Source: Escherichia phage vB_EcoM_PhAPEC2. Taken from it: a stretch of 64,000 nt of DNA. The stretch lies in the sequence record NC_024794.1, one strand, 5' to 3'. The notes beneath the pieces are model-generated. The model was not told where the DNA came from, made no database searches, and saw only the letters and a program-made list of their open reading frames with translations. The translations under genes were made by a program, and so were the position numbers. Of this stretch, positions 1 to 64,000 are shown one piece after another. The number at the start of each line of letters is the position of its first letter. Position 1 is the first letter of the stretch.

Positions 1-2214
1 TTATTTGGCCGCTTCCACGGCCTTCATGAATTTAACGATTTGAGCGACCTGTTCTTTGGAAAGAGTACCACGTCGTCCCATGTATTCTGACACAATATGA
101 TAATTGGTTTCGAATTCAATAACCATTTTATCATCATTATCGTAAGCATTATCTTTAAGCTTATCGAAAATTTTAGCACACAATTCTAACTTCCTGTTCA
201 GGTCTCTGTTATCAGCGCCTGCGAATCGATTCCATCCCCAACGATTATTTACTGTTGAAAGTTTTGCGAAATCTTTACTGATTTCTTTGTTCTTAGAGCT
301 AAAATACTTACTAAGAAAGTTAAGCTCTTCATTACGAGTAATATGATTCAAATAAGGCTGTGCTCTACGACTTGGTGATACATACTCATCATAATCTACT
401 TTATCGATTAGCATAATATAGTCATTAATTGATTTTTCAAACAAGCATTCTACTTCACCAAGTTTACGAACTTTCTTAGCAATCTGTGGGCGAACTACAG
501 TGAACTCTTTAATACCTGACAAATCAGCAATACGGGTCAAAAAATTGGAGTCATAGTTCAACCAACCTTTATCTGCGTCAAGACATTCAGCGTTAGAACG
601 ATTACGAATTACAACATAACCTTGAATCTCATCAGCTTTACTGGCCGGAATAAAGAGATCTTCTGATACCCAAACATCGTTTTCATTCTTAAAAAACCGA
701 TGAGCACTTGGGGATTTAGGACGAGGCTGCGATGAACGTTCTTTAACTTCAATCCATGGTTTAACTAATGCAAGAATTTCAGAGGTCTTATAAAATTTAA
801 GGCTATCACCAGCGAAAATAACCTTTAATCGTTCCAGAAGTTTCATTGCAACTTCATCTTCTGGGTTAATGAATAATACGCTACTACCCCATCCGGAAGG
901 AACCTTATCAACGAGTGTTGATGCATCGGTGGAAGTCAAAGCATCGTTCAGAGCACGCATCATTGGTACGCGGCCTTTCACATCGTCAATAACAATATCA
1001 ATATGCTTACGACTAATACCTAGCAGGCTATTAATTGAAATAGTTGCAGACGAGCTTCCGCTTTCACGAATACGACGAAGTCGTGGGTCTGAAACGATAT
1101 CATATACAACACCAAGGTTGCACCATTCGGGACCCATTTTAAAACGTTTGTACAACTCGGAATAAGTTAGTTGTTCTTTAGAATATTTCAGTGATTCAAT
1201 ATTAGAACCGGCTTTTTCCATGTATTTACGAGCAGAGTAACCAAGAGAATCGATTTCACGGAATACATGACGTGGATATTCACAATCAATCCATTTCTTA
1301 GAATCTTCAGCAAATAATTTTGCATCGATTTCTGCAACACGTTTATGGATATTTGCTACTGTGCGTTTATCAAATGACAATGCTTCACGAGACGGGGCTA
1401 CATCTAGTTCACCCATAGGGAATTTAATATAAGCTGTAGTGCATCGCGTCATCATCCATGTTTGTTCTTTAATAACACTTCCGATTGGATATACAATACC
1501 ACCATAAACAGCCATGATATTACCACGTTCACCCCATGGAGCTTCCTTGGCTAAATAAACATCATCGAATTCCGGGAAGTATTTGATATCTTTAACACCA
1601 CGAACTTCTGCGATATCACCTAGAGGACGCATAACATATGCAATTTCAGATGCGAACTTTTCAAAATCTTCTGGGTTAACCGGTACAACTACTTCTACAC
1701 CCGTACGGTCATCAGGACCCATCTTATCTACAAAGGTTGGCTTAATTTGTGGACCCGTGTCATCTTGGTAGATTACGTAACCACGAACTTCACCGTTGTG
1801 ATAAGACGTAAGGTTAAACGTATCGGTATATGCTAGTGGAGCTTTAGAGCCGAGTCCGAATCCACCAATGAAATCGTTACTCGATGTTTTAGTTGAAGCA
1901 AAATATGAGTTATAGATTCCTGGCTCTTCGTCATTACCTCGAATGGTGAAATCACTCATACCAGGACCAAAGTCTCGAACTACAAAACGTGGGTCTAAAC
2001 GACCTGGAGCCTGAACAATAAACTTATCAGTGCAACCATTAAGAATTTGACCATCGATACAGTTTGTGATTAATTCACGTACACAAGCCAATTCTTTGTT
2101 TGTATAAAGGTCATTAGACAAAATCTTATAAACTTTGCTATTGCCTTGAATAGTGAATGCTGTGCTCTTACCACCTGAACCAATAATCGTTTCTTTAGCC
2201 GTTTCAATAATCAT
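1..2214 (-). CDS. rIIA: rIIA protein (membrane-associated, N-terminal GHKL/HATPase-like fold)
   Basis: 737-aa ORF; N-terminus MIIETAKETIIGSGGKS...ELITNCIDG matches my memory of T4 rIIA; first gene of the conventional T4 map. Confidence 0.9.
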   Translation of the reverse strand: MIIETAKETIIGSGGKSTAFTIQGNSKVYKILSNDLYTNKELACVRELITNCIDGQILNGCTDKFIVQAPGRLDPRFVVRDFGPGMSDFTIRGNDEEPGIYNSYFASTKTSSNDFIGGFGLGSKAPLAYTDTFNLTSYHNGEVRGYVIYQDDTGPQIKPTFVDKMGPDDRTGVEVVVPVNPEDFEKFASEIAYVMRPLGDIAEVRGVKDIKYFPEFDDVYLAKEAPWGERGNIMAVYGGIVYPIGSVIKEQTWMMTRCTTAYIKFPMGELDVAPSREALSFDKRTVANIHKRVAEIDAKLFAEDSKKWIDCEYPRHVFREIDSLGYSARKYMEKAGSNIESLKYSKEQLTYSELYKRFKMGPEWCNLGVVYDIVSDPRLRRIRESGSSSATISINSLLGISRKHIDIVIDDVKGRVPMMRALNDALTSTDASTLVDKVPSGWGSSVLFINPEDEVAMKLLERLKVIFAGDSLKFYKTSEILALVKPWIEVKERSSQPRPKSPSAHRFFKNENDVWVSEDLFIPASKADEIQGYVVIRNRSNAECLDADKGWLNYDSNFLTRIADLSGIKEFTVVRPQIAKKVRKLGEVECLFEKSINDYIMLIDKVDYDEYVSPSRRAQPYLNHITRNEELNFLSKYFSSKNKEISKDFAKLSTVNNRWGWNRFAGADNRDLNRKLELCAKIFDKLKDNAYDNDDKMVIEFETNYHIVSEYMGRRGTLSKEQVAQIVKFMKAVEAAK

Positions 2215-2226
2215 ATTTTTCTCTCA

Positions 2227-2427
2227 TCACAAGTTACGTTTAAAAATTTCTGCTACTTCAAGAAGTTCTTCTTTAGTAGCTGTATCGGTTTGTATTTTAT
2301 ATCGAATTTCTTTAAAGCGTTCTTTAAAGGACTCTGCTGACTCGATATCAAAAAATCTTTGGATAAGACGGAATTCCCGGAGCACTGCTTTATCAAAAAG
2401 TTCCAAGTCCACGTTATATGTTCTCAT
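2227..2427 (-). CDS. hypothetical protein (rIIA.1 position)
   Basis: 66-aa ORF immediately upstream of rIIA, same strand. Confidence 0.5.
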   Translation of the reverse strand: MRTYNVDLELFDKAVLREFRLIQRFFDIESAESFKERFKEIRYKIQTDTATKEELLEVAEIFKRNL

Positions 2428-2519
2428 AATATTCTCTTCAGTAGATTCCTAGGGCACTATTACTAAAGACCATATAATTTATCATCTTATATGTAATAGT
2501 GCCTCAGGCTATTCAGGAT

Positions 2520-3620
2520 TTACGCTGTGAAGATTTTATCCCACATCGCAACAACTGCATCTCGATTATACTTCTTCCATACTGCTTCAGCACGTTTAAC
2601 TCGAGCTTCGTATGTGTCAGTGAATTCTAATACAGCTTTTGTGTAAAGCGCAACTACTTCTTTCTTAGGAGTAGAGGAATCAATTTCTACACGCACAGTA
2701 TCTGGGTCGTATTCGAATGTCGCATGAGGATAATCCTTAAAAACTAACTGGATTACAGGGACACCTTTAGAGATGGCTTCAATAGAACTATTCTCTACCG
2801 TACCTGTGTCAGGACACGTATTAATAAGTGCTTTAGCTGTTTTAAGACGTTCCATGATTTCACTGTGTGGAGCATCAATAATAACAGGATATTTAGCTGG
2901 TGGTGCCCATTTGCTTGGACAATAACCAATACCATTTTCGCCTAGTGCTTTAATTGCTTCAAGAGCAACATCAGTACGACGCATTTTAGTGTCATAACGT
3001 TGTGCACTAATAATCAGATCAGTCGCTGGAAGAACTTCAGGTTTCTCATTCAAACAAATAACCGGATAATCTTCGGCTTCAAACAATGGATTTGCTCGCC
3101 AATAATCATAATCAATTTTGTCAGTAAGAGCTGAAGTCATATGACAATATTTACGTTCAAATTCACGGAAGGCTTTAGTAGGAGCATAACTCTTACCACC
3201 ATTCTTATGAATTTGAATAGTCTGGTCCCAAATTTGAACAATGCCACGAGATACCGGTTCAAATGGTGTTGCCATAAAATTCTTATGAACTTTAGAGAGA
3301 CCTGCGTCTTTAATTGCCTGAACGGTTAGTTTAGTCGGTTCCATAGTAACAACAAAATCGTATTCATGGATGCCGGCTAGTTCAACAATCTTACGAGCCA
3401 TAGTATAACTCATACCTAGACTGAATTTTGTCAGATGACCAACAGGATGGTGTGTAACTTTCCAATCACCAAACGTGTCATTATCAAAGCCGATATAATC
3501 AATATCAGCACCGATGGATACAAGATATTTCAACACATTTAAATGTACTGCTTCAAGACCACCTTGTACACGGTCAGGGTTAAATGGGACTGCACGAGAT
3601 GGGATAAACATAACTTTCAT
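2520..3620 (-). CDS. GT-B (GT4-like) glycosyltransferase; candidate hmC sugar (arabinosyl) transferase
   Basis: 366 aa; C-terminal EX7E-like motif TGTVENSSIEAISKGVPVI typical of GT4 retaining glycosyltransferases; third ORF from the rIIA end, matching the position of the RB69 ORF003c-type transferase as I recall it. Confidence 0.6.
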   Translation of the reverse strand: MKVMFIPSRAVPFNPDRVQGGLEAVHLNVLKYLVSIGADIDYIGFDNDTFGDWKVTHHPVGHLTKFSLGMSYTMARKIVELAGIHEYDFVVTMEPTKLTVQAIKDAGLSKVHKNFMATPFEPVSRGIVQIWDQTIQIHKNGGKSYAPTKAFREFERKYCHMTSALTDKIDYDYWRANPLFEAEDYPVICLNEKPEVLPATDLIISAQRYDTKMRRTDVALEAIKALGENGIGYCPSKWAPPAKYPVIIDAPHSEIMERLKTAKALINTCPDTGTVENSSIEAISKGVPVIQLVFKDYPHATFEYDPDTVRVEIDSSTPKKEVVALYTKAVLEFTDTYEARVKRAEAVWKKYNRDAVVAMWDKIFTA

Positions 3621-3629
3621 AATTAAGCC

Positions 3630-3665
3630 TTATTAAAATTAAAATGAAGCTCCCGAAGGAGCTTA
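3630..3665 (-). terminator. intrinsic terminator after gene 39
   Basis: minus strand AAGCTCC-UUCG-GGAGCUU hairpin starting at the stop codon, then U-rich tract. Confidence 0.55.
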
Positions 3666-5480
3666 GGACATCCATTCTTTACGAAGTTCTGAATCATCAC
3701 CCAACAACATTTCAAAGAGTTCTTTCCAATTTTCAGGAAGTTTAACTACGTCGTACACAGGGTTCTGAATCATTTCACGATATTCTGACTTTTCAAGGGA
3801 GCCTAATCCCTTGATGTATCGAATACTATGCTTAGGCAGTGTATCTTTAACTTCTTCATACTCAGCTACAGTATAAAACCATTTTTGAGTTTTGCCAATT
3901 TGTGCAATAATTACAGGCGTTTTAACAAAGCGAATACGTCCTTGTTCAAACAATTCAGGCCAATTACTAAAGAAAGCAAGCAAAGCCGGATAGATACTTC
4001 CAAGACCGTCATGATCGGCATCGGTCATAATTGCAATATTACGATAGTTCGTATTCTCTGCCTTTTCACCAAGAATAAGACCTGTGATAGCACAGATATC
4101 AAAGAGCTCTTTGTTCTTCATCATATCGGCATATGACATACCCCAGCTATTCATCACCTTACCACGTAATGGGAATCCGCCATGTAGTTCACGGTCACGA
4201 ACATCAATGAGATAACCAATTGCCGAATCACCTTCTGTTAAGAACAATGTCGTATCTGCATCTTTACCACATTGGTTAGCTTTAATATGCTTATGAACCT
4301 TAGCTTTAGTTGCCTTTTTAGCTGCTTTAGTTTCTGCAGCCTTTTCTGCCGCCAATTTACGAGCTAATGCTGCTTCAACAATAGGCATAATCAAGGCTTC
4401 GTTTTTAAGAAGTGCCTGAGCAATTTTCTTAGCATCTAATTGGATATGATTACGAATATCACCATACGTTGACGTTAAACGTTCTTTAGTCTGAGAATCA
4501 AAACGCATGTTGCTCATGTCTCTAATAAACATCAACATTGTGAGGCATTCTTTAACACGAGCTTTAGTGACTTCAATACCCTTATATTTCTTTTTAATAC
4601 CCGGCAAAAGATGTTCGCAGATATCATCCATTACACATTCAACATGATGACCACCGTTTTTAGTATGGATGTTATTCACATAAGTTAAATGACGGAAGCC
4701 ATCTGGTGATGTTGTGAATGCTATAGAGACTTTATCATTTTCTTGAATGATGTTATCTTCACCAAATTGTTTAGCAAATCGTTTAAAATTACCATCAACC
4801 TTTTTACCATTAAATGTGAACTTGATATCAGGATAAACGACTGCTAATGTTTGAAGTCGGTCTAAAGTAATATCTAAATAAATTTGAGATAAATTATGCT
4901 CTTCAAATGAAGTGAAATCAGGAGTGAAGATTACTTTAGTGCCTTTACCTTTAGATTTCTTAGAAGACCATGATTTGTTTTCCATTCCATTTGAACAGTT
5001 AACAGTGATTTCATTTTCGCCATCTGACGTGATGCCTGTAAACAACGTAGAGAAGATATTAGTTAAACTACTCCCGACGCCATTCATACCACCAGTCTTG
5101 CGTTCAGAGTCATCACCAAAGTTACCACCAGCCTTTGGAATAGTCCAGGCTGCTACAGGCCCAGGAATTTGTTCACCTGTTTGGTCGGTAACTAAACCTT
5201 GAGGAATACCACGTCCGTTATCTTCCACCGAAACTTGATTATTTTTAATTTGCACATCAATTTTATTTGCAAACTTAAATGATGTACGAATAGCTTCATC
5301 AACCGAGTTGTCAATAATCTCATCGATTAATTTAACCAGACCAGGAACATATTCAACTTGTTGATATTTACCAAACAAAAAACGCTCATGTGCTTCTTTA
5401 GCCGAAGAACCAATATACATACCACTACGTTTCTTAATATGTTCTACATCTGACAATACCTTAATTTCATTTTTAATCAT
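3663..5480 (-). CDS. 39: DNA topoisomerase II large subunit (GyrB-like ATPase + Toprim), single uninterrupted ORF
   Basis: 605 aa; GHKL motif IDEIIDNSVDEA, Toprim LFLTEGDSAIGY; SD AGGAG before ATG; MotA-type middle promoter upstream. Confidence 0.9.
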   Translation of the reverse strand: MIKNEIKVLSDVEHIKKRSGMYIGSSAKEAHERFLFGKYQQVEYVPGLVKLIDEIIDNSVDEAIRTSFKFANKIDVQIKNNQVSVEDNGRGIPQGLVTDQTGEQIPGPVAAWTIPKAGGNFGDDSERKTGGMNGVGSSLTNIFSTLFTGITSDGENEITVNCSNGMENKSWSSKKSKGKGTKVIFTPDFTSFEEHNLSQIYLDITLDRLQTLAVVYPDIKFTFNGKKVDGNFKRFAKQFGEDNIIQENDKVSIAFTTSPDGFRHLTYVNNIHTKNGGHHVECVMDDICEHLLPGIKKKYKGIEVTKARVKECLTMLMFIRDMSNMRFDSQTKERLTSTYGDIRNHIQLDAKKIAQALLKNEALIMPIVEAALARKLAAEKAAETKAAKKATKAKVHKHIKANQCGKDADTTLFLTEGDSAIGYLIDVRDRELHGGFPLRGKVMNSWGMSYADMMKNKELFDICAITGLILGEKAENTNYRNIAIMTDADHDGLGSIYPALLAFFSNWPELFEQGRIRFVKTPVIIAQIGKTQKWFYTVAEYEEVKDTLPKHSIRYIKGLGSLEKSEYREMIQNPVYDVVKLPENWKELFEMLLGDDSELRKEWMS

Positions 5481-5499
5481 GTTGTCTCCTCGTTATGAA

Positions 5500-5531
5500 G
5501 GTATTCTATCATCCGAAATCTAAAGCAAAAA
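5500..5531 (-). promoter_or_regulatory. MotA-dependent middle promoter for gene 39
   Basis: minus strand TTTTGCTTTA (MotA box), 12 nt, TAGAAT, then SD and ATG; MotA box overlaps terminator U-tract. Confidence 0.6.
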
Positions 5532-5546
5532 GGGCCGAAGCCCTTA
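5524..5546 (-). terminator. intrinsic terminator
   Basis: minus strand AAGGGC-UUCG-GCCCUU followed by UUUUU. Confidence 0.6.
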
Positions 5547-5969
5547 TTTAAATTTAATTTTCTGAAGTGCATCAATTGCAGCCAAACGCCCTTGTTCACT
5601 TTTAACTGTAATGACCACATCGCCTGATACGATCACCGAACCATCAACAAATTCTATAGAACCTTTTTTGAAATCGACAGCTGTATCTGGTTCTGGAACT
5701 TCTTCAAAGAATTTAAATTCTGCACCATAAAGCAGAATATCACCTTGCATACTATGAATAGTTCGGCCATAATCGCCTACGGCTTCTACAGCAATAATCG
5801 AAACGCCGTAACCAATCATCTCTTCCACAATAAAATCTTTAGACAATAAAGTAGTATGCAGATTAGTATTAAGACGTTTACCAGTCGTATTAAGAAGTCT
5901 CAAGAAATTATCTTCCTGTCCTTTGATAATACGATATTTCTTACCAACTTCAAAACCTTTAAAAGCCAT
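5544..5969 (-). CDS. hypothetical protein
   Basis: 141-aa ORF with SD AAGAAGGG; followed by UUCG-hairpin terminator. Confidence 0.55.
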   Translation of the reverse strand: MAFKGFEVGKKYRIIKGQEDNFLRLLNTTGKRLNTNLHTTLLSKDFIVEEMIGYGVSIIAVEAVGDYGRTIHSMQGDILLYGAEFKFFEEVPEPDTAVDFKKGSIEFVDGSVIVSGDVVITVKSEQGRLAAIDALQKIKFK

Positions 5970-5971
5970 AA

Positions 5972-6151
5972 TTAACCCTTCTTAAGTAAGTCGTAAAAAC
6001 CACCGTTCACATGTTTAGGAGCAGAAGCCCGACGAGTAGACAGACGATGACATTCAGGGCAAACATCGTTTTCTCGTTCAGAAATCCTTTTAATTTTTTC
6101 ATATTCATGACCACAATCTTCAGATTGACATTTATAGTCGTATAACGGCAT
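5972..6151 (-). CDS. small zinc-ribbon protein (CxxC...CxxC)
   Basis: 59-aa ORF not in track (below 60 aa); [18 protein letters not shown]...CPECH; start overlaps upstream stop (TAATG). Confidence 0.45.
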   Translation of the reverse strand: MPLYDYKCQSEDCGHEYEKIKRISERENDVCPECHRLSTRRASAPKHVNGGFYDLLKKG

Positions 6152-6564
6152 TATTGTTCCTTAAAGTGAGCTTTCAACATTTGATACAAAGACCATGCCT
6201 GGTCGTTATTTTCGATAGTAATCGTCATCACAGGAAATTCAGACAATTCGTCAAGTTCACCAGAATCTTGCTCTTCAGACGCTTGATACGGATTTCCAAC
6301 TTCGTCAAAGAACTCTGCTTCGTTCGTGGAGAGCCAGATAAAGTTTTCATCAAGGATATCACCGCCTGTTGCGTATCCAACCATGCCAGTAGATGTCACA
6401 ATTTTAGTAGGACGTCCAAGATGGTCAACATCTAATACTTTAAATGGTTCCATGCCAAGACGTCGTGCATAAATCCCATTATCAGTGTGGTTTTTAATAA
6501 ACTCTTCTTGGACACGTTTATCTTTAAATTGGTACCATGAGTTAACGCGGAATTTATTAGCCAT
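6151..6564 (-). CDS. hypothetical protein
   Basis: track ORF 6151..6582; likely start at internal Met (MANKF) overlapping upstream stop as TAATG with SD AAGGAAA. Confidence 0.5.
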
Positions 6565-6791
6565 TAGTAAGTTTCCTTCCAATAAGTTGTACCATTTTCA
6601 GTGATTTCACGGAAGATACCATAGATAGGCATTTCATCACCGAGTTTTTCGTAAACGTAAACCACTTCAGTGTAGCATAAAAATTCAGTCCAGTTTTTCT
6701 GTACAACAACTAAATCAGGATTAAACAGAACATCTTCAAACTCATCGATGTTTGAATCAGTAGTTACGTTTTTAATGATTTGACGTTTCAT
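6564..6791 (-). CDS. hypothetical protein
   Basis: 75 aa, strong SD AAGAGGAGAA, early promoter upstream. Confidence 0.5.
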
Positions 6792-6807
6792 AATATTCTC
6801 CTCTTGT

Positions 6808-6850
6808 TTTTGATAGGTCTATAGTATCATAGACCATAGTTGTTGTACAT
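6808..6850 (-). promoter_or_regulatory. early (sigma70-type) promoter
   Basis: minus strand TGTACA, 17 nt, TACTAT, then SD AAGAGGAGAA. Confidence 0.45.
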
Positions 6851-7374
6851 CATTTTAGCAAAATAAAATCAACTTGTTCTGCCAATGAACGTCTGAACAT
6901 TAATTGACAGCTTCCGAGGATGAAATCAGGTGCTTCATAGACCGCGATGTAGTATCCTTTAGCTTTCAAGAGTTCAACATCCACCTGGTCATCAAACCAT
7001 GCATAAACCGCGTCAACACTTTCAAATCCAAAATAGAACCCTTGAGCCCAATCTTCACTCAATTCAAATGTGTGCTCAATTCTATGGTATCTTAAGATAT
7101 TTTGTTCAAGGAGTTTGTCTTCATTTACTGTAGGACGATTAGGGACATTATAGTTGTCGCCGTGATGGTAGAAGTTACCTGAGATTATTCCATGTTTATC
7201 AAGGAACTCCCATGTTTCTTCAGAGTTGTCGGTGCCTGACCAACCGTATGGCGAACGAGGTTCTTTATTCCAAGAGGTTTCCCAAATTCTGACGGCTTTA
7301 CCGTCTTCGATAGCAATTCCTGGTAATGATTCACGTTGAGTACAAAAACTACGTTCTACGCGGTAAACTAACAT
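6850..7374 (-). CDS. hypothetical protein
   Basis: track ORF 6850..7431 reads through a promoter; SD GGAGAA precedes internal ATG (MLVYRVERSF). Confidence 0.6.
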   Translation of the reverse strand: MLVYRVERSFCTQRESLPGIAIEDGKAVRIWETSWNKEPRSPYGWSGTDNSEETWEFLDKHGIISGNFYHHGDNYNVPNRPTVNEDKLLEQNILRYHRIEHTFELSEDWAQGFYFGFESVDAVYAWFDDQVDVELLKAKGYYIAVYEAPDFILGSCQLMFRRSLAEQVDFILLK

Positions 7375-7394
7375 ATTATTCTCCTCTGGTTGAT

Positions 7395-7431
7395 ATGGAT
7401 ATAATACCAAAACCAGAGGAGAAGTAAACAA
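7395..7431 (-). promoter_or_regulatory. early promoter with anti-SD spacer
   Basis: minus strand GTTTAC, TTCTCCTCTGGTTTTGG, TATTAT; spacer is reverse complement of the downstream SD region. Confidence 0.55.
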
Positions 7432-7433
7432 CT

Positions 7434-7853
7434 TTATGCGAAAGCAGCTGGGCTATATTTTTTAATTTGGAATTCAGGAACTACCATGAACTGTCCAGCG
7501 AAAACGATGTTATAAAGCTTAACACCATCTTCTACCCAACGGTCGCTAATAAATCCAGCGATTTGCTTAGTTTTCCACGGTGTTCCATCAGTTGCCGCAG
7601 CAATAGTGAATTCATGGTCTTTTTCAACAGAAACTGATCTGCATAGTCCCCATTTGAACGCTTTTTCTTCCGGTTCAATGAACTGGCTTGAGACGTAGCC
7701 AATATTACCATTAGCATCACGAACTTTAACTTGGTTACGACCAAAAACCGGATCACTCACAGAAAGAACTTCAACCAACTTCCCGGCAACTTTAGAGCGA
7801 GAAGCAACAGATACATATACGTAATCACCTGTAGAGAGATTTACAATATTCAT
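7434..7853 (-). CDS. hypothetical protein, tandem paralog family member A
   Basis: 139 aa; shares C-terminal block GFISDRWVEDGVKLYNIVFAGQF with the two following ORFs. Confidence 0.6.
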   Translation of the reverse strand: MNIVNLSTGDYVYVSVASRSKVAGKLVEVLSVSDPVFGRNQVKVRDANGNIGYVSSQFIEPEEKAFKWGLCRSVSVEKDHEFTIAAATDGTPWKTKQIAGFISDRWVEDGVKLYNIVFAGQFMVVPEFQIKKYSPAAFA

Positions 7854-7862
7854 AATAATTCC

Positions 7863-8318
7863 TTAAGCTTTACGAGGAGACACATAGCGAGTGATTTCAG
7901 ATTCTTTAACAACTCGGAAGTCACCTAAGAATACGATATTATATAACTTTTCACCATCTTCAACCCATTGGTCACTAATGAAGCCACACATAGTATCAGT
8001 TTTGCTTGGATAACCGTATTCATCGATGAAGTCAAATTCTTTATCAGTCTGGAATTCAACACCTTTACACAAGGCCCATTTGAACTGTACATTAGGCTCA
8101 GTAGAAGCAAAAGCACCACTCACACGAGTTTCCAGGAATTTAGGACTTACGTAAGCGTACTGAGTATCCTGACGTCCAAAACTAGGAATGATTCGAACTT
8201 TAACTTCTTTAATACGTCCCGTGCCATTTGTGCGAAGTCCGACAACTTCAACCAGACGACCTGCGGCTTTAGAACGGGATGCAGTTGATACACGCTTAAT
8301 TTCACCAATAGTAATCAT
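7863..8318 (-). CDS. hypothetical protein, tandem paralog family member B
   Basis: track ORF 7863..8381; real start likely MITIGEIKRV; conserved VSTASRSKAAGRLVEV and GFISDQWVEDGEKLYNIVFLGDF blocks. Confidence 0.6.
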   Translation of the reverse strand: MITIGEIKRVSTASRSKAAGRLVEVVGLRTNGTGRIKEVKVRIIPSFGRQDTQYAYVSPKFLETRVSGAFASTEPNVQFKWALCKGVEFQTDKEFDFIDEYGYPSKTDTMCGFISDQWVEDGEKLYNIVFLGDFRVVKESEITRYVSPRKA

Positions 8319-8345
8319 AATTTCTCTCTCTTTGTTTAAATTGAA

Positions 8346-8380
8346 TTCACTATACTCCATCCATCCTTGGATGTACAACA
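8346..8380 (-). promoter_or_regulatory. early promoter (cassette variant)
   Basis: minus strand TTGTAC, ATCCAAGGATGGATGGAG, TATAGT. Confidence 0.45.
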
Positions 8381-8875
8381 TTAATTAAGGATATTAACCA
8401 CAGCACTACGCGGAACTACACTAAAATCACCTGCATGAACTACGTTCAGAAGTTCAACACCGTCTTCAATCCACTGATCAGTTACCCATCCACTCACTGG
8501 ACCTGCAAACGGACGATGAATTGAAACAGCTTTACACAACAAATCAGTAGGCTCAATAGGCTTAATCAGAGTACCGTACATACAAGCGATATCCATATCA
8601 ATACAGATGTCTTTAACGGGTTCTACTTCTTCAATCAACAGTTCAAAGTCGGTGCTTGGAAGGGCGGTAGTAGAAATTGTACCATATGAATTTTTAATTT
8701 CTAAGAATAACCAAGGACCTTCAGCTTGTTTGATGAAGTTAACAATAGTGAAACTATTACCTTGAGTGGCACCTAAAATTTCACAAAACTTTTCATAAGC
8801 TCGCACTGAAGCACCGTACCAGTTGATTTGTTTTTCGTCTTTCAGGATGTAAGTAGCCGTAGTATTGATATTCAT
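8381..8875 (-). CDS. hypothetical protein, tandem paralog family member C (divergent N-terminus)
   Basis: track ORF 8381..8917; start moved to MNINTTATY because the upstream Met lies inside the promoter; C-terminal GWVTDQWIEDGVELLNVVHAGDF. Confidence 0.55.
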   Translation of the reverse strand: MNINTTATYILKDEKQINWYGASVRAYEKFCEILGATQGNSFTIVNFIKQAEGPWLFLEIKNSYGTISTTALPSTDFELLIEEVEPVKDICIDMDIACMYGTLIKPIEPTDLLCKAVSIHRPFAGPVSGWVTDQWIEDGVELLNVVHAGDFSVVPRSAVVNILN

Positions 8876-8899
8876 AATGGTTTCCCGTTTGGTTAAGAT

Positions 8900-8936
8900 A
8901 GAAAGATTATACTCCAACCATCCTTGGTTGTAAACC
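8900..8936 (-). promoter_or_regulatory. early promoter (duplicated cassette copy 1)
   Basis: minus strand GTTTAC, AACCAAGGATGGTTGGAG, TATAAT. Confidence 0.55.
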
Positions 8937-8940
8937 GGTT

Positions 8941-9618
8941 TTATCGCTGTTTTACACTTAACGGGTCAGGATTCTCAGGGACATCTTCAAGGCCAAGCGC
9001 ATAACGCTGAGCATATTTTAACATCAAAATATCTTTAGCACAATCATGAATACTATCATGAGCAACGAATCCTTTTAGCGTACCCATCGGTAATGGACAC
9101 ATACTTAATCCTCGTGTCAACGAGTAAGCTTCGATTGCCGTACGAATATCGCGTTGAGCCCAGAATTTAACCGGTTCTAATTTATCAGTATCAATATCTG
9201 GTTCAAGAACACCTTCATCACGATAGAGGTCACGAATCAAATCAACCAATATCGGGAAGTCAAAGCTCATACCACGGCACCACATCTGTGATTTCCATTG
9301 GTCAACTTTATTATCTCGGCAATAGTCTAAAAAGATTTTAATGCCTTCAAGCGTAGTGACATCATCTTCAGACGGAGCCAGGTTTTTACGCGCTTCAGCC
9401 GATTGTTCTTTCCACCATTTCATAGTGGATTTAGCGAAAACTCTCTTCCCTTTCTGAGAAGCTAAATTAAATTTAATTCGCTTACCTCGTTGAACAAGTT
9501 CTTCAAATGATTCAACAACTTCAGGGTCGGAATTATATGCAATAACCGCAAGGTCAATAACAGCCGCTTTTGATGTATTGCCGAATGTTTCAAAATCTAT
9601 AATAACGTCAGTGCTCAT
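8941..9618 (-). CDS. dexA: exonuclease A (DEDDh 3'-5' exonuclease)
   Basis: 225 aa; IIDFETFG exo motif; position upstream of dda as in T4. Confidence 0.8.
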   Translation of the reverse strand: MSTDVIIDFETFGNTSKAAVIDLAVIAYNSDPEVVESFEELVQRGKRIKFNLASQKGKRVFAKSTMKWWKEQSAEARKNLAPSEDDVTTLEGIKIFLDYCRDNKVDQWKSQMWCRGMSFDFPILVDLIRDLYRDEGVLEPDIDTDKLEPVKFWAQRDIRTAIEAYSLTRGLSMCPLPMGTLKGFVAHDSIHDCAKDILMLKYAQRYALGLEDVPENPDPLSVKQR

Positions 9619-9627
9619 AATTTTCTC

Positions 9628-10941
9628 TCAAATAAAATGGACGTCAAAACGACCACGAGTCGTGCCGACATACAATAACTGTTTAGCTAATTCTGAATCT
9701 GCATAATGGATACACGGTGTATAAACAAAGGCCGTGTCAACAGACATACCCTGGGCCTTATGGAAGGTTGATACTGGTAGTGCCTTCACCTTAGTGAACA
9801 TGCGTTTAGCATCCCAGAATTCGCTCCATGGAGCTTTACCACCTTTATTCCAAAATTTGTATGTTTCTGCGGCCTTAGCCAAAAACAAATTGAATTTATA
9901 AAGCTCTTCTTCAGAAGAAATAACCTTTATATCTTCTCGGATATATTCTTCATCATCCCCATATGTTTCTACTGTAAGATTCCAGTATCGTATCATATAT
10001 TCGCCTGAAACACCACGTGCTTTAACGAATGTAGACGTTTCTACAGCATCTCGAATACGAACGAATTGCCCGTTATTGAAAAGCATTTCGGTCATATTTT
10101 TACCATCTAGCTTATATGTCTTAGTAAATGGCTCTTGTAGAACAATGACTTCGTCTTTAATAAATGGTTTTTCTGTTTCAAGAAGTTTTCGGCGAATAAT
10201 TGAATTTAACTTGTCCACCGACTTATTTGTGAATGCCATCATTCGATTTTCGAAAAGGTCTTCAGGAGTTTTAACGACGTTAAAATAGTTCATCATATAC
10301 GATTTAAGGTCTGTATATCCATGAACACCGTGCCCATCAACTACTTTATCGTAAATCCATTTGCCATTACGAATATCAGTCGCAACATCAATAATTGGTG
10401 CATTGCTACGTTTAACTTCTGTAAGGTTGCATTGCACGAAGTCTTTGTGAGTGAAGAAAGGACTTAGATACGCAGTTGATTCGCCTGGGTCTACCGGACG
10501 AATCTGGCATCGGTCGCCGATTCCAATTACTGTACACCATTTAGGGATACTAGCTAACATTATTTTAAACAGAGAACGGTCGCACATTGATGCTTCATCA
10601 AATAACAGTACACGACACAAGGCTAAGTCGGGAACCTTTTTCTGTTCAAACAATACGTTTTCTTCGTATGTAGTTGGGTTGATTTTAAGAATGCTATGAA
10701 TAGTCGATGCTTCTTGACCCGCAAGTTTGCTTAGAACCTTTTTAGCAGCATGTGTAGGGGCTGCTAAAATAATACCTGATTCTCCAGAAGAAATAAGGGC
10801 TTCAACGATGAATCTAGTAAGGGTTGTTTTACCTGTACCAGCGGGCCCATTAATAGTTACGTGATGTTTCTTTTCTTTAATAGCTTTCATAACAACGTTG
10901 AAGGCGTTTTTCTGACCTTCAGTCAAATCATCAAATGTCAT
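9628..10941 (-). CDS. dda: Dda DNA helicase (SF1)
   Basis: 437 aa; Walker A GPAGTGKTT; T4 Dda is 439 aa. Confidence 0.9.
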   Translation of the reverse strand: MTFDDLTEGQKNAFNVVMKAIKEKKHHVTINGPAGTGKTTLTRFIVEALISSGESGIILAAPTHAAKKVLSKLAGQEASTIHSILKINPTTYEENVLFEQKKVPDLALCRVLLFDEASMCDRSLFKIMLASIPKWCTVIGIGDRCQIRPVDPGESTAYLSPFFTHKDFVQCNLTEVKRSNAPIIDVATDIRNGKWIYDKVVDGHGVHGYTDLKSYMMNYFNVVKTPEDLFENRMMAFTNKSVDKLNSIIRRKLLETEKPFIKDEVIVLQEPFTKTYKLDGKNMTEMLFNNGQFVRIRDAVETSTFVKARGVSGEYMIRYWNLTVETYGDDEEYIREDIKVISSEEELYKFNLFLAKAAETYKFWNKGGKAPWSEFWDAKRMFTKVKALPVSTFHKAQGMSVDTAFVYTPCIHYADSELAKQLLYVGTTRGRFDVHFI

Positions 10942-11249
10942 CGTAAAGTCCCTGCAATTGGAATACTAACAATACGGCCTGTGTCCAGGATTCGTTGATA
11001 CAATCTTTGCGTCTCCGCATCTAGTTTAATGTGTTTCATTTCGAGCTTATTAAACCAGAACTTACGCGGAGTTTCGACCATTCTTAGAACTCCCATTTTT
11101 AAATCTGTTTTATACTGTGTTTTCAAAGTATCGAAAACTTTATCTGCAATATCCTTTCTAAAAAATACTGCAGGACGATGCTCATCAAGTGGAACCGGGA
11201 CAGTAAATCCTTCCATATCTCGATAAACTATTGCATATACATAAACCAT
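10938..11249 (-). CDS. hypothetical protein (dda.1 position)
   Basis: 103 aa; ATGA overlap with dda. Confidence 0.55.
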   Translation of the reverse strand: MVYVYAIVYRDMEGFTVPVPLDEHRPAVFFRKDIADKVFDTLKTQYKTDLKMGVLRMVETPRKFWFNKLEMKHIKLDAETQRLYQRILDTGRIVSIPIAGTLR

Positions 11250-11251
11250 AA

Positions 11252-11998
11252 TTAACCTTTAATCAGTTGGAATAATGATGCGCTAAGTGGTAAGCCACGT
11301 TTCAATTTTAATTTACCAATGAAACCAATCTTTTCAAAACGTTGCAGACCTTGGATAACTTTATCATATGTATCGAAAAGCGATTCAGCATCAGTTAATT
11401 TAGTTTTAGTTTTCCAGTCAGAGCCTTTAAGAAGAACGTTGAGTTTAGTAAGTTCATGGCCTTCTGCTTGATGTGAGCCATTAATGCGTGCTTTCAAAGC
11501 AACAATTCTAAGTTTAGATTCGTTAGATAAAGGTTGATTTTTCATCATGTTCGCCATATGCTTAACACGATTTTCACGTTTTGCTCGGATTTTTAAAATA
11601 GTACCATAAACCTTTTTAATTTGGGCCCATTTCTTCTCGTCGAGATTAAGTTTCTCTACTTTACGAGCAGAAGGATTAGCGATACGTCTTGCAATGGCAT
11701 CACGTTTCTCAATAAGTTCTTCTAATGTTAAATCAGAACGAGCCGTGTTATATTTTTTCTTAACTGGGATAACATTACCTTTAATGTAGCCTATATCATT
11801 ATTAAAACGTTCTAAGGATAATTTCTCACCTTCAACAGAGTTATTAAAAGATTCACCTGAGTAAGCGCAGACCTTTTGATCAAGAATGTTTTTAAGGTAA
11901 TTAAAGTCTAAGTTAAAATCCTTAGAGCGTCTCTTCGCAGAAGCCCTGGTGTGGTCGAGACGACGATTGATTTTGTTAATTTTATTATTTGATAACAT
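11252..11998 (-). CDS. srd: hypothetical protein at Srd position
   Basis: 248 aa, basic; assignment by synteny (dda - srd - modA in T4) only. Confidence 0.4.
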   Translation of the reverse strand: MLSNNKINKINRRLDHTRASAKRRSKDFNLDFNYLKNILDQKVCAYSGESFNNSVEGEKLSLERFNNDIGYIKGNVIPVKKKYNTARSDLTLEELIEKRDAIARRIANPSARKVEKLNLDEKKWAQIKKVYGTILKIRAKRENRVKHMANMMKNQPLSNESKLRIVALKARINGSHQAEGHELTKLNVLLKGSDWKTKTKLTDAESLFDTYDKVIQGLQRFEKIGFIGKLKLKRGLPLSASLFQLIKG

Positions 11999-12044
11999 AA
12001 TATTTTCCTCTGTCTTACGGACGTTAAGGTCATTTAGCTGATAA

Positions 12045-12078
12045 GCTTATAATATCATGCCCTCAGGTAGTGTACACT
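12045..12078 (-). promoter_or_regulatory. early promoter upstream of srd-position gene
   Basis: minus strand GTGTAC, 17 nt, TATTAT. Confidence 0.45.
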
Positions 12079-12151
12079 CTTTTTTCATAAAATGCTTTAA
12101 TTTTTTATGTGTTATAATGGTTCTGAGTTCCATCCGGTTATTCCAATTCAG

Positions 12152-12760
12152 TCAGTAACTGACAATAGTCAGATTCCAGATTGTATAACGTCCATCTTGA
12201 ATAATAGAATCTACACGCAGTGTAGTCCCTATAGGGAGCATAAATTCACATTCGTCAGATATAAGTCTAGCATTAGACCGTCTTGTCGCTTCAGGGAAAG
12301 CTCCATTGAACTCACAAGATGGCGCAGCCAGAATCATGTTAAGCATATGTTCACGGAAGTTGAAAGCAAATGGTGCATCTTTGATGCAGAACATATTAAA
12401 TGTTCCGTAAAAATTATACGAAGCAAAGTTACGTGCTACACCGAACACTGGGCTGAAGCTCATTACTCTGTCAAATTTAATAATACTACCAATACCTTTA
12501 TCATCGAGTGTGGCCATAGTTTTCTTAGAGATTCCACGATACATTGTCTCAGGAACAGAAGACGTCCAATTTCTACGAACGATTGAACTTAAATCTTGTT
12601 GGATGCTATCAGGCTTGTTTTCCATACACTGCCATAGTACACTTTGTTCAATGTCGCTGAATTGCTCATCGATTTTGTACTGAAGCATATCTTGATAATC
12701 CGGGCATTGAGCACGACGAACCATTTCTTCAATTTCACACTCGTTATACGGCATAAACAT
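12152..12760 (-). CDS. modA: Mod-type ADP-ribosyltransferase
   Basis: 202 aa; R / S-x-S / E-x-E triad candidates (YRGIS, SFSP, ECEFML); synteny with T4 modA. Confidence 0.6.
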   Translation of the reverse strand: MFMPYNECEIEEMVRRAQCPDYQDMLQYKIDEQFSDIEQSVLWQCMENKPDSIQQDLSSIVRRNWTSSVPETMYRGISKKTMATLDDKGIGSIIKFDRVMSFSPVFGVARNFASYNFYGTFNMFCIKDAPFAFNFREHMLNMILAAPSCEFNGAFPEATRRSNARLISDECEFMLPIGTTLRVDSIIQDGRYTIWNLTIVSY

Positions 12761-12774
12761 TTAGGTTTCTCCTG

Positions 12775-12812
12775 TGGTTGATAAAAGTATAGTATCATCG
12801 TCTGTAGAGTTT
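12775..12812 (-). promoter_or_regulatory. early promoter upstream of modA
   Basis: minus strand GTGTAC-like -35, about 18 nt, TACTAT, then SD GGAGA. Confidence 0.4.
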
Positions 12813-12817
12813 GTACA

Positions 12818-13399
12818 CTAAAAATTCAACATTTTCAAATGAATGATTTTGTATAATCGAGATAAAGGGTCATATTCTAAGTCTTCAATTTCCACAATCT
12901 CAAATCGAGAGATGCCTGAGACCATGTACTCTTGTTCAGATTCAATCATATCTAGGACGTCAACACGCTTTTCTTCCATAACATGCTTAGGGTTCTTTCC
13001 GGCGAGTACAATGTTAACCATGTTTTGGTAGTAATCAAAAATGAATGGAGCATTCCTGAGACTAAGAATAGTGTACGTCTGATATTCCCATCTCCCGGAG
13101 AATTGACGAGCTGTGCTGAAATCAGTTGTGAACGATGTTACTCGTCCAGGAGACCAATGGCATCCAACAGAAAGAAGGGAAAGACGTTCTACTTCTTCTG
13201 GAGTTACACCACGGTAGAGTTCTACTGGTACTGTAGAAGTCATATGCTTACGAACAAGATGGTCTAATTCATAGTGGAAATCCGGGTCTTCCTTAGAATC
13301 GGTGCAAGCCCAGAGAATGTTTTGTTCTTGGCGGGTGAATTTGCTATCAATCAGATTTGTTAGGTATTCACGTTCTTGAAGTTCAGATTGACATGTCAT
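12818..13399 (-). CDS. modB: Mod-type ADP-ribosyltransferase
   Basis: 193 aa; YRGV, FSTAR, EQEYMV motifs; paralogous to preceding ORF. Confidence 0.6.
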   Translation of the reverse strand: MTCQSELQEREYLTNLIDSKFTRQEQNILWACTDSKEDPDFHYELDHLVRKHMTSTVPVELYRGVTPEEVERLSLLSVGCHWSPGRVTSFTTDFSTARQFSGRWEYQTYTILSLRNAPFIFDYYQNMVNIVLAGKNPKHVMEEKRVDVLDMIESEQEYMVSGISRFEIVEIEDLEYDPLSRLYKIIHLKMLNF

Positions 13400-13615
13400 G
13401 ATAGACCTCCATTTAAAGATAAGCCTATCATAACACGAGAGGAGGGAATGTAAACTACTTTTTAAGCTTTCCTACTAAAGGTCCATCAGGACCAGGTTGT
13501 TCTAACATGAATAAGGATGCTTTAAAAAGCAATGTCAACCCTTTCACCATTCGATACCATGTCTCAAAGTCTTTTTCCTTGATTTCTAGTAAGAATTTCT
13601 CTTTAAATTTCTCTT

Positions 13616-13804
13616 TCATTTCCAAGGACTCCATGGTGGAGGGTCGTCATAATAAGAGGCAAGGTCTTTCAGGGCTTCAACAGGTAAACTAAAGCCGTGT
13701 CGTTGTATAATACTATCTAGTTCATCAACAAGTTCACTACGATGCACTTTAGGAGCCTCAACTTCAGGCTCGTCAAACATACTCATAAGGTCCATATTAT
13801 TCAC
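13616..13804 (-). CDS. hypothetical protein
   Basis: 62-aa acidic ORF, overlaps next gene end. Confidence 0.4.
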   Translation of the reverse strand: MNNMDLMSMFDEPEVEAPKVHRSELVDELDSIIQRHGFSLPVEALKDLASYYDDPPPWSPWK

Positions 13805-14261
13805 CTAAATAAAAACTAGGCTGCTCGGAGAATGTTTCTAGCGCTACACCTTTTGTCTTAAAAAATTTCCAAATAGCTCGTTGCAAATGGATTAAATCTG
13901 CTAATGATGTAATAAAGTATTTTTTGGCAAAATACTTATGGTCTCGCTTTTCAAACAGATCTAAACGCTTTTCAGGATTCACATAAACTGCATTTTCAGT
14001 AGATTCATAACCTAAGTCCTTTATGCCTTCTTCAAGACTAAACGGAGAATTTTTAGAACGAGTAATAGCTCCAACTCGCTCTACACGAATTTTGTAACCT
14101 TTAGGAATCTGCAATTTGCAGAATTCTTCTACGATATATTGCGGATTATTTAGACTTTTGTTAATGAGAATAGCTATTTCTAGTGGAGTCTTATCTTCCA
14201 CTGGTATATGTTTAAACGACTTGGCTTCAAGCAAATACATTTTAAATAGCATAGCATCCAT
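13797..14261 (-). CDS. hypothetical protein
   Basis: 154-aa ORF, same strand. Confidence 0.55.
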   Translation of the reverse strand: MDAMLFKMYLLEAKSFKHIPVEDKTPLEIAILINKSLNNPQYIVEEFCKLQIPKGYKIRVERVGAITRSKNSPFSLEEGIKDLGYESTENAVYVNPEKRLDLFEKRDHKYFAKKYFITSLADLIHLQRAIWKFFKTKGVALETFSEQPSFYLGE

Positions 14262-14440
14262 TATAATTTCCTCGATGGTTCACCCATATAAAGTTTTACA
14301 ATACGTTCGCCTTCATCTTCGACGAGCTTCTCTTCATGCTTCTGGAGTTCTTTGACCATTTTCTCTTCAAAAACATCTAACCAATCTTCTGGTTCGACTC
14401 CATCATTCCAGCTTTTAAACCATTTTACTATTCTGTTCAT
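14261..14440 (-). CDS. hypothetical protein
   Basis: 59-aa ORF not in track; ATGA/TAATG coupling on both sides. Confidence 0.4.
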   Translation of the reverse strand: MNRIVKWFKSWNDGVEPEDWLDVFEEKMVKELQKHEEKLVEDEGERIVKLYMGEPSRKL

Positions 14441-14748
14441 TCACAGCTCCCTGAGCTTGAACCACAATCAGAATAACTTGACCCAGAATCACCAGGCCAA
14501 GACGATACGTATGAATGATTATAACTTGAAGAGTTTGAAGCAGACTTAGGACGAACAACTTCTTCCATCATTCCGTCACCGATATATTCCCAACTTTTTT
14601 CGTGTGTATCAGGAATAGGCATCACACCTTCGCCTGGTTTAACAGCAAACAACTTCTTCAGCATCGTAAGCATTAATTGTTCCTCGAACAAAACGAACAC
14701 CGCCATCATCCCAACGGATTTCGGCATTAAATTTGACGTCTTCACCAT
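14437..14748 (-). CDS. hypothetical protein (Ser/Gly/Cys-rich C-terminus); start uncertain
   Basis: 103-aa track ORF overlapping the next ORF in another frame; true start probably an internal Met. Confidence 0.3.
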   Translation of the reverse strand: MVKTSNLMPKSVGMMAVFVLFEEQLMLTMLKKLFAVKPGEGVMPIPDTHEKSWEYIGDGMMEEVVRPKSASNSSSYNHSYVSSWPGDSGSSYSDCGSSSGSCE

Positions 14749-14866
14749 CCATCATGAAAGAATGTACCACAACATCATCATAGTATCCAAGACCGTACTT
14801 TAATGAAACTTCTTGAGCAATCAAAGCACCTAATGTGTTATTAGGTTTAATCCAACGATTTAACAT
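14639..14866 (-). CDS. hypothetical protein
   Basis: 75 aa; SD AAGAGGAGAA; early-type promoter upstream. Confidence 0.5.
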   Translation of the reverse strand: MLNRWIKPNNTLGALIAQEVSLKYGLGYYDDVVVHSFMMDGEDVKFNAEIRWDDGGVRFVRGTINAYDAEEVVCC

Positions 14867-14884
14867 ATTGTTCTCCTCTTGAGT

Positions 14885-14925
14885 AAGTAAGAATATCTTA
14901 ACACAGTTTTTAGTGGTTGTAAACT
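14885..14925 (-). promoter_or_regulatory. early promoter
   Basis: minus strand GTTTAC, 17 nt, weak -10, then SD AAGAGGAGAA. Confidence 0.35.
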
Positions 14926-14934
14926 CTAGAAACG

Positions 14935-14960
14935 AAAAAAGGAATCCCGAAGGATTCCTT
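14935..14960 (-). terminator. intrinsic terminator after soc
   Basis: minus strand AAGGAAUCC-UUCG-GGAUUCCUU followed by UUUUUU. Confidence 0.7.
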
Positions 14961-14967
14961 AAATTAT

Positions 14968-15204
14968 TTAACCGCTTACTGGTGTAGGGGTAAACATTGC
15001 AGCGTTCTTAGTTTTCCAAGTTGCTGCATCAGAAACGACATCAGAATAAGCTGCCTTTTCTGATGGAAAGATTTGGTAATGGGAATCTGCAATTCGATGT
15101 TCGTTTGAATAAATCTCAAACGGTACAGAAACTTCCATACCTTTAACTTCTTTGCCTTCACCAGCCGGACGTGTAAAGGTTTTGATATTAACGTAACCAC
15201 CCAT
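14968..15204 (-). CDS. soc: small outer capsid protein Soc
   Basis: 78 aa; GYVNIKTF...HYQIFPSEKAAYS matches T4 Soc; late promoter TATAAATA about 30 nt upstream; strong terminator downstream. Confidence 0.85.
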   Translation of the reverse strand: MGGYVNIKTFTRPAGEGKEVKGMEVSVPFEIYSNEHRIADSHYQIFPSEKAAYSDVVSDAATWKTKNAAMFTPTPVSG

Positions 15205-15229
15205 AATTAACTCCTTTGTTGTTTAATTA

Positions 15230-15245
15230 CAGGTGTATTTATAAC
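15230..15245 (-). promoter_or_regulatory. late promoter (TATAAATA) for soc
   Basis: exact TATAAATA on the minus strand about 30 nt upstream of the soc ATG. Confidence 0.7.
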
Positions 15246-15249
15246 TTAA

Positions 15250-15771
15250 TCAGTAACCATTATCCTGACGTTCAAAGTTGTGTTGGTTTTTCAAGTAGTA
15301 AAGTTTAAAGATTTCTTCAGCAGAAAGACCCAGACCTTGGAACATATTTAGAACGAAATGCAGAATATCAATCATTTCAAATTTAATTTCAAGCTGGTCT
15401 TCAGGAGACAGTTCATCGATACGACGATTTCGATATTCAGCATGTTGTGCTTTCCATGGCTTCCATACAGAGCTAGCGGCTTTCTCACCATTGCTCATAC
15501 CGCCAAGTGAAGTCAACAATTCACGGAATTCATCATCAATATAATCTTTCTGATTACGCAGCCAATCAACAACATCGCCAGCAGTGGCCAATTCATCAGG
15601 ATGTTTGTTATGTTCAGGCTTGTCATTTGCCAGACGAACCTGTAAAGATTTCTGCATATCAAGCATTACCTGCAGTGGGTCTTTATCTTCGTGAATCAGA
15701 GCATTAAAATAAGCTTCTTCTGCTTTATCAACACCAGAAATAAGTTGTGAACATTCGTTAAAGTGTGCCAT
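15250..15771 (-). CDS. 56: dCTPase/dUTPase (dCTP pyrophosphatase, MazG-like)
   Basis: track ORF 15250..15786; MAHFNEC start as in T4 gp56; conserved EIKFE..DI.HFVLNMF block. Confidence 0.8.
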   Translation of the reverse strand: MAHFNECSQLISGVDKAEEAYFNALIHEDKDPLQVMLDMQKSLQVRLANDKPEHNKHPDELATAGDVVDWLRNQKDYIDDEFRELLTSLGGMSNGEKAASSVWKPWKAQHAEYRNRRIDELSPEDQLEIKFEMIDILHFVLNMFQGLGLSAEEIFKLYYLKNQHNFERQDNGY

Positions 15772-15860
15772 TATTTTTCCTTTCAATTCAGTATAAGAGA
15801 GTTAATTCTAACATTAATTTTATAAAGCGTAATAAATAATAAGGTAACTAAGGAGATATT

Positions 15861-16058
15861 ATGTTTAAACTTCCATCGTTAATCAACGCTATTAAAGGCA
15901 ATAAAAAGAAAACTGCTATCGCCGCAATAGTTGTAGGTGGCATTATTTCATGGAACTTCGGTATCGCACCATTATTAGTTGCTAATGGTATTATAGTTCC
16001 TTCTGTTCCATTGGATACTGTAGTTGATTTGGCCTTTGCTATTATAGGGCTTGTTTAA
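15861..16058 (+). CDS. small hydrophobic membrane protein (plus strand)
   Basis: 65 aa, two predicted TM helices; consensus SD TAAGGAG 7 nt before ATG; sits in 56/61 intergenic space, not antisense to a gene. Confidence 0.45.
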   Translation: MFKLPSLINAIKGNKKKTAIAAIVVGGIISWNFGIAPLLVANGIIVPSVPLDTVVDLAFAIIGLV

Positions 16059-17077
16059 ATCTTAGAATAATGAGATAATCTCATTTTAGCATGCAACCCA
16101 CTTGAAATATTCTGTTTCATATATTCTAAAATTTCTTGTGGTGTTGCATTTTCTTTCATTACCATATCATTCACATCCTTTGAATTCCATGGAGCTCTAT
16201 CCCAGAACATGACACGTTCGCCTGCATCAACTAATCGCTTCATACGAGCTATAGTATCCGGATGCCTAGGTTCATTATCCATTACCCATACCCGACGTTC
16301 TTTAAATGGTACCACATCTAAATCTATTGAGCCGCCTGTAATAGCGATTGCATTGGGTATAAATAAACTATCAATAGGGCCTTCCATTACCCAGACGTCC
16401 CCTTCCTTAACACGTTCAACACCGTAAATTTTTGTTGCAGACTCAAACGCTTTAATAGTGATATATTTCTGAGGAGCATCTTTACGAAGTGCACGTCCTT
16501 GGAATGACTCGGCCTTCCCATCTTTATTAAAAATAGGAATCACTAAACGTGGTTCGGGAATCTCTTTCTTATACGTACCCGGTTGAATCTTGTTGACCAA
16601 TTTAGGCCATTCTAATGTGAACCATAATCTGTTCCATGATTCTTTAGGAATACACCGAGACTTAACATATTTCACAATAGGATGCTCTTCAGGCAGCTTG
16701 TCTAGACGAGAACAAGACGGCAAAGAATTTATAGTCTTTTTCTCTGGCTCCGGTTTAGCTTCAGGAACCTTTTCAATCTTTGGTTCCATTCTAGCTTTTT
16801 CTTTACGAACTTCCATTAGATATTCGCGATAAAGCTCTTCATCATACTCTTTTAAGTATCCAGAAATTGTATTATGATATTGGCAGTTATAACAATGTAC
16901 ATTGCCAGGAGTACCACCGTAATACCATCCGCGGGCTTTCATTGCATCTGTCTGAGAGTCGCCACAAACTGGACAACGAAATGTTAATTTAAATGTGCTT
17001 GAATTATTGATTTGTCTAAAACGAGGGAGGTGAGAAAACGCACGATAAGCAAATTCATTATCTATCCATTCAGCCAT
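16055..17077 (-). CDS. 61: DNA primase
   Basis: 340 aa; zinc ribbon CPVCGDS...CYNC; closely matches remembered T4 gp61. Confidence 0.9.
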   Translation of the reverse strand: MAEWIDNEFAYRAFSHLPRFRQINNSSTFKLTFRCPVCGDSQTDAMKARGWYYGGTPGNVHCYNCQYHNTISGYLKEYDEELYREYLMEVRKEKARMEPKIEKVPEAKPEPEKKTINSLPSCSRLDKLPEEHPIVKYVKSRCIPKESWNRLWFTLEWPKLVNKIQPGTYKKEIPEPRLVIPIFNKDGKAESFQGRALRKDAPQKYITIKAFESATKIYGVERVKEGDVWVMEGPIDSLFIPNAIAITGGSIDLDVVPFKERRVWVMDNEPRHPDTIARMKRLVDAGERVMFWDRAPWNSKDVNDMVMKENATPQEILEYMKQNISSGLHAKMRLSHYSKI

Positions 17078-17116
17078 AGTATTCTCCAGAGGCCTTAAAT
17101 TAATAAGGCCATCATA

Positions 17117-17584
17117 TCACAACTTATTAATATTTACTTTAATTCGCTTTCTTTTCTTGGAAGGAATTTGTTCTGGACCTTTATTTACGACTGCACCTGT
17201 AGTTGTTCCTGATGCAATAGCTTGAGGACTGCCGCCTGAATCACCAGCAACCATATCCTCAAATAAAGGGAGTTCTTTAAATATTTCTTTCTGTTGTTCT
17301 TCCGTAATGTTATAGCGTGAAGCTACAGCACTCCAGGCAGACATCATTGAGGCCATTCCATTAAGACCCGGAACAGTGCTCATCATTCGCTTCATTGAAC
17401 GAACTGAAGCATGAAAAGGTGTATACGCCGCTTTTTCTTCGGGAGTAGAAGGACGTTTAAGAACACTTCCACGTTCATCGATGATTTTGGCGTCGTATGC
17501 TTTCCATTCGGTAAAAGGTTTTTGCATTAGTCGAATAAACTTATATGCGTAAACAGAATCTATTGCAGTGTTAATAATACCCAT
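17117..17584 (-). CDS. hypothetical protein (61.1 position)
   Basis: track ORF 17117..17611; SD AGGAGGT precedes internal Met (MGIINTAID). Confidence 0.55.
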   Translation of the reverse strand: MGIINTAIDSVYAYKFIRLMQKPFTEWKAYDAKIIDERGSVLKRPSTPEEKAAYTPFHASVRSMKRMMSTVPGLNGMASMMSAWSAVASRYNITEEQQKEIFKELPLFEDMVAGDSGGSPQAIASGTTTGAVVNKGPEQIPSKKRKRIKVNINKL

Positions 17585-17603
17585 AGGTACCTCCTGAGTA
17601 TAT

Positions 17604-17801
17604 TTAATCAATTACAAAGATTGCTTTGTCACCATTTATATCTGTGACTTCATATGTAGTGCCTTCATACTGTGGAATATTCCAAATTACACCATCATTA
17701 GCTTTTACGCTAATATGGCATTGGTGTTTTGAAACAACTTCGTAATCTTCAAAACTTGTAAAAACACTAATTTTAGAACCAGTGCAAATTGCAGTAGTCA
17801 T
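17604..17801 (-). CDS. hypothetical protein
   Basis: 65-aa ORF. Confidence 0.45.
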   Translation of the reverse strand: MTTAICTGSKISVFTSFEDYEVVSKHQCHISVKANDGVIWNIPQYEGTTYEVTDINGDKAIFVID

Positions 17802-17802
17802 T

Positions 17803-18462
17803 TTAACCTCGATTCATAAATGCATTAAATATTTGGTCATCAACAGAAATTTCTAATTCGACTTCAATTGCTTCGGCCTTTTCTTCAGGTGGTAATTCGT
17901 ATCCACACACTACAATTTTTTCATCGATATCAAAATATGCAGAAGCAATACGATTAATGTTATTTTCAGTTAAGTCCAAATCAACATCAACATCTTTTTG
18001 GCCTACACTTAAAGGATAACTAATACGGGTTATTTTATTATCTTTAACAAAGAGTCCACCAACATACTCTGTACTACGTTTGAAGTCTACACGTTTCCGA
18101 ATTGAAAGATATGATACATCTTTACCGTGAGCTCGGCTCATAGGACATAATGAATAACTAGAATAAGAGATGTCAAATCCTACACCTTCAATATGAGCCA
18201 ACGTGTCATGGTTAAACCAATTATAATCATATGCCAAATCCATTATATTGTAATATGTGAAAGGCACCGGATTAACATCATATGTTGTACCTTTAAAATC
18301 TGCCCAGGCAACGATTTCGTTATCTTTAACAATTACAAAAATTACACCAAGATGGTATCCGTTATTATTTTCATTCGGCGTTATATTATAACATTGCGCA
18401 TTAGGAAATTTACCATATTTAAATGGTGCGTTTTTGTGCATGTAATAAATCATATTATTCAC
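17803..18462 (-). CDS. hypothetical protein
   Basis: 219-aa ORF. Confidence 0.55.
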   Translation of the reverse strand: MNNMIYYMHKNAPFKYGKFPNAQCYNITPNENNNGYHLGVIFVIVKDNEIVAWADFKGTTYDVNPVPFTYYNIMDLAYDYNWFNHDTLAHIEGVGFDISYSSYSLCPMSRAHGKDVSYLSIRKRVDFKRSTEYVGGLFVKDNKITRISYPLSVGQKDVDVDLDLTENNINRIASAYFDIDEKIVVCGYELPPEEKAEAIEVELEISVDDQIFNAFMNRG

Positions 18463-18748
18463 CTGTGATTTCGGTTACGATATCTTTGTTATCGAAATTA
18501 GGGTCACAATACAAGACATAGTTGTACTGCATGATACCACCAGACTTAAGTTGTTCAACAACTTTATTAACCATATTAGGACGGTCTCGTTTAGTGATGT
18601 TCATGATATCAGAGAAGATTTGTTGTTCAACATCTTCTTGATTTGCAGACATTGACCACTCACAGAGGTCTTTATCATAACCTGCCGTAACTGGAGCCGG
18701 TGCACATGATACTGCAAGTAAGATTGCTGCCAATGATAACTTTTTCAT
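18455..18748 (-). CDS. sp: spackle-like periplasmic protein (signal peptide)
   Basis: 97 aa; signal peptide MKKLSLAAILLAVSCAPAPVTA; GYDKDLCEWSM...YNYVLYCD matches my memory of T4 Sp. Confidence 0.55.
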   Translation of the reverse strand: MKKLSLAAILLAVSCAPAPVTAGYDKDLCEWSMSANQEDVEQQIFSDIMNITKRDRPNMVNKVVEQLKSGGIMQYNYVLYCDPNFDNKDIVTEITGE

Positions 18749-18811
18749 TTTAGCTCCTTAGTTGATTTGATAGGACTACTATACTATAGTCCATCTATAA
18801 TGTAAACAAGT

Positions 18812-19060
18812 TTATTCTTTTTCGCGAATAATAATTACTTGTTGAGGCTGCTGAGCAGATTTCTTTTCGGCAACGATAGACCAAATTAAAGTTCCAATCC
18901 AACCAACCATCGTCCAGTTAAAGAGTAAAGATACAAAGAAGATTGCTGTTGTGCTTTTTGTGCCACGAATAAGTGCGATTACCCAAGGCAACATGTAAAT
19001 GATGATTGAACCAATACCTGCGATTAAAACTGCTACTGAACTAGCTACGAATAATTCCAT
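18812..19060 (-). CDS. small membrane protein
   Basis: 82 aa, two hydrophobic helices; SD AAGAGGAAA. Confidence 0.5.
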   Translation of the reverse strand: MELFVASSVAVLIAGIGSIIIYMLPWVIALIRGTKSTTAIFFVSLLFNWTMVGWIGTLIWSIVAEKKSAQQPQQVIIIREKE

Positions 19061-19067
19061 GTTAATT

Positions 19068-19115
19068 TCCTCTTGATTTGTTATGTTTATAGTATCTTGT
19101 TTTAACTTTGGTGTA
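19068..19115 (-). promoter_or_regulatory. early promoter
   Basis: minus strand GTTTAC, 17 nt, TACTAT. Confidence 0.45.
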
Positions 19116-19121
19116 AACCAA

Positions 19122-19490
19122 TTAATTAAATTTGTTTAAACGTTCAATACACTGGATGTAGTTATTCGCGATTTGTTTCTGGGTAGGCTCTTTACCAGTT
19201 GTTTCAACATAGCGAATGAATGCGATTTCAGTAGCCTGTAAACAATGCTCTTTAACACGTTGTTCTTTTGTCAATGCTACAGTATCAGAATCACGATAAC
19301 GTTGAGCATGAGCATCAGCTTGAATCATTCGATTACCTACAGTAACCGGGTCTTCCACTTCAACTTTAGGTTGTTCATATTGTTTAACATTCGGATTGTA
19401 AATCAGTTGGCCAACGTTATTAGGGATAAAGCCATGGGCACCACATCCGGTTAATCCAAATACCATTGCTAAAGCGATTAATTTTTTCAT
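19122..19490 (-). CDS. putative lipoprotein
   Basis: 122 aa; signal peptide with lipobox LTGC. Confidence 0.55.
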   Translation of the reverse strand: MKKLIALAMVFGLTGCGAHGFIPNNVGQLIYNPNVKQYEQPKVEVEDPVTVGNRMIQADAHAQRYRDSDTVALTKEQRVKEHCLQATEIAFIRYVETTGKEPTQKQIANNYIQCIERLNKFN

Positions 19491-19504
19491 TTCAATTTCC
19501 TCTG

Positions 19505-19555
19505 TAGTTGATAGAAAGATAGTAACACAGTATGCGGTGCTTGTAAACAGTTATT
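19505..19555 (-). promoter_or_regulatory. early promoter
   Basis: minus strand GTTTAC, 17 nt, TACTAT-like, SD AGAGGAAA. Confidence 0.4.
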
Positions 19556-19560
19556 TAAAA

Positions 19561-19770
19561 TTATCGAAAATCTGCTTCGAAAACTTTCTCGTCATTAACA
19601 AATGCTTTAACCAGTGCACTGTTCACTTCAGCAAGTTGTACCGCAACCCACTCGATTTCTTCACGGTCGCCTGATAACATGATATCTTTAGTGAACATCT
19701 CACCGCTTTTAAACCAACCAATAAAAGTAACTTTAGTTAATTTGCTCATATTTCCTCGCAAAATGCCCAT
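19561..19770 (-). CDS. small protein, possibly Dmd-like
   Basis: 69 aa; FIGWFK..MFTK..VKAFVNDEKV resembles my recollection of T4 Dmd; tentative. Confidence 0.35.
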   Translation of the reverse strand: MGILRGNMSKLTKVTFIGWFKSGEMFTKDIMLSGDREEIEWVAVQLAEVNSALVKAFVNDEKVFEADFR

Positions 19771-20063
19771 TCAGCGTGATAAACTGTAGCACCTTTAGTA
19801 TCATTCATTTGAACTACGTCTACCGGAGAAATTACTCGATAGAGACGTGGTTCACCTCCATAAGAGCGTGCTGCTCGTCCTGCATAAATCTTTGCTAAAC
19901 CGATATCTTCAGTAAAGAATACACGATCCAAGTTTTTCTTACGTCCAGTTTCAGACAGAACTCCTGTTTCCTCAGGAGGACAAAGCATGTTTTCGATGTT
20001 AGCTGAACTACTTGAACCGTGATAAAAAATCTTAAATTCTGCTTTACAATCGATGGTTTTCAT
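19746..20063 (-). CDS. hypothetical protein
   Basis: 105 aa; SD GGAGAA; early promoter upstream. Confidence 0.5.
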   Translation of the reverse strand: MKTIDCKAEFKIFYHGSSSSANIENMLCPPEETGVLSETGRKKNLDRVFFTEDIGLAKIYAGRAARSYGGEPRLYRVISPVDVVQMNDTKGATVYHAEWAFCEEI

Positions 20064-20071
20064 TTTGTTCT

Positions 20072-20112
20072 CCAGTAGTTGATATGTCTATAATAACACA
20101 ACTACTGGAGAA
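20072..20112 (-). promoter_or_regulatory. early promoter with anti-SD spacer
   Basis: minus strand GTTTAC, TTCTCCAGTAGTTGTGT, TATTAT; 13-bp inverted repeat with the SD region. Confidence 0.55.
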
Positions 20113-20118
20113 GTAAAC

Positions 20119-20493
20119 TTAAAAATGTAATTTAGATACGTCTGCGTTGATTTCGTTTTGGTTCGCGTCATATGCAATTAAACGAACCGCTTTAGACGGG
20201 TCATTCAATGCATAGAAATGATGGAACATTGCTCGAACGATATCACCATTTACGAGTTCTACCTGGATAGGAGAACCTTTTTCGAGTTGGAAATGTTCAT
20301 AAGCTTTGATGGTTCGTAGATAATCAAGTTTTTGATTTCCGGCTCCAACAATTTGTACGATACGTTTGCCCATGTTTTCCATACGAGATACAATAGTTTT
20401 AGGAGCAAGAATAACGTAGGTTGCCAGTGGAGAAACTACTTCAACAGTTGTGTTTTCGGTGATTGCAGTAAAAATTGCTTGAGACATATTCAT
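20119..20493 (-). CDS. hypothetical protein
   Basis: 124 aa; SD AAGAGGAAAA. Confidence 0.5.
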   Translation of the reverse strand: MNMSQAIFTAITENTTVEVVSPLATYVILAPKTIVSRMENMGKRIVQIVGAGNQKLDYLRTIKAYEHFQLEKGSPIQVELVNGDIVRAMFHHFYALNDPSKAVRLIAYDANQNEINADVSKLHF

Positions 20494-20519
20494 AATGTTT
20501 TCCTCTTGGTTGGTGTAAG

Positions 20520-20553
20520 TACATCATATCATGCCTAGAGGAAGATGTAAACC
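20520..20553 (-). promoter_or_regulatory. early promoter
   Basis: minus strand GTTTAC, 18 nt, TATGAT. Confidence 0.45.
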
Positions 20554-20555
20554 CC

Positions 20556-20580
20556 GAAAGGAGACCGAAGTCTCCTTTTT
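20556..20580. terminator. UUCG-type hairpin after gene 41 (possibly bidirectional)
   Basis: GGAGAC-CGAA-GTCTCC; T-run follows on plus strand, A-run precedes on minus strand. Confidence 0.35.
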
Positions 20581-20581
20581 A

Positions 20582-22024
20582 TTAAAATTTTAACTCATTG
20601 GCTAAGCTATCTAGGTCAGCCCGTGTTGCTTTGGCTTTACCTACGCGTTCCGTACGATTCACCTCTGCCTGACGCATCTGAGCACCTGCGTTTTCATTTA
20701 CTGTGTTAGGTGTGTTCATGCCTTCTTGCTCAATCTCAATCCATTTCTGGTTGCCTTTACGTACACCCATCAGGAATTTATTCCACTTATTCTTATCACC
20801 ATATCGTGATTTGATTTGTTTGATAAGTTGTTGTTCAGCTTGTGCAAGTTCTTCGGTTTCAATTACGGCCAACATGAAATCTGCCGTTGCTGGTAAACCT
20901 GCTGATTCTGCGATATCACTCATGTTCATGTCTGAAGCATCCCATGCTGCACGTCCTACTTGAGCTGCAGTCCATAGAACTGTTTCAGATTCTACTGCTA
21001 ATGCACGAAGTTCTTCTGCGATAGCTTTAACTAATGTGTAGCTATTTTCAGTGTAAACTCTGATACGACAAGACCCACAAATACCTAAGTAATCAACCAT
21101 GATTACAGATGGCACAAAGTTCTTCTTGAGTTTCAATTCATTAAGCAATGCACGGAATGTATTAGCATTAGCTCCGCCAGTAGGATACTGTTTAACTACT
21201 AAACGTCCTAATGTTGTTTTTGAACGCCATTTTTCCATCTTGGCTTTATATTCAGCATAAGATACGTTACCATCATCGATATCATCGAGTGATACGTCAA
21301 GCATGTTTGCATCTATACGCTTAGCACAAACTTCTTCGGCCATTTCCATGGAAATATAAAGAACGTTATGACCTGTTTGAAGATAATCTGCAGCAAGTGA
21401 ACAAAGGCCTAAAGATTTACCAACGTTAACACCGGCCATTAAAACATTCAGTGTACCGGTTTCAGCACCACCTTTAGTGATTTTATTCAGAATGTTTAAT
21501 TTGAACGGGACCTTACGTGCTTTATTTAGATAAGAAAGCCAGCGTGCTTCGTAGTCTTCCATCCAGTCATGTCCAACATAACTATCAAACGAAATTGAAA
21601 GTGCTTGACGCATAATATCAGGAATAGCTCCTACATCAGGCATTTTCTTGTTACGTTGTTCTGGAGGTAGTTCAGCATTAGTCTGAATCTCAATGATTTT
21701 GGATGTAGCATTATACATCGCTTTTTGCTGGACATATTTCTCAGTTTCTTTAACCAACCATTCGTGGTCTTCAGGAGTATCAGCCAATTTTTCAATTAGG
21801 TCTGAAGTTCCTTTATATTCGGCTTCAGTTAAAGAACTGTTATCTAAAGCCACCTTTAATGCATTGATAGATGGCATTGCATTATATTCGTTAACGTGGC
21901 TCTTTATAATTTTAAAGACGTTTTTTGCCGGTCCACGCTCAAAATACTCAGAATCCATATAAGGCCAGACCTTAGAAAAATAAGCCTGGTCGTATACTAG
22001 ATGAGACAAAATAATTTCTACCAC
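20582..22024 (-). CDS. 41: replicative DNA helicase (DnaB-like)
   Basis: 480 aa; GTG start with SD AAGGAG; matches remembered T4 gp41 along its length. Confidence 0.92.
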   Translation of the reverse strand: MVEIILSHLVYDQAYFSKVWPYMDSEYFERGPAKNVFKIIKSHVNEYNAMPSINALKVALDNSSLTEAEYKGTSDLIEKLADTPEDHEWLVKETEKYVQQKAMYNATSKIIEIQTNAELPPEQRNKKMPDVGAIPDIMRQALSISFDSYVGHDWMEDYEARWLSYLNKARKVPFKLNILNKITKGGAETGTLNVLMAGVNVGKSLGLCSLAADYLQTGHNVLYISMEMAEEVCAKRIDANMLDVSLDDIDDGNVSYAEYKAKMEKWRSKTTLGRLVVKQYPTGGANANTFRALLNELKLKKNFVPSVIMVDYLGICGSCRIRVYTENSYTLVKAIAEELRALAVESETVLWTAAQVGRAAWDASDMNMSDIAESAGLPATADFMLAVIETEELAQAEQQLIKQIKSRYGDKNKWNKFLMGVRKGNQKWIEIEQEGMNTPNTVNENAGAQMRQAEVNRTERVGKAKATRADLDSLANELKF

Positions 22025-22033
22025 GATAACTCC

Positions 22034-22375
22034 TTAAAAGAATTTAAATTTTTTCTTGGTTCGTTCATTAAAAGCTTGTTGTACTTGCATTGTAACACAT
22101 TTTTCAACATGTGGTGCAAGTTCTGCTTTTCTGTCCTGGTCAAGAACTGCAAAGTCCATTACGATTTTACCATCAACCCAGTCTAGTTTTGTAATATAGA
22201 CTATATGATGGGAACCGTCTTCAAGTGTAATCAGAATCTCTTGAATGACATTTTCCATTGCTGAACGGATAATTTTAAGAGATTCATTAAACACTCGTTC
22301 TTTGCGAATGTCTTCCCCTTCCGAAGAAGGGGATTCATCAACGATTTCTAGATTTAAATCATCGAGATTATTCAT
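22034..22375 (-). CDS. 40: hypothetical protein at gene 40 position
   Basis: track ORF 22034..22396; likely start at internal ATG overlapping the uvsX stop; synteny only. Confidence 0.45.
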   Translation of the reverse strand: MNNLDDLNLEIVDESPSSEGEDIRKERVFNESLKIIRSAMENVIQEILITLEDGSHHIVYITKLDWVDGKIVMDFAVLDQDRKAELAPHVEKCVTMQVQQAFNERTKKKFKFF

Positions 22376-23540
22376 CGAAATCTTCCATTTCGTCAAGGTC
22401 GTTTTCTATATCTGCTGCAGACGGAGCATCAGAAGTTTTAACCGGAACTTTAGTTGTTGCTTTGCAATTAATAAGGTCGTTAACAGCGTCATCAACTTCT
22501 TTAATAGAAGAGATAGCACCTAGTTTATATTTAGTTTCAATTGCATCTCGGAAAGGTTTGTGTTTAAACAAAGGTCCCCAGAATTCTACACAATCAGTAG
22601 CTTTAGCACGCCACGATTTCTCTTCACGAATCATTTCGCCTGTTTCTTCGTCAAGGAATTCACGAGCATACCAGCCGGCTTTAGGCTTAACAACAAATCC
22701 AATTTCAGTTGCCATTTCTAACAAGCCACTGAATGGGTCGATACCACCATCAAAATTAACTGTGATTGGGAAAGTAGATTTTTCTTTAACTGTACGAGAT
22801 TTTTCTGCTTTCAACGTGAAGTCATAACCGGTCAATTCTGTACCTTCTTTAACCTGACGTTTAGAGATAAAGAATACAGTGTTAGCAGAGTAAAGAATAC
22901 CTGTACCACCACCCATAATCTCTTTAGGATACAATCCGCCAATTTCCATTGCGGTATGGTTAATTGCAACACACGGAATATCTTTAATAGTCAGATACGG
23001 GGTCACAATGCGGAACAGAGATTTAAGTGCCTTAGCACGAGACATATCACCTACAACTTTCTCGTTCAATGCATCTTCGGTTTCTTTCTTAGATGCAGTA
23101 TTACCGATTGAATCGATAAAGATAATAACTTTATCACCGCGTTCAATAGCGTCAAGCTGATTAGTCATATCAACTTTAAGTTGTTCGACAGATTGAATCG
23201 GAGTATGAACTACACGGTCTAAATCAACACCCATTGAACGAAAATAAGATTCCGAAGCACCGAATTCTGAGTCATAAAACAAACAGATTGCATCTTTATA
23301 TTTCTTCATATACGCTGCAACCATAGTCAGCCCAAACAACGTTTTAAAGTGTTTAGAAGGAGCAGCAAAAATAGTTAAGCCTGATTGCAATCCTGCATTC
23401 AGAGCACCACCTAGTGCAATATTCAACATCGGAATACGAGTAGGGACTTCATCACGATTATTAAACAGCTTAGACTTAGTCAAGTCTGCAGTCATTTTAG
23501 AAGTAGAAGCTTTAATCAGACGAGATTTTAAATCAGACAT
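22368..23540 (-). CDS. uvsX: UvsX recombinase (RecA-like)
   Basis: 390 aa; N-terminus MSDLKSRLIKASTSK; RecA core motifs. Confidence 0.92.
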   Translation of the reverse strand: MSDLKSRLIKASTSKMTADLTKSKLFNNRDEVPTRIPMLNIALGGALNAGLQSGLTIFAAPSKHFKTLFGLTMVAAYMKKYKDAICLFYDSEFGASESYFRSMGVDLDRVVHTPIQSVEQLKVDMTNQLDAIERGDKVIIFIDSIGNTASKKETEDALNEKVVGDMSRAKALKSLFRIVTPYLTIKDIPCVAINHTAMEIGGLYPKEIMGGGTGILYSANTVFFISKRQVKEGTELTGYDFTLKAEKSRTVKEKSTFPITVNFDGGIDPFSGLLEMATEIGFVVKPKAGWYAREFLDEETGEMIREEKSWRAKATDCVEFWGPLFKHKPFRDAIETKYKLGAISSIKEVDDAVNDLINCKATTKVPVKTSDAPSAADIENDLDEMEDFDE

Positions 23541-23638
23541 TGTATTTTTCCATAGGCATCATTATATTTTACTCATGTTTAAAAGATAAGATGATTATAT
23601 ACTAAGGGTTATACAGCATTTAAAACTTTAAATGGCTC

Positions 23639-24187
23639 TTAACGGGCCCATTTGATGATTTCTGTAATCAAACCATTACGTTCGCTTGCATTAAATCCTA
23701 TAACTTTGTTAGCACCATCATGATTAAGTAATTGATACGTTTGGATTTTGTTATGAATTGCAAACTCTTCAAAATGTGAAATGACTGTATTAAAACCGAA
23801 TGAAGACAAAGTAATAAGGTCGTCTTCAAAACTTTCAGTCATTTCGTTACGTGTTAAAATAATTGTGAACACATCATGGTTTTGGCAAAGACGAACATAA
23901 TCCTGCTCATAAACATCAAGAACAGAGTCCGCATCTTGTCGAATACGTCCATAAACCCAGTTACTAATATATCCACGGTCTAACAGATAAATCTTAGTAG
24001 GGTCTAAATAATTCAACATCGTTTCGAAACAGCCAACTTCATTTCGAGACTTAACATCGAAACGTCCATCAACTGTTCGTTTAGGGAAATCAATCTTTAC
24101 ATATCTTTCACTAATTTCCATTATGTCATTAATGAAAGTTGTTTTACCGGCATTATCCGGGCCATCTACTAAAATAATTTTAGCCAT
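23639..24187 (-). CDS. P-loop kinase (NMP-kinase fold)
   Basis: 182 aa; Walker A GPDNAGKTT, LLDRGY motif; occupies the slot where T4 has beta-glucosyltransferase. Confidence 0.5.
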   Translation of the reverse strand: MAKIILVDGPDNAGKTTFINDIMEISERYVKIDFPKRTVDGRFDVKSRNEVGCFETMLNYLDPTKIYLLDRGYISNWVYGRIRQDADSVLDVYEQDYVRLCQNHDVFTIILTRNEMTESFEDDLITLSSFGFNTVISHFEEFAIHNKIQTYQLLNHDGANKVIGFNASERNGLITEIIKWAR

Positions 24188-24188
24188 T

Positions 24189-25091
24189 TTATTCCTCGAT
24201 TACGACATCTTCGTATTTAGGTATATTATACGGTGAAGAAATTAAAGCATTAAAGTAGATGAACTCACCAAGACCTGGATGGAATACTTCTTCAGGATTT
24301 TCGAAATATTGAATCTTCGGACGTCCTTTAAGAATTTGATAGTACTCAGTTTTAGTTGGATTAAAAATTCGAATCAGCGCTTCTTCAGGATACTTATTTC
24401 TGTCGAAACTATTATTTGGATCAGTTATATAAAGCGGTTGACCTAATTGAATTGCGCATTCAACAACTTGTTCAAAACGATAGCATGGGTCACTAATTCG
24501 AAATGGATGAAAAATACCATCTAGATGAATAGGAGCCAAATCACCTACAAGACGCTGCATGATGGAAGGACGTATAACTTTCTGAGTTACGATAATCTTA
24601 TTACCATCTGCACCTGCGTTAACCAGCACTTCTTTTTGACGTTCATTCAACACAGTAGTTTGAAGTGAACGATTAACTGACAACATATCGGTTTTTAAGA
24701 ATTCGTCAATATAAAAACGTGGTTTATTAGGGTCTGCCGTGATATTGAAATTGAATTCTACATCAAAAGCGCCGTCATATCCAGTGATATCTGTTATTAG
24801 AAAATCACAATCATAATAAGCAATTAATGAATCAACCACAAATTCATTTTCAGACCAGAAATATTTACGAGTGTTATACGCGTTATCTTTATACCATAAT
24901 GGAACAAACTTAAATTCCGGGAAAAGACGTTCACATTCTTTAATATCAGATGCATTACGTGGATATGTAATCACATCACCTGGATTAGCACGGTGCAAAT
25001 GAAGTTGGAAGTTGCCATCCTTAAGGATAGCATACTGTCCAGTTTCATAAGACCGCATACTCAAAATAGGTACGCGGAATTTATTAGCCAT
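24189..25091 (-). CDS. hypothetical protein (300 aa) in the beta-gt slot
   Basis: TAATG-coupled to gene 42; no motif recognised. Confidence 0.5.
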   Translation of the reverse strand: MANKFRVPILSMRSYETGQYAILKDGNFQLHLHRANPGDVITYPRNASDIKECERLFPEFKFVPLWYKDNAYNTRKYFWSENEFVVDSLIAYYDCDFLITDITGYDGAFDVEFNFNITADPNKPRFYIDEFLKTDMLSVNRSLQTTVLNERQKEVLVNAGADGNKIIVTQKVIRPSIMQRLVGDLAPIHLDGIFHPFRISDPCYRFEQVVECAIQLGQPLYITDPNNSFDRNKYPEEALIRIFNPTKTEYYQILKGRPKIQYFENPEEVFHPGLGEFIYFNALISSPYNIPKYEDVVIEE

Positions 25092-25807
25092 TAGTCAAGA
25101 AATCCTTTAACATAATCAAAATCACGTTCAAACACATGGGCACTTACCATGGTATGAGTATAATCACCAACTTCTACACCGCATTCGTTAGCGATATAAT
25201 GAAGTAATTTTCCTTGGAGATAAAAATCCAACTGCATAACAACAGCACAGTTCTGAGAACGCATATGGCAGTGGGTATAAAGCTTACCATCGCGAATATA
25301 ATAAGTCACTGAGTCAGTACATGGATATTCAAGCGTTTCGTCCGAATCAAGCAAAGCCTGATCAGAACTTTCTAGAATTTGGAACACAACTCTTCGAGAG
25401 TTAGGCTTCTCTTTAAGTTCTTTTAGAAGAGCTGGTAATTGGGCCGCAATGCGAGGACCGTAGAAAGTGTTGAAGTTCGCAGGCAAAACATCTGATTTAG
25501 GTTTAGAAATAAATTTAGCGACATTAGGATATGCCTTAAATGCTTCTTCTGCATCAGTACCACCAGAAATCATAAACTTCCAGAAGTCTTCGGCATATTC
25601 ATAAGAGATGCGGTTAATACGTGGGTCGGTCATTTTGAATGATGATGGAGTGTCAACAACTACTGTCATAGACCCAATTTCATTACAACGTCCAATACGA
25701 GAATCAGTTACGAATTCCGGGTTTTCTAAAATTTCACGATTGACTGCTTTAAATGCGGCTTGAAAATCTGCGGCTTTGATATATTTCATTGTGTTATGTT
25801 TTCCCAT
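25091..25807 (-). CDS. 42: dCMP hydroxymethylase (thymidylate-synthase fold)
   Basis: 238 aa; CTDSVTYYIRDGKLYTHCHMRSQN and AHVFERD align to remembered T4 gp42 (CTNTVQYLIRD...NMRSND, LHVYSRH). Confidence 0.85.
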   Translation of the reverse strand: MGKHNTMKYIKAADFQAAFKAVNREILENPEFVTDSRIGRCNEIGSMTVVVDTPSSFKMTDPRINRISYEYAEDFWKFMISGGTDAEEAFKAYPNVAKFISKPKSDVLPANFNTFYGPRIAAQLPALLKELKEKPNSRRVVFQILESSDQALLDSDETLEYPCTDSVTYYIRDGKLYTHCHMRSQNCAVVMQLDFYLQGKLLHYIANECGVEVGDYTHTMVSAHVFERDFDYVKGFLD

Positions 25808-25849
25808 GTTTACCTCAATACAATTTATTATATACTCAATTCATAAAGC

Positions 25850-26089
25850 TTATTTGAATTTCTTGGCAATGTTGATATAACGTAAAGCTTCAGAATCTAT
25901 ACTTCCAAGAACACTATGAAGGAATGCATCAGTGTAGTATTCCAATTGAACAGGTTCTTTAATCACTTTAGCCGCTTTGGTTTCAAACAGGCCCATAAGG
26001 GCCTTTTTAAGAATTTGTTCGTTAGTGTTCAGTTTAATAGTCAAAATCTCTTCATTAAGTTTATAATTAAAAGTTTTTCTAGAAATCAT
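25850..26089 (-). CDS. hypothetical protein
   Basis: 79 aa; ATGA-coupled to downstream gene. Confidence 0.45.
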   Translation of the reverse strand: MISRKTFNYKLNEEILTIKLNTNEQILKKALMGLFETKAAKVIKEPVQLEYYTDAFLHSVLGSIDSEALRYINIAKKFK

Positions 26090-27261
26090 TCCGGGTACCT
26101 CAAAGCGTCATCAGAGTTAGTTATATCAATAATAGATATGGAGTTTTCTGCTAACCCGTTTTTAGATAATTGACGTTTATAATACCTTTCACAATATGTA
26201 CACGTTGACCCACAGATTTCATTAGCACAATCAAAATCTGGATGTCTGAACCACCTTTTTTCTAAAAAGCCATCTAACAAAGAGGTTTCAATATTTACTG
26301 TATGTGAAAACTCAGTCTCATTTTCAAGAGTGAAAATAGTCTCTAAAGGCTTCCACAGTTCTAACAAATTACCTTCAAACTTTTCAGAAGCGTATGCTTC
26401 AAGAACTTTCAAAATGTAGTCTGTGCTACCTGTACGTCCTGAAACTTTGAATTGAGTGATACCAATATCATTATAAAGTTTCAAATCTTGTGGACGAACA
26501 AAACGAGTTCTCAACCAGTTAAATGGGTCTGTATCACGAGCTTTAATACAGTGCTGCATTGGATATCCGTTTAAGGATTTAGCATCATCAGCTGTAACAT
26601 CAGTACTATGGAAAATATAGCAAGAGTCACGATAGCTACAATGTGTTGTATACCCTTTACCAGCATTAGAACAGAACTCATTTACAAGAACTTCAAATAT
26701 TATATTGTTCTTATTGCAAAACTCTGCTGCACGCTTCAGGAAAGAAACTGAACGGTTCTTATGAATTCCGCAACAGACCTTTTTGATATTATATTGGTCA
26801 TGCAAGTATTTGATTTGAGTTACAGCATCGACATGTAGAATTGTTGAAACTTCAATCTCAATGTCTTTATTGACTTCACGAACAATTTCCATAACAACAG
26901 GGTTAGCGATAGTAATACGCCATACACCTATTGACCAAAGATACTGAACATAATCCTGAATAGCTTTCTTCTTCCACTCAACTAGTTCTCTTTTTGAACC
27001 AGGATTTATCGTGTTGAGTGTATAGTTAAAGCAAATACCTAATTCGTTACAACGTTTAACGTAATCTTCTAACATCTTTTTGTCAACGTCAGGAAGCCTA
27101 AAATCAGGTCTGGCTGCTACAAAAGCCATTTCTCTTGTAGAGCCGTATACTTCGTTTATCAAGCTATTAGGATAAGTTTTATTGAGCTCTACGATTTTAT
27201 CAAGAAGAGCTAAATCAAAATTCGTTCCAATTTTAAAAGTATTCATTTTTTTGCATCTCAC
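26086..27261 (-). CDS. U32-family-like protein (putative Fe-S enzyme)
   Basis: 391 aa; cysteine cluster EFCSNAGKGYTTHCSYRDSC and KVSGRTGS resembling the U32 KIEGR signature; assignment from motif memory. Confidence 0.45.
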   Translation of the reverse strand: MRCKKMNTFKIGTNFDLALLDKIVELNKTYPNSLINEVYGSTREMAFVAARPDFRLPDVDKKMLEDYVKRCNELGICFNYTLNTINPGSKRELVEWKKKAIQDYVQYLWSIGVWRITIANPVVMEIVREVNKDIEIEVSTILHVDAVTQIKYLHDQYNIKKVCCGIHKNRSVSFLKRAAEFCNKNNIIFEVLVNEFCSNAGKGYTTHCSYRDSCYIFHSTDVTADDAKSLNGYPMQHCIKARDTDPFNWLRTRFVRPQDLKLYNDIGITQFKVSGRTGSTDYILKVLEAYASEKFEGNLLELWKPLETIFTLENETEFSHTVNIETSLLDGFLEKRWFRHPDFDCANEICGSTCTYCERYYKRQLSKNGLAENSISIIDITNSDDALRYPE

Positions 27262-27302
27262 GTTAATTGATGCGATGGTTTTTGCAGGTCTTACTTAAAT
27301 TA

Positions 27303-27689
27303 TTATAGATTCGGTTTATATGATTTAAATGTTTCGAATTCGCCTTTATTCATAAGAGCTTTGAATTCGTCAGGACGCATAGCTTTGTCGTCGATAATCC
27401 AATCATATACTGGTTTATGTGTTAGCAAATTATGGTACTTCAAGCCAATGTTTGCCAAGTTCTGAATCAGACTTGGGAGAATGTCAATTGCTATACGACC
27501 AGGACCTACTGACTTCATACCGCGAGCAGTGTAAAGCGTTATGGTATGCCCTGCATCATACAGGGCATTAATGGCAGACACCATTTCGACGTCTGGTTTG
27601 AAGTTCACGTAATCACGATTGTTATTCCACTCTGTTATACAATCATCGACATCAAAACAAAGATTAAGCATGTTTTCTACACGGTGCAT
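27303..27689 (-). CDS. small HAD-superfamily phosphatase
   Basis: track ORF 27303..27704; HAD motif I FDVDDCIT near N-terminus, later IIDDKA; start probably overlaps upstream stop. Confidence 0.55.
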   Translation of the reverse strand: MHRVENMLNLCFDVDDCITEWNNNRDYVNFKPDVEMVSAINALYDAGHTITLYTARGMKSVGPGRIAIDILPSLIQNLANIGLKYHNLLTHKPVYDWIIDDKAMRPDEFKALMNKGEFETFKSYKPNL

Positions 27690-29374
27690 TAGATTCGTTC
27701 CCATTGATGAGTGATATCGCCACCGATTGGACGATAAGAAACACCAGTTTCTTTATCAGTTAGTACCCATTTACCAGGATTTTTTGTAATCAGAGTAGCC
27801 GTTACAGGTTCTGCTACGTCATAACTAATAGAGCCGTCCTGAAGTACACGGCCCATGTTACGTAATTGCTTAGTCAGAAGTTCCATACCTTTATAATATG
27901 CGGCTACCGCTTTAAGTGGATTATTCTTGAAATAACCACCTAATGCAATCCAGATAATTGCCACAGCCAAATGATGATACTCGTTAAACGAACTCATCTT
28001 TCCATATTTGTAAACTAATGGATTGATGTTAATAGTCACATTACAAGTTGTTTCATCAATAGTAAACTGTCCCCAGGTCGGATTAGCGTTGAATTCATCA
28101 TAACCTGAAACAGCATAAAGCACTTTAGCTTCATCGTACAATTTTGGCCCGTAAATCTTGGTTTCGCCAAAATATCCACGAGGGTCGATAAACTTGACTT
28201 CGCCGTTATCAGTAATCATAGTATTACTGAAGTTAGGGTCACCATGAATAACAGAGTACTGTCCCTGAGAACGGTTATGATAACGAATAAGGTGTTCTAA
28301 AGCTTGTTTCAGCATTGGCTTCAGACGCCCAATCTTAGTGTAGTTCACATGGGTGATTTTACCAAATGAATCAATCAATGGTTGAATGCTTTCACAACGA
28401 TCAATAACTTTCGTATAGAATTCTTTAGTGAAATCACGACGAACAGTTTCAGGACTTACAAAATAAGTGTCTGTGCTGAATTTCAGTGCATCTAAAATTG
28501 CATCAACAATTTGTGGACGAGCAAGACTTGATTTGGATTTAATATATTCAAATGCCGGCTTACCTTTAATGCGTTCCATTTCAAAGTTATTTTCATTAAC
28601 AGAAACTAACTGAGGAACTGAATCTGATTTCACTTTAAGATACCATGAAATCTCATCTTTCTGAAGAGCTCGACCCTGTTCGGTTAATGCGAATTTAGTT
28701 ACAGTTTCTTCACCAATTTCAACTGCATTAAAACTACGATTAAGTTCACGAACTTCATGAGCTTTTTCAAGTTTAGGCATATCACCTAAATCAATTAGAT
28801 TCATAAGCTCTGATTTATTGAATGCGCTGCCGTAAAGGAATTCTACGAAATCACGTCCTTTGCAGTATTCATGAATTTCCTCATCGGTAGAACCCATATA
28901 GAATTCCCAGTCTTTGAACTGATAAATTCCTACAACATTACCACCTGTTGAACCTACGTTAGTGATATTTTCACCGTCGAAATTATATCGACATTCGTCA
29001 CCCTTAACATAGATTGCGTTAACATTCCAAGACCATGAACCAAAATCGGGAATAATATCACACCAGTTAACAATTACATTATGACCGTCTAAATCTTTGT
29101 GTAATTTAGCAAGAGCATAAGCAGAACCGTACGCTTCATCAACTGTACGAATAGTCACATTGAACCCTTCTTGCTCACAATAAGCTCGAACAGTTTCAGC
29201 AAATTTTGAATGAACTACTACAATAATTTCATCTGCGCCAAGGTCAGAATAAATTGTATACAAATTGCTCAGAATAGTGTCTTGTTTATAGTTAACAAGC
29301 ACCTTAGGAATATGATGCGTTATTGGATATAAACGAGTTGCCAATCCAGCACCAAGAATAACAGCTTTTTTCAT
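27689..29374 (-). CDS. bifunctional sugar-1-phosphate nucleotidyltransferase (RmlA-like) / APH-like sugar kinase
   Basis: 561 aa; N-terminal ILGAGLATRLYPIT (G-x-G-T-R-L-x-P-x-T signature); C-terminal HGDPNFSNTMI (Brenner HGD...N kinase loop). Confidence 0.7.
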   Translation of the reverse strand: MKKAVILGAGLATRLYPITHHIPKVLVNYKQDTILSNLYTIYSDLGADEIIVVVHSKFAETVRAYCEQEGFNVTIRTVDEAYGSAYALAKLHKDLDGHNVIVNWCDIIPDFGSWSWNVNAIYVKGDECRYNFDGENITNVGSTGGNVVGIYQFKDWEFYMGSTDEEIHEYCKGRDFVEFLYGSAFNKSELMNLIDLGDMPKLEKAHEVRELNRSFNAVEIGEETVTKFALTEQGRALQKDEISWYLKVKSDSVPQLVSVNENNFEMERIKGKPAFEYIKSKSSLARPQIVDAILDALKFSTDTYFVSPETVRRDFTKEFYTKVIDRCESIQPLIDSFGKITHVNYTKIGRLKPMLKQALEHLIRYHNRSQGQYSVIHGDPNFSNTMITDNGEVKFIDPRGYFGETKIYGPKLYDEAKVLYAVSGYDEFNANPTWGQFTIDETTCNVTININPLVYKYGKMSSFNEYHHLAVAIIWIALGGYFKNNPLKAVAAYYKGMELLTKQLRNMGRVLQDGSISYDVAEPVTATLITKNPGKWVLTDKETGVSYRPIGGDITHQWERI

Positions 29375-29404
29375 GTTGAAGTCCTCATTGGTAAGTAGGA
29401 GTAT

Positions 29405-29433
29405 TGTACACTATTCTAGTTAAAGCATTCATA
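29405..29433 (-). promoter_or_regulatory. MotA-type middle promoter for the nucleotidyltransferase/kinase gene
   Basis: minus strand AATGCTTTA, 12 nt, TACAAT, about 25 nt before the SD. Confidence 0.45.
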
Positions 29434-29559
29434 CTTTGCTTGTAGTCCAATCATAATCCATCCAATTACAAGTGTTGGAATCATTACTGGAGCCGTTAAG
29501 CTCCAGTAGATAGTCATGACAAGCATCAATAGTAAAAGTCCTATTGTTATTGCTTTCAT
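29416..29559 (-). CDS. small membrane peptide
   Basis: 47-aa hydrophobic ORF not in track; ATGA-coupled to the isomerase stop. Confidence 0.35.
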   Translation of the reverse strand: MKAITIGLLLLMLVMTIYWSLTAPVMIPTLVIGWIMIGLQAKYECFN

Positions 29560-30191
29560 TGTTCGCCTCGTAACATGGCACCTAGTGCACCGCCCGGGTG
29601 GAACTTAAGGAAATCATTAGAGGTAAATCCACGCTCAGACGAAAGGTTGATAGCGAACGTATCGATAAGCGCTAACAACAATGTAGTAGACATTGTCGGA
29701 GCTAAAGAGTTCTCGTCAACTTCTACCGCGATACCGGTACAGAACGTATAATCAAAAAGAGCTTCGTATTCTTGTGGAATGTCAGGGTTACAATGTAACA
29801 GAATCTGTTTAACCTGAGGACGAATCATACGAAGATGCTTAGCCACGCCTATCATTTCTTCAGTTTTACCAGAACGACTAATATGAATCAACACATCATT
29901 AGGCGCAATGAATCCTGCATCACCGTGAGAATAATGCCCAGTGTTCAAGTACATACTAGGGATACCGAGTGAAGCAAATGTCTCAGAAGCTTTAGTTGCA
30001 ATATTAGCATTCTTACCAACACCTGTAATAATTACTCGGCTTTCATAATTACTAAGTCCCGGGCGTCGAAGAGTTTCTAGAATAGCGTTATAACGAGCAG
30101 GGTTTTGACTAATTACTTTGGCCATAGCGGCCAAAGAAGAAGCTTGTTTTATGATTGCGTCAATAGCGATAGTAATAGGAGTAGTTTTCAT
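29556..30191 (-). CDS. SIS-domain sugar-phosphate isomerase, KdsD/GutQ-like arabinose-5-phosphate isomerase without CBS domains
   Basis: 211 aa; GVGKNANIATKASETFASLGIPS, HGDAG, ISRSG, LAPTMSTT, RGFTSNDF, HPGGALG all parallel E. coli KdsD SIS domain. Confidence 0.75.
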   Translation of the reverse strand: MKTTPITIAIDAIIKQASSLAAMAKVISQNPARYNAILETLRRPGLSNYESRVIITGVGKNANIATKASETFASLGIPSMYLNTGHYSHGDAGFIAPNDVLIHISRSGKTEEMIGVAKHLRMIRPQVKQILLHCNPDIPQEYEALFDYTFCTGIAVEVDENSLAPTMSTTLLLALIDTFAINLSSERGFTSNDFLKFHPGGALGAMLRGEQ

Positions 30192-30231
30192 ATTTCTCTC
30201 ATTTAATTAGTTTACCGTCCATGGCATTATA

Positions 30232-32943
30232 TCAAAAATCGAACATATCGAACAGAGATGCTTTCTTCTCGTAATCGAGTTTCGCTGCTGATGTGAATCC
30301 TTCAAGTGGTTTAATAAATGTCTTCTCAAGGAGAACAGTGTAGTCCATCCAATGAAGTACATCGTCTTTAATTAAATCTGTGATTTCAGTACCAGAAGGC
30401 CATGCGATACATTTATCACCGAATGGGTTTCCTTCGCGTAAAGGCAGAACATATACTTTTTCACCTTCTACAACTTGCGGTGCATCGATATTACCTTTGA
30501 TAGCTCGGTTATATGTCAGAATTCCACGAATATGGAACGGGCATTTGGGACCAGGGAATCCACCAACGTCATATTTAGCAATGTTATTCGCAGAAGATAC
30601 CGACGCGATGCTAATATAATTCAATTGATGGAATTCTTTTTCAAACTCTTTAAAATATTCTTGTAATGATTCTTCACCTTCTTGAAGCATACGACGAATA
30701 CATTCTTTAAGAGCTTTCTGAACCGCTTTAGGTGTACTTGATTTCTGAGTCTCTAGACCCATGATTTTGAGTTTAGGCTCAGCGTAACGAGTACCTTCCA
30801 TATCCCACACGTTTAATGCATAACGTTTCTTACCGGTCCAGAATCCACCAATACCTTTAGAACCGAGCGGAGGCCCAGCGATAGCTTCTCGGTCCATGAA
30901 CATTAAGTGTTGTTTATTGTTCATGTATTCACACATTTCACGGAAACCTCTATCAATAGCTGGTTCCATACGTTCACGTGCAAACTTATCTAAGAAGTCT
31001 ACCCAATGGTTAGTATCACGGAATTTAGATTCACCAACCTTATCAATAATTTTATCTGCAGATACATAAATGGAGTCTGTATCACCATAAAGAACGAAAG
31101 CTTCACCTTCCGTACCGCAAACTTCATTCAGATATTCATTAACTTTACGTTCAATCCACTGTAAAGCCATTTGCCCGAATGTTGTGATTGCAGTTGCATT
31201 GCGCAAATCGTAATAACGGAACCAAACGTTTCCAAGTGCACCATAAAGCGAGTTGATGAGCAATTTACGGTTAATCTGTGCAGTCATACCTGCAACTTCA
31301 GTACGTTGAGCTCTAAACAACATTTCATTAAGAGATTTAGCAGACAACTTTTTAATCTTTTCTTTAATCTCATCACTGAAGTCGAAACGATAATCAACAT
31401 CTAATGGTTCGTCAACAGAAAGATTAGGATTATGCAATGCCTCTTTAATTATTTCACCATTACGTTGAGCTGCAAGCATGTAACCTTTATGTTCTTTACG
31501 TTGATTAAAGACTTTAGTGATTTCGGTTGGAACTACACCATCACGGTCTTTATAATACATCATGCCGTTAGGAGAGCAACTGTACACATCTGAAGGACGT
31601 TCAGCGATTGCGTTAATATAATCATGCAATGGAGCTACTTTAAACGTTCCTGCTATTGTTTCTGGGCTAATATTCACTTGGCGAATAATACTTGGATACA
31701 GAGATGTAAGGTCGAAACTCATTACATATTTGTATCGATTTGGAATAGGTTCCTTAACAAAAGCGCCAGGATAAGGTTGAACCGGGTGAGAACGACCTTG
31801 TGGAATCACCTTGTTCTGCTCTTTAAGGCTATTAAAAATAATAGCATCCCATGTTTTAATTGGGCTAAACACAGATTGAATCTGTATCTTAGCATAATAA
31901 CCCATGTCCAAACTCAAGTTGATGAACTGACGCTTAGCATCAATTTGCAATACACGATACACGTCGATAATGTTATAAGAAATATATCGTTGGTGATTGC
32001 TTTCACGAAGTTTAGAAATAGGGCCGTCATATTTCAGTTTACCAACGTTCAATTCAAATTCTGAAATGTAATCCAGAGAATAGGACGGTTGATTGGTAAA
32101 AGAGAATTTTTTGTAAAGGTCAATGTAATCAAGAACAGAGATACCGAACAATGTAATGATTTCACGAGAACCATACATGTTTTCGATAACTTTAACACGA
32201 GTTTTACGATGAGGTGATAAACGTTTCGCAGTAGATTCGCCAAAAATATTCTTGATTCGGTTATACACATATGGAATATCAAATGACTCAACGTTCCATC
32301 CAGTCAAAATGACAGGAGTTTTCTGTTGCCAGAAGTTGAGATATTCCATCAATAATTCTTTTTCATTATCAAACGGCATATAAACGATTTTGTCGATAAT
32401 TTCGGATGGAACTTCATCACCACCTTGTTCTTGAAGCTTAGCCGCAATTTCGATAGACCATTCTTCTACATTACCATATGGAGAATTCAATAGATCAAAT
32501 ACGTAGAACCTGTCGTCAATTGAGTCATAATGGGTGATAGCATCAATAGGATGTTTTGCTTGTGACGGCTCAGGGAACCCGTCCGGAGATGTTACTTCGA
32601 TGTCGAAGTTAGCCACACGAATTTTTGTATGGTCGTATTTGATTTCATAGTTATAAGTGTCAGACAAATACGCCAATTTAAAATCGTCCATGCCAAGTGC
32701 TTCAAGTCCGATATCTTCCATGCGTTTAATCCATTGGGAGGCATCACGCATATTAGCGAACAACTTACGAGCACACGGTTTACCGTAGATATCGAAATAT
32801 TTCGTAGCCTGACTTTCTGGACAATGAGCAAACAGTGATGGTTTATATTCTACTTCACGAGTACGTTCACGGCCATTAGAATCGATGTAACGTTCAAAAA
32901 TTGAATCACCAATCTGTTCAACCGTTAAGTAAAATTCTTTCAT
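30232..32943 (-). CDS. 43: DNA polymerase (family B) with 3'-5' exonuclease
   Basis: 903 aa; matches remembered RB69 gp43 almost residue for residue (FDIPYVY, YGDTDS). Confidence 0.97.
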   Translation of the reverse strand: MKEFYLTVEQIGDSIFERYIDSNGRERTREVEYKPSLFAHCPESQATKYFDIYGKPCARKLFANMRDASQWIKRMEDIGLEALGMDDFKLAYLSDTYNYEIKYDHTKIRVANFDIEVTSPDGFPEPSQAKHPIDAITHYDSIDDRFYVFDLLNSPYGNVEEWSIEIAAKLQEQGGDEVPSEIIDKIVYMPFDNEKELLMEYLNFWQQKTPVILTGWNVESFDIPYVYNRIKNIFGESTAKRLSPHRKTRVKVIENMYGSREIITLFGISVLDYIDLYKKFSFTNQPSYSLDYISEFELNVGKLKYDGPISKLRESNHQRYISYNIIDVYRVLQIDAKRQFINLSLDMGYYAKIQIQSVFSPIKTWDAIIFNSLKEQNKVIPQGRSHPVQPYPGAFVKEPIPNRYKYVMSFDLTSLYPSIIRQVNISPETIAGTFKVAPLHDYINAIAERPSDVYSCSPNGMMYYKDRDGVVPTEITKVFNQRKEHKGYMLAAQRNGEIIKEALHNPNLSVDEPLDVDYRFDFSDEIKEKIKKLSAKSLNEMLFRAQRTEVAGMTAQINRKLLINSLYGALGNVWFRYYDLRNATAITTFGQMALQWIERKVNEYLNEVCGTEGEAFVLYGDTDSIYVSADKIIDKVGESKFRDTNHWVDFLDKFARERMEPAIDRGFREMCEYMNNKQHLMFMDREAIAGPPLGSKGIGGFWTGKKRYALNVWDMEGTRYAEPKLKIMGLETQKSSTPKAVQKALKECIRRMLQEGEESLQEYFKEFEKEFHQLNYISIASVSSANNIAKYDVGGFPGPKCPFHIRGILTYNRAIKGNIDAPQVVEGEKVYVLPLREGNPFGDKCIAWPSGTEITDLIKDDVLHWMDYTVLLEKTFIKPLEGFTSAAKLDYEKKASLFDMFDF

Positions 32944-32997
32944 TTAATTTCCTTTAGACGAGTTATTGTCTTTTGTTTGTTGATGAACTTATTATAC

Positions 32998-33022
32998 TCC
33001 AAATGGGACCGAAGTCCCATTG
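32998..33022 (-). terminator. stable UUCG hairpin between regA and gene 43
   Basis: minus strand AAUGGGAC-UUCG-GUCCCAUU then UUGGAG; only partly U-rich. Confidence 0.4.
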
Positions 33023-33024
33023 CT

Positions 33025-33393
33025 TTAATTACCAATTGTATATTTTGCTTTCAAAGTCCAGTCATCTTTCTGTTTAAAAGAGATAACTCGGAAGTTATTA
33101 GTCAGGCTAAATAGATCTTCACGAGCAGAGTCTTCAATAACAATCAATCCCCAGTCTTCAAGCAACTGAGCAATCGAATCACGCCGCTGATAGTCTTCAC
33201 CATCAATATCAACTTGTCGTCCGTCCATACGCAGCATTTCTTTAAAGTGGACGATATAGTACTTACCTTGCTTTTGGAGGATATGACAAGACTGGTAAAG
33301 GACTTTATCCTTGTTATTAGCGATGCCCATACGGGTCAGAGTCTCTTTGACTTTCAGAAAATCTTCAGGGTTCTTCAATTTAATTTCAATCAT
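33025..33393 (-). CDS. regA: translational repressor RegA
   Basis: track ORF 33025..33402; MIEIKLKNPEDFLKVKETLTRMGIANNKDKVLYQSCHILQK matches T4 RegA. Confidence 0.9.
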   Translation of the reverse strand: MIEIKLKNPEDFLKVKETLTRMGIANNKDKVLYQSCHILQKQGKYYIVHFKEMLRMDGRQVDIDGEDYQRRDSIAQLLEDWGLIVIEDSAREDLFSLTNNFRVISFKQKDDWTLKAKYTIGN

Positions 33394-33395
33394 TT

Positions 33396-33959
33396 TTACC
33401 ATTCCAATGCTAATTTTTTAAATTGTTTTTGTTCTTTCACATTTTTTGTAACTTCTTTGAGAAATTCATCAGTGACCATGGCCTTCAGTTCTTTAAGGAC
33501 TATTGGCAACTTGTTATTTTTTTCAAGGAGCCGCTTATACTCGGTAGCATCATTCATGTTGATTGTGTAACGTTTCATCAACAGTTTGATAACTAGTAAC
33601 TCTGAAGTGTCTTCGACTAGTTTAGCCCATTTAGAGAATCGACGACCACGCGGAATTGCCGCCATCATGTAGTTGAAGTGCGCTTCATCACTTAATTCAG
33701 AACCGACTAAGTTCATCATGTAAACAGCTGGCATACATTCTGGGAACTGGGATAATGAGTTCTCAACCATAAATTTTGAGTAGTCGACCTGAGCAATTGA
33801 CATAGATTTCTTTTCATTAATAGCATTAATGATTTTAAAGAATTCATTCTCAGGTTTTTCTTTAAACATATCAGCACATTTTTGAATCGCATCAGCGTCA
33901 TTAGACTTCCATGCAATTTGGTGCTCGTTAAGTTGGGCGTCATCATCAAATAAGTTCAT
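33396..33959 (-). CDS. 62: clamp-loader small subunit
   Basis: 187 aa; synteny regA-62-44-45. Confidence 0.85.
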
Positions 33960-33960
33960 A

Positions 33961-34923
33961 TTATTTCCAAGTCAGTTCGCAGGTCAGTTGAAGAAGCATA
34001 TACATAACATGTAATTCAATATTACTAGCTAGTCCATGAAACTTATTATTTTCGCCTGCAATTTCGTAAAGCGAAATAATACTTTTACCAGGTGCAACTT
34101 GGTCATAACATTCTGAAACTAATTTATCGATGAACCATGAATAATCTGCAGCATATTTTGGAGCTAATGCACGAAGCTGTTTGATATCTTTGTTCTTCAT
34201 TGCTTCGATAACATCAGAGACTGTGCCACGGTCATTAGTTACGATAGACAGAATACCTGCATCAAGAACACCTTTAGACGAGTACTGGTCTAATTGTCCA
34301 ATTGTACGACGAAAGTCCGGGAAGTTCTTTTTAACCAGAGCTGCAACAACTTTCATATCAGCGATTTCGATATTTTCATTCTTACAGATTTCAACCATAC
34401 GATGAATCATTTTCTTCATCATCGAGATTTTATCTTCTTCGGTTGGACGTCCGAATTCGATAACTCGACAACGACTACGTAATGGTTCAATAATTCCATC
34501 GATGTTGTTGGCAGTAATAATAATAGAACAGTTACTAGAGAATTCTTCCATAAACGTACGAAGGTGACGTTGTGATTCGGCGAGGCCACTACGGTCAAAT
34601 TCATCAATAACAATAACTTTCGGCTTGCCTTCCATTGAGACTGAACGAGCGAATGCAGTTAACGGACCACGCACAAAATCAATCTTACAATCAGAACCGT
34701 TGACGAACATCATTTCGGCATTGATATCATTACATAATGCTTTTGCTACAGTTGTTTTACCTGTGCCGGGAGAAGGAGAGTGCAAAATAATATGAGGAAG
34801 TTTTCCTTTAGATACTAAAGACTTGAATGTTTCATGGTCATACGCAGGCAGAATACATTCGTCAATGGAAGAAGGACGATATTTCTGTTCTAGAATGTGC
34901 TCTTTGGAATTGATAGTAATCAT
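33961..34923 (-). CDS. 44: clamp-loader large subunit (AAA+)
   Basis: 320 aa; Walker [15 protein letters not shown] Walker B. Confidence 0.9.
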
Positions 34924-34998
34924 GTAATTTTCCTCATTATCATTAAACTGGAGGATTTCTCCTCCATAATCGTACTACATTAAACGTAAAGCTTTGAC

Positions 34999-35685
34999 TT
35001 AGAAGTCGTGAGTAGAATCGGCTTCCATCGCAATAACATAACTCACTTGAGAGCTTTCAAACTTGGCTGCAACTTTATCACCAGCTCCCCACAACATTAC
35101 TTTATAGTTACCTGGCTGAATTTTCATATTAGCCATATTGATTACGAAGTTAAAGTTGTTAGAACCATCATAATCGGTAAGAGTCAAAGAATACTTAGGA
35201 CGAGTCAAGCCAGAATCTTCAACTTTATTGTAACCGTTGATAACAATTTTACCATCTTTATTTGTAATAGCAATTGTATCAATCTGAAGGCCACGTGAAA
35301 CTCGAAGCAATTGTTGAAGGTCTTCAGCTTTAATTTCAGTAATCACAGAAGCCACTGGGAATTGAATTGGCTTATTAGGAAAAACAATGGTGCTCTTGTC
35401 AGCGGCAGGCCAATAAACTGTGGAACGTGTATCTGCAATTTTAATATTGCCATCAGTGTGCATTGAAATTTCAGCATCATCAGACACTAGACTCAAAATG
35501 CTTAAGAAGCTATTCAAATCATAAAGTGCTACGTCAAAATCAATTTCATCAGAGATATTTGCTTCCGCATAAGTGGTGCCATTAACTGCACGAGTCATAA
35601 TAAATTTACCTTGACTCAGCAGAATGCCGGAGTTAATAGAGGCAAAGTTTTTCAGAATAGCGATAGTATCTTTAGACAGTTTCAT
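34999..35685 (-). CDS. 45: sliding clamp
   Basis: track ORF 34999..35700; MKLSKDT... matches T4 gp45 (228 aa). Confidence 0.9.
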   Translation of the reverse strand: MKLSKDTIAILKNFASINSGILLSQGKFIMTRAVNGTTYAEANISDEIDFDVALYDLNSFLSILSLVSDDAEISMHTDGNIKIADTRSTVYWPAADKSTIVFPNKPIQFPVASVITEIKAEDLQQLLRVSRGLQIDTIAITNKDGKIVINGYNKVEDSGLTRPKYSLTLTDYDGSNNFNFVINMANMKIQPGNYKVMLWGAGDKVAAKFESSQVSYVIAMEADSTHDF

Positions 35686-35727
35686 TTTATTTCCTTTCAA
35701 GACAATTCAAAGTTTATAACAAATTTA

Positions 35728-36144
35728 TTATGCAGCAACCATCTGCTTTTTAATAGCTTCAGGCAGTGATTCAATATATTCTGGAATTTTAGAAGCAACA
35801 ATTTCGCCAGCTGCAATTAGTTGTTCGTCGGCATCAACACAATAGAAATCTTCCAGACGCTCAGAACCGTCTTTATCAAGAACGATTTTAGCACCTGCTT
35901 CAATAGAATCTTTATAGTGCTTACGCATCAGATGAATCCACATATCAGATACATCATTATCAATAAAACCATAAATCATAAAACGAGTTTCTTGTGGCAA
36001 AGATTGGAGTTTTTTAGCACTTGCGTCATCACAATGCAGGACCCATGCTTTACGAACACGATTATGGTTATGTGGGTTAGCGTCAGTACGGATAGAAGTA
36101 ACTTTCAGATCAGCAGCAGTGAAACCTTTAGCAGTAGTAAACAT
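35728..36144 (-). CDS. rpbA: RNA polymerase-binding protein RpbA (by position)
   Basis: 138-aa ORF downstream of gene 45 as in T4. Confidence 0.5.
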   Translation of the reverse strand: MFTTAKGFTAADLKVTSIRTDANPHNHNRVRKAWVLHCDDASAKKLQSLPQETRFMIYGFIDNDVSDMWIHLMRKHYKDSIEAGAKIVLDKDGSERLEDFYCVDADEQLIAAGEIVASKIPEYIESLPEAIKKQMVAA

Positions 36145-36156
36145 ATTATTTCTCTC

Positions 36157-36345
36157 TTATTCGTAGAAGTCGGTAACTGTCCATGCGGAATTGCGATTAG
36201 ACATTATTTTATTATACTCATCTTTAAAAGCAGATTTGAGCATTTGTTCAGTAACAATATGTTCTTCACCTGAAAACGTATTGGTCAAAACATATTTTTT
36301 AATTTCAGGGACAACAAGAAGATGTTGGCCGGTTGAATACTCCAT
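36157..36345 (-). CDS. hypothetical protein (45.2 position)
   Basis: track ORF 36157..36357; SD GGAGAA precedes internal Met. Confidence 0.45.
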   Translation of the reverse strand: MEYSTGQHLLVVPEIKKYVLTNTFSGEEHIVTEQMLKSAFKDEYNKIMSNRNSAWTVTDFYE

Positions 36346-36399
36346 GTTGTTCTCCATTTAATTTGATGTGGTCATTATAACCACATCATGTTAAAGCGT

Positions 36400-38088
36400 T
36401 TATGAAACAGTCATTACCGTAAATCGTCCAACTTTGCTCATCTGAAGATGTTGTCCATAACGTTGAGGGTCATGGTCTCGATGAGAGATAATGAACACGT
36501 TAGTATTTTGTAAACTTCCAAGAATGGTATCTATAGCCTTAACAGCTTCAGAATCTACAGCGCCGTCAAAAACCTCATCAAGAATCAACGTGTTGATTTT
36601 AACACCGGAGACCTTTTCAGCAATATCTCGCCATGTAAACAACAATGCGATATCGATACGTGCCTTTTCACCTTGACTAAATGAAGCATAACTAAAATCT
36701 TCACGACCACGTGATTTTATAGATTCATTGAATTCTTCGTCAATAGAAAACACGTAATCAGCTTCCATGATTTTAAGATAATAGTTAATCTGCTTGTTGA
36801 ACAGAGGCACGTATTTTTTAATGATAGCACCTTTAATACCAGAATCTTTTAACATATCTGTGATAATACCACGATGGTATTTTTCAAGAACGATATCTGA
36901 TTTTGTTTTAATGATTTTATCAAGTTCTTTTTGAAGCAAAGCTATTTCATCGGCATGGTCGATAAATTCCGCCGAGGCTTGTTCTATTGCAGCTTTAACT
37001 TTCTTAGCTTTATCAATAGTGGCAATCATTGCTTGTTTCTTGGTACGAATATCAGATGCAAGGTCCTGTTTAGTCTTAACATTAGCTCTATATTCGTCCA
37101 CTAGGACACTCAGATTATCTCTGTGACAGGTAAGTTGCTCGAATGAGTGATTACATTCATGAAGCTTATCGGTAATCTTAGAGACAATAGGATCACCCTG
37201 GTGCAACTGTGATGCACAAGTAGGACATGTACCGCCATCATGATACATCTTAATAACTTTGTTATATGAGTCAATTTTAGATTTAATCAAGAATGCTTCT
37301 TGTCCTATCTTGTTGAATGCCTCGGTAGGGTCTTCATCAAGAACGATATTAAGTAGTCGCTCATTAGCTTCTTCGATTTCTGCTTTTAATGAACGAGCTT
37401 CTTTGGCTAGGTCGTCATACATATTCTGTAGACGAGCTACATTATCACCAGATAATTTCTTTTGACGTTCGATATTCTCGTTATAAATCTTAATTTGTTG
37501 GATAACACCATCTTTCTTAGCATCGAGAACTTGTCCCTGGGAATTAAGTTCTCGAACTTGAGACTTATTGATTTTATCCATTTCAGCGAGTGTGCCGACT
37601 TCTAAAAGGTCTTCGACAAGTTTTCTACGAGCAGGGGTGCTAAGAGCCATGAAAGGGGTATACCCTGCCGTCCCAAGCACAACGATTTGTTTAAAAGACG
37701 CATATGACATTCCGATGCTACGTTCAAATTCTTCTTGGAAGTCACGACTGCTGGCAGATTCATCGAGACGAACACCGTCAACGGAGATTTCGAAAATATT
37801 GGGCTTTTGTCCACGTCTAATGAAGTATTTTTTATCATCGAATTCCATCCAAAGCTCAACTAAGAGCTCTTTCTTGTTCGTGCTATTAATGATTTGTCCT
37901 TTCTTAACATCACGAAATGGTTTACCGAAAAGTCCGAAAGTAATGGCTTCTAACATCGTAGATTTACCACCGCCATTTTTACCAGTGATTAATGTCTTTT
38001 GGACTTTATCTAATTGGATATCAATAGGATTCCCACCTACCGACATGATGTTTTGATAACGAACACGATTTAATTTAAATGATTTCAT
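36400..38088 (-). CDS. 46: recombination nuclease subunit (Rad50/SbcC-like ATPase)
   Basis: 562 aa; Walker A GKNGGGKST, coiled-coil middle, zinc hook-like CPTC. Confidence 0.9.
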   Translation of the reverse strand: MKSFKLNRVRYQNIMSVGGNPIDIQLDKVQKTLITGKNGGGKSTMLEAITFGLFGKPFRDVKKGQIINSTNKKELLVELWMEFDDKKYFIRRGQKPNIFEISVDGVRLDESASSRDFQEEFERSIGMSYASFKQIVVLGTAGYTPFMALSTPARRKLVEDLLEVGTLAEMDKINKSQVRELNSQGQVLDAKKDGVIQQIKIYNENIERQKKLSGDNVARLQNMYDDLAKEARSLKAEIEEANERLLNIVLDEDPTEAFNKIGQEAFLIKSKIDSYNKVIKMYHDGGTCPTCASQLHQGDPIVSKITDKLHECNHSFEQLTCHRDNLSVLVDEYRANVKTKQDLASDIRTKKQAMIATIDKAKKVKAAIEQASAEFIDHADEIALLQKELDKIIKTKSDIVLEKYHRGIITDMLKDSGIKGAIIKKYVPLFNKQINYYLKIMEADYVFSIDEEFNESIKSRGREDFSYASFSQGEKARIDIALLFTWRDIAEKVSGVKINTLILDEVFDGAVDSEAVKAIDTILGSLQNTNVFIISHRDHDPQRYGQHLQMSKVGRFTVMTVS

Positions 38089-38339
38089 ATGTATTCTCTT
38101 CGAATGAAGTCCTCTACATATTTTAACATGTCATCTCTATCAGCAAAATATTCATCCAGTTCTGCATACATAACAACACCTGGCGCGTACTCACAGGTAA
38201 CATACATTGTTCCAAAGAAACGAGGAGTTGATTCCTCGTAATTCTCGGTCCATTCAACGATACCAATATAACCGTCACCAATACTAAATTCATGACGATG
38301 GATTTCATAATCAGTCTTCGTCATTATATGCATCCTCAA
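38085..38339 (-). CDS. hypothetical protein (46.1 position)
   Basis: 84 aa; ATGA overlap. Confidence 0.5.
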   Translation of the reverse strand: MRMHIMTKTDYEIHRHEFSIGDGYIGIVEWTENYEESTPRFFGTMYVTCEYAPGVVMYAELDEYFADRDDMLKYVEDFIRREYI

Positions 38340-38568
38340 TACACGCTTCAGCCATTTTAAGAATAGAGCCAGGAGTATCGTTGTCCATTATATTAAAGCT
38401 AAATTCAATAGCCCAGTCGGTGCAGACATGAACTGCTTTAACTTCATTGCCTTCAACGCGTAATGGCTCAATCCAATACTTGATAGTGTTCTCGAATCCA
38501 TCATCATCTTTAACGTCCATTTCAACTTCAAGCCTGAGTCCAGCATTGTTAAATTCATCTAAAGTCAT
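38311..38568 (-). CDS. hypothetical protein (46.2 position)
   Basis: 85 aa acidic; ATGA overlap with 47. Confidence 0.5.
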   Translation of the reverse strand: MTLDEFNNAGLRLEVEMDVKDDDGFENTIKYWIEPLRVEGNEVKAVHVCTDWAIEFSFNIMDNDTPGSILKMAEACIEDAYNDED

Positions 38569-39584
38569 TGTGTTGCCTCAATATAAAGTTCGTTGGAATA
38601 TTTGACCAGCGCTTCTCTGTCTTCGTCTGAGATATCTGGAATCGCGTCAATATATTCTTTAATGATATCTTGAAGTGATTTAATCTCGATTTCCTGGTCA
38701 TCATCAGATTCAACACTGTTATCAACTTTAGAAACCATACGAAGAGAGTGAACTACTTTTTCAAGTTCAGATTCAAACTTAGTCAACTCTGAATCAATTT
38801 CTGATACTATAACACGTACGGCTAGATTAGTATAATCAGAATAATTGATTTTGCCTTTAAACGGATAAGTGATTCGTCGATGCCATGTTGTTTCATTAGG
38901 AATAAATTCCATACGTTCAACATCAGTGTCAAATACCCAGAATCCGCGCGGGTCGTTCTCATCACCTGCAGTAAGGGTCCATGGTGTCCCAATATATTTG
39001 ACGTTAGCAGCTTCAGAGATTGTGTGGAAGTGGCCGGACCAGACTTGTTTATAGGTCTTTAAGAAATCAGGTTCAAGCCCATGAGACTTCATTCCTTTAT
39101 AGAAATAAAAACCATTCAGTTCCCAGTGCCCAACACAATACGCGGCAGAAGAAGTCTTGATGTGCTCTAAGATTTCACCTGTATTTTCTTCACACATCCA
39201 TGGAACGATATCAATCAGACATCCGTCAAAATCTACAGTAGTTGGATGCTCGTAAATAGTAAAGTTTTCAAATTGAGTTAACAATTCAGAAACAGTGTTA
39301 GGTGTTATTGTATTCTTAAACGCCATGTCATGGTTTCCTATCGTGACATGAACGTGAATGCCTGCTTTAGAAATCATATCAACGATTTCACGATTGAATT
39401 CCATTGTACGATGTGTTATTGCTTTACGGACGTCAAACCAATCACCGTACTGAATCCAAGTTTTAATCCCGTGTTTCTTAGAGTATTCAATTGCTTGACG
39501 AATACCATCACGTTGAATATCTTGAACCCACGGGTCGTCTTGTTTGACTCCGATATGGAAGTCGCCTAAGTGCAAAATTTTCAT
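38565..39584 (-). CDS. 47: recombination nuclease subunit (Mre11/SbcD-like phosphoesterase)
   Basis: 339 aa; LHLGDFHIG, GNHD motifs; MotA-type promoter upstream. Confidence 0.9.
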   Translation of the reverse strand: MKILHLGDFHIGVKQDDPWVQDIQRDGIRQAIEYSKKHGIKTWIQYGDWFDVRKAITHRTMEFNREIVDMISKAGIHVHVTIGNHDMAFKNTITPNTVSELLTQFENFTIYEHPTTVDFDGCLIDIVPWMCEENTGEILEHIKTSSAAYCVGHWELNGFYFYKGMKSHGLEPDFLKTYKQVWSGHFHTISEAANVKYIGTPWTLTAGDENDPRGFWVFDTDVERMEFIPNETTWHRRITYPFKGKINYSDYTNLAVRVIVSEIDSELTKFESELEKVVHSLRMVSKVDNSVESDDDQEIEIKSLQDIIKEYIDAIPDISDEDREALVKYSNELYIEATQ

Positions 39585-39602
39585 ATTATTTCCTCATTAG
39601 TT

Positions 39603-39640
39603 AATTCATTCTATCATCCGTTTATAAAGCAAAAAAGGAA
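39603..39640 (-). promoter_or_regulatory. MotA-dependent middle promoter for genes 47/46
   Basis: minus strand TTTTGCTTTA, 11 nt, TAGAAT, then SD AGGAA and ATG of gene 47. Confidence 0.6.
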
Positions 39641-39655
39641 CTCCGAAGAGTTCCT
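39630..39655 (-). terminator. intrinsic terminator
   Basis: minus strand GGAACUC-UUCG-GAGUUCC followed by UUUUUU. Confidence 0.6.
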
Positions 39656-39827
39656 ATCCACATAGTACACCGTACAGAGGCTCATTTGAACTTTTAAATC
39701 GAATGGGCTTGTATGTAATAGTTCCTTCGGCTTTAGCTTTATCATAAGACTCTTTAAAACGTCTCATTCTTTCTGCTTTGCCTTTACGGATTTTATCGAA
39801 ATTTTCAGAGGTCAGGTCATTCGTCAT
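39654..39827 (-). CDS. hypothetical small basic protein
   Basis: 57-aa ORF not in track, followed by UUCG terminator. Confidence 0.35.
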   Translation of the reverse strand: MTNDLTSENFDKIRKGKAERMRRFKESYDKAKAEGTITYKPIRFKSSNEPLYGVLCG

Positions 39828-39866
39828 GCATAATCACCTCTCAGAAAATACCTAAATCGATTTCTC

Positions 39867-40088
39867 TCATCGTTTCCACCATTTCTTAACTTGAAATGAA
39901 TCGACCCACACGAGTTGTTTTGGGTCTGCCTTTACAATAGGCGGACAAATTTCTGTAATAGAACTGTCGTGATATTCCTTTTCAGAAATTTTAACACAAA
40001 GAGGACCTCCCAATTTAAGGGTGAACCCTGCGTTCAGCTTCAGACGTTTAAACTTTGTTTGAACTAGCGCCATTAATGATGTCCTCAA
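39867..40088 (-). CDS. hypothetical protein
   Basis: 73-aa ORF; start uncertain. Confidence 0.4.
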   Translation of the reverse strand: MRTSLMALVQTKFKRLKLNAGFTLKLGGPLCVKISEKEYHDSSITEICPPIVKADPKQLVWVDSFQVKKWWKR

Positions 40089-40371
40089 TAGCCTGACGAG
40101 TAGTAACCCACTGGATTTTAATTAACTTGTCATTATATGGTTGTCGTAGAATATCCCGAGATTTCTTAATAGCATATTCGTAAGCTTCGAAGTTGTTTTG
40201 AATTGCTGCTTCTTGAGCATGAGCATAAAGACGGTTTAGTTCAAAACGATTCTTTTTAAGAATCTTTTCGGATTTTTTACGTGCTTCAGCTTCATTTTTC
40301 TTTTGGATTTCTTGTAGCATTTTAGCTACTGCATCTTCTGCTTCTTTATTTTCAATAATCTCGGTAGTCAT
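40048..40371 (-). CDS. hypothetical protein
   Basis: 107-aa ORF. Confidence 0.5.
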   Translation of the reverse strand: MTTEIIENKEAEDAVAKMLQEIQKKNEAEARKKSEKILKKNRFELNRLYAHAQEAAIQNNFEAYEYAIKKSRDILRQPYNDKLIKIQWVTTRQAIEDIINGASSNKV

Positions 40372-40372
40372 A

Positions 40373-40588
40373 TTATCTCATTAAATTAAAATAAAAACGT
40401 CCATCCTCTTCAATACAGAACTCATACTCAACCGGAGTCCCATTTATCGAAAATGACACGTCATGTGGGTTCAAAGGGTCGATGTCAAAATTAATTTTAA
40501 ATTCACGACCCAACAGTTTTACCAAATAAGGGATTGCTTCGTCAAAAGGTTCTTCTAAGTAGTTAGAGATGTCAATTGTCATCCTCAT
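40373..40588 (-). CDS. hypothetical protein; start uncertain
   Basis: track ORF 40373..40666 overlaps the 3' end of gene 55; internal Met taken. Confidence 0.35.
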
Positions 40589-41147
40589 ATAAAAAATCCA
40601 AACTAGGCGAATCGCTAACAACTTCCTTCTTTTCAGCCCCAGGAGCTTTATAAGCGGATTCTTCATAATGCGTCATTTTATCGTAGATGTCTTGAATAAA
40701 CGTTTCATCTACCAACGCTACCATATCATCGTCATGACTGTCGTAGACATTATGAACGAAGTAACTATATTTCTTTGCAACTTCCTTACGTTCTTTTTTG
40801 ATACGTTGGACAAAAGCATTAAAACAAGCTCGAGTTATGTATGCATGTGGGTTATTGTACTTAGTTTCGTCGAAATTATGAAGTCCCTTAATAGAGGCTT
40901 CAATCCCATCTGCAATCATCTCCTGCTTCCAAGACTGGGTATATCCTGAAAAGTTGAAACGTTTGGACAGGCCTTCGGCGATAAGCATAATTGCTAAACC
41001 GATGGTATCATTCTGACGAATAATTTTGTTTGGGTCTTTATTATTTAAGAGCTCCTTTTTCCACTCGATTATAGCGGCGAGAAGCTCTTTATTATTCACA
41101 TAGTTATTTTTAGGTTTTTGTTCGGTCATAAGTATCTCTTGGCTCAA
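40572..41147 (-). CDS. 55: late-transcription sigma factor
   Basis: 191 aa; closely matches remembered T4 gp55 ([44 protein letters not shown]). Confidence 0.9.
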
Positions 41148-41284
41148 TTCATAGGTCTATTATATCATAATATTTAGAGACCTATCTTAAAGCACGAGAT
41201 ACTATCAAAGATACGTAACTTTTATAAAGTTGTCGACTTAAAATTCACCAAACTTTTCTTCGGATATAGTGATTCGAGATAGTT

Positions 41285-41512
41285 TCATTTTAGTTCCTTT
41301 GCTGCTTCAAGAGCAGCATCCAGCGAATCAAATTGGTCAACGAAATCAATATTCAACGCATCGTCAACCGTAGCATATAACCACCATTGTTTGAATTCAT
41401 ATTCTAGGATAAATCCAGGCCCTTCAATCTGAGGAAGACCTAGGCTATTTGTACCAACTTCGTAACCAGCTAGACGCAAGTCATTAATCAAAGTTTCTGT
41501 TAATACGCTCAT
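41285..41512 (-). CDS. hypothetical protein
   Basis: 75 aa; ATGA overlap. Confidence 0.5.
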   Translation of the reverse strand: MSVLTETLINDLRLAGYEVGTNSLGLPQIEGPGFILEYEFKQWWLYATVDDALNIDFVDQFDSLDAALEAAKELK

Positions 41513-41841
41513 TTTACCGCCTTAACAATTTTCAGGTCAACGAATTTTTTCTTACGTTGATTTTTCATACGACGGATAGTCTTTTCAGAGATTTCATGTT
41601 TCTGATAAGCTTTAGATTCAACACCAAATGCAGCAACGTCAAATTCAGAAAGAATATATTGTACTAGAATTTCACGAATAGAATTACGTCCAATTTTCTG
41701 GTCGTGTTTTTGCATGATTTCATAAAGACGGAATTCCCACGCGTCAAGAACTTGAGGAGTAACAATATTGCCGGATTCCAGAAGAGCAACAACTTTATCG
41801 AAAGCGAAAGAATTAACTACGTTTTTGATTTTAGTAGACAT
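41509..41841 (-). CDS. hypothetical protein
   Basis: track ORF 41509..41880; first Met lies inside a consensus sigma70 -10; SD GAGGAAAA precedes MSTKIKNVV. Confidence 0.5.
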   Translation of the reverse strand: MSTKIKNVVNSFAFDKVVALLESGNIVTPQVLDAWEFRLYEIMQKHDQKIGRNSIREILVQYILSEFDVAAFGVESKAYQKHEISEKTIRRMKNQRKKKFVDLKIVKAVK

Positions 41842-41874
41842 ATTATTTTCCTCGGTTATTTTATTATCCAATGA

Positions 41875-41908
41875 GAGCATTATACTCTGCTCTCAAGAGT
41901 TTGTAAAT
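41875..41908 (-). promoter_or_regulatory. sigma70-consensus promoter
   Basis: minus strand TTTACA, 17 nt, TATAAT. Confidence 0.5.
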
Positions 41909-41910
41909 CG

Positions 41911-42111
41911 TTATCCGAACTTTTTAGCGCCTTTCCAGCCTTCGTACATAACTGCACAAGTCAGTAGTACAGCGTGCTGGCATTCTTTGTATTTGTAAAT
42001 CCAGAACCAGCGTAAGAAGTCTTCGTCCTCAACACCGTTGAGTTTCATGTTCGCGAAGAATTCAGCTCGTTCTTCGCGAAGTTTTTGAGATAACATAGAT
42101 TCAGGATTCAT
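41911..42111 (-). CDS. hypothetical protein
   Basis: 66 aa; ATGA overlap. Confidence 0.5.
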   Translation of the reverse strand: MNPESMLSQKLREERAEFFANMKLNGVEDEDFLRWFWIYKYKECQHAVLLTCAVMYEGWKGAKKFG

Positions 42112-42242
42112 TTTATATTCCAGACCCCATTTTCATCGATGAACTTAATCCAGTCATTTACAGACCATTTAGTTGTATCACCCTTTGGATTAACATTTAA
42201 AGTATATAATCCCTGCTTAAAAAGCATTCGTTTGATATTCAT
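42108..42242 (-). CDS. hypothetical small protein
   Basis: track ORF 42108..42335; SD GAGGAAATT precedes internal Met (MNIKRMLFKQ). Confidence 0.4.
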   Translation of the reverse strand: MNIKRMLFKQGLYTLNVNPKGDTTKWSVNDWIKFIDENGVWNIK

Positions 42243-42249
42243 AATTTCC

Positions 42250-42543
42250 TCAACTGTAACGATAACATTCGTTAGCTTTACGTTTGGCTTCAGTATGAGA
42301 AGTATTATAATCATACTCTTCTTTACTGTAAACATCCTTTTTCAACTTACGAACTTCTTTGCGGAGTTGTCGATTCATTTCATTCTTGACTTCAGAATCA
42401 ACGCCTTTCGTACGTTTCCATTTATCTGAGCGGAAAATGTTTTCAACCATGTCTTTGTGGCTAACACCGTCAGGAGCTTTACGCTTACCAAAATAGTCGT
42501 AATCACGAACTTTCAAATCTTTACGACGATATGTTTTACCCAT
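42250..42543 (-). CDS. hypothetical basic protein
   Basis: track ORF 42250..42573; SD GAGGT precedes MGKTYRRKDLK. Confidence 0.5.
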   Translation of the reverse strand: MGKTYRRKDLKVRDYDYFGKRKAPDGVSHKDMVENIFRSDKWKRTKGVDSEVKNEMNRQLRKEVRKLKKDVYSKEEYDYNTSHTEAKRKANECYRYS

Positions 42544-42550
42544 AAGTACC

Positions 42551-42799
42551 TCAGAGGTTGATTGATACAACACGTTTGATAAAATTCACTTCACTTACTG
42601 AAAGGTCTTTAAGACCGATTGATTCTAAACGCTGAGTAAGCGTCAACATCGGGATATAATCCCATTGGGTTTTATTTGCTTGATAAGTACGAACGCCATT
42701 AGCAATTTCAACATGCAAATCGGAAATGGTAACGAATACCGGTCGCTCGTCATTAACTTTAAGGGTTAGAACAACTTTCTTTGAATCTAAACTAATCAT
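42551..42799 (-). CDS. hypothetical protein
   Basis: 82 aa. Confidence 0.5.
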   Translation of the reverse strand: MISLDSKKVVLTLKVNDERPVFVTISDLHVEIANGVRTYQANKTQWDYIPMLTLTQRLESIGLKDLSVSEVNFIKRVVSINL

Positions 42800-42978
42800 G
42801 GCTTAATTTCCTTCGCAATTGAACAGAAGATACCACGGTCACAAAGCATTTCGCCAATTTCTGGATATTTGATTGAACGGTACCAAACATCCAGGCTTGA
42901 AACTCTGGTTATCTGTACTGCATTACCGTTGACAGAATAGTACTGGTCAACCTTAATTTCTTTATCTTCAATTGTCAT
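42796..42978 (-). CDS. hypothetical protein
   Basis: track ORF 42796..43098; SD AGAGGAAAA precedes MTIEDKEIKV. Confidence 0.4.
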   Translation of the reverse strand: MTIEDKEIKVDQYYSVNGNAVQITRVSSLDVWYRSIKYPEIGEMLCDRGIFCSIAKEIKP

Positions 42979-43143
42979 TTTATTTTCCTCTATAGTAGAT
43001 GGTTTAATCTTAACACATCTATTGAGGATGTAAACTGTTTTATGAAAATATTTTCGATTTGAGAGGGGCACAAGGAGATAGTGAAGTGAAGATTCCAATG
43101 GATTATATTAGAAATGAGATAAAGAAGACCAGGCGGCACCTGG

Positions 43144-43467
43144 TCAATCTTCTATGATATCAGAGTCATATCCTAATGAAATCAAGGACTTTTTAAACTC
43201 TGCAATATTCTTTTGTTTCTTATCATTTAAAAATATGACAGGATAACGAATATTAAGTGAAGTGAATCCTGCACGTTTAGCAAGAGATACGATTAAAGGA
43301 CGGTCATATTCAATCTTACCATTATTAGTGAGGACTTTATAAAATGTATAAGGAGCATTGAGCTCCTTTAAAAGTTTTGTAACAGTATAACATCCTGGAC
43401 AACGTCCAACTTCTTCAGGGATGCCATAGATTTCAATCTTGTTCTTTAAGTTCGAGTTTTGTTCCAC
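43144..43467 (-). CDS. glutaredoxin/NrdH-like redoxin (start uncertain, possibly GTG)
   Basis: C-terminal 100 aa has thioredoxin-fold pattern IEIYGIPEEVGRCPGCY...YPVIFLND; no ATG after upstream stop. Confidence 0.45.
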   Translation of the reverse strand: MEQNSNLKNKIEIYGIPEEVGRCPGCYTVTKLLKELNAPYTFYKVLTNNGKIEYDRPLIVSLAKRAGFTSLNIRYPVIFLNDKKQKNIAEFKKSLISLGYDSDIIED

Positions 43468-43750
43468 GAGAAATAATTCCTTGGTAAGCCCAATAAGGAG
43501 GATTAACAGAATCCTCACCAGAGTTTTCTTCAGGAAAATAAACCTGGATAACGAAGCCGGATTCATCAAAGGTAAAATAAACCGTAGGCAGTTCACCTAA
43601 CAAATCGGCACGAGCGTTGATTTCTTCGAGGTCTTGTTCACGTCCAGCCCAGAAGCTTGGGTTCAGACTACATTCATAGAAATAATAGTCATTACCGAAC
43701 ATATCAAAACCATTCCAACTCTCTACTACATACCGCTCAAAACTAATCAT
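43433..43750 (-). CDS. hypothetical protein
   Basis: 105-aa ORF. Confidence 0.5.
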   Translation of the reverse strand: MISFERYVVESWNGFDMFGNDYYFYECSLNPSFWAGREQDLEEINARADLLGELPTVYFTFDESGFVIQVYFPEENSGEDSVNPPYWAYQGIISRGTKLELKEQD

Positions 43751-43752
43751 AA

Positions 43753-43968
43753 TTAAGCCTTTTTATCAAGAACAGAATTCAGTTTATTAGTAATTTTGTC
43801 CAAACGTTCATTGAATTCGCTGGAGGATAAACCCTTTTCTGGAGAAATTAAACTAATCACGAAAAATACACCAGTAAAAGGAATAAGAAAAATAGCTCCA
43901 ACTGCCATAAACAAAAAGAACGTTACAGTTGTAAGAAAATCAGCTAAACCTTTACGAAATTTGTACAT
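43753..43968 (-). CDS. small membrane protein
   Basis: 71 aa, two TM helices; SD AAGGGTAAAT. Confidence 0.5.
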   Translation of the reverse strand: MYKFRKGLADFLTTVTFFLFMAVGAIFLIPFTGVFFVISLISPEKGLSSSEFNERLDKITNKLNSVLDKKA

Positions 43969-44078
43969 ATTTACCCTTAATTAACTAAGCATTGATAATC
44001 ATTAAACTATATTGCGAATAAAATTCTGGACCAAAACGAAAAATCATATCATTTATAGTATCCATAATGTAATTCAAT

Positions 44079-44549
44079 TTAATCATGTTTCCACACCCCA
44101 TCGGTATTTGACCAAAGTCGCTGATTATCTGATCCTCGCCACAGTTTTTTGGTCGGAAGATTTTTCTCATACTTCCCATCAATAATAACATCAACATATT
44201 TAAGCATTTCTAGTTGTTTAATATCTTCAAACTTATATCCTGTCCACAACCAAATGCTTTTATTGGGATAAAGATTTTTTACTGTTTGAGCAATGCAATG
44301 AATAACATCTCGGTTATCAGGATAGAGAGGGTCACCTCCGGTTATAGTTAATCCTTCTATATAATCATTATTCAAACATTCAATTAATTGTTCTAGTGTT
44401 TCACCAGTGAATGGAGCACCATTTCTAGCATTCCATGTTGATTTATTATAACACCCTTCGCATTTATGCAAACAACCTGTAACGAAAAGAACGACCCTGC
44501 AACCAGGGCCATTCACAAAATCGCAAGGGTAAAATCTATCATAATTCAT
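44079..44549 (-). CDS. nrdG: anaerobic ribonucleotide reductase activase
   Basis: 156 aa; Cys cluster CLHKCEGCYN; adjacent to nrdD. Confidence 0.85.
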   Translation of the reverse strand: MNYDRFYPCDFVNGPGCRVVLFVTGCLHKCEGCYNKSTWNARNGAPFTGETLEQLIECLNNDYIEGLTITGGDPLYPDNRDVIHCIAQTVKNLYPNKSIWLWTGYKFEDIKQLEMLKYVDVIIDGKYEKNLPTKKLWRGSDNQRLWSNTDGVWKHD

Positions 44550-46363
44550 TGGTGTTTAACCCTATGCATGATTTCTTTATTTTTACCGAGATTAAATCCG
44601 CGTTCGTTCGGATTTCCAAGATAACCGCATGTTCTTCTTATGGTGTTCATCTTTTTAGGATCAGTTTCTCCACAAACTGAACAAACAAATCCGTTTTCAG
44701 TAGGAGTCATTTCATGGGTACTTCCACATGTAAAACATTTATCTACTGGCATATTAACACCAAAATAATCTAAATGTTGTGCAGCATAATCCCACACGGC
44801 CTCAAGACCTTTTAAATTGTTTTTCATGTCAGGTAATTCAACATAAGAAATGTGACCACCTGTCGCAATGAAATGATATGGCGCTTCACGAGAAATCTTT
44901 TCAAACGGAGTAATATTTTCTTCTACTGAAACATGGAAACTGTTAGTGTACCAGCCTTTATCGGTAACATCTTTTACGCTTCCATATTTTTCTGTGTCGA
45001 GTTTACAGAAACGATAACACAAGTTTTCAGCAGGAGTAGAATATAAACTAAAAGCAAATCCAGTTCTTTCGGTCCACTGTTTAAGATGAGCATTCATTTT
45101 AGTTAAAATTTCTTGTCCAATATCACGGCCAACAAGAATATTCAATTCGTGAATACCAATGTATCCTAGGGACACTGAACTTCTACCGTTTTTAAATAAC
45201 TCAATTATATCGTCATCAGGTTTAAGACGAACCCCGAATGCACCTTCTTGGTAAAGAATAGGAGCAACAGTAGCTTTAACACCCTTTAAAGAACTAATTC
45301 TACACATCAAGGCTTCAAAACACAGATCCATTCGTTCATTAAATAGCTCAACAAATTTCTGTTCATTGAACTGTGTTCCAATATAAGAATCTAATGCGAT
45401 ACGAGGAAGATTCAGTGTTACAACGCCAAGATTATTACGACCGTCAAGAATTTCATTTCCAGTTGAATCTTTCCATACGCTCAAGAAACTACGACAACCC
45501 ATTGGAGAAACAGGAACAGATGAACCAGTGATAGCTTTATTATTCTTAACCGAAATAATGTCAGGATACATTCTTTTGCTTGCACATTCTAATGCAAGTT
45601 GTTTAATATCATAGTTCGGATCATCTTTATAAAGATTAACACCTTCTTCAACAAACATAACAAGTTTAGGAAAAATAGGAGTTATTCCATCACGACCAAG
45701 ACCTTTAATGCGGTTTTTAAGAATTGCCTTCTGAATCATTCGTTCAGTCCAGTCAGTTCCTGTACCAAATGTAATTGTCACAAAAGGCGTTTGTCCGTTT
45801 GAACTAAAGAGAGTATTTACTTCATACTCATAAGCTTGAAATGCGTCATAGACATCTTTTTCTGTTTTGGATTGAGCATAATTCAACGCATCAGCGATTT
45901 GCCATTTTTCTGCATCCTCAATATGTTTTGCATAGGTGCGTTTAACATAAGGAGAAAGAACTTTATCGACATTCGCAAATGTAGTTCCGCCATACTGGTG
46001 AGAAGCAACTTGTGCAGTAATTTGTGCCATAATTGCAGTAGCAACACCAATCGATTTAGGCGTTTCAATTTGAGCATTGCCTAATTTAAATCCATTCTCA
46101 AGCATCCCCTTTAAATCGACTAAACAACAATTGGTAAACGGAAGAGCAGGAGAATAATCAATATCATGCATGTGAATGATTCCGCTTTCATGCGCATGCA
46201 TAATAAAAGACGGGACCATATTTTTGGCAATGTGCTTAGACACAATACCAGCCATAAGGTCCCGTTGAGTTGGAAAAACACGAGAATCTTTATTAGCATT
46301 CTCGTTCAAAAGATCTTTATTAGTTTTATAAATTAATCCTTCAATTTCTTTTTCAATTTTCAT
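44546..46363 (-). CDS. nrdD: anaerobic ribonucleoside-triphosphate reductase (glycyl radical), uninterrupted
   Basis: 605 aa; C-terminal zinc ribbon CFTCGS...CSVCG and glycyl radical region RRTCGYLG. Confidence 0.92.
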   Translation of the reverse strand: MKIEKEIEGLIYKTNKDLLNENANKDSRVFPTQRDLMAGIVSKHIAKNMVPSFIMHAHESGIIHMHDIDYSPALPFTNCCLVDLKGMLENGFKLGNAQIETPKSIGVATAIMAQITAQVASHQYGGTTFANVDKVLSPYVKRTYAKHIEDAEKWQIADALNYAQSKTEKDVYDAFQAYEYEVNTLFSSNGQTPFVTITFGTGTDWTERMIQKAILKNRIKGLGRDGITPIFPKLVMFVEEGVNLYKDDPNYDIKQLALECASKRMYPDIISVKNNKAITGSSVPVSPMGCRSFLSVWKDSTGNEILDGRNNLGVVTLNLPRIALDSYIGTQFNEQKFVELFNERMDLCFEALMCRISSLKGVKATVAPILYQEGAFGVRLKPDDDIIELFKNGRSSVSLGYIGIHELNILVGRDIGQEILTKMNAHLKQWTERTGFAFSLYSTPAENLCYRFCKLDTEKYGSVKDVTDKGWYTNSFHVSVEENITPFEKISREAPYHFIATGGHISYVELPDMKNNLKGLEAVWDYAAQHLDYFGVNMPVDKCFTCGSTHEMTPTENGFVCSVCGETDPKKMNTIRRTCGYLGNPNERGFNLGKNKEIMHRVKHQ

Positions 46364-46833
46364 TTTAAACTCTTTCTAAGCTGCTTTTTGAATGAAGCTA
46401 TTAATTGTGTTTTAGTGTCAGATTCATTATATTTAAATCCTCTTTGAAGCATCTCAGTCATCATTTCCTCTTTACCTAGTCTTGAGAACTCTTTAGTTTT
46501 GTCTGGAACAAAATTAGGATGGATATTATTATCAGAATAATCTTGTTTCAAATAAGCAAGAAGAGCTTCAAGCCATTCTAGGTAGTCGACATCACGGCCT
46601 TTAAGACCAGAACGGTTGAACTTATGCTTCATTTGGCCTTCTGCTGCGTTGCACAGATTACAGAGTAATCCACGAACTCTACCTGCTTTTGGCCCGTTTA
46701 ATTCGTGGTCGTGGTCAAGATGGTTACCTTGAACATCAGGGTCTAATTCACGGTGGCAAATAGGACACTTACCGTTCTGTGCATCATAAAATTTTTGTTT
46801 TTCTTCTTTATATTTTGAGCCTGATAATAACAT
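46360..46833 (-). CDS. 49: endonuclease VII (Holliday junction resolvase)
   Basis: 157 aa; zinc site CPICH...HLDHDH; matches T4 gp49 length. Confidence 0.88.
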   Translation of the reverse strand: MLLSGSKYKEEKQKFYDAQNGKCPICHRELDPDVQGNHLDHDHELNGPKAGRVRGLLCNLCNAAEGQMKHKFNRSGLKGRDVDYLEWLEALLAYLKQDYSDNNIHPNFVPDKTKEFSRLGKEEMMTEMLQRGFKYNESDTKTQLIASFKKQLRKSLK

Positions 46834-46868
46834 GATAAACCCTTACCTTAAATAGATAAGGGTATTTA

Positions 46869-47282
46869 TTAACTTAAACGTCTTTCTAAATATTCAATGT
46901 ATTCTGCGGCTGCTTGCATCAGGTTACCTTCATAGCCGTCGTTATTTTCTTGTCCGGCTAATTTAGCTAATGCATAAGAAATTCGTTCACCTTCGAATTC
47001 ACCAAGTCCACCATCACAAACTACTTGGTCAATTTCTTCGAGTTCATCTATTGAATGGGATTCCCAGAAGCACCAAAGAGAAGTATCACGGTCATAGATG
47101 CAAAGTTTCTCACCTGTGTTCAACATCACTTCGATAATGCCATGGCCGCCATAACCATCTTCAGTAGTAGTACCAATTACCTTGATGATCGTATCTTTCT
47201 TTAATTCAGGAAACTTGAATTGTAGTTCTTCATCTTCTTTAACAATCTTGAACCATTTACCGCGAGTTTCAGAAATATTCAT
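46869..47282 (-). CDS. hypothetical protein (pin position)
   Basis: track ORF 46869..47411; internal Met taken; T4 has pin here. Confidence 0.4.
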   Translation of the reverse strand: MNISETRGKWFKIVKEDEELQFKFPELKKDTIIKVIGTTTEDGYGGHGIIEVMLNTGEKLCIYDRDTSLWCFWESHSIDELEEIDQVVCDGGLGEFEGERISYALAKLAGQENNDGYEGNLMQAAAEYIEYLERRLS

Positions 47283-47283
47283 A

Positions 47284-47481
47284 TCAATATTCTCTATAAA
47301 AGTTACGATGAGAACGTTTAGCTTTGCGAAGCTGTCGTTTAGTAGGACGAACTGTAAATGGTTGTCCGGAGAAAAAATTCGGATCGGTTTTAATAAGCAA
47401 ATACCAATCATGTTTGCCGTTTTTTAATAAACGGTACAATAATTTAACTTGCATAATAATCTCTTCCCATTTCCATATCAA
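47284..47481 (-). CDS. hypothetical basic protein
   Basis: 65-aa ORF. Confidence 0.4.
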   Translation of the reverse strand: MIWKWEEIIMQVKLLYRLLKNGKHDWYLLIKTDPNFFSGQPFTVRPTKRQLRKAKRSHRNFYREY

Positions 47482-47582
47482 TTAATTCATTTATTGAAGG
47501 TTCATCATAACATGGTTCTTCGTCGTTGTAAACTGTTTCGACGTCTGGCTCGACAGTCTCCCATCGAGCAGAATACCACGGT

Positions 47583-47918
47583 TTAACCCCGGAGTTTATT
47601 GAGCTCTTCATAATCAATCCAGGATTCTAGCCCTGACGGCAGGTCACATTCAATGTTCCACAGAAGCTCTTCAATGGCTTGCAGGCGATTATATTCTTCA
47701 ACAGTAATAGTAACCATTGTTTCAGGCTTTTTAACCATCATGTCATTCATCAGAATGTACAGGTCTTCACAAACAGCCGGGTCGTCCCATGTCCATATTT
47801 CAGCATCTCGAACCAATGAAGTCGGAATCGAATTTAAAACTTCAAGCTTAGTAGGAGCGTCAGGACCGAGAAGAGTTGCTACAAATTTATATGCTTTGGT
47901 GAAATCAATATTGTTCAT
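47583..47918 (-). CDS. hypothetical protein
   Basis: 111 aa; ATGA overlap with nrdC. Confidence 0.5.
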   Translation of the reverse strand: MNNIDFTKAYKFVATLLGPDAPTKLEVLNSIPTSLVRDAEIWTWDDPAVCEDLYILMNDMMVKKPETMVTITVEEYNRLQAIEELLWNIECDLPSGLESWIDYEELNKLRG

Positions 47919-48178
47919 TTAAAATATTCTCGCAGTTGGTCAAATCCACCAATGTGACTTCCGTCAGGAGCAAACACTTGAGGCATAGTCAATCCGACTT
48001 GTGATTCACGTCCAAGCTTAACCAGAAGCTCAGCAATTTTCTCATCATCAAACACACCTTTTTCTGGCATAACATTAATGAATTCAAATGGCTGTTTCTT
48101 AACAGTCAGCAATCGTTTTGCATTATCACAATAAATGCATTTATGAATAGTAGAGTCATACCCGTACACTTTAAACAT
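47915..48178 (-). CDS. nrdC: phage thioredoxin/glutaredoxin
   Basis: 87 aa; CIYCDNAKRLL active site; near-identical to remembered T4 NrdC. Confidence 0.85.
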   Translation of the reverse strand: MFKVYGYDSTIHKCIYCDNAKRLLTVKKQPFEFINVMPEKGVFDDEKIAELLVKLGRESQVGLTMPQVFAPDGSHIGGFDQLREYFK

Positions 48179-48585
48179 TATTTTTTCCTTTCATCGATTA
48201 AATACGCAACACCAAATACAATACATGTAATAAAACCTGTGATACCGATAGAGAACATCAACACTGTACCAAAGAACCAAATCAGATTATCTTTAGTAGT
48301 TTGTTTGATATCCATCTCACGAATTTCTATAGCTATCGTATCACCTTTATTCAGAAGCGTATAAAACGACGGTGATACATGCCTGTCAAAAACTCGACCT
48401 TGTTCATCTTTATAAACTGCAATAAATTCCAATTTAGAATATTTTCCTGTAGATTGGCCTGAGATTAATTCTACTACCTCCACAGGAATTACTTTAGTTT
48501 CCATGTAAGTATTCTGGCTGTTCCAAATGAATGGAATAATGGCAAAAACTAAAGCTGCGATAAAACAACGAAGGCTATATCTCAT
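48178..48585 (-). CDS. membrane protein
   Basis: 135 aa; N- and C-terminal hydrophobic helices. Confidence 0.55.
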   Translation of the reverse strand: MRYSLRCFIAALVFAIIPFIWNSQNTYMETKVIPVEVVELISGQSTGKYSKLEFIAVYKDEQGRVFDRHVSPSFYTLLNKGDTIAIEIREMDIKQTTKDNLIWFFGTVLMFSIGITGFITCIVFGVAYLIDERKK

Positions 48586-48890
48586 TATAATGTTCTCTCA
48601 AATTTGTGGAAGCATTTACGGCATTTCAATTTCAAGTTATCAGTGGTCCAGTTAACCAGTTGGACTTGGATAGTTCCACATTCCGGGCATGGATGTTTTG
48701 CTGCCGATTTGGCAGCATTTTCACGTCGTTCAACCATTTTCATTATTTCGTTCCATGCCGGAGGAACGAACTCTTCTTCACCGTGGATTTTATCTCGCTG
48801 AACAAATTCAATCTTTGAACTATCGTCAATAAACTTAACCAAGCCATGACTAGTGCTCATATCAATATCCTCTAAAAGACGTAGTTTCAT
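48585..48890 (-). CDS. zinc-ribbon protein
   Basis: 101 aa; CPECG...CRKC. Confidence 0.55.
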   Translation of the reverse strand: MKLRLLEDIDMSTSHGLVKFIDDSSKIEFVQRDKIHGEEEFVPPAWNEIMKMVERRENAAKSAAKHPCPECGTIQVQLVNWTTDNLKLKCRKCFHKFERTL

Positions 48891-49840
48891 TATAACACCT
48901 CAATGGCATTTCGTAAACCGTCCGCTTTCGCATTCAGAGCTTTTAACGATTTAGTTTGTTCTTTAATCTGGGCTTCGACTTCTTTCAGACGAGATTTGAG
49001 GTACTCACGTTCTTCGCTCAAGTTGTCAACTTTTTCTACTTTAGGTTCTTTAATAGTCTTAAGTTTATACTCGTTAGGGTTCTTCAGCTTAATTCGGGTA
49101 CGAGAACTGAATAACATTGAACCGTTATCTTCGGATTCGTCGAACGTTTCAACAACATCCATAGTCTCTAACAATGTAATAAGTTTATAAGACAACGAAC
49201 GAATAGTTTTGTTGTGCTTATTAATTTCTTCGGCTTTCATAGTACCGAGATTACGTGAGTAGTAATAAGGAACCTGGATATCAATTGACAATGATGCGTT
49301 ACCATTACCAGTTGGTTTGAATACTGCAGTAACCCAATCTTTAACATGAACTTTATTTGTACGGCCATCACCGCCAGTGAATAATTTACGAGAATGTTTA
49401 AAAAGCATATTCACTTGTTTATTGAATTCACAAGCAAATTTATCAGCAAATTTAGTTTCAGGAATGGTAGATAACCAATCAGCCAAATGAGTCTTTTTAA
49501 CATCATTAACAATAGTGAATTCAACCAAATCGGTTTTAGATGTCACAGATTTAATAAAGCTCGGTTTCATAAAGTTTTTAATGTTATCGCGAGCTACAGT
49601 AGAAGATAATAAACGAGAACGTTTGAACCATTGAAGCAGCGTCCCTAGTGAATGAGAATATGCATTTTGAGTATCTTTACAGATATGATTTTCTTGGCCT
49701 GTGTATGTACCAAAATCGCGAAGAATACCACTTACTACATCTCGGTGTGGAACATCAAATCCTAGTGCACCAACAGCGCGCTGGGCACGAACGTTAGCGA
49801 TAAGACCGGCAAAGTATTCAATGTAATGTGAACGTGTCAT
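48890..49840 (-). CDS. hypothetical protein with C-terminal coiled coil
   Basis: 316 aa; own copy of the duplicated promoter cassette upstream. Confidence 0.6.
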   Translation of the reverse strand: MTRSHYIEYFAGLIANVRAQRAVGALGFDVPHRDVVSGILRDFGTYTGQENHICKDTQNAYSHSLGTLLQWFKRSRLLSSTVARDNIKNFMKPSFIKSVTSKTDLVEFTIVNDVKKTHLADWLSTIPETKFADKFACEFNKQVNMLFKHSRKLFTGGDGRTNKVHVKDWVTAVFKPTGNGNASLSIDIQVPYYYSRNLGTMKAEEINKHNKTIRSLSYKLITLLETMDVVETFDESEDNGSMLFSSRTRIKLKNPNEYKLKTIKEPKVEKVDNLSEEREYLKSRLKEVEAQIKEQTKSLKALNAKADGLRNAIEVL

Positions 49841-49864
49841 AATATTTTCCTCTCGTTAAGATAG

Positions 49865-49899
49865 ATTCATTATACTCCAACCATCCTTGGTTGTAAACC
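49865..49899 (-). promoter_or_regulatory. early promoter (duplicated cassette copy 2)
   Basis: minus strand GTTTAC, AACCAAGGATGGTTGGAG, TATAAT; identical to 8900..8936 copy. Confidence 0.55.
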
Positions 49900-49902
49900 G
49901 TT

Positions 49903-50862
49903 TTATGATTTTAATGCATTCATTGCGTTAAAAAGTTTAGAATACTGCAACTGGAGATTCGTTACAACACTTTGAGCATCACGAAGCTTAGCTTGTGCTT
50001 TGTCAAGTTCAACGGACAGTTGGTCTACAGTAGCCTTGATTTGGTTGTAATGATAATCTTCGGCCGGAAGAAGGTCATTAGAAACATTTAGTTTTACTGC
50101 CGACAGTTTGCACACATTTGGCAAACATTTAAACATATCGGGTTGTGCCGGAGAATATGCGCTTAGAACCTCTGCATTACCGACTGGTGTTGCTGTGATA
50201 TTGCCTTCGAACGTTGCATTTTCCTTTTTAAGATTTTGATAGTATTCAGAGTCTTTGTGCCACCATGGCGCAGGAACCTTTTTACCAATAGATACACGAG
50301 CCTGGATAGCGATATGGCCCTTATTCTTGATAATGTCGATAATATTAAGCTCACGAGAATAAATCGCTTTAATCTGGTGGATATTATCACCTAAAACTTC
50401 CAACGCTTGGTGGAATACACGAGCAACGTTATCATTCTTAGGTTTATACGTGAGAGTGAACTCGTTCTCACTGATAACCATGATTTCCAACTTATCGTAA
50501 GTATATTTCAAATGTTTCATGTTAATTGCTTGAGGACGAATACGAGAAGCAATGGCCATCAAATTGTTAAGGTTATTTCTGAACTGTTTAGCAAAATATT
50601 GTCCATAACCGCCAATACAAAAATTACGAAGTTTCTGTTTGGCTAATAAACGGCTGAACTCACCATTTTTAATGAACTCTTTAACGGGTGTGTTAGTAAC
50701 GCATTCAAATTGAGTAAACTTACGAGAAGTAATCCCGTAATATGAACAGATTTCCTCAATCTCTTCAGGAGTCTTTACAGGCATACGGATAGGATTAGGT
50801 CCTGTGGTATATGCGTTCGAGGTAAATTCTTTGATAAGTTCTCTACGTGTAATAGAAGCCAT
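49903..50862 (-). CDS. hypothetical protein with C-terminal coiled coil
   Basis: 319 aa; own copy of the duplicated promoter cassette. Confidence 0.6.
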   Translation of the reverse strand: MASITRRELIKEFTSNAYTTGPNPIRMPVKTPEEIEEICSYYGITSRKFTQFECVTNTPVKEFIKNGEFSRLLAKQKLRNFCIGGYGQYFAKQFRNNLNNLMAIASRIRPQAINMKHLKYTYDKLEIMVISENEFTLTYKPKNDNVARVFHQALEVLGDNIHQIKAIYSRELNIIDIIKNKGHIAIQARVSIGKKVPAPWWHKDSEYYQNLKKENATFEGNITATPVGNAEVLSAYSPAQPDMFKCLPNVCKLSAVKLNVSNDLLPAEDYHYNQIKATVDQLSVELDKAQAKLRDAQSVVTNLQLQYSKLFNAMNALKS

Positions 50863-50884
50863 TTTATATTCCTCATGTTGAAAA

Positions 50885-50919
50885 ATTTATTATACTCCAA
50901 CCATCCTTGGTTGTACATC
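50885..50919 (-). promoter_or_regulatory. early promoter (duplicated cassette copy 3)
   Basis: minus strand TGTACA, ACCAAGGATGGTTGGAG, TATAAT. Confidence 0.55.
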
Positions 50920-51916
50920 ATTCCTTAAGAAGTTTTACTACTTGAATAAGATTAGCTCGTTCTGTTTTATTTTTACCGTTTAAGCCTGCTAATCGTGAGA
51001 TCTCATCGTCAGTCTGTTGAATAGTTACATTAAGTTCGTTAATCAAAGCTTCAAAGTATTTGATTTGCTCAGCATGTTTTGATTCAAATTTCTGAACCGG
51101 AATAACGTCTTGGTTTAGTTCATCAATAAGGTCTTTAAGAGCATCTTCTTGGTTGATATCATATTCAACTTCTTTTATTTCTTCAACGAGCTCGTCTTTA
51201 TATCTAACGTCTTTTAGTCCTGGAGCTGGTCCTGAAATCTCTTCTTTAAGAGTACAAACATACCCAATACGGTATCCAATACCCAGGAACGGCTTGATAT
51301 CAACTTCGTCGATAAATCCACAATGTTTAAGACCAGAGCCGATTAGGTCAAAATATCCTTGACGTCGTCCTTCAAACGTTACACGAACTACTAAGACGGT
51401 TTTACCTGCAACCTTTTGAAGCTCACATTTATAAAAGTCAGTTGAACCTGAATAACGTGGATGAGTTTTAAAGTTCATCTGACGATCTAGGCCCATTTGT
51501 AAACGTGCTGTTACGGCCATAAAACGTGTTTGGTTCTCGTTAAGATGAGCAACAATCCATTTCAAAGGCATTTTACCCTGTTCACGTCCGAACAAATCAG
51601 TACGTCCTAGATTACGCAGGATGTTGTTAGAGTTAATCATCGACAGAACGTTAAGTTTATTCAGCGCGCTGAAGATTCCATCAGCCATTGATTTTCCATA
51701 ACCTTTACACGCTTTAATAAGTGCTCGCGGCAGATTAGTATAGATTTCAGACGGCATATGAAAATCAAATTTTCTAACCAATAATTGATGAACTTGGATA
51801 GCAATTTGCTCATAATTAAGTGCTCTGCGATCGTTATGGTCTTTAAACCACACTTTAATCTGTGAAGCACATAAACCGTTAATTTCATGTTTTATCGCAT
51901 CAGATGTAATGCTCAT
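50918..51916 (-). CDS. hypothetical protein with C-terminal coiled coil
   Basis: 332 aa; degenerate copy of the promoter cassette upstream. Confidence 0.6.
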   Translation of the reverse strand: MSITSDAIKHEINGLCASQIKVWFKDHNDRRALNYEQIAIQVHQLLVRKFDFHMPSEIYTNLPRALIKACKGYGKSMADGIFSALNKLNVLSMINSNNILRNLGRTDLFGREQGKMPLKWIVAHLNENQTRFMAVTARLQMGLDRQMNFKTHPRYSGSTDFYKCELQKVAGKTVLVVRVTFEGRRQGYFDLIGSGLKHCGFIDEVDIKPFLGIGYRIGYVCTLKEEISGPAPGLKDVRYKDELVEEIKEVEYDINQEDALKDLIDELNQDVIPVQKFESKHAEQIKYFEALINELNVTIQQTDDEISRLAGLNGKNKTERANLIQVVKLLKE

Positions 51917-51978
51917 AACTATTTCCTCAGATTGAATTGGAACTCAAAACCATTATAACCCGTCCTTGGGTAAAGCGT

Positions 51979-52506
51979 TTATGCGTGAACCGTCTTTAAA
52001 CGTTCTTCAAATTTCCGAAGAGTACTAATACGTTCTGCTTTCTGTTTTGTATAGTTTGCAATACGTTCTGAAGTGAGAGCGTATCGTTCGTTTACTGTTT
52101 CTTTCATGAAGTCAGGGATTTCACGAGAAGCTTTAATTTCATCAAACTTATCGAGTACTGCCTGGTCTTCAGCGATTAAATTTTCGTACATCTCGATATC
52201 TTTCTTGATAAACTCGATATCTTCCTGGGTTACTTTGGATAAACGAGATGCTTTATCCTTTTTGTACTGCTCGTTAGTTTCACGAGACCAGAATAATGTA
52301 CGTTTTTTGTTGGTGTTTTTGTAGACTTCCACAATTCCAACTGAATCGATGATAACAATCCAATTCCAGCGAGATTTGAAAATCTGACCTCCGTCCACGG
52401 TAATCTCGTTACCATAAGCAACGTCATTAAAGAACTTGCTTTGTGCTTCAGATTTAAATTTACCGTCGTTATAATTTACCAGGTTGAAAATATCTTTAGC
52501 GTTCAT
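51979..52506 (-). CDS. hypothetical protein
   Basis: 175 aa; SD GGAGGT. Confidence 0.55.
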   Translation of the reverse strand: MNAKDIFNLVNYNDGKFKSEAQSKFFNDVAYGNEITVDGGQIFKSRWNWIVIIDSVGIVEVYKNTNKKRTLFWSRETNEQYKKDKASRLSKVTQEDIEFIKKDIEMYENLIAEDQAVLDKFDEIKASREIPDFMKETVNERYALTSERIANYTKQKAERISTLRKFEERLKTVHA

Positions 52507-52514
52507 GTTTTACC

Positions 52515-52558
52515 TCCAGTAGTTGATAGGTCTATAATAACATAACCATAGACCTTGT
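52515..52558 (-). promoter_or_regulatory. early promoter
   Basis: minus strand GTTTAC, 17 nt, TATTAT followed by AGACCTATCAA. Confidence 0.5.
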
Positions 52559-52564
52559 AAACAA

Positions 52565-52852
52565 CTAAAAGAAACTTTTTTCGGTATTTTTTCCACTGAA
52601 CCAAACAGACTTCGGGATTTTTTGTAATTTTTCAGATTTAAGTTTCTCTTCCCGTTCTTTCTTATATACACCCTTGTCGTACTGGAGCATCTCTATGGCA
52701 TTCTTTTGCAAACGATCTAAGGTAATTAAGGCTTTAGTTTTTCCTTTCAAGGAAGAGTCCTGGCGAACTTCCTCGCTATATTGCATCGTAGAACTAACCA
52801 TACGATGAGCATACAGTTCTACTGCGGCTTTAATTTTTTGCATAAAATCCAT
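52565..52852 (-). CDS. hypothetical protein
   Basis: 95 aa; SD AAGAGGA. Confidence 0.5.
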   Translation of the reverse strand: MDFMQKIKAAVELYAHRMVSSTMQYSEEVRQDSSLKGKTKALITLDRLQKNAIEMLQYDKGVYKKEREEKLKSEKLQKIPKSVWFSGKNTEKSFF

Positions 52853-52990
52853 AACATATCCTCTTCGATTTGTACATCATTATTTTTAAATATTTCTATG
52901 CCCTCAGTAAGTTCCTGGTGTCCTTCTTTGAGGTAAGCCATATGATTATTCATCTTTATGGCTTTTGTTACCTCAGAACTTCCTGTAAGC

Positions 52991-53971
52991 TTATTTCAGT
53001 AAAGTTACTTCAGAGATTTCCTCCCAACCATCCTTATCAGTTGAAATAAAATCTGCTACATAAAGAGCCGTACGTAATGATACATTGCGAAGACGAGATA
53101 CGTTAGCCTTCATCCAGGACAATGCTTTGTACGTTTCAGCATCAGTCAAGCCACGTTTCTGCATCATGTCAGTAGATAATATTACATCTTCAACTCGAAC
53201 CATAATCTCTTCATTAGAGTGTACTCCAAGGTCGAGATACACTGAACGAGATACTAAAGCTTGAAGGTGTGGAGCAAGTTTCGAACCGCGTTCTAACTCT
53301 TTATCGATATCAACGTTTGTAATGAAAACGATAGTACCTTCAAACTCAAATTCTTTATCAATACCCTTATCATCGAGATAAGATGACGCAGTGCTCCAAC
53401 AAACTTTGCGTTTATCTCCGGTATCTAATGCTGCTTTAAGAAGGTTCAAGATGTCCATATCTGAGAATACGTCAACGTCGTCGATTAAGAGAACGCTGTC
53501 TGCATCACGGTTGAGCCAAAGTTGTTCGTAAAGGCCAATACCAGAGATTTTACCATTAATGCTTTTGTATTTGATGAAACCGTTATCATTAGCGTTATTA
53601 AGTGCTTTATCCAGAGAATACGTCTTACCAATACCAGCTGCACCTGAAATAATGAGTGAACGAATTTTGCCATCGATAATGCCATTCGTCATCATGTTCA
53701 TTACTTTAAAGCGTTTGTTGATACGAGTTTTCATATCTTCAGTGCTTTCAACAACTGCAACTGGTGACGTCTCAACTCCTTCCATTACGATGTCTGATTT
53801 GAAGACCCATACTCCACGTTCAGAACCATCGATCATAACGAAAATTTTACCATCACCTAAGTGGGAACATTCAGGATTAAGCTTTGCCGGGAACCATGTC
53901 TTTGTGGCAACATAAGAACCAGAGATTTCGTTATTACGATAGATACCTTTTTTGATTTGAACGTTGAACAT
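52991..53971 (-). CDS. P-loop NTPase (Walker A/B)
   Basis: track ORF 52991..53992; SD GGAGAA precedes internal Met; Walker A GAAGIGKTY, Walker B LLIDDVD. Confidence 0.6.
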   Translation of the reverse strand: MFNVQIKKGIYRNNEISGSYVATKTWFPAKLNPECSHLGDGKIFVMIDGSERGVWVFKSDIVMEGVETSPVAVVESTEDMKTRINKRFKVMNMMTNGIIDGKIRSLIISGAAGIGKTYSLDKALNNANDNGFIKYKSINGKISGIGLYEQLWLNRDADSVLLIDDVDVFSDMDILNLLKAALDTGDKRKVCWSTASSYLDDKGIDKEFEFEGTIVFITNVDIDKELERGSKLAPHLQALVSRSVYLDLGVHSNEEIMVRVEDVILSTDMMQKRGLTDAETYKALSWMKANVSRLRNVSLRTALYVADFISTDKDGWEEISEVTLLK

Positions 53972-53995
53972 TTTATTCTCCAATTTACTCATTTT

Positions 53996-54038
53996 GTTTC
54001 GATAGGTCTATAATAACATGTTTAAAGCAAAAGTAAAC
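53996..54038 (-). promoter_or_regulatory. early promoter with embedded MotA-box-like sequence
   Basis: minus strand GTTTAC TTTTGCTTTA AACATGT TATTAT. Confidence 0.5.
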
Positions 54039-54040
54039 AA

Positions 54041-54259
54041 TTATTTGCGACGAGATTTTTTGGTAAGAGGTTTAAAGAACACTGCTTTACCGGCTGGGGT
54101 TAAGGTGACTCGTAATGCATTACCGATTCCTAAGGATGCTTTAACCAAACCTTTAGCTTTCAGTTCACCGAATGCTTGACGTTGGTCTGCATCACGAGTG
54201 TTAACCATAAGACCTTTATCACCTGCTTCACGAATCATTTCTAACATTTTGGTTTTCAT
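54041..54259 (-). CDS. small basic protein
   Basis: track ORF 54041..54316 reads through a promoter; SD AAGAGGAGAA precedes MKTKMLEMIREAG. Confidence 0.5.
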   Translation of the reverse strand: MKTKMLEMIREAGDKGLMVNTRDADQRQAFGELKAKGLVKASLGIGNALRVTLTPAGKAVFFKPLTKKSRRK

Positions 54260-54263
54260 TTTG

Positions 54264-54310
54264 TTCTCCTCTTGTTTTGATAGGTCTATAATAACATATC
54301 CTAAAAACAT
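54264..54310 (-). promoter_or_regulatory. early promoter
   Basis: minus strand GTGTAC, 17 nt, TATTAT, AGACCTATCAA, SD AAGAGGAGAA. Confidence 0.45.
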
Positions 54311-54339
54311 GTACACTACTTTTTAAAAATATTTTTACC

Positions 54340-54363
54340 CCCTAAAGGGCCCGAAGGCCCTTA
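54340..54363 (-). terminator. UUCG hairpin terminator
   Basis: minus strand AAGGGCC-UUCG-GGCCCUU then UUAGGGGGUAAAAAUAUUUUU. Confidence 0.45.
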
Positions 54364-55353
54364 TCATTTATAGTATGAATTGTGGTTTTCTAAATAGACT
54401 TGCTCAAGGAAATCATCCCAGAAACTCATATCTACTTTTTGTTGCATACCGTTCTTAGCGGCTTGTTCCGATGCTTGTTCAACTTGGCCAACGATATCTT
54501 CTAGGAATTCTTGTACAGTTTTAAACGTATGTTTACCAAGCTTAACATCGAGAATAAATGGAGCATCCTGAAGTGGGTAAACAAGGTCACCGGTTTTGTA
54601 AATTTCCAATAGTTGAAGTCCACCACGACATGCATGACTCAATGCTTTCCAGTCAATACCTTCGTTGGCTTCGGCCTTACGAGCACGTTCACCATAGTTC
54701 TCTTCCAGTTTAACCAGGATGGCATTGAACTCTTTATTGGTTAACGTGTCTTGGAATTTACGGTCCAACAGATTATAGAACGTTTGCTTACCCGTTTTCT
54801 CGTTTTCGGTTTCAACCCACGAAGCAAATTCACCTACAGGCAGAACATTCTTCATATGTGATAAACGAATTACTGCACCATTATCAAAGTATTGTCCCCA
54901 TTCATTAGAACGTTTAAGGGCTTGACGAAGAGCAGCCAGTCGAGAACCCTTGACGCCGTATTTAGAAGCTTGCTTACGGACATACCCTAAATAAGATTTC
55001 ATGTTAGTGGTATAGAAACGAGACCTGTTGTCTTGAATATACTTCCACACGTCAGGCAAATCAGATTTAATTACTAGACTTTGTGGAGTGTGAAGCATAT
55101 CTAATGCGACAGTTTCACCATCCGCAGCTAGTTTAAAGAAATATTTGAGACTATATAACTCATGGTCCACGTCGTCTTTTGTGTTCTTAGAAGATGTGTT
55201 ATTCGTGTTCTTGCTCATATGTTCTTTAACGTTACCGGTCAAGATATCACGAGCATGAGGGACATAAATTTCTTTAAAATCGACGTCAGATTCAGGAGTA
55301 GACGTTCCATAAAGGTGGCTACCAAAGTAGCCTTTCATAATTGTTTTCATCAT
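54364..55353 (-). CDS. Pol-beta-superfamily nucleotidyltransferase-fold protein
   Basis: 329 aa; N-terminal GYFGSHLYGTSTPESDVDF fits the G-S-x(n)-D-x-D minimal nucleotidyltransferase signature. Confidence 0.5.
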   Translation of the reverse strand: MMKTIMKGYFGSHLYGTSTPESDVDFKEIYVPHARDILTGNVKEHMSKNTNNTSSKNTKDDVDHELYSLKYFFKLAADGETVALDMLHTPQSLVIKSDLPDVWKYIQDNRSRFYTTNMKSYLGYVRKQASKYGVKGSRLAALRQALKRSNEWGQYFDNGAVIRLSHMKNVLPVGEFASWVETENEKTGKQTFYNLLDRKFQDTLTNKEFNAILVKLEENYGERARKAEANEGIDWKALSHACRGGLQLLEIYKTGDLVYPLQDAPFILDVKLGKHTFKTVQEFLEDIVGQVEQASEQAAKNGMQQKVDMSFWDDFLEQVYLENHNSYYK

Positions 55354-55823
55354 TTAGCCTTATATTCAAGAGTAGGACAGACTTTTTCTTTACGAGCTTT
55401 AAGGTATTCACCTATTAATGATTTCTTACGTTCAATAGGCTCAAGTCCATTTTTAATTCGTTCTTGGTTTTGTGCAATGAGCTCAACTTCTTTATAATAC
55501 TTCCGCTCTCTGTATAAGTCGATTAGCCACGGTATGCCTAATACTAAAACTATAGAAATACCAACACATAATGCAATGAATAAAACACCTACACCAATTG
55601 AGGCCGGAACTAATGTCCATAAACTACTAAAGACAAAGAATTTAGTTAAAATTTCCTGGCCAACGATTGTGGCCGCTGCTAAAATCGCAAATCCAATAAT
55701 CGAAACAAACAATACCGGGAGAAACGTTTTCCAAAAATAAGCACACAACGTTTTCGGTCGATTCCATGTACTATTAAACGCGGCATAAATTTTAAAGTGC
55801 CAAGAGTTTTCATTGATAATCAT
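55350..55823 (-). CDS. membrane protein
   Basis: 157 aa; several hydrophobic helices; ATGA-coupled. Confidence 0.55.
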   Translation of the reverse strand: MIINENSWHFKIYAAFNSTWNRPKTLCAYFWKTFLPVLFVSIIGFAILAAATIVGQEILTKFFVFSSLWTLVPASIGVGVLFIALCVGISIVLVLGIPWLIDLYRERKYYKEVELIAQNQERIKNGLEPIERKKSLIGEYLKARKEKVCPTLEYKAK

Positions 55824-55832
55824 AATAATTCC

Positions 55833-56378
55833 TTATTTCAAAGTTGGTATAATAGAATCAAGATAAGCTTTAAGAGCAACTGCTTCATCTTTGTCTAATG
55901 TAATGATATGTTGACGAAGGTCATCAATTTGACGAATAACTACGACATCACCATCTTCATAAGAAGGATTAACTCCTAGGACTGTTGTATAGTCAGGGCG
56001 GTCCTGATTTGTAATAAAAGCATTACGGCATTTAGCCCATTGAAGTTTGGCCTTTTTGGCTGTTTCAGATTCCATTAATTCTTTCACCTTAGTGACGAAT
56101 GTTTTCCAATTATTAATAGAAAAACATTCATCTTCGGTTTCGATATTGGCCGCATTGTAAAGACCAGGATAAAAACGAACTTGGAGGTCTTCACCAATGT
56201 TAATTACCTCTCGACGACGTCCAGACTGATTGAGTTTCAAAATCTTGTCCAGTTCCATAGGAAGAATAGTAGCAGCATCATCTTCTTGTGTCAGAACGTA
56301 CACATAACCACGTTTTTCAATACATAAATCACCGAACAGCTCGGTTGTTTCAATTACGGTTTTCATATTATTCACCAA
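55833..56378 (-). CDS. hypothetical protein
   Basis: 181-aa ORF; start may be internal Met (MKTVIETT). Confidence 0.5.
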   Translation of the reverse strand: MVNNMKTVIETTELFGDLCIEKRGYVYVLTQEDDAATILPMELDKILKLNQSGRRREVINIGEDLQVRFYPGLYNAANIETEDECFSINNWKTFVTKVKELMESETAKKAKLQWAKCRNAFITNQDRPDYTTVLGVNPSYEDGDVVVIRQIDDLRQHIITLDKDEAVALKAYLDSIIPTLK

Positions 56379-56646
56379 TTAAAGTTTCAACAAAATTCAC
56401 CAAAGCATTCTGGCAAGCGTCAACCTGATTTCTATAAAAATTAAATAATATCCATCAATTTATTAGCTTGTTCACGGGTCATTTTACCATACTCGTTTCA
56501 ATAAGATTCACTATGCCGTTTACCATGTTATAAGTAAACATCGGATAATTGTATTGTACTACAACATAAGCGATAAGCAAAAGTTTCATTTTGTTCTCCA
56601 TTTGTTTTGGTAGGATTACTATATCATAGTCCTACCAAGACGTAAA

Positions 56647-56937
56647 CTACCGATTATGTTTTAAAATACTATAAAGAGCTTCTACTTGGCTTGCATCCAG
56701 GTAAATAACATCATCATCTTGCTCAATGGAAATTCCGCCAGTATTACCTTCAACGAAATTACATTCGCATACTTCAACAGTGCGATATACATCACCAACT
56801 GGATGCTCAGGCTCCAGAACAATCACACCATCTTCAGAACAACCGCTTGGGTCATATAACATTACAGTTTCCTCGCTAACCATGAAAAGAATAAACCAAT
56901 TAAAACAGGTCCTACAGCCATTGTTAACCAAGCCCAA
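56647..56937 (-). CDS. hypothetical protein
   Basis: 96-aa ORF. Confidence 0.4.
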   Translation of the reverse strand: MGLVNNGCRTCFNWFILFMVSEETVMLYDPSGCSEDGVIVLEPEHPVGDVYRTVEVCECNFVEGNTGGISIEQDDDVIYLDASQVEALYSILKHNR

Positions 56938-57125
56938 GGTTCAAGATAATAAATCATCTCATGCTCCTGTGCCATCAGTTTCTTGGTTCACGTTTAAAAA
57001 TTTCATCATGCATTGATTGACAACCAACACAATATATCACCACCATATCATCTTCAGCGCTTTCAGGTAAAAGTTCAAGTACGCCGTCTTCAGATTTTCC
57101 AGTATAATCGTAAAGCATAATATCC

Positions 57126-57305
57126 TCACATAATCTCGTTAACATACATTTGCAATTCGGTGTGAGCTTCGGCCATCTTTTTCATAGCTCTGTTAATGTC
57201 GATGTCTCCATCTTCGCAACCATGAGCATTTTCCCAATCAGATACCGCATTAGCGTACTCTTCAATCAAAAACATTAACTTAGAAATTTTTTCTTTACGT
57301 GACAT
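57126..57305 (-). CDS. hypothetical protein
   Basis: track ORF 57126..57344 reads through a promoter; SD GAGGAGAA precedes MSRKEKIS. Confidence 0.45.
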   Translation of the reverse strand: MSRKEKISKLMFLIEEYANAVSDWENAHGCEDGDIDINRAMKKMAEAHTELQMYVNEIM

Positions 57306-57307
57306 AA

Positions 57308-57357
57308 CGTTCTCCTCTAGTAAGTAAAGACTACTATAACACAACCTGTGGAGAAGT
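57308..57357 (-). promoter_or_regulatory. early promoter with anti-SD spacer
   Basis: minus strand GTTTAC, TTCTCCACAGGTTGTGT, TATAGT. Confidence 0.5.
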
Positions 57358-57369
57358 AAACTGCTAAAT

Positions 57370-57402
57370 GCAAAAAAGCCCCAACCTTTCGGAAGGGGCT
57401 AG
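57370..57402 (-). terminator. intrinsic terminator
   Basis: minus strand AGCCCC..GAAAGG..GGGGCU hairpin followed by UUUUUU. Confidence 0.6.
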
Positions 57403-57406
57403 TAAA

Positions 57407-57709
57407 TTAGATAGATGTAGGCTCTAATTTTATTTTCATGAACTCGGCAAATTGTCTGGCAGTTTTTATGCCTTGTTCCTGGCATTCAAATGCATCATCA
57501 CAGGGGCTATTTTTGTAATGCTTTGCCATATAGTTATAAAATTTTTCAGAATTCTCAACATTTTGAATTTCGAACAAAGTATATACGTTTTTAATCCCTG
57601 ATTCCATAAAGTTATCAAAGTACGGGTCAACATATGCAGTGCCAACAATAGGAGTCGTTGCTGCAAAAAACCCCAGCATCGCCACAATGGCTATCGCTCT
57701 TAAGGCCAT
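57407..57709 (-). CDS. secreted protein (signal peptide)
   Basis: 100 aa; N-terminal MALRAIAIVAMLGFFAATTPIVGTA; terminator downstream. Confidence 0.5.
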   Translation of the reverse strand: MALRAIAIVAMLGFFAATTPIVGTAYVDPYFDNFMESGIKNVYTLFEIQNVENSEKFYNYMAKHYKNSPCDDAFECQEQGIKTARQFAEFMKIKLEPTSI

Positions 57710-57721
57710 ATAGGCCTCCTG

Positions 57722-57934
57722 TTAATTTTGGCCAGTATTTATTTTTCGCCTTTGGACGGCCTTAACATCTGCGAGGTATTTTTCCAGCTTGCGCTTGCGT
57801 GTATAATCAGCTTTAGAACCAGTTTGACGGATATCCTCGTTTAAATGAGAAATAGAATGTCCTAATTCTCTTCGGATTTCATCCAATTGGGTTACAGTAA
57901 GATTACGAAGTTGTCTTTCGTTTAATTGCTGCAT
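57722..57934 (-). CDS. hypothetical protein
   Basis: 70 aa; TATAAATA-like element upstream. Confidence 0.45.
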
Positions 57935-57961
57935 ATATACCTCTTGGTTAGATATTAGTAT

Positions 57962-58543
57962 TTATAACAACCCTGTCAAATCATTCCAATGCTTCCGGCA
58001 TAATGACACATATCTATCGGTATCACCAATTTCAATTTGACTGCCATCTGTAATTGGAAGTCCGTCTTCCGTGACTCTAGCTACCATTGTGGCCTTTTTA
58101 CCACAATGACAGACACCTTTAAGTTCAACAAGCTTATCGGCAATAGCCATTAATGCTTGAGAACCTTCAAATAGATTACCTTTAAAATCTGTTCGTAGAC
58201 CATATGCCATTACCGGCACATTGTATACGTCAACAATACGACTAAGTTGATACACCTTTTCAGTAGTTAAGAACTGAGCTTCGTCAACAAATACACAGTG
58301 AATATCCTTTTGCGCTGCAGCCCATTTATAGAATTCAAAGATATCCATGTCTTTTGTAATTATATTGGCATCCTGACGAATACCAATACGAGAGACTATT
58401 TCACCTTTTGAATCACGAGTATCAATAGCCGGTTTAAGAACTAATACACCCATGCCACGTTCTTTATAGTTGTGTGCGGCAGTAAGTAATGAAGCAGACT
58501 TACCAGCGTTCATAGCGGCATATGTAAAAATTAAACTAGCCAT
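57962..58543 (-). CDS. tk: thymidine kinase
   Basis: 193 aa; P-loop AAMNAGKS, zinc site CHCGKKA...CRKH. Confidence 0.9.
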   Translation of the reverse strand: MASLIFTYAAMNAGKSASLLTAAHNYKERGMGVLVLKPAIDTRDSKGEIVSRIGIRQDANIITKDMDIFEFYKWAAAQKDIHCVFVDEAQFLTTEKVYQLSRIVDVYNVPVMAYGLRTDFKGNLFEGSQALMAIADKLVELKGVCHCGKKATMVARVTEDGLPITDGSQIEIGDTDRYVSLCRKHWNDLTGLL

Positions 58544-58552
58544 AAGAGTCCC

Positions 58553-58735
58553 TTATAGTGAATTCACGTAGTCAATGAGTTCTTGTTCTTTCCTGTCAAA
58601 TGATTCCATCAATGCTTGATATTCTTCATCTGTTAAAGGAGCATATTCATCGTACGCATTGGTGGCTGCTTGCTCATCCAATAGGTCATGGATAAGTTCG
58701 AACAGTTTAGTTTTCTCTTCTTTAGTCAATTTCAT
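58553..58735 (-). CDS. hypothetical acidic protein
   Basis: 60 aa. Confidence 0.45.
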   Translation of the reverse strand: MKLTKEEKTKLFELIHDLLDEQAATNAYDEYAPLTDEEYQALMESFDRKEQELIDYVNSL

Positions 58736-59226
58736 TTAGGTTCCCAATCGACAATCACAATTTCTAGTTTAGTGGAATACGTATCTAAAATCTCTTCAAT
58801 GACATCCCAGTTTCCACCACCAATACCTGCACCAATTCTTGGCATATAAATTACAGGCTTTGTTATCTTATTCTTTCCGAATTCATTTAATTCTATTATA
58901 CAATTCATTAAAGCAGAGTACTCAAAATTAGGTCCAGGCTCAAACTGTGTATAAAGATTAAAGCAATAAGCTTTATGGGTCTTAAAATATTTTTCATAAA
59001 CCGAATAAGTCCCGAGTTTAGACTCGTCTCCGAATTCGGTTTGAAGTTTATCGGCTTCTAAAATTTTTGGATAAGCCTTTGCTAATTGTCCTGCCACACC
59101 AGCGCCCATTGTATGAAAACAATTACACCCATGAGCAATATTATTACCTTTAGAAAACAGGGCGACAATATCGCCCTTGATATAGTTTTTAATCACTTGC
59201 TGCAAGTCCTCTAGTATAAGAGTCAA
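58732..59226 (-). CDS. macro-domain-like protein (possible ADP-ribose binding/hydrolase)
   Basis: 164 aa; NNIAHGCNCFHTMGAGVAGQL resembles macro-domain glycine-rich loop; from motif memory. Confidence 0.45.
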   Translation of the reverse strand: MTLILEDLQQVIKNYIKGDIVALFSKGNNIAHGCNCFHTMGAGVAGQLAKAYPKILEADKLQTEFGDESKLGTYSVYEKYFKTHKAYCFNLYTQFEPGPNFEYSALMNCIIELNEFGKNKITKPVIYMPRIGAGIGGGNWDVIEEILDTYSTKLEIVIVDWEPK

Positions 59227-59536
59227 CTAGGCGGTCTACCATAGAATTGCATGCTGCCTTATCTTTAGGTTCCGCCACCGAGCATTCTAATATTTGCCAT
59301 TTTTTATGATATCGTTTAATTAAGGTAGACGCCTTGAACCTACTAGACGCCCCATCTTTTTCTCCGTCTTTATACGCATATAATAATTTTTGTGAAAAAT
59401 CTACTTTACACTCTTGACTTTTACCACAATAATCAGACGCCGTTCTGTTTGTATACTCCGTTACATCAGTATATGTAGTATTAGCAAAAGCGTTAAATGA
59501 AACCAAGCCAACTATTAAAGCCAACATTTTGGTCAT
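59189..59536 (-). CDS. secreted Cys-containing protein
   Basis: 115 aa; signal peptide MTKMLALIVGLVSFNAFA; ATGA-coupled. Confidence 0.5.
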   Translation of the reverse strand: MTKMLALIVGLVSFNAFANTTYTDVTEYTNRTASDYCGKSQECKVDFSQKLLYAYKDGEKDGASSRFKASTLIKRYHKKWQILECSVAEPKDKAACNSMVDRLVDSYTRGLAASD

Positions 59537-60075
59537 TCTTTTATTTCCAGTAGTTTATTTGATTTAAGGTAATTAGCCTTTTCTAGGACTTCAGAAGCAT
59601 ATTTACTTCCAGCACTTGTCTTCCATCCTGCATTATATGAGGATATAGCTTTTCTTATATCCCCATTATGTATATTTAACCAATAAGAAAATTCGATATA
59701 AGCCCATCTGGCTGAATTAGACCGCTTAGATAGCATTTTCTTAATTTGGGCATCAGTCATATTATAACCAAGCTGGTTAATTCTTGCCCTCATTGTTGGT
59801 AGATAATTTTGGAACATTCCATACGCATGGTGACCTTTCTTATCTTTAAGATTAATACCGGCAGATGATTCCTGCCATAGTATTGCGGCCATTATGTATC
59901 CAAGTCCTTTCTTATGCATATTTTCATGCGTTTTAAATTTTCCGTCCTTAGAAAACTGTTCCCCAAACTGATAAGCATAATTCAAGTTATCGAGTTGGAC
60001 ATTACTAAAAGTATGCTCGGAGCTATGTGCTGATAATGAAAGAGCAAATAGACCAGCGAGTAGTGCTTTTCTCAT
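59533..60075 (-). CDS. secreted lytic transglycosylase-like protein (SLT domain)
   Basis: 180 aa; signal peptide; SLT motifs QESSAG, AYGMFQ, SYNAGW. Confidence 0.6.
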   Translation of the reverse strand: MRKALLAGLFALSLSAHSSEHTFSNVQLDNLNYAYQFGEQFSKDGKFKTHENMHKKGLGYIMAAILWQESSAGINLKDKKGHHAYGMFQNYLPTMRARINQLGYNMTDAQIKKMLSKRSNSARWAYIEFSYWLNIHNGDIRKAISSYNAGWKTSAGSKYASEVLEKANYLKSNKLLEIKE

Positions 60076-60083
60076 GTTTACCT

Positions 60084-60542
60084 CTAGATTTTAATCACTG
60101 CTTTAGAAGCTTTTCCTGGTAGTCGTTTATTGTTAATAATAGCCATTCTGCATTGAAGAGTCTTCATTTTGAATGCTGGATTTTCGCGACAAACTGTAAG
60201 TCCTAACCAAAGATTTCCATCAGTTATTTCTAAACGGCCTGGGCGATATTCGACACCTTCGACAAAATCTTCATCAACATCTGGACGTGCCGGCATTGAT
60301 AAAAATTCTGTAACTTCTTTAACATGATTTTTTACTTTACGAAATAATTCAAAAACGTAATTCTCATCTATTTCTCTTTGGATGGCACGATCTAAGAGAT
60401 GTTGAGAATACTTGATATGAAAGCCTGGTAGTCCAAGAGACTTTGCAGCATCTTTTATACCGGCATTGATTTGACGAAACTCCGTTTCAAAGATTCGACG
60501 GAGTTTATTGCGGCGGATAAAAACGTCTGAATTGATAGTCAT
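60084..60542 (-). CDS. regB: RegB endoribonuclease
   Basis: 152 aa; near-identical to remembered T4 RegB (FIRRNKLRR..EITDGNLWLG..CRMAIIN). Confidence 0.88.
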   Translation of the reverse strand: MTINSDVFIRRNKLRRIFETEFRQINAGIKDAAKSLGLPGFHIKYSQHLLDRAIQREIDENYVFELFRKVKNHVKEVTEFLSMPARPDVDEDFVEGVEYRPGRLEITDGNLWLGLTVCRENPAFKMKTLQCRMAIINNKRLPGKASKAVIKI

Positions 60543-60545
60543 TTT

Positions 60546-60598
60546 GATTTCTCCTCTAGTTGACAGGTCTATAGTAACACAACTAGAGGAGAAGTAAA
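60546..60598 (-). promoter_or_regulatory. early promoter of regB with anti-SD spacer
   Basis: minus strand GTTTAC, TTCTCCTCTAGTTGTGT, TACTAT; 13-bp perfect inverted repeat with the SD-containing leader. Confidence 0.55.
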
Positions 60599-60603
60599 CT
60601 ACT

Positions 60604-60819
60604 TTATTGATAAAATGGAGTTAAAGCCCAAGATTCTTTAGATACCATATTGGCGAAATGCCTCATCTCTTCGATTTGGCGACGACGCTGGTCAGCATAG
60701 TCTTCTTCGCCTTCTTCCTTACAATCTTCAAGGTCTTCTTCAAGATACTTTAAGTATTCACTACAAATTTTGTTGACCTTTTCTTGAAAGTCCAATAACC
60801 CAGTAATACTAGAAGCCAT
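60604..60819 (-). CDS. hypothetical acidic protein
   Basis: 71 aa. Confidence 0.5.
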   Translation of the reverse strand: MASSITGLLDFQEKVNKICSEYLKYLEEDLEDCKEEGEEDYADQRRRQIEEMRHFANMVSKESWALTPFYQ

Positions 60820-61064
60820 TAGTATTTTTCCTCAGGTCGAAATACCGCGCGACAAGCCCACATACTAGCTTCCTTTAGACGCTCTTTAGCGCAGTTAAGT
60901 TGGGACAAAGCCGTCAGAGCTTCAGGAGTATTTGCTGATAATGCTTCTTCTGCCAGGGCGTCCAGAATAAGTCCTAAACGAACTTCGGCATCTTTAATAG
61001 CGTTCACTTTACCGATTTTATCATCGGTATGTGGCTTGTAGCCTTTGATGTCTTCAATCGACAT
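60819..61064 (-). CDS. hypothetical protein
   Basis: track ORF 60819..61232; internal Met (MSIEDIKG) overlaps upstream stop. Confidence 0.45.
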   Translation of the reverse strand: MSIEDIKGYKPHTDDKIGKVNAIKDAEVRLGLILDALAEEALSANTPEALTALSQLNCAKERLKEASMWACRAVFRPEEKY

Positions 61065-61278
61065 AAGGAATTTCCTCATCGGTGGCAAGGTCATATTCGA
61101 CCAATTGGATAGGCTCATTAATACCATATCCACGTACAGTGATATCGGTTGTCGGATATTTTCCAGTAATATCACCCGTTCTAAATGCTTCAATGAATGA
61201 TTGCTCGCCTGAGCAACTAAACCAGGCGGCAAAACATTTTAAAACATCTTCAGACCCTTCTATAACCAATTTAGCCAT
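61054..61278 (-). CDS. hypothetical protein
   Basis: 74 aa; TAATG-coupled to GrcA-like gene. Confidence 0.45.
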   Translation of the reverse strand: MAKLVIEGSEDVLKCFAAWFSCSGEQSFIEAFRTGDITGKYPTTDITVRGYGINEPIQLVEYDLATDEEIPYVD

Positions 61279-61640
61279 TATAGACTCTCAGTAAAGGTAC
61301 GAGCGATAACGTCGCGCTGTTGTTCCGGAGTCAGAGAGTTAAAGCGAACTGCATATCCGGATACACGGATGGTCAGCTGCGGATATTTTTCCGGATGCTT
61401 AACTGCATCTTCCAGAGTTTCACGACGCAGAACGTTAACGTTCAGGTGTTGACCACCTTCAATTTTAACTTTAGGTTGATGTTCAATTTCAATTTCACGA
61501 GCATGCAAACCGTAGAAAATTTCTGGGTCTACAATAGCGTCTTCTTTAAAAGTCTTAGAGACAATAATCCGGGCTTGAGTACCGTCTTCAAAATAAATAG
61601 TGCCTTTATGTGCACCTTCAAGAATTTGATATGCTTTCAT
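61278..61640 (-). CDS. autonomous glycyl-radical cofactor (GrcA/YfiD-like)
   Basis: 120 aa; C-terminus [31 protein letters not shown] is the glycyl-radical signature of PFL/GrcA. Confidence 0.8.
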
Positions 61641-61646
61641 ATAACC

Positions 61647-61955
61647 TCAATTAGAAAATAAATTTATCCAAGATTTTTCTTTAATCAAAAATGGGTCGGA
61701 ATTAAACGCCATTAAACTTTGAGTGATTAATCCCTTAAATGGCCCATCAATAAATTCCATTTTGAAATGCGGAATACTAGTCATCATCCGTGCATTAGGA
61801 GCAGTACAAAGAACCTGCTGCCCGGCGAACGGACCTTTAGTCAAACGATATCGTTTAGGTTTAAAATGGTAAATCTCGTAATTTTCTACAAGAGCCCTTT
61901 TATTGCATACTGGGCTGTTATAACAATACTCAAAAACTTCAATAGTGGTCATCAT
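61647..61955 (-). CDS. hypothetical protein
   Basis: 102 aa. Confidence 0.5.
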   Translation of the reverse strand: MMTTIEVFEYCYNSPVCNKRALVENYEIYHFKPKRYRLTKGPFAGQQVLCTAPNARMMTSIPHFKMEFIDGPFKGLITQSLMAFNSDPFLIKEKSWINLFSN

Positions 61956-62491
61956 TGCATTCCAATCACAAAAAATTGAGGACGAGCATTACCGCCGATG
62001 CAATATTTGCTTTTGCAGCAGTGCTGTACTGTTTTAATGTGGACATTGTAAATCTTATCCATATCGGGAGCTTTAATAGGCTCGTCAATTATATACAGAA
62101 TACGAGAAAGCGTTAATCCACGGAATTTAGAACCTTCATTGCCAATAAAACTACGAACAGAATCAGTAAATAAACGGAATCGAATATCATCGCTAGAATA
62201 ACGAGAAAATTCTTTTTCAATGTTGCCAGCAGAAATTTTAGCATAAGCTGAAGTATTAGAAAGAACAATAACTGTTCCACCGTCGTGCAGCCAATTAACA
62301 GCAAAATTAGTTACTGCGGTCGATTTACCTGATTGTCTGCCGCCGTCTAAACGAAGTGTACAGTACTGCTTGAGTACGTCTTCAAATGGTGGGACATAAC
62401 CATTCTTACAAATTTCTTCTACTCTAGCATCAGAATGGTGTGTAAAAGCATTCATCAGGGATAGATAAGGTCCGGTTAAAAATGTTCTCAT
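61952..62491 (-). CDS. hypothetical protein with P-loop-like motif
   Basis: 179 aa; GGRQSGKST. Confidence 0.5.
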   Translation of the reverse strand: MRTFLTGPYLSLMNAFTHHSDARVEEICKNGYVPPFEDVLKQYCTLRLDGGRQSGKSTAVTNFAVNWLHDGGTVIVLSNTSAYAKISAGNIEKEFSRYSSDDIRFRLFTDSVRSFIGNEGSKFRGLTLSRILYIIDEPIKAPDMDKIYNVHIKTVQHCCKSKYCIGGNARPQFFVIGMQ

Positions 62492-62670
62492 TTAGTTTCT
62501 CTTTTAGATTGGGGCCATTCCGTGGCGCATGAATTGTCCATTTCTGTATTTACCCATTACCGCACTTGGGCTCGACCTTATTACAGGTTGGCGGGAATCC
62601 CTCATAGAATCATGAGGTCCAGGTTGTTCCCATATTATTTAAATGTAAATAGGTCTAAGTATTAGCTTTA

Positions 62671-63249
62671 TTAATTACCACGGGCCGCATTAGCAACGGC
62701 GTAAGCATACTGAACATTAGCGTCCTTAAACGTACCTTTAGAGGTATCTATTTCTGCCTTAAAGCCGCCTTTAGCCATAACATCGGCAAATTCTTTACGG
62801 AAAGCCATTGCATCAAGACCTTTCCATGATGATTTATGCTTGGCAAATTCAAGACCGGCGTAGTTGACAGCTTTAGCCAATTTATTATCAATGACCCATT
62901 TACCGGCTTTAGGCACAAACTTCGGGCCTTTTTGTTTAGAGAACAGTTTTAAATTCCAGCGACGAAGATCACTATCGGCTTTAACAAAAGCTGCGTCTAA
63001 GTTACTAGCAACAACATCTTCAATATGAGCAAATTTAAGTCCGTCAACTTCAATATTTAGATCGTTACGCCAACGTAGTCCTTCCCAAGCGAAGGCTTTA
63101 AAATCAGAAGCTTTTGTGGCTAGATATCGTTCAAGTGGAGCAGTTTTAGGGTCAAAGCCGTTTCCGCCACGATAATTCCACTCGTCCTTATTAATGCCTT
63201 GAGCTTTTCCTGCAAAGGCCTCGGCGATAAATTCTTTATACGTTTTCAT
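62671..63249 (-). CDS. capsid internal protein (IP-type, capsid-targeting leader)
   Basis: 192 aa; N-terminus MKTYKEFIAEA matches the T4 IP capsid-targeting sequence MKTYQEFIAEA. Confidence 0.6.
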   Translation of the reverse strand: MKTYKEFIAEAFAGKAQGINKDEWNYRGGNGFDPKTAPLERYLATKASDFKAFAWEGLRWRNDLNIEVDGLKFAHIEDVVASNLDAAFVKADSDLRRWNLKLFSKQKGPKFVPKAGKWVIDNKLAKAVNYAGLEFAKHKSSWKGLDAMAFRKEFADVMAKGGFKAEIDTSKGTFKDANVQYAYAVANAARGN

Positions 63250-63312
63250 TTTTGTTTCCTTGTTTGTTTTGATAGAGTAATTATACCATATTAATACTTA
63301 AGCGTAAACAAT

Positions 63313-63429
63313 TTAAGCTTTATCGCCAGAAATAATTCCGAAGTTGTTAAAATCGTATCCAATATCGTCAACATCTACTTTAGGACCTTTGGCATCTGCT
63401 TCAATGATAAATTCTTGATACATTTTCAT
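63313..63429 (-). CDS. micro-ORF with capsid-targeting leader (putative internal peptide)
   Basis: 38 aa not in track: MKMYQEFIIEADAKGPKVDVDDIGYDFNNFGIISGDKA; SD TAAGGA upstream. Confidence 0.45.
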   Translation of the reverse strand: MKMYQEFIIEADAKGPKVDVDDIGYDFNNFGIISGDKA

Positions 63430-63435
63430 TTTTCC

Positions 63436-63849
63436 TTAGTAAATTGATTTACCATAGTATTTGTACCAAGTCGGACGTTGAGCAATTTTTTCATCTAAGC
63501 GTGCTTGACTTATCGCAATGGACGCTTCGGACGGGACATAATTATTACGAAATTCGGCAGGGATGTCGGAAATATCCTGGACTGTCGTGTCCTTGATTTT
63601 GAAACCACGTTTCAAACATTCAGCGATTAGCTCGATTTGTCGTAAACGTAAAAATTCGAGTTTGTCGTAAAAGAATGTTACGTGACCTGTGCCTAAGATA
63701 AATGTTGGAGAGATTTTAAAATCCTTTACACGTTTACCATTTTGAACATGTTTACGGACTGCACCGAATACACGAGGTAATTCGCGATACTCAGCCATAA
63801 GATGTTGGTCGGCCAGTTCAGAAACAAGTGTTAAATTGATACGAGTCAT
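63436..63849 (-). CDS. denV: endonuclease V (pyrimidine-dimer DNA glycosylase)
   Basis: track ORF 63436..63861 (TTG artefact start); [31 protein letters not shown] matches T4 DenV; SD GGAGGA. Confidence 0.9.
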
Positions 63850-63851
63850 AA

Positions 63852-63905
63852 TTTCCTCCAAGTAGTTGATGAATGTATAGTATCAAAACTCTTGGAGGAA
63901 GTAAA
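63852..63905 (-). promoter_or_regulatory. early promoter of denV with anti-SD spacer
   Basis: minus strand GTTTAC, TTCCTCCAAGAGTTTTGA, TACTAT; inverted repeat with leader CTTGGAGGAA. Confidence 0.5.
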
Positions 63906-63906
63906 C

Positions 63907-64000
63907 ACTATTTTTCTGAAGCGCCTGAAATATATTTTTCAAGACGTTGTTTCATTAGCGAGCCGTTCTTAGCGATTTCTTCTGGCTTATCGCACATACG
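63907..64000 (-). CDS. 3' end of a gene whose start lies beyond the window
   Basis: open frame running off the right edge, ending ...ISGASEK then TAG. Confidence 0.35.

What the first reader, a model, noticed from the sequence alone, without database searches (positions are those of the whole stretch)
2520..3620. GT4-like glycosyltransferase beside rIIA, about 23 kb from the donor pathway
The C-terminal EX7E-type motif (VENSSIEAISKGVPVI) indicates a GT-B glycosyltransferase, yet it resembles neither T4 alpha-gt nor beta-gt as I remember them. It is the only clear glycosyltransferase in the window, so it is the candidate enzyme that puts the sugar on hmC. It is bracketed by a terminator upstream and the rIIA.1/rIIA operon downstream.
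Basis: partly seen in the sequence, partly recalled or inferred. Interest (0 to 1): 0.7.

Follow-up and report, generated by a model that had tools for sequence, protein, structure and literature searches.

The report
Second DNA arabinosyltransferase of RB69-like phage
This gene is the already described, already crystallised glycosyltransferase of RB69-like phages (RB69 ORF003c/gp3), which most likely adds the second arabinose to arabinosylated 5-hydroxycytosine in phage DNA; it is a real gene, not a new one.

Summary
The ORF is real: window 2520..3620 (-), 366 aa, between the topoisomerase gene 60plus39 and rIIA.1/rIIA. The window comes from a Mosigvirus. The protein is 361/366 identical to RB69 ORF003c at the same coordinates. 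It differs at 2 residues from a solved structure, PDB 9IQZ/9IR0 ("phage HY126 glycosyltransferase", apo and with UDP, released 2025-07-16). RB69 ORF003c was proposed as the DNA arabinosyltransferase in 2018.

- It is not the only glycosyltransferase here. ORF 24189..25091 (-) (RB69 gp46:47) is a confidently modelled GT-B-like protein inside the sugar cluster.
- The acceptor base is most likely 5-hydroxycytosine, not hmC. The adjacent ThyA homologue is 236/238 identical to RB69 gp48, which makes 5-hydroxy-dC, and carries the D169N signature.
- The gene most likely adds the second sugar, not the first. The 300-aa family occurs in all arabinosylating phages, including mono-arabinosylated LC53 and Thanatos. 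The 366-aa family occurs only in Mosigvirus (di-arabinose, one copy) and Acinetobacter phages (DLP3 tri-arabinose, two copies).

The VENSSIEAISKGVPVI motif is present but reads E-x4-E, not a literal EX7E.

Verdict: already known, ordinary, low interest.

The parts
2520..3620 (-). CDS, 366 aa: GT-B glycosyltransferase. It corresponds to RB69 ORF003c/gp3, the HY126 glycosyltransferase (PDB 9IQZ/9IR0) and PhAPEC2_3. Predicted chain-extending (second) DNA arabinofuranosyltransferase.
   Evidence: ORF. 361/366 identical to RB69 ORF003c at the same coordinates. Two differences from 9IQZ over 366 residues. Foldseek top hits 9ir0_A/9iqz_A. PHROG 8302 matched full length. Exact match to PhAPEC2_3.
2751..2798 (-). 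C-terminal-domain motif VENSSIEAISKGVPVI (residues 275-290). The family-invariant residues are G273, T274, E276, S279, E281, A282 and G286. The pattern is E-x4-E followed by EAxxxGxPV.
   Evidence: Position; invariance across 13 family members. That E281 plays the role of the nucleotide-ribose-binding Glu of GT4 enzymes is an inference and was not tested.
3637..3664 (-). Terminator-like hairpin with a UUCG loop and a T-rich tail. It overlaps the stop codon of the topoisomerase gene. An AAGG ribosome-binding site follows at 3628..3631, before the ATG at 3620.
2448..2508 (.). 16-nt inverted repeat (arms 2448-2463 and 2493-2508, 29 nt apart) in the spacer between the GT stop codon and rIIA.1. Function unknown.
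24189..25091 (-). CDS, 300 aa: second GT-B-like protein of the window (= RB69 gp46:47). Proposed first, base-proximal alpha-arabinosyltransferase.
   Evidence: AlphaFold model at pLDDT 95. Foldseek hits to UDP-GlcNAc 2-epimerases, MshA 3c4q and other GT-B transferases. 99% identical to RB69 ORF046c+047c (H115). The role is the one proposed in PMC13326640.
25091..25807 (-). CDS, 238 aa: thymidylate-synthase homologue, predicted 5-hydroxy-dCMP synthase. It makes the acceptor base.
   Evidence: Pfam PF00303. About 98% identical to PDB 9IQC/9IR2. 236/238 identical to RB69 gp48. RSQN...D signature against RSND...D in T4 gp42. The RB69 gp48 activity is reported in PMC13326640.
23639..24187 (-). CDS, 182 aa: predicted nucleotide kinase (= RB69 gp45).
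   Evidence: 180/182 identical to RB69 ORF045c. The role is from Table 1 of PMC13326640.
26086..27261 (-). CDS, 391 aa: peptidase-U32-like protein (= RB69 gp50). Its role in the pathway is unclear.
   Evidence: Pfam PF01136. 384/389 aligned positions identical to RB69 ORF050c.
27303..27704 (-). CDS, 133 aa: HAD-like phosphatase (= RB69 gp51, AfhF-like). It converts Araf-1,5-bisphosphate to Araf-1-phosphate.
   Evidence: 127/128 identical to RB69 ORF051c. The role is from PMC13326640 citing He et al..
27689..29374 (-). CDS, 561 aa: bifunctional nucleotidyltransferase/kinase (= RB69 gp52:53, AfhE-like). It makes UDP-arabinofuranose.
   Evidence: Pfam NTP_transferase at the N-terminus and weak kinase hits at the C-terminus.
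29556..30191 (-). CDS, 211 aa: SIS-domain arabinose-5-phosphate isomerase (= RB69 gp55).
   Evidence: Pfam PF01380. 207/211 identical to RB69 ORF055c.

Best explanation
The gene encodes a soluble GT-B glycosyltransferase that uses UDP-arabinofuranose. It acts on phage DNA in which cytosine has been replaced by 5-hydroxycytosine that already carries one alpha-D-arabinofuranose. It adds a second arabinofuranose to give beta-D-Araf-(1->3)-alpha-D-Araf-O-5-cytosine, the major modified base of RB69-like phages.

The rest of the pathway is encoded about 20-26 kb away in the same window. The ThyA homologue makes 5-hydroxy-dCMP. The SIS isomerase, the bifunctional kinase/uridylyltransferase and the HAD phosphatase make UDP-Araf. 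The 300-aa GT-B protein most likely installs the first arabinose.

Shown here: the gene's identity, its fold class, near-identity to a protein crystallised with UDP, and the distribution of both GT families across phages.
Taken from the literature: the chemical structure of the base, the activity of the ThyA homologue, and the UDP-Araf-dependent chain extension on RB69 DNA by the DLP3 paralogues.
Inferred: that this particular enzyme performs step 2, and that it forms the beta-(1->3) linkage.
For: 1. Identity.
- 361/366 identical to RB69 ORF003c at the same genome position.
- 2 differences from PDB 9IQZ/9IR0, described as 'phage HY126 glycosyltransferase' and '... with UDP'.

2. Copy number follows sugar number.
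- The 366-aa family is found in 210 phage records, all Mosigvirus-type coliphages or Shigella phages or Acinetobacter phages, apart from one Tegunavirus-named record that I did not inspect. Every listed Acinetobacter record holds two places.
- HMM scans find 1 copy in the window and in RB69, and 2 adjacent copies in DLP3, Acj61 and two other Acinetobacter-phage loci (L006, L009).
- The 300-aa family is found in 347 records. These include Serratia LC53 and Shewanella Thanatos-1, both of which lack the 366-aa family.
- Reported chemistry: LC53 mono-arabinose and Bas46 di-arabinose; Bas46/Bas47 double arabinosylation; Thanatos mono, with a single ara-GT syntenic with gp46:47; RB69 mono and di, DLP3 up to tri; Mosigvirus NP mono:di 1:4.
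- Bas46 and Bas47 carry this gene at 98-99% identity (H69 and H39).

3. Family biochemistry. DLP3 gp76 and gp77 are 40% and 43% identical to the target. Together they add a further arabinose from UDP-Araf to RB69 DNA in vitro.

4. [quoted passage not shown]

5. The acceptor base is 5-hydroxycytosine.
Against: - No direct assay of RB69 gp3 or of this protein is available in any paper I could read. The two papers most likely to contain one are not in the library: He et al., Nat Chem Biol 2026, and Mahler et al., Cell Host Microbe 2025.
- In the DLP3 work no single glycosyltransferase was active alone. No enzyme arabinosylated plain 5hoC-DNA, so the order of action is not biochemically established.
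- gp76 and gp77 are closer to each other (57%) than to the target (41-43%). Orthology therefore cannot say which of their two steps the target corresponds to.
- The phyletic argument is a correlation over a few chemically characterised phages.
- My own structure model is only moderate (pLDDT 61.8, residues 108-188 below 50).
- The nearest structural neighbours are retaining GT4-type enzymes, while the proposed product linkage is beta. That fits only if the donor anomer or the mechanism differs from the usual GT4 case.
Confidence: 0.75

Rival explanations
1. It is the first, base-proximal arabinosyltransferase. It would put arabinose directly on the modified cytosine, and the 300-aa GT-B protein would extend the chain or do something else.
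For: Thomas et al. 2018 proposed ORF003c as 'the' arabinosyltransferase on HMM/HHpred grounds. BASEL-collection records annotate it 'putative hmC-arabinosyltransferase' (H39 and H69). No accessible assay fixes the order of action.
Against: Mono-arabinosylated phages (LC53, Thanatos) lack this family altogether but keep the 300-aa GT. If this family did step 1, they could not be arabinosylated. Copy number of this family follows the number of extra sugars (0, 1, 2). The 2018 proposal was made before the 300-aa ORF, split by a sequencing error in RB69, was recognised as a GT.
Confidence: 0.1
2. It works only as an obligate partner in a complex with the other glycosyltransferase. It may be a non-catalytic or specificity subunit, so neither 'first' nor 'second' describes it properly.
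For: In DLP3, tri-arabinosylation needed gp76 and gp77 together, and single enzymes were inactive.
Against: The family keeps invariant nucleotide-sugar-site-like residues (G20-G21, E276, E281, H299 and others). The HY126 protein was crystallised with UDP bound. Both points argue for a catalytically competent enzyme. In Mosigvirus the gene lies 20 kb from the other GT rather than next to it.
Confidence: 0.1
3. It glycosylates something other than DNA, for example a host envelope component or a phage protein, and sits near rIIA for unrelated reasons.
For: The nearest structural neighbours are lipid, LPS and small-molecule glycosyltransferases: PimA, WaaG, BshA, MshA. The gene is not inside the modification cluster in Mosigvirus.
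Against: In Acinetobacter phages both paralogues lie inside the modification cluster, directly beside the kinase, the first GT and the ThyA homologue. The DLP3 paralogues act on DNA in vitro. The family occurs only in phages with poly-arabinosylated DNA.
Confidence: 0.03

Closest known systems
RB69 ORF003c / gp3 (NP_861693.1); phage HY126 glycosyltransferase (PDB 9IQZ apo, 9IR0 with UDP); PhAPEC2_3
   Same: The same protein. 98.6% identical to RB69 ORF003c at identical coordinates, 2 differences from the crystallised HY126 protein, and an exact match to PhAPEC2_3. The flanking genes are the same: 60plus39 and rIIA.1.
   Different: Only a few substitutions (T56N, H160Y, A164G, I231A, T327I relative to RB69). 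None falls in a family-invariant column.
Acinetobacter phage DLP3 gp77 and gp76 (Lazarusvirus), chain-extending DNA arabinosyltransferases
   Same: Full-length homologues at 43% and 40% identity. They share the invariant motifs. They act on arabinosylated 5hoC-DNA with UDP-Araf.
   Different: There are two tandem copies inside the modification cluster, against one copy 20 kb away here. The duplication happened after the split from the Mosigvirus lineage. Together they make the third, beta-(1->5) arabinose, which RB69-type DNA lacks.
T2/T6 beta-alpha-glucosyl-HMC glucosyltransferase, which forms gentiobiosyl-hmC (function from established knowledge of T-even phages; named as 'T2 ba-gt')
   Same: The logic is the same: a second phage glycosyltransferase that adds a sugar onto the first sugar already attached to the modified cytosine in DNA.
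   Different: The sugar differs (glucose against arabinofuranose), as do the donor (UDP-Glc against UDP-Araf) and the base (hmC against 5hoC). I did not compare sequences with ba-gt.
T4 alpha-glucosyltransferase (GT72, PDB 1XV5) and beta-glucosyltransferase (GT63)
   Same: All are GT-B fold DNA glycosyltransferases of T4-like phages. Thomas et al. report an HHpred match of ORF003c to 1XV5 at E = 1.9e-24 with at most 13% identity.
   Different: BLASTP finds no similarity and neither appears among the top 50 Foldseek hits. The T4 enzymes act directly on the hydroxymethyl group of hmC and use UDP-glucose.
GT4-type retaining GT-B glycosyltransferases (PimA 2GEJ/4NC9, WaaG 2IV7, BshA 3MBO, MshA 3C4Q, BH4 glucosyltransferase 5ZES/9V0L)
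   Same: They are the best non-self structural neighbours, at Foldseek E = 3e-9 to 3e-7. They share an N-terminal GG motif and a C-terminal EAxxxGxPV element.
   Different: Identity is 10-17%. There is no Pfam Glycos_transf_1 or Glyco_trans_4 hit and no HMMER hit from the family profile. The first Glu of EX7E is absent (G273). The proposed product is a beta linkage on a DNA-bound sugar.

Membership tests
RB69 gp3 / DLP3 gp76-gp77 family of chain-extending DNA arabinofuranosyltransferases (PHROG 8302) | Full-length sequence homology to characterised members | tested here: met
   PHROG 8302 at E = 2e-222, residues 1-366 of 366. 98.6% identical to RB69 ORF003c. 43% and 40% identical to DLP3 gp77 and gp76 over the full length.
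RB69 gp3 / DLP3 gp76-gp77 family of chain-extending DNA arabinofuranosyltransferases (PHROG 8302) | GT-B two-Rossmann fold with a UDP-binding site | tested here: met
   The model's top Foldseek hits are 9ir0_A ('phage HY126 glycosyltransferase with UDP') and 9iqz_A, followed by GT-B enzymes. The query differs from that crystallised protein at 2 residues. My own model is only moderate (pLDDT 61.8).
RB69 gp3 / DLP3 gp76-gp77 family of chain-extending DNA arabinofuranosyltransferases (PHROG 8302) | Co-occurrence in the same genome with the 5-hydroxy-dCMP synthase, the UDP-Araf genes and the 300-aa first GT | tested here: met
   All are present in the window at 23639..30191 and in DLP3, Acj61, Acj9 and related loci.
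RB69 gp3 / DLP3 gp76-gp77 family of chain-extending DNA arabinofuranosyltransferases (PHROG 8302) | Presence only in phages whose DNA carries more than one arabinose per cytosine | tested here: met
   tblastn finds 210 records: Mosigvirus-type and Acinetobacter phages plus one uninspected Tegunavirus-named record. None is from Serratia or Shewanella, although those phages have the 300-aa GT. Only a handful of phages are chemically characterised.
RB69 gp3 / DLP3 gp76-gp77 family of chain-extending DNA arabinofuranosyltransferases (PHROG 8302) | Transfer of Araf from UDP-Araf to mono-arabinosyl-5hoC in DNA, forming the beta-(1->3) linkage | not testable with these tools
   This needs an enzyme assay or a deletion mutant. 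The only accessible biochemistry is DLP3 gp76+gp77 adding the third arabinose.
CAZy GT4 / Pfam Glycos_transf_1 (PF00534) with the Glyco_trans_4 N-terminal domain | Significant match to the Pfam family models | tested here: not met
   No Pfam family at E <= 1. A 13-sequence family profile finds no PDB glycosyltransferase other than 9IQZ.
CAZy GT4 / Pfam Glycos_transf_1 (PF00534) with the Glyco_trans_4 N-terminal domain | EX7E motif in the C-terminal domain | tested here: not met
   The sequence reads TGTVE276NSSIE281AISKGVPVI. The two Glu residues are 5 apart, and the position 8 residues before E281 is the invariant G273. Only the second half of the motif is kept.
CAZy GT4 / Pfam Glycos_transf_1 (PF00534) with the Glyco_trans_4 N-terminal domain | GT-B fold closest to GT4 structures | tested here: met
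   Foldseek hits PimA, WaaG, BshA, MshA and BA1558 (GT4) at E = 3e-9 to 3e-7, TM 0.44-0.55, with a moderate-confidence model. HHpred results in Thomas et al. 2018 agree.
CAZy GT4 / Pfam Glycos_transf_1 (PF00534) with the Glyco_trans_4 N-terminal domain | Retaining stereochemistry | not testable with these tools
   The proposed product is a beta-Araf linkage. The anomeric configuration of the natural UDP-Araf donor is not given in any text I could read.
T4-type hmC DNA glucosyltransferases (alpha-gt GT72, beta-gt GT63) | Sequence similarity to T4 a-gt or b-gt | tested here: not met
   BLASTP best E = 4.9 (a-gt) and 3.2 (b-gt). No Tequatrovirus record among 210 tblastn hits.
T4-type hmC DNA glucosyltransferases (alpha-gt GT72, beta-gt GT63) | The phage makes hmC as the acceptor (gp42-type dCMP hydroxymethylase) | tested here: not met
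   The window's ThyA homologue is only 26% identical to T4 gp42. It has Asn where gp42 and ThyA have D169. It is 236/238 identical to RB69 gp48, a 5-hydroxy-dCMP synthase.

The most novel reading that the evidence does not exclude
RB69 DNA carries an alpha-linked first arabinose and a beta-linked second one. If both come from the same UDP-Araf donor, one of the two transferases must retain and the other invert the anomeric configuration. If the donor is the alpha anomer, as is usual for pyrophosphorylase products, then this enzyme would be an inverting beta-arabinofuranosyltransferase. It would be built on a scaffold whose nearest structural relatives are all retaining GT4-type enzymes, and it lacks the first Glu of EX7E. 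That would be an unusual mechanistic switch within a GT4-like fold. The solved HY126 structures and He et al. 2026, which I could not read, may already settle this.
Probability: 0.3. Interest if true: 0.35.

Novelty: already known. Interest (0 to 1): 0.12.

Why it matters
Poly-arabinosylation of 5-hydroxycytosine protects RB69-like and Acinetobacter phage DNA from many restriction enzymes and some CRISPR systems, and it changes which defence systems can see the phage. This gene sets whether the DNA carries one sugar or two.

All of this has been published: the 2018 proposal, the 2025-2026 revision of the chemistry, and the solved structures. The practical value here is for annotation. Most database records still call this protein 'hypothetical', 'DNA alpha-glucosyltransferase' or 'hmC-arabinosyltransferase'. 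The adjacent 300-aa glycosyltransferase is often mislabelled 'RNA polymerase binding protein'.

Tried and rejected
- **Pfam scan of the target:** no hit, so there is no domain-level support for 'GT4'.
- **HMMER profile of 13 family members against all PDB sequences:** only 9IQZ was found. This gave no residue-level alignment to any characterised GT4 enzyme, so catalytic residues could not be mapped.
- **AlphaFold with the 6-sequence alignment allowed by the tool:** the model was only moderate, with residues 108-188 disordered. I used it only for fold class and for retrieving the PDB entries.
- **The two key papers:** He et al. 2026 and Mahler et al. 2025 are not in the library.
- **Literature searches that returned only noise:** PDB codes and 'Afh'/'Aat' gene names.
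- **Assigning the target to gp77 rather than gp76 by orthology:** rejected, because gp76 and gp77 are each other's closest relatives.
- **Sigma-70 promoter scan around the gene:** no more sites than in shuffled sequence (6 against 5.8), so I make no promoter claim.
- **IMG/VR scan for further contexts:** only 7 loci, all Mosigvirus or Acinetobacter phages. No new lineage turned up.
Full report
**What is there**

Window 2520..3620 (-) is a 366-aa ORF. Upstream on the same strand lies the large topoisomerase II subunit gene (3663..5480). Between the two is a 7-bp GC-rich hairpin with a UUCG loop and a T-rich tail (3664..3647), then an AAGG ribosome-binding site. Downstream are rIIA.1 (2227..2427) and rIIA (1..2214).

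The peptide VENSSIEAISKGVPVI is residues 275-290. The physical observation is therefore correct. Two details are not:
- The motif is E276-x4-E281, not EX7E. The position where the first Glu of EX7E should be is the family-invariant G273.
- Pfam finds no glycosyltransferase domain at all.

**Where the window comes from**

The region is 98-99% identical in DNA to about 160 Mosigvirus (RB69-like) phage genomes. RB69 itself has ORF003c at exactly 2520..3620 (-) with the same neighbours, and the two proteins are 361/366 identical. The protein sequence matches PhAPEC2_3 of Escherichia phage vB_EcoM_PhAPEC2 exactly.

**It is already known and already solved**

- A sequence search of the PDB finds 9IQZ/9IR0 with two differences over 366 residues.
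- A Foldseek search with my model returns these as the top hits, described as 'phage HY126 glycosyltransferase' and '... with UDP', released 2025-07-16. The model is moderate (pLDDT 61.8).
- The next hits are GT4-type GT-B enzymes (PimA, WaaG, BshA, MshA, tetrahydrobiopterin glucosyltransferase) at 10-17% identity.
- Thomas et al. 2018 (PMC6024577) singled out RB69 ORF003c as the candidate arabinosyltransferase using HMM/HHpred methods.
- Lee et al. 2026 (PMC13326640) list RB69 gp3 as 'beta-arabinosyltransferase 2'.

RB69 DNA does not contain arabinosyl-hmC. LC-MS/MS and NMR show beta-D-Araf-(1->3)-alpha-D-Araf attached through an ether oxygen to C5 of cytosine, that is, to 5-hydroxycytosine. 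A mono-arabinosylated species is also present. The hydroxyl comes from a flavin-using thymidylate-synthase homologue (RB69 gp48) acting on dCMP.

The window encodes this enzyme at 25091..25807:
- It is 236/238 identical to RB69 gp48.
- It is about 98% identical to PDB 9IQC/9IR2, whose codes neighbour 9IQZ/9IR0.
- An alignment with T4 gp42 shows RSQN...D where gp42 has RSND...D. This is the D169N signature that Lee et al. give for 5-hydroxy-dCMP synthases, together with N177D.

The acceptor base in this phage is therefore 5hoC, not hmC.

**It is not the only glycosyltransferase in the window**

ORF 24189..25091 (-) lies directly beside the ThyA homologue. In the RB69 record it is split into ORF046c and ORF047c, which Lee et al. 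attribute to a sequencing error. It has no Pfam hit and no PDB sequence hit. With a 34-sequence alignment it models at pLDDT 95. The model matches UDP-GlcNAc 2-epimerases, MshA and other GT-B transferases. It shows no sequence similarity to the target.

Next to it are the nucleotide kinase, the U32-like protein, the HAD phosphatase, the bifunctional nucleotidyltransferase/kinase and the arabinose-5-phosphate isomerase. DNA polymerase follows.

**Which enzyme does which step**

I compared the distribution of the two families across 50,697 phage records.

| Phage (group) | 300-aa family | 366-aa family | Reported sugars per cytosine |
|---|---|---|---|
| Serratia LC53 | present | absent | 1 |
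| Shewanella Thanatos-1 | present | absent | 1, single ara-GT syntenic with gp46:47 |
| RB69, Bas46, Bas47, NP (Mosigvirus) | present | 1 copy | up to 2 |
| DLP3 (Acinetobacter) | present | 2 adjacent copies | up to 3 |

- The 300-aa family is in 347 records from many host genera: Escherichia, Klebsiella, Serratia, Yersinia, Proteus, Edwardsiella, Shewanella and Acinetobacter.
- The 366-aa family is in 210 records, restricted to Mosigvirus-type phages and Acinetobacter phages, apart from one Tegunavirus-named record that I did not inspect. Every listed Acinetobacter record holds two places.
- HMM scans confirm one copy in the window and in RB69, and two adjacent copies in DLP3, Acj61 and two other Acinetobacter-phage loci (L006, L009).
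- The library of 1.84 billion cluster representatives holds only about ten relatives at E <= 1e-10. IMG/VR adds no new lineage.

The 300-aa protein behaves as the core, first transferase, and the 366-aa family as chain extenders. DLP3 gp76 and gp77 (40% and 43% identical to the target) together add a third arabinose from UDP-Araf to RB69 DNA in vitro. This shows that the family acts on already arabinosylated DNA with UDP-Araf.

**Limits**

- I could not read any direct assay of this protein. In the DLP3 study single enzymes were inactive, and nobody arabinosylated bare 5hoC-DNA.
- gp76 and gp77 are 57% identical to each other and 41-43% to the target. The duplication is therefore specific to the Acinetobacter-phage lineage, and the target is co-orthologous to both.
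- One paper reports that deleting 'the arabinosyltransferase Aat' in Bas46 made the phage sensitive to a plasmid-borne defence. It does not say which of the two genes was deleted.
- The two papers that probably settle the matter are not held.

I put 0.75 on 'second-sugar transferase', 0.10 on 'first-sugar transferase', 0.10 on 'obligate complex partner' and about 0.03 on a non-DNA substrate.

**Comparison with known families**

- The protein is a member of the RB69 gp3 / DLP3 gp76-77 family (PHROG 8302).
- It has a GT4-like fold but fails the sequence tests for GT4 membership: no Pfam hit, no EX7E.
- It is not related in sequence to T4 alpha- or beta-glucosyltransferase.
- Functionally it is closest to the T2/T6 enzyme that adds a second glucose to glucosyl-hmC.

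One open point concerns stereochemistry. The first arabinose is alpha and the second beta, so if both enzymes use one donor, one of them inverts. If this is the inverting one, it does so on a scaffold whose relatives all retain.

**Verdict**

The gene is real and correctly recognised as a DNA-modification glycosyltransferase. It is already described, named and crystallised. Interest is low.

Noticed in passing
window 24189..25091 (-): The 300-aa ORF beside the ThyA homologue has no Pfam or PDB sequence hit, yet it models at pLDDT 95 as a GT-B-like protein. UniRef and several phage records call it 'RNA polymerase binding protein', which looks like an annotation error that has been copied between records.
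   Followed up: yes
window 2448..2508: A 16-nt inverted repeat (CCTAGGGCACTATTAC / GTAATAGTGCCTCAGG, 29 nt apart) fills most of the 92-nt spacer between the glycosyltransferase stop codon and rIIA.1. It is too long-looped to count as a simple terminator, and its function is unknown.
   Followed up: partly
L012 (Escherichia phage LH01, PP434429.1 2520..3619): In this Mosigvirus record the gene is split into 825-nt and 177-nt ORFs, and the match spans one base fewer than the intact gene. This is either a sequencing error or a natural knockout. A knockout would predict mono-arabinosylated DNA.
   Followed up: partly
L011 (Shigella phage JK45, NC_054940.1 2520..4123): An intact copy of the gene is followed by a 411-nt ORF, which the tblastn match indicates is a duplicate of part of the gene. 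This may be a tandem partial duplication or an assembly artefact. The record is also filed under Tequatrovirus although its sequence is Mosigvirus-like.
   Followed up: partly
window 26086..27261 (-): A peptidase-U32-like protein (RB69 gp50) sits in the middle of the arabinosylation cluster. Lee et al. only guess at 'sugar or heterocycle reductase'. The DLP3 cluster shown has no gene annotated at the corresponding place, so its role in the pathway is unexplained.
   Followed up: no
tblastn summary (phages collection): One record named 'Tegunavirus' has a hit to the 366-aa family below 60% identity. It lies outside the Mosigvirus and Acinetobacter groups and may mark a third lineage with chain-extending transferases. 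I did not inspect it.
   Followed up: no
window 3663..5480 (-): The topoisomerase large subunit is a single 605-aa ORF (gp60plus39 fused, as in RB69). The glycosyltransferase therefore occupies the interval next to where T4 has the split gene 60/39 region.
   Followed up: partly

What the first reader, a model, noticed from the sequence alone, without database searches (positions are those of the whole stretch)
7434..8917. Three tandem paralogs with a shared C-terminal domain
Three adjacent genes of 139, 151 and 164 aa share the block GF(I/V)(S/T)D(R/Q)W(V/I)EDG..L.N(I/V)VF.G.F. Two also share VS(V/T)ASRSK(V/A)AG(K/R)LVEV, while the third has a different N-terminal half, and two carry their own promoter-cassette copy. 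Tandem diversifying families in phage early regions are often host-takeover or anti-defence factors.
Basis: seen in the sequence. Interest (0 to 1): 0.5.

Follow-up and report, generated by a model that had tools for sequence, protein, structure and literature searches.

The report
MotB/MotB.1 early-gene cluster of RB69-like phage
The three neighbouring genes are real relatives of each other, but they are the already described MotB, MotB-like and MotB.1 early genes of an RB69-type T4-like phage, whose founding member binds DNA and disturbs the host's H-NS chromosome-packing protein, so the finding is correct but ordinary.

Summary
Three adjacent minus-strand genes share a C-terminal block well above chance: g1 7434-7853 (139 aa), g2 7863-8318 (151 aa) and g3 8381-8875 (164 aa). 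All three pass the Pfam PF17613 'motB' cut-off.

The window is a Mosigvirus (RB69-like T4-type phage).
- g2 is the MotB orthologue.
- g1 is the second MotB copy (RB69p010).
- g3 is an intact MotB.1.

Patterson-West et al. 2021 already reported that MotB and MotB.1 share a C-terminal domain behind different N-terminal domains. They also reported that RB69 has two motB genes plus one motB.1. Kim et al. 2025 described the LSm-like N-terminal domain of MotB.1.

g3 and g2 each sit behind a copy of a 27-nt early-promoter cassette. g1 follows g2 by 9 nt.

Within Mosigvirus, dN/dS is 0.1-0.2, so the genes are conserved rather than diversifying under positive selection.

By homology, g2 is a non-specific DNA binder that remodels H-NS-DNA complexes. 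This supports host takeover; nothing supports anti-defence.

Three by-products:
- The T4 and RB69 reference records carry frameshifts that truncate motB.1.
- In my models the shared domain looks SH3/Tudor-like rather than OB-like.
- A conserved, predicted-disordered linker motif recurs across the family.

Novelty: already known.

The parts
8381..8875 (-). g3, 164 aa: intact MotB.1 orthologue. It has an acidic LSm/SH3-like N-terminal domain (residues 1-85), a disordered linker (86-106) and the shared C-terminal domain (108-164).
   Evidence: T4 MotB.1 is the best T4 match (37% identity, E 2.5e-26). phrog_2333 E 3e-82. PF17613 33.9 bits. AF2 model mean pLDDT 79.9. pI 4.5.
7863..8318 (-). g2, 151 aa: MotB orthologue. 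It has a basic KOW/SH3-like N-terminal domain carrying SRSKAAGR, a short linker and the shared C-terminal domain.
   Evidence: 47% identity to T4 MotB, E 5e-43. PF17613 E 2e-37. Same coordinates and annotation as RB69 motB, RB69p011. AF2 model mean pLDDT 83.3. N-terminal domain pI 10.6.
7434..7853 (-). g1, 139 aa: second, shorter MotB copy, orthologue of RB69p010. It starts 9 nt after the g2 stop and has no promoter of its own, so it is presumably co-transcribed with g2.
   Evidence: 43% identity to g2 (E 9e-31) and 37% to T4 MotB (E 2e-24). PF17613 E 5e-21. RB69p010 lies at identical coordinates. dN/dS 0.11.
8384..8554 (-). Shared C-terminal domain of g3 (MotB.1 type, 57 aa): EPTDLLCKAVSIHRPF..GWVTDQWIEDGVELLNVVHAGDFSVVPRSAV.
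   Evidence: 22 invariant residues across 35 homologues that average 38% column identity. Aligns with the MotB C-terminal domains.
7866..8084 (-). Shared C-terminal domain of g2 (MotB type, 73 aa). It has about 17 extra residues at a hairpin position compared with the MotB.1 type.
   Evidence: Alignment A5. Model strands 86-98, 104-120, 123-130, 133-138, a short helical turn, then 142-145.
7437..7658 (-). Shared C-terminal domain of g1 (MotB type, 74 aa).
   Evidence: tblastn and alignment. No non-synonymous change among six Mosigvirus genomes.
8906..8934 (-). Early-promoter cassette upstream of g3 (TTTACA-17-TATAAT).
   Evidence: 11 of 12 consensus positions. 27-nt cassette found 4 times in the window, 0 expected.
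8349..8377 (-). Early-promoter cassette upstream of g2 (TGTACA-17-TATAGT). It overlaps the g3 stop codon region.
8558..8602 (-). Conserved linker motif IDMDIACMYGTLIKP (g3 residues 92-106), predicted disordered.
   Evidence: pLDDT below 50 for residues 86-106. The motif recurs in many family members in different positions.

Best explanation
The three genes are the MotB-family cluster of an RB69-like (Mosigvirus) T4-type phage. It lies between dexA and the motB.2 orthologue in the early, non-essential region. g2 is MotB, g1 is a second MotB copy and g3 is a full-length MotB.1.

Predicted, not shown: each protein is two small beta-barrels joined by a flexible linker. The C-terminal barrel is the common, strongly conserved module, built around G-[FW]-[IV]-[ST]-D-[QR]-W-[VI]-E-D-G...L.N[IV]V. 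The N-terminal barrel is either a KOW-like domain (g1, g2) or an LSm-like domain (g3).

Inferred from sequence only: g3 and g2 are each transcribed from their own sigma-70 early promoter. g1 rides on the g2 transcript.

Inferred from experiments on T4 MotB, which is 47% identical to g2: g2 coats host DNA without sequence specificity soon after infection. This changes how H-NS and StpA sit on the DNA, derepresses part of the H-NS regulon and modestly raises phage yield.

My own inference from charge: the basic KOW domain (pI 10.6) is the DNA-binding part of g2. The shared C-terminal barrel is acidic in g2 and g3 (pI about 4.6-4.7). I therefore think it is more likely a common protein-contact or self-association module than the DNA-binding surface.

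g1 has a near-neutral N-terminal domain and g3 is acidic overall, so they probably differ in ligand. Their roles are not established.
For: Identity:
- Pfam PF17613 is above its cut-off for all three proteins, with matching PHROG families.
- Best matches to T4 MotB and MotB.1.
- The region is 97% identical to annotated Mosigvirus genomes.
- The RB69 annotation has motB and the motB-like gene at the same coordinates.

Architecture:
- AF2 models have mean pLDDT 80 and 83, each with a low-confidence linker.

Conservation: dN/dS is 0.1-0.2 and lowest in the C-terminal domain. 22 residues are invariant in the MotB.1-type C-terminal domain.

Promoters.

Function of MotB: PMC6070864 and PMC7827196.

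Charge.

The shared C-terminal domain, and two motB plus one motB.1 in RB69, are already stated in PMC7827196 section 3.2.
Against: - No experiment exists on these particular proteins.
- T4 MotB's own C-terminal domain is mildly basic (pI 8.6), so the 'acidic, not DNA-binding' argument does not hold across the family.
- The authors of the T4 work could not decide which domain binds DNA. They found no DNA-independent MotB/H-NS contact.
- T4 delta-motB.1 has no laboratory phenotype.
- A motB knock-down barely changes the T4 transcriptome.
Confidence: 0.8

Rival explanations
1. The shared C-terminal domain is itself the nucleic-acid-binding module, an OB-fold of the cold-shock type. All three paralogs are then DNA or RNA binders that differ only in an accessory N-terminal domain.
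For: HHpred-based proposal in PMC7827196 section 3.1. The T4 MotB C-terminal domain has pI 8.6. Being the one constant part of the family would fit a shared core activity.
Against: - In my AF2 models the domain has five strands with a short helical turn between strands 4 and 5. That is the SH3-like order, not the OB order, which has a helix between strands 3 and 4.
- The domain is acidic in g2 and g3 (pI 4.6-4.7), and whole g3 has pI 4.5.
Confidence: 0.25
2. The cluster is an anti-defence arsenal. The paralogs are decoys or inhibitors of different host immune systems, kept in tandem and diversified by an arms race.
For: The genes sit in an early, non-essential, plastic region. Copy number varies from 1 to 3 among 770 phage records. 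N-terminal domains are swapped, and recombinant hybrids exist (P0155, P0223). H-NS silencing of foreign DNA can be viewed as a defence that MotB counteracts.
Against: - dN/dS is 0.1-0.2 with an almost invariant shared domain, unlike typical arms-race proteins.
- No match to any defence-related model.
- The papers read report no defence-related phenotype.
- The family is narrow but stable across T4-like phages.
Confidence: 0.1
3. The similarity is chance or low-complexity resemblance, and the genes are unrelated.
For: The g3 match to g1 and g2 covers only 36-57 residues. The profile also picks up a short GYATEQWV-type motif in long repeat proteins.
Against: E values of 5e-10 and 2e-9 in pairwise BLASTP. 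g3 passes the curated Pfam cut-off. The profile alignment covers the whole domain, including the LCK..V.I and PF positions. The predicted strand order is the same in both models.
Confidence: 0.01

Closest known systems
T4 MotB (gene motB; Pfam PF17613; PHROG 1671)
   Same: g2 is 47% and g1 is 37% identical over the full length. They share the KOW-like N-terminal domain with the SRSKAAG[KR]LVEV motif, the same C-terminal domain and the same early-region neighbourhood between dexA and cef.
   Different: There are two copies here instead of one. The linker is shorter: g1 lacks it almost entirely, whereas T4 has about 22 residues. The g1 N-terminal domain is neutral rather than basic. Gene order differs: in T4 motB.2 precedes motB.1 and motB, here it follows them.
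T4 MotB.1 and the LSm-like family GoF / MotB.1 / Frd.2 (Kim et al. 2025, PMC12152347; PHROG 2333)
   Same: g3 is 37% identical to T4 MotB.1 (E 2.5e-26). It has the same beta-rich N-terminal domain and the same MotB.1-type C-terminal domain. The window also encodes GoF (6151-6564) and a 141-aa protein (5544-5969) whose PHROG matches link it to GoF and weakly to MotB.1.
   Different: g3 is full length at 164 aa and carries a 22-residue linker with the DMDIACMYGTLIKP motif, which T4 lacks. The T4 protein in the reference record, and in the 2025 experiments (13.8 kDa), is a 119-aa form cut inside the shared domain by a frameshift.
RB69 RB69p010, motB (p011), the 29-aa ORF (p012) and motB.1 (p013)
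   Same: Direct orthologues. g1 and g2 have identical coordinates in RB69. Two motB plus one motB.1 in RB69 is stated in PMC7827196.
   Different: In the RB69 reference, two extra bases split motB.1 into a 132-aa ORF and a 29-aa ORF. In the window it is one intact 164-aa ORF.
Other phage antagonists of H-NS (T7 gp5.5, T4 Arn) and DNA-binding anti-silencers (Ler, VirB)
   Same: Same proposed end point as MotB: relief or alteration of H-NS-mediated silencing (discussion in PMC7827196).
   Different: gp5.5 and Arn bind H-NS directly. MotB was seen with H-NS only on DNA. There is no sequence or fold relationship.
PeSL promoter-terminator cassettes of T4-like phages (Arbiol 2010; Comeau 2014, PMC4122927)
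   Same: Repeated, near-identical early-promoter cassettes (TTTACW-N17-TAYWAT) flank small early genes in plastic regions and are proposed to mediate gene shuffling. The window has four copies of one 27-nt cassette.
   Different: I found no accompanying terminator-like stem-loop upstream of the two cassettes at g3 and g2. Membership in the PeSL class is therefore not shown.

Membership tests
MotB family (Pfam PF17613) | Profile score above the curated gathering threshold (25 bits) | tested here: met
   g1 75.6 bits, g2 128.8 bits, g3 33.9 bits. g3 matches only the C-terminal part of the profile.
MotB family (Pfam PF17613) | Conserved C-terminal core G-[FWY]-[IV]-[ST]-D-[QR]-W-[VI]-E-x-G-x-x-L-x-N-x-V | tested here: met
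   Present in all three proteins. F17, D38, W40, E42, G44, L47, N49, V51 and G54 (g2 CTD numbering) are invariant across 24 diverse C-terminal domains.
MotB proper (category 1 of Patterson-West 2021) | KOW-like N-terminal domain with the SRSK[AV]AG[KR] motif | tested here: met
MotB proper | Non-specific DNA binding, toxicity, co-purification with H-NS/StpA | not testable with these tools
   Known only for T4 MotB (PMC6070864). Inferred for g2 from 47% identity.
MotB.1 (category 2; PHROG 2333) | MotB.1-type N-terminal domain plus MotB.1-type C-terminal domain (DPTDLLCKAV..RRPF..GWVTDQWIEDGVELLNVVHAG) | tested here: met
   g3: phrog_2333 E 3e-82 over the full length. T4 MotB.1 E 2.5e-26. Alignment A2.
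LSm-like fold family GoF/MotB.1/Frd.2 | Five-stranded bent antiparallel sheet in the N-terminal domain, structurally close to Hfq and FeoA | tested here: inconclusive
OB-fold (cold-shock type) as proposed for the C-terminal domain | Beta1-3, helix, beta4-5 topology and structural matches to OB proteins | tested here: not met
Anti-defence proteins | Match to a known anti-defence family, or a defence-dependent phenotype | not tested
   PADLOC gave no hit, but it models defence systems, not anti-defence proteins. No phenotype data exist.
PeSL cassettes | Early promoter combined with a terminator-like stem-loop, repeated at module boundaries | tested here: inconclusive
   The promoter part and the repetition are met. 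No terminator-like site was found next to the g2 or g3 cassettes.

The most novel reading that the evidence does not exclude
The shared C-terminal barrel is not an OB-fold DNA binder. It is an SH3/Tudor-like docking or self-association module that brings different nucleic-acid-binding heads (basic KOW for DNA, LSm-like possibly for RNA) to one common target. That target could be each other or the H-NS/StpA-DNA filament. A conserved disordered linker motif, [IV]-D-x-D-[IV]-A-[SC]-M-Y-x-T-[LP], would serve as a second short contact peptide. If so, MotB, the second MotB and MotB.1 act as one modular machine rather than as redundant copies. Published negative results on T4 MotB.1, obtained with the 119-aa form that lacks most of this module, would then need repeating.
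Probability: 0.2. Interest if true: 0.45.

Novelty: already known. Interest (0 to 1): 0.15.

Why it matters
As a discovery it adds little. The family, its shared C-terminal domain, the different N-terminal domains and the three-gene arrangement in RB69 are all in print.

The follow-up does have practical value in three places:
- The reference T4 and RB69 records misrepresent motB.1 as a truncated or split gene. This affects any work that starts from those records.
- It gives a testable alternative for what the conserved domain does, and for its fold (SH3/Tudor-like rather than OB).
- It shows that the family is confined to T4-like phages: 34 clusters among 1.84 billion representative proteins.

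Tried and rejected
- **Longer ORF versions** (172 aa for g2, 178 aa for g3). Rejected because their start codons lie inside the promoter cassettes. The shorter starts match RB69 and T4 and have ribosome-binding sites.
- **A fourth copy of the domain in the window.** None found. The neighbouring 174-aa 'motB.2' orthologue is unrelated in sequence.
- **Sequence search of solved structures** with g2, with the full-length profile and with the C-terminal profile. Nothing significant.
- **PADLOC.** No hits.
- **Profile search of 1.84 billion representatives.** It found only T4-like phage proteins of the same architecture. It also hit several long repeat proteins (P0243, P0245, P0247, P0248, P0250, P0251). 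I inspected P0243 and P0247: they match only a roughly 20-residue GYATEQWV-type repeat, and I treat this group as spurious.
- **Positive selection.** Not seen.
- **BFVD fold search.** It returned mainly family members among the significant hits and no informative outside relative.

Full report
**What the window is.** Bases 7000-9700 are 96-97.5% identical to many Escherichia phages of the genus Mosigvirus, such as JM10, NHEP10, O157 typing phage 3 and mobillu. The surrounding genes are T4-type early genes. On the minus strand, in transcription order, they are:
- dda (9628-10941)
- dexA (8941-9618)
- g3, g2 and g1
- a 174-aa orthologue of T4 motB.2 (6850-7374)
- cef (6564-6791)
- goF (6151-6564)
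- a 39.2-like zinc-ribbon gene
- a 141-aa gene (5544-5969)

The RB69 reference has its motB-like gene and motB at exactly the same coordinates, 7434-7853 and 7863-8318.

**Checking the observation.** The three genes are g1 7434-7853 (139 aa), g2 7863-8318 (151 aa) and g3 8381-8875 (164 aa).
- BLASTP: g1-g2 43% identity over 145 aa (E 9e-31); g1-g3 E 5e-10; g2-g3 E 2e-9. The last two are limited to the C-terminal block.
- All three exceed the curated cut-off of Pfam PF17613 'motB'.
- g1 and g2 fall in PHROG 1671 (MotB-like). g3 falls in PHROG 2333, with a secondary hit to 1671.
- Only these three loci in the 64-kb window carry the domain.

The promoter statement is also correct. A 27-nt cassette, TACANCCAAGGATGGNTGGAGTATART, lies before g3 and g2 and twice more at 49869-49895 and 50889-50915, with none expected by chance. 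It gives TTTACA-17-TATAAT and TGTACA-17-TATAGT promoters. g1 starts 9 nt after the g2 stop, behind a short GGA ribosome-binding site.

**Which genes they are.**
- g2 is the orthologue of T4 MotB (47% identity, E 5e-43).
- g1 is a second MotB copy (37% to T4 MotB, 43% to g2).
- g3 is the orthologue of T4 MotB.1 (37%, E 2.5e-26).

T4 has the order dexA, motB.2, motB.1, motB, cef. Here motB.2 comes after the MotB genes.

**What is already published.**
- Patterson-West et al. 2021 (PMC7827196, section 3.2) state that MotB and MotB.1 share a C-terminal domain behind different N-terminal domains. They also report further categories with other N-terminal domains, and that RB69 has two motB genes, one motB.1 and a 29-aa peptide.
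- Kim et al. 2025 (PMC12152347) place the MotB.1 N-terminal domain in an LSm-like family with GoF and Frd.2.

The finding is therefore a correct re-discovery.

**Anatomy of the proteins.** The AF2 models have mean pLDDT 79.9 (g3) and 83.3 (g2). Each shows two beta-rich domains joined by a low-confidence linker: g3 residues 86-106 and g2 residues 66-75. In both models the shared domain has five strands with a short helical turn between strands 4 and 5. The MotB type has about 17 extra residues at a hairpin position compared with the MotB.1 type.

**Conservation and spread.** The MotB.1-type C-terminal domain has 22 invariant residues in an alignment whose mean column identity is 38%.

Among six Mosigvirus genomes dN/dS is 0.11, 0.19 and 0.12 for g1, g2 and g3. 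The shared domain is lowest at 0.00, 0.14 and 0.08. Synonymous divergence differs two- to four-fold between the two halves of each gene, which suggests recombination near the domain boundary. Hybrid proteins exist that join a g2-like or T4-like N-terminal domain to a g1-like C-terminal domain (P0155, P0223).

In GenBank phages the domain occurs at 1495 places in 770 records, one to three per genome. A profile of the domain finds only 34 clusters with E up to 0.001 among 1.84 billion representative proteins. The more distant short hits I inspected are phage-sized proteins with a KOW-like head, often the linker motif, and the domain. The long hits I inspected match only a short repeat and are spurious.

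**How it most likely works.** The following is shown for T4 MotB only:
- It is an abundant early protein that is toxic when expressed alone.
- It binds modified and unmodified DNA without sequence preference.
- It up-regulates 75 host genes, about a third of them H-NS-repressed.
- It doubles burst size.

I infer the same for g2.

Charge gives an additional clue. The g2 KOW domain has pI 10.6 (net +7). The shared domain has pI 4.7 in g2 and 4.6 in g3, and whole g3 has pI 4.5. I therefore think the KOW head carries DNA binding and the shared barrel is a common contact or self-association module. This is weakened by the mildly basic C-terminal domain of T4 MotB (pI 8.6) and of g1 (pI 8.1).

The roles of g1 (neutral head) and g3 (acidic LSm-like head) are open. 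T4 delta-motB.1 shows no laboratory phenotype.

**By-products.**
- *Frameshifted reference records.* The T4 reference record (NC_000866 = AF158101) has one extra G in motB.1 (TGGATTGGAAGAT). This cuts the protein at 119 aa inside the shared motif, and the rest of the domain reads on in the +1 frame. Thirteen other records (eleven T4, plus RB55 and RB59) encode an intact 143-aa protein in one piece. The RB69 reference has two extra bases that split motB.1 into 132-aa and 29-aa ORFs. That explains the '29-aa peptide' category of the 2021 paper. The 2025 experiments used a 13.8-kDa MotB.1, which is the size of the 119-aa form.
- *Linker motif.* A predicted-disordered motif, D-x-D-[IV]-A-[SC]-M-Y-G-T-L-I-K-P in g3, recurs across the family. 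It sits between head and tail domains, between two heads in 250-aa forms, and at the N-terminus of 180-aa forms.
- *Promoter cassettes.* These resemble the promoter part of the PeSL cassettes described for T4-like phages. I found no adjoining terminator-like hairpin.

Noticed in passing
L001 (T4 NC_000866) locus 2700-2880, minus strand; L004 (RB69 NC_004928) locus 3877-4373; compare window 8381-8620: The T4 reference motB.1 has one extra G, and the RB69 reference motB.1 has two extra bases. These truncate or split the gene (119 aa; 132 + 29 aa). The window, four other Mosigvirus genomes and 13 other records (11 T4 plus RB55 and RB59) have an intact ORF. The reference annotations are probably record errors or stock-specific mutations. 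The published MotB.1 assays appear to have used the truncated form.
   Followed up: yes
window 8558-8602 (-), g3 residues 92-106: A conserved short motif, I-D-M-D-I-A-C-M-Y-G-T-L-I-K-P, lies in a predicted disordered linker. Variants recur at different positions in many family members, including distant KOW-headed forms. It may be a short contact peptide or only a recombination scar.
   Followed up: partly
window 49869-49895 and 50889-50915 (-); genes 48890-49840, 49903-50862, 50918-51916 (-): Two further exact copies of the same 27-nt promoter cassette lie in front of two of three tandem genes of 316-332 aa. These genes belong to PHROGs 1435, 2351 and 2257, all of unknown function. The similarity of the cassette upstream of 48890-49840 to the one upstream of g3 extends to about 50 nt.
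   Followed up: partly
window 5544-5969 (-) and 6151-6564 (-): The 141-aa protein and GoF both match PHROG 622. The 141-aa protein also weakly matches the N-terminal part of the MotB.1 PHROG (E 0.0014). The window therefore seems to hold at least three proteins with the LSm-like head described by Kim et al. 2025.
   Followed up: no
P0155 and P0223: Metagenomic MotB proteins that join a g2-like or T4-like N-terminal domain to a g1-like C-terminal domain. This is what unequal crossing-over between the tandem copies at the FKW.LC junction would produce.
   Followed up: partly
window 7401-7428 (-): A separate, non-cassette early-type promoter (TTTACT-16-TATTAT, with TG before the -10 element) lies directly after g1, in front of the motB.2 orthologue.
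   Followed up: no

What the first reader, a model, noticed from the sequence alone, without database searches (positions are those of the whole stretch)
23639..25091. Beta-glucosyltransferase slot occupied by a P-loop kinase and a 300-aa unknown
T4 beta-gt sits between uvsX and gene 42. Here the slot holds a 182-aa NMP-kinase-fold protein (GPDNAGKTT, LLDRGY) and a 300-aa protein with no recognisable motif, both tightly coupled to gene 42. They may belong to the same modification system, for example a nucleotide kinase for a modified dNMP or a second transferase.
Basis: inference. Interest (0 to 1): 0.55.

Follow-up and report, generated by a model that had tools for sequence, protein, structure and literature searches.

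The report
Phage DNA arabinosyltransferase plus nucleotide kinase
These two tightly coupled phage genes are near-identical copies of RB69 gp46:47 and gp45, already published as the predicted sugar transferase and nucleotide kinase of the pathway that replaces cytosine in phage DNA with arabinose-decorated 5-hydroxycytosine, so the finding is real but not new.

Summary
Two minus-strand ORFs (182 aa, 23639-24187; 300 aa, 24189-25091) lie between uvsX and the gene-42 homolog, joined by TAATG and TAAAATG junctions. The window is a Mosigvirus (RB69-like, about 99% identical).

The neighbouring "gene 42" is not a hydroxymethylase. It is the flavin-dependent 5-hydroxy-dCMP synthase, about 98% identical to PDB 9iqc. 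The modification is arabinosyl-5-hydroxycytosine, not glucosyl-hmC.

The novelty rating is already known.

New comparative points:
- The transferase and kinase co-occur in 49 of 50 assessable loci.
- They are fused into one polypeptide in some phages, in both domain orders.
- They pair with either the ThyA-like hydroxylase or a U32 Fe-S-type protein.

It is still unresolved whether the first sugar is added to DNA or to the mononucleotide. Neither protein has published biochemistry that I could read.

The parts
24189..25091 (-). GT1: 300-aa minimal GT-B glycosyltransferase, ortholog of RB69 gp46:47 and DLP3 gp79. Predicted first (base-proximal, alpha) arabinofuranosyltransferase acting on 5-hydroxycytosine.
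23639..24187 (-). 182-aa thymidylate-kinase-fold NMP kinase, ortholog of RB69 gp45 and DLP3 gp78. Predicted kinase for the 5-substituted dCMP.
25091..25807 (-). ThyA-superfamily 5-hydroxy-dCMP synthase, flavin- and O2-dependent. This is the 'gene 42' of the finding and the ortholog of RB69 gp48.
   Evidence: About 98% identical to PDB 9iqc/9ir2/9iqu. Only 25% identical to T4 gp42. Carries Asn186 at the E. coli ThyA D169 position (RSQN versus T4 RSND), plus Asp194 (N177D) and Cys163. RB69 gp48 activity is shown in Lee 2026.
25850..26089 (-). 79-aa ORF of unknown function inside the cluster (RB69 ORF049c).
   Evidence: PHROG 8601, E 2.6e-50, unknown function. Present in only some related loci.
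26086..27261 (-). U32 'peptidase'-family protein (RB69 gp50). Ten invariant cysteines. Candidate Fe-S redox enzyme and possibly an O2-independent hydroxylase. The likely true start is the ATG at 27249.
   Evidence: Pfam PF01136, E 7e-11, and PHROG 5757. Cysteine conservation. Adjacent to GT1 and the kinase in loci that lack a ThyA homolog.
27303..27704 (-). HAD phosphatase, AfhF / RB69 gp51 ortholog (Araf-1,5-bisphosphate to Araf-1-P).
   Evidence: PDB 9iqw, E 7.8e-88. Function of the HY126 ortholog as quoted in Lee 2026.
27689..29374 (-). Bifunctional sugar kinase / UDP-arabinose pyrophosphorylase, AfhE / RB69 gp52:53 ortholog.
   Evidence: Pfam NTP_transferase at the N-terminus, with weaker APH-like kinase-family hits (below Pfam cut-offs) in the C-terminal part. 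PHROG 4098. Lee 2026.
29556..30191 (-). Arabinose-5-phosphate isomerase (SIS domain), RB69 gp55 ortholog.
   Evidence: Pfam SIS. PHROG 5670, E 1.6e-116.
2520..3620 (-). Second GT-B arabinosyltransferase (RB69 gp3 ortholog; the 'Aat' of Mahler 2025 is equated with it by inference), 366 aa. Adds the second arabinose.
   Evidence: PDB 9iqz/9ir0 'phage HY126 glycosyltransferase', E 2.5e-252. Lee 2026 Table 1.
15250..15786 (-). gp56-type dCTP pyrophosphatase. It supplies dCMP and removes dCTP.
   Evidence: PHROG 173, E 1.8e-45. RB69p028 in Lee 2026 Table 1.

Best explanation
The window is an RB69-like (Mosigvirus) genome, and the two genes are part of its arabinosyl-5-hydroxycytosine pathway.

Proposed sequence of steps:
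1. A gp56-type dCTPase makes dCMP.
2. The adjacent ThyA-like flavoenzyme (25091-25807) hydroxylates dCMP to 5-hydroxy-dCMP. This activity is shown for the RB69 and HY126 orthologs.
3. The 182-aa thymidylate-kinase-fold enzyme phosphorylates this 5-substituted dCMP to the diphosphate, so that it reaches the dNTP pool and is polymerised. This step is inferred. The canonical gp1-type dNMP kinase can also do it.
4. The 300-aa minimal GT-B glycosyltransferase transfers D-arabinofuranose from UDP-Araf onto the 5-hydroxyl, giving the base-proximal alpha-arabinose. UDP-Araf is made by the upstream isomerase, AfhE-like and AfhF-like genes. This step is inferred.
5. The 366-aa transferase at 2520-3620 adds the second arabinose on DNA.

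By a modest margin I favour the T4 paradigm, in which the first sugar goes onto 5-hydroxycytosine already in DNA. The transferase and kinase are translationally coupled to the synthase, so the three are made together.
For: Identity: 98-99% DNA identity to Mosigviruses. The two proteins are identical to those of phage PhAPEC2 and about 99% identical to RB69 ORF045c-047c.

Folds: GT-B for the 300-aa protein. Thymidylate-kinase type for the 182-aa protein, with a TMPK-style P-loop Asp, an FPxR motif and a DR..S(N) motif.

Literature:
- Lee et al. 2026 list RB69 gp46:47 as arabinosyltransferase 1 and gp45 as nucleotide kinase.
- They show that gp48 makes 5hodCMP, that gp159 phosphorylates it, and that later arabinoses are added on DNA.
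- They note that mono-arabinosylated phage Thanatos has only this transferase.

Neighbouring genes match solved HY126 proteins.

Co-occurrence:
- tblastn finds the transferase in 347 phage records and the kinase in 342, with the same genus breakdown.
- In 53 related loci the kinase is present in 49 of 50 assessable cases and directly adjacent in 38.
- All ThyA homologs next to GT1 plus kinase carry Asn at the D169 position. T4 and PS2, which are hmC phages without this kinase in the gene 43-uvsX interval I examined, carry Asp.
- The kinase remains with GT1 in phages that lack the arabinose-supply genes. This ties it to the base side of the pathway, not the sugar side.
Against: I could read no enzymology for either protein.

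The DLP3 ortholog of the transferase showed no activity on 5hoC-DNA with UDP-Araf or UDP-Arap. That result is 'data not shown', and the authors say they cannot tell whether the first sugar goes on DNA or on the mononucleotide.

The gp1-type dNMP kinase already phosphorylates 5hodCMP and boosts 5hodC incorporation in vivo. A second kinase for the same substrate therefore looks redundant, yet it is conserved down to about 25% identity.

The window's kinase does not reach the Pfam or NCBIfam cut-offs for thymidylate kinase. Its base-binding region could not be aligned reliably.

Confidence: 0.55

Rival explanations
1. Pre-replicative glycosylation. The 300-aa transferase arabinosylates the free nucleotide 5-hydroxy-dCMP. 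The thymidylate-kinase-like enzyme is the dedicated kinase for the bulky arabinosyl-5-O-dCMP, which the gp1-type kinase may not accept. The polymerase then incorporates an already glycosylated dCTP. Only the second arabinose is added on DNA.
For: - The transferase and kinase are fused into single polypeptides in both orders. GT1-kinase: P0381, P0382, P0388, P0389, P0403, P0407, P0369. Kinase-GT1: P0379. hhalign of the fused domains against the kinase family gives 97.8% probability, and domain hits are confirmed in loci L063 and L064.
- Co-occurrence and adjacency are near-universal, with overlapping stop and start codons.
- This model explains why a second kinase is kept alongside a gp1-type kinase that already handles 5hodCMP.
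- It fits the negative result for the DLP3 ortholog on 5hoC-DNA.
- No unglycosylated 5hodC species is mentioned among the nucleosides reported for virion DNA.
- From general knowledge, 5-hydroxycytosine in DNA is a mutagenic oxidative lesion excised by E. coli Nth/Nei. Masking the hydroxyl before polymerisation would therefore be advantageous.
Against: - To my knowledge, every characterised phage DNA glycosylation is post-replicative (own knowledge, not checked here).
- 5hodCTP is polymerisable.
- Fusions can arise trivially from overlapping neighbouring genes. HAD-GT1 fusions also exist, so fusion shows pathway linkage, not necessarily consecutive steps.
- The fold and pI of the transferase do not discriminate. 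T4 alpha-GT is also acidic, and the DNA-acting second transferase hits the same PDB structures.
Confidence: 0.3
2. The 182-aa protein is an ordinary thymidylate kinase that boosts dTTP supply. This is a housekeeping role unrelated to cytosine modification, as many GenBank records annotate it.
For: It has a thymidylate-kinase fold and motifs. It is annotated 'thymidylate kinase' in many records.
Against: - T4-type phages phosphorylate dTMP with gp1 (from general knowledge).
- This kinase was found in the same number of Escherichia phage records (175) as GT1. Thomas 2018 describes the module as having no T4 homologs.
- It tracks GT1 and the 5-hydroxylase genes across Straboviridae, jumbo-type and PolIII-alpha-type phages, and it is fused to GT1 in some.
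- It scores 16 bits against TIGR00041, whose cut-off is 83.
Confidence: 0.07
3. The 300-aa protein is a UDP-pentose pyrophosphorylase (a sugar-activating enzyme), not a transferase. This was reported for the Shewanella phage Thanatos homolog TH1_063.
For: In vitro, His-tagged TH1_063 with UTP and xylose-1-P gave a UDP-xylose peak.
Against: - The cluster already encodes a nucleotidyltransferase domain, whose HY126 ortholog has the pyrophosphorylase activity.
- The Thanatos transfer assays used acceptors without the 5-hydroxyl, so their negative transferase result is uninformative.
- Contamination by a host enzyme was not excluded.
Confidence: 0.04

Closest known systems
RB69 gp46:47 ('arabinosyltransferase 1') and gp45 ('nucleotide kinase'), with DLP3 gp79 and gp78 (Lee et al., Nucleic Acids Res 2026, PMC13326640)
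   Different: No functional difference. The transferase ORF is intact here, whereas the RB69 reference record has one extra T that splits it into ORF046c and ORF047c. In that paper both assignments rest on structure prediction only. The kinase is listed in a table without discussion.
Escherichia phage HY126 Afh pathway (He et al., Nat Chem Biol 2026) and Bas46/Bas47 5ara-hC (Mahler et al., Cell Host Microbe 2025)
   Same: The window's synthase, HAD phosphatase and 366-aa transferase match the solved HY126 proteins 9iqc, 9iqw and 9iqz at phmmer E-values of 1.6e-161, 7.8e-88 and 2.5e-252; the printed 9iqc alignment is about 98% identical. Bas46 and Bas47 are 98.2% identical in DNA.
   Different: Neither paper is in the library. 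I do not know what they say about these two genes. Neither protein has a PDB entry.
T4 beta-glucosyltransferase (GT63)
   Same: Same genomic slot between uvsX and gene 42. Both have a GT-B architecture. Both decorate a 5-substituent of cytosine with a UDP-activated sugar.
   Different: - No detectable sequence relationship (hhalign probability 0.1%).
- 300 versus 351 aa, and pI 5.1 versus 9.05.
- The acceptor is 5-hydroxyl rather than 5-hydroxymethyl, and the sugar is arabinofuranose rather than glucose.
- PS2 has a family member and beta-gt as separate adjacent genes.
Thymidylate kinases (for example vaccinia A48R 2v54, S. tokodaii 2plr, human DTYMK)
   Different: - 20-30 residues shorter.
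- Below the family cut-offs.
- The base-stacking and O4-recognition helix is not alignable.
- A family-specific F-x-D-D-L-I motif lies in the region following Arg113.
- Strict linkage to GT1 and a pyrimidine-5-hydroxylase.
T4 gp1 deoxynucleoside monophosphate kinase
   Same: It is the functional analogue in the T4 paradigm (it phosphorylates hm-dCMP; T4 biochemistry from general knowledge). The RB69 ortholog gp159 phosphorylates 5hodCMP.
Sucrose-phosphate synthase and other GT4-type retaining GT-B enzymes (6kih, BshA, PimA, MshA)
   Same: Closest solved folds. A conserved Arg198, Lys247 and H271-P-G-x-x-E276 lie in the C-terminal half, where GT4 enzymes bind the nucleotide sugar. Like the SPS/SPP pairing (own knowledge), some family members are fused to a HAD phosphatase domain.
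   Different: 7-11% sequence identity. No Pfam Glycos_transf_1 hit. Much smaller (300 aa). The acceptor is a modified nucleobase.

Membership tests
RB69 gp46:47 / DLP3 gp79 family (PHROG 3891, 'arabinosyltransferase 1') | Full-length sequence homology to the family | tested here: met
   PHROG 3891, E 4.7e-155, over residues 3-299. 99% identity to RB69 ORF047c+046c. Foldseek hits to both RB69 halves and to phage KARL-1.
RB69 gp46:47 / DLP3 gp79 family (PHROG 3891, 'arabinosyltransferase 1') | Encoded next to a 5-hydroxy-dCMP synthase (ThyA homolog with Asn at the E. coli D169 position) and with UDP-arabinose supply genes | tested here: met
   Synthase at 25091-25807 with Asn186. Isomerase, AfhE-like and AfhF-like genes at 27303-30191.
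RB69 gp46:47 / DLP3 gp79 family (PHROG 3891, 'arabinosyltransferase 1') | Arabinosyl transfer to 5-hydroxycytosine | not testable with these tools
   Needs enzymology. The only reported attempt (DLP3 gp79 on 5hoC-DNA) was negative.
GT-B fold glycosyltransferases (GT4-like) | Two Rossmann-like domains with an inter-domain cleft | tested here: met
GT-B fold glycosyltransferases (GT4-like) | C-terminal-domain nucleotide-sugar binding residues (Arg/Lys for phosphates, conserved Glu of the EX7E-type motif) | tested here: inconclusive
   R198, K247 and H271-P272-G273 are invariant and E276 is near-invariant in 70 sequences. No residue-level structural superposition was available to confirm equivalence.
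GT-B fold glycosyltransferases (GT4-like) | Match to Pfam Glycos_transf_1 or Glyco_trans_4 profiles | tested here: not met
   No Pfam-A or NCBIfam hit at E <= 0.1. No PDB sequence-profile hit.
T4 beta-glucosyltransferase (GT63) | Sequence or profile homology to T4 b-gt | tested here: not met
Thymidylate kinase (PF02223 / TIGR00041) | TMPK fold | tested here: met
Thymidylate kinase (PF02223 / TIGR00041) | P-loop GxD/ExxGK(S/T)T and DR(Y/H) motif | tested here: met
   G9-P-D11-N-A-G14-K15-T-T17 and D70-R71. G9, G14, K15, D70 and R71 are invariant across 24 diverse family members. They align to the human, M. tuberculosis and E. coli TMPK motifs. The human and M. tuberculosis sequences were recalled from memory.
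Thymidylate kinase (PF02223 / TIGR00041) | Score above the curated family cut-off | tested here: not met
   No PF02223 hit for the window protein. TIGR00041 gives 16.3 bits against a cut-off of 83.25. More distant family members get sub-threshold PF02223 hits.
Thymidylate kinase (PF02223 / TIGR00041) | Thymine-recognising residues (stacking Phe plus Arg to O4) and dTMP specificity | tested here: inconclusive
   This region is shortened and aligns differently to the human and M. tuberculosis enzymes. Model confidence is lowest there, with pLDDT 62-67 for residues 31-50.
T4 gp1-type dNMP kinase | Structural or sequence similarity to T4 gp1 (1dek) | tested here: not met
[quoted passage not shown] | Catalytic Cys, N177D (dCMP preference) and D169N signature | tested here: met
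   Cys163, Asp194 and Asn186 in alignment with T4 gp42. About 98% identical to 9iqc. The signature is defined in Lee 2026.

The most novel reading that the evidence does not exclude
The transferase and kinase form an obligate two-enzyme unit that glycosylates the nucleotide before replication. GT1 would arabinosylate 5-hydroxy-dCMP. The TMPK-like kinase, physically fused to GT1 in some phages, would return the sugar-bearing nucleotide to the dNTP pool, so the polymerase copies DNA with a pre-glycosylated dCTP. This would be the first natural pre-replicative DNA glycosylation.

A corollary concerns the highly conserved, Cys-rich U32 protein. It is the only hydroxylase candidate beside GT1 and the kinase in ten loci that lack a ThyA homolog. 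It would then be an O2-independent pyrimidine-5-hydroxylase that lets gut phages make the base anaerobically.
Probability: 0.25. Interest if true: 0.75.

Novelty: already known. Interest (0 to 1): 0.3.

Why it matters
Arabinosyl-5-hydroxycytosine DNA protects RB69-like phages, which are common in phage-therapy collections, from restriction enzymes, Brig1-type glycosylases and DNA-targeting CRISPR systems. Knowing which genes make it helps with phage engineering, sequencing and host-range prediction.

The two genes in this finding are the least characterised steps of an otherwise recently solved pathway. Nobody has yet shown what the first transferase accepts or why a second nucleotide kinase is needed.

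The comparative data gathered here sharpen that question into direct experiments. Those data are the transferase-kinase fusions, the near-obligate co-occurrence, and the pairing with either a flavin ThyA-like enzyme or a U32 Fe-S-type partner. They also suggest that glycosylated 5-hydroxypyrimidine DNA may be widespread in small PolIII-alpha-type phages that nobody has examined chemically.

Tried and rejected
- Sequence-only identification of the 300-aa protein failed. Pfam, NCBIfam and a 70-sequence profile against all PDB chains gave nothing.
- I tested whether it is a diverged beta-gt or a paralog of the 366-aa transferase. hhalign probabilities were 0.1% and 0.3%, so I rejected both.
- I used pI as a proxy for DNA versus small-molecule acceptor. 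It was not discriminating: GT1 family median is 4.97, T4 beta-GT 9.05, but T4 alpha-GT 6.11.
- I tried to read the kinase's base specificity from alignment to TMPKs. The base-binding helix aligns inconsistently, so I abandoned this.
- Promoter and terminator scans of the cluster were at chance level (23 found versus 26 expected). The kinase-uvsX intergenic RNA fold has z -0.3. Rfam gave nothing.
- The U32 protein against E. coli UbiU/UbiV gave only weak similarity (hhalign 12.5%; NCBIfam E about 1e-3). The hydroxylase idea rests on synteny and conserved cysteines, not on demonstrated homology to a characterised hydroxylase.
- He et al. 2026 and Mahler et al. 2025 could not be retrieved. Searches for Afh and Aat gene names found no open text describing these two proteins.
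- I considered a role for the kinase on the sugar side. It stays with GT1 in loci that lack all arabinose-supply genes, so I rejected this as unlikely.
Full report
**Observation**

The two ORFs exist exactly as described: 23639-24187 (-) of 182 aa and 24189-25091 (-) of 300 aa. They lie between uvsX (22368-23540) and a gene-42/ThyA homolog (25091-25807), all on the minus strand.

The sequence shows translational coupling. The synthase stop overlaps the transferase start (TAATG). The transferase ends GAGGAATAAAATG, giving a Shine-Dalgarno-like element and a 1-nt spacer before the kinase start.

The quoted kinase motifs are present. In T4 the order is uvsX - segA - b-gt - 42, so the 'slot' premise is right.

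Nothing else is hidden in the interval:
- Opposite-strand ORFs are only 40-55 aa.
- There is no Rfam hit.
- Promoter- and terminator-like sites are at chance level.
- The kinase-uvsX spacer has no unusual fold.
- G+C is 0.32-0.36, slightly below the 0.34-0.43 of neighbouring windows.

**What the window is**

The 1.9-kb region is 98-99% identical to more than 150 Mosigvirus (RB69-like) genomes, including Bas46 and Bas47. Both proteins are identical to those of phage vB_EcoM_PhAPEC2.

In the RB69 reference they correspond to ORF045c (kinase) and ORF046c+047c. The RB69 record carries one extra T that splits the 300-aa ORF. Lee et al. attribute this split to a sequencing error.

**What the proteins are**

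T4 beta-GT is not in the top 60, and hhalign finds no relationship to it.

**The corrected chemistry**

The neighbouring 'gene 42' is only 25% identical to T4 gp42. It carries Asn186 where T4 and E. coli ThyA have Asp (the D169N signature), plus Asp194 (N177D). It is about 98% identical to PDB 9iqc/9ir2/9iqu.

Lee et al. (NAR 2026) show three things:
- RB69 DNA contains mono- and di-arabinosylated 5-HYDROXYcytosine.
- gp48 makes 5-hydroxy-dCMP with a flavin and O2.
- The gp1-type kinase gp159 phosphorylates it.

Their Table 1 lists gp46:47 as 'arabinosyltransferase 1' and gp45 as 'nucleotide kinase', from the same kind of fold searches.

The rest of the cluster is in the window:
- U32 protein, 26086-27261
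- HAD phosphatase, 27303-27704 (PDB 9iqw)
- AfhE-like bifunctional enzyme, 27689-29374
- arabinose-5-P isomerase, 29556-30191
- second transferase, 2520-3620 (PDB 9iqz)
- dCTPase, 15250-15786

**What is not settled**

No enzymology on either protein was available to me.
- The DLP3 ortholog of the transferase was inactive on 5hoC-DNA. The authors state they cannot tell whether the first arabinose is added to the mononucleotide or to DNA.
- The kinase is never discussed in that paper.
- A Thanatos paper reports UDP-xylose pyrophosphorylase activity for the 300-aa homolog. This is hard to reconcile with a GT-B fold.
- He et al. 2026 and Mahler et al. 2025 were not retrievable.

**New comparative evidence**

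(a) tblastn finds the transferase in 347 phage records and the kinase in 342, with the same genus breakdown.

(b) I examined 53 related loci from IMG/VR and metagenomes. The kinase is present in 49 of 50 assessable cases: 35 immediately downstream of GT1 (usually overlapping by 4-19 nt), 3 immediately upstream, and 11 elsewhere in the cluster. The pair persists at about 38% and 31% identity in 355-kb jumbo-type contigs.

(c) A profile search with the kinase family uncovers a large group of 40-55-kb phages with PolIII-alpha and DnaG. Their conserved module is SSB-like, gp56-like NTP pyrophosphatase, kinase, GT1-like, U32-like, PolIII-alpha. It has no ThyA homolog and no arabinose genes. I saw it in 7 of 7 loci examined.

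(d) An exhaustive search of 1.84 billion representatives finds only 231 GT1 relatives. Among them are single polypeptides carrying GT1 plus the kinase in both orders, and others carrying a HAD phosphatase plus GT1. Two of the fusions were confirmed in their genomic context (L063, L064), again next to U32 genes and without a ThyA homolog.

(e) Every GT1 locus with enough flank has a ThyA homolog, a U32 gene, or both: 29, 10 and 15 loci respectively.

(f) In Serratia phage PS2, which has an hmC-type gene 42 (Asp at the signature position), a degenerate GT1 relative sits beside ba-gt and b-gt, and no kinase is present.

**Mechanism**

The kinase tracks the base-hydroxylation side of the pathway, not the sugar supply. 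It has the hallmarks of a dNMP kinase. I conclude that it phosphorylates the 5-substituted dCMP.

GT1 is the only transferase in mono-arabinosylated phages and is the invariant partner of the hydroxylase. I conclude that it installs the first sugar on the 5-hydroxyl.

Whether that happens on DNA (T4 paradigm; my slight preference, about 0.55) or on the mononucleotide (about 0.3) cannot be decided computationally.

Points favouring the nucleotide-level model:
- the fusions
- the apparent redundancy with gp159
- the negative DNA assay
- the known vulnerability of 5-hydroxycytosine in DNA to base-excision repair

Points favouring the DNA-level model:
- every characterised precedent
- the demonstrated polymerisability of 5hodCTP
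- the DNA-level action of the later transferases

**Side observation**

The U32 protein is the most conserved member of the module. E-values are about 1e-170 to 1e-186 between the window's protein and the U32 proteins of the PolIII-alpha-type and fusion-carrying loci. It has ten invariant cysteines. In ten loci it is the only candidate for the hydroxylation step.

The U32 family includes the O2-independent hydroxylases UbiU/V, RlhA and TrhP (my own knowledge). Direct similarity to UbiU is weak. It may be an anaerobic alternative to the O2-dependent flavoenzyme. Lee et al. label it 'sugar or heterocycle reductase'.

**Verdict**

The novelty rating is already known, because these are near-identical orthologs of published, computationally assigned RB69 genes.

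Interest is modest (0.3). It comes from the open question of acceptor level and kinase role, and from the fusion and U32 observations, which are directly testable.

Noticed in passing
window 26086-27261 (-); loci L049, L050, L053, L057-L060, L063-L065: The U32 'peptidase'-family gene in the cluster is extremely conserved. E-values are about 1e-170 to 1e-186 between the window's protein and the U32 proteins of unrelated PolIII-alpha-type phage loci. It has ten invariant cysteines. In ten GT1-plus-kinase loci that lack a ThyA homolog it is the only candidate hydroxylase. It may be an O2-independent pyrimidine-5-hydroxylase, as UbiU/V, RlhA and TrhP are in the same family. Direct similarity to UbiU is weak.
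   Followed up: partly
proteins P0379, P0381, P0382, P0388, P0389, P0403, P0407, P0369; loci L063:6001-7725 and L064:6001-7662: Natural fusion proteins carry the GT1 domain and the TMPK-like kinase domain in one chain, in both orders. Their contexts are phage-like: T4 gp13, SIS, AfhE-like and U32 in one locus; dUTPase/DCD, dCMP deaminase and U32 in the other.
   Followed up: yes
proteins P0289, P0299, P0301, P0303, P0319, P0323, P0345, P0376: A second fusion type has an N-terminal extension of about 185 aa with HAD-phosphatase-like motifs (DFDG..., GDD..D), supported only by motif reading and a weak Pfam hit (E 0.0037 for P0289), joined to GT1. This is reminiscent of sucrose-phosphate synthase/phosphatase. 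I did not look up the genomic context.
   Followed up: partly
loci L049, L050, L053, L057-L060 (40-55 kb contigs): A widespread group of small phages with PolIII-alpha and DnaG has a conserved module: SSB-like, gp56-like NTP pyrophosphatase (PHROG 173), kinase, GT1-like, U32. The module sits right before the polymerase gene. This suggests an uncharacterised glycosylated 5-hydroxypyrimidine DNA in these phages. L058 has an extra radical-SAM/SPASM gene in the module.
   Followed up: partly
L066 (Serratia phage PS2, NC_024121) 3453-4379: A 308-aa distant GT1 relative (hhalign 99.2%) sits directly after an hmC-type gene 42 and before ba-gt and b-gt. No kinase is present. Several family-invariant residues appear to be lost on reading its sequence against the family motifs, so it may be inactive or repurposed.
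   Followed up: partly
L051 (IMG/VR contig, PolA-type phage) 3615-6201: This locus has a ThyA homolog with Ser, not Asn or Asp, at the D169 signature position. It is followed by a GT1-like gene and a UDP-galactopyranose mutase, with no kinase in the 10.5-kb contig. It may be a galactofuranosyl variant like Rhizobium phage RL38J1.
   Followed up: no
L055 (RB69 NC_004928) 5992-6892 versus window 24189-25091: The RB69 reference sequence has one extra T that splits the transferase into ORF047c and ORF046c. The window and most relatives have the intact 299-300-aa ORF. The window also has one extra Lys codon at position 4.
   Followed up: yes
window 24189-25091 (database names): The 300-aa protein is misnamed in public records. 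UniRef calls it 'RNA polymerase binding protein', and phage Kc304 annotates it 'cysteine desulfurase'. The kinase is variously 'thymidylate kinase' or hypothetical.
   Followed up: no
window 25850-26089 (-): A 79-aa ORF (PHROG 8601, unknown function) lies between the U32 gene and the synthase. Its start overlaps the U32 stop by 4 nt. It is present only in some Straboviridae loci.
   Followed up: no
L001 7396-7998; L002 7435-7992: In jumbo-type contigs (up to 355 kb), an unassigned gene of 185-200 aa lies between the ThyA homolog and GT1. A Flavodoxin_2-family gene lies upstream of the SIS gene and could supply reduced flavin to the hydroxylase.
   Followed up: no
window 17803-18462 (-): A 219-aa protein matches Pfam AdfA (anti-DarT factor A), E 7e-119. 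It is an anti-defence gene unrelated to the finding.
   Followed up: no
window 26086-27261 and 27303-27704: The mechanical ORF starts are probably a few codons too long. PHROG and RB69 annotation start the U32 protein at Met5 (ATG at 27249). The HY126 HAD structure 9iqw aligns from residue 5.
   Followed up: no
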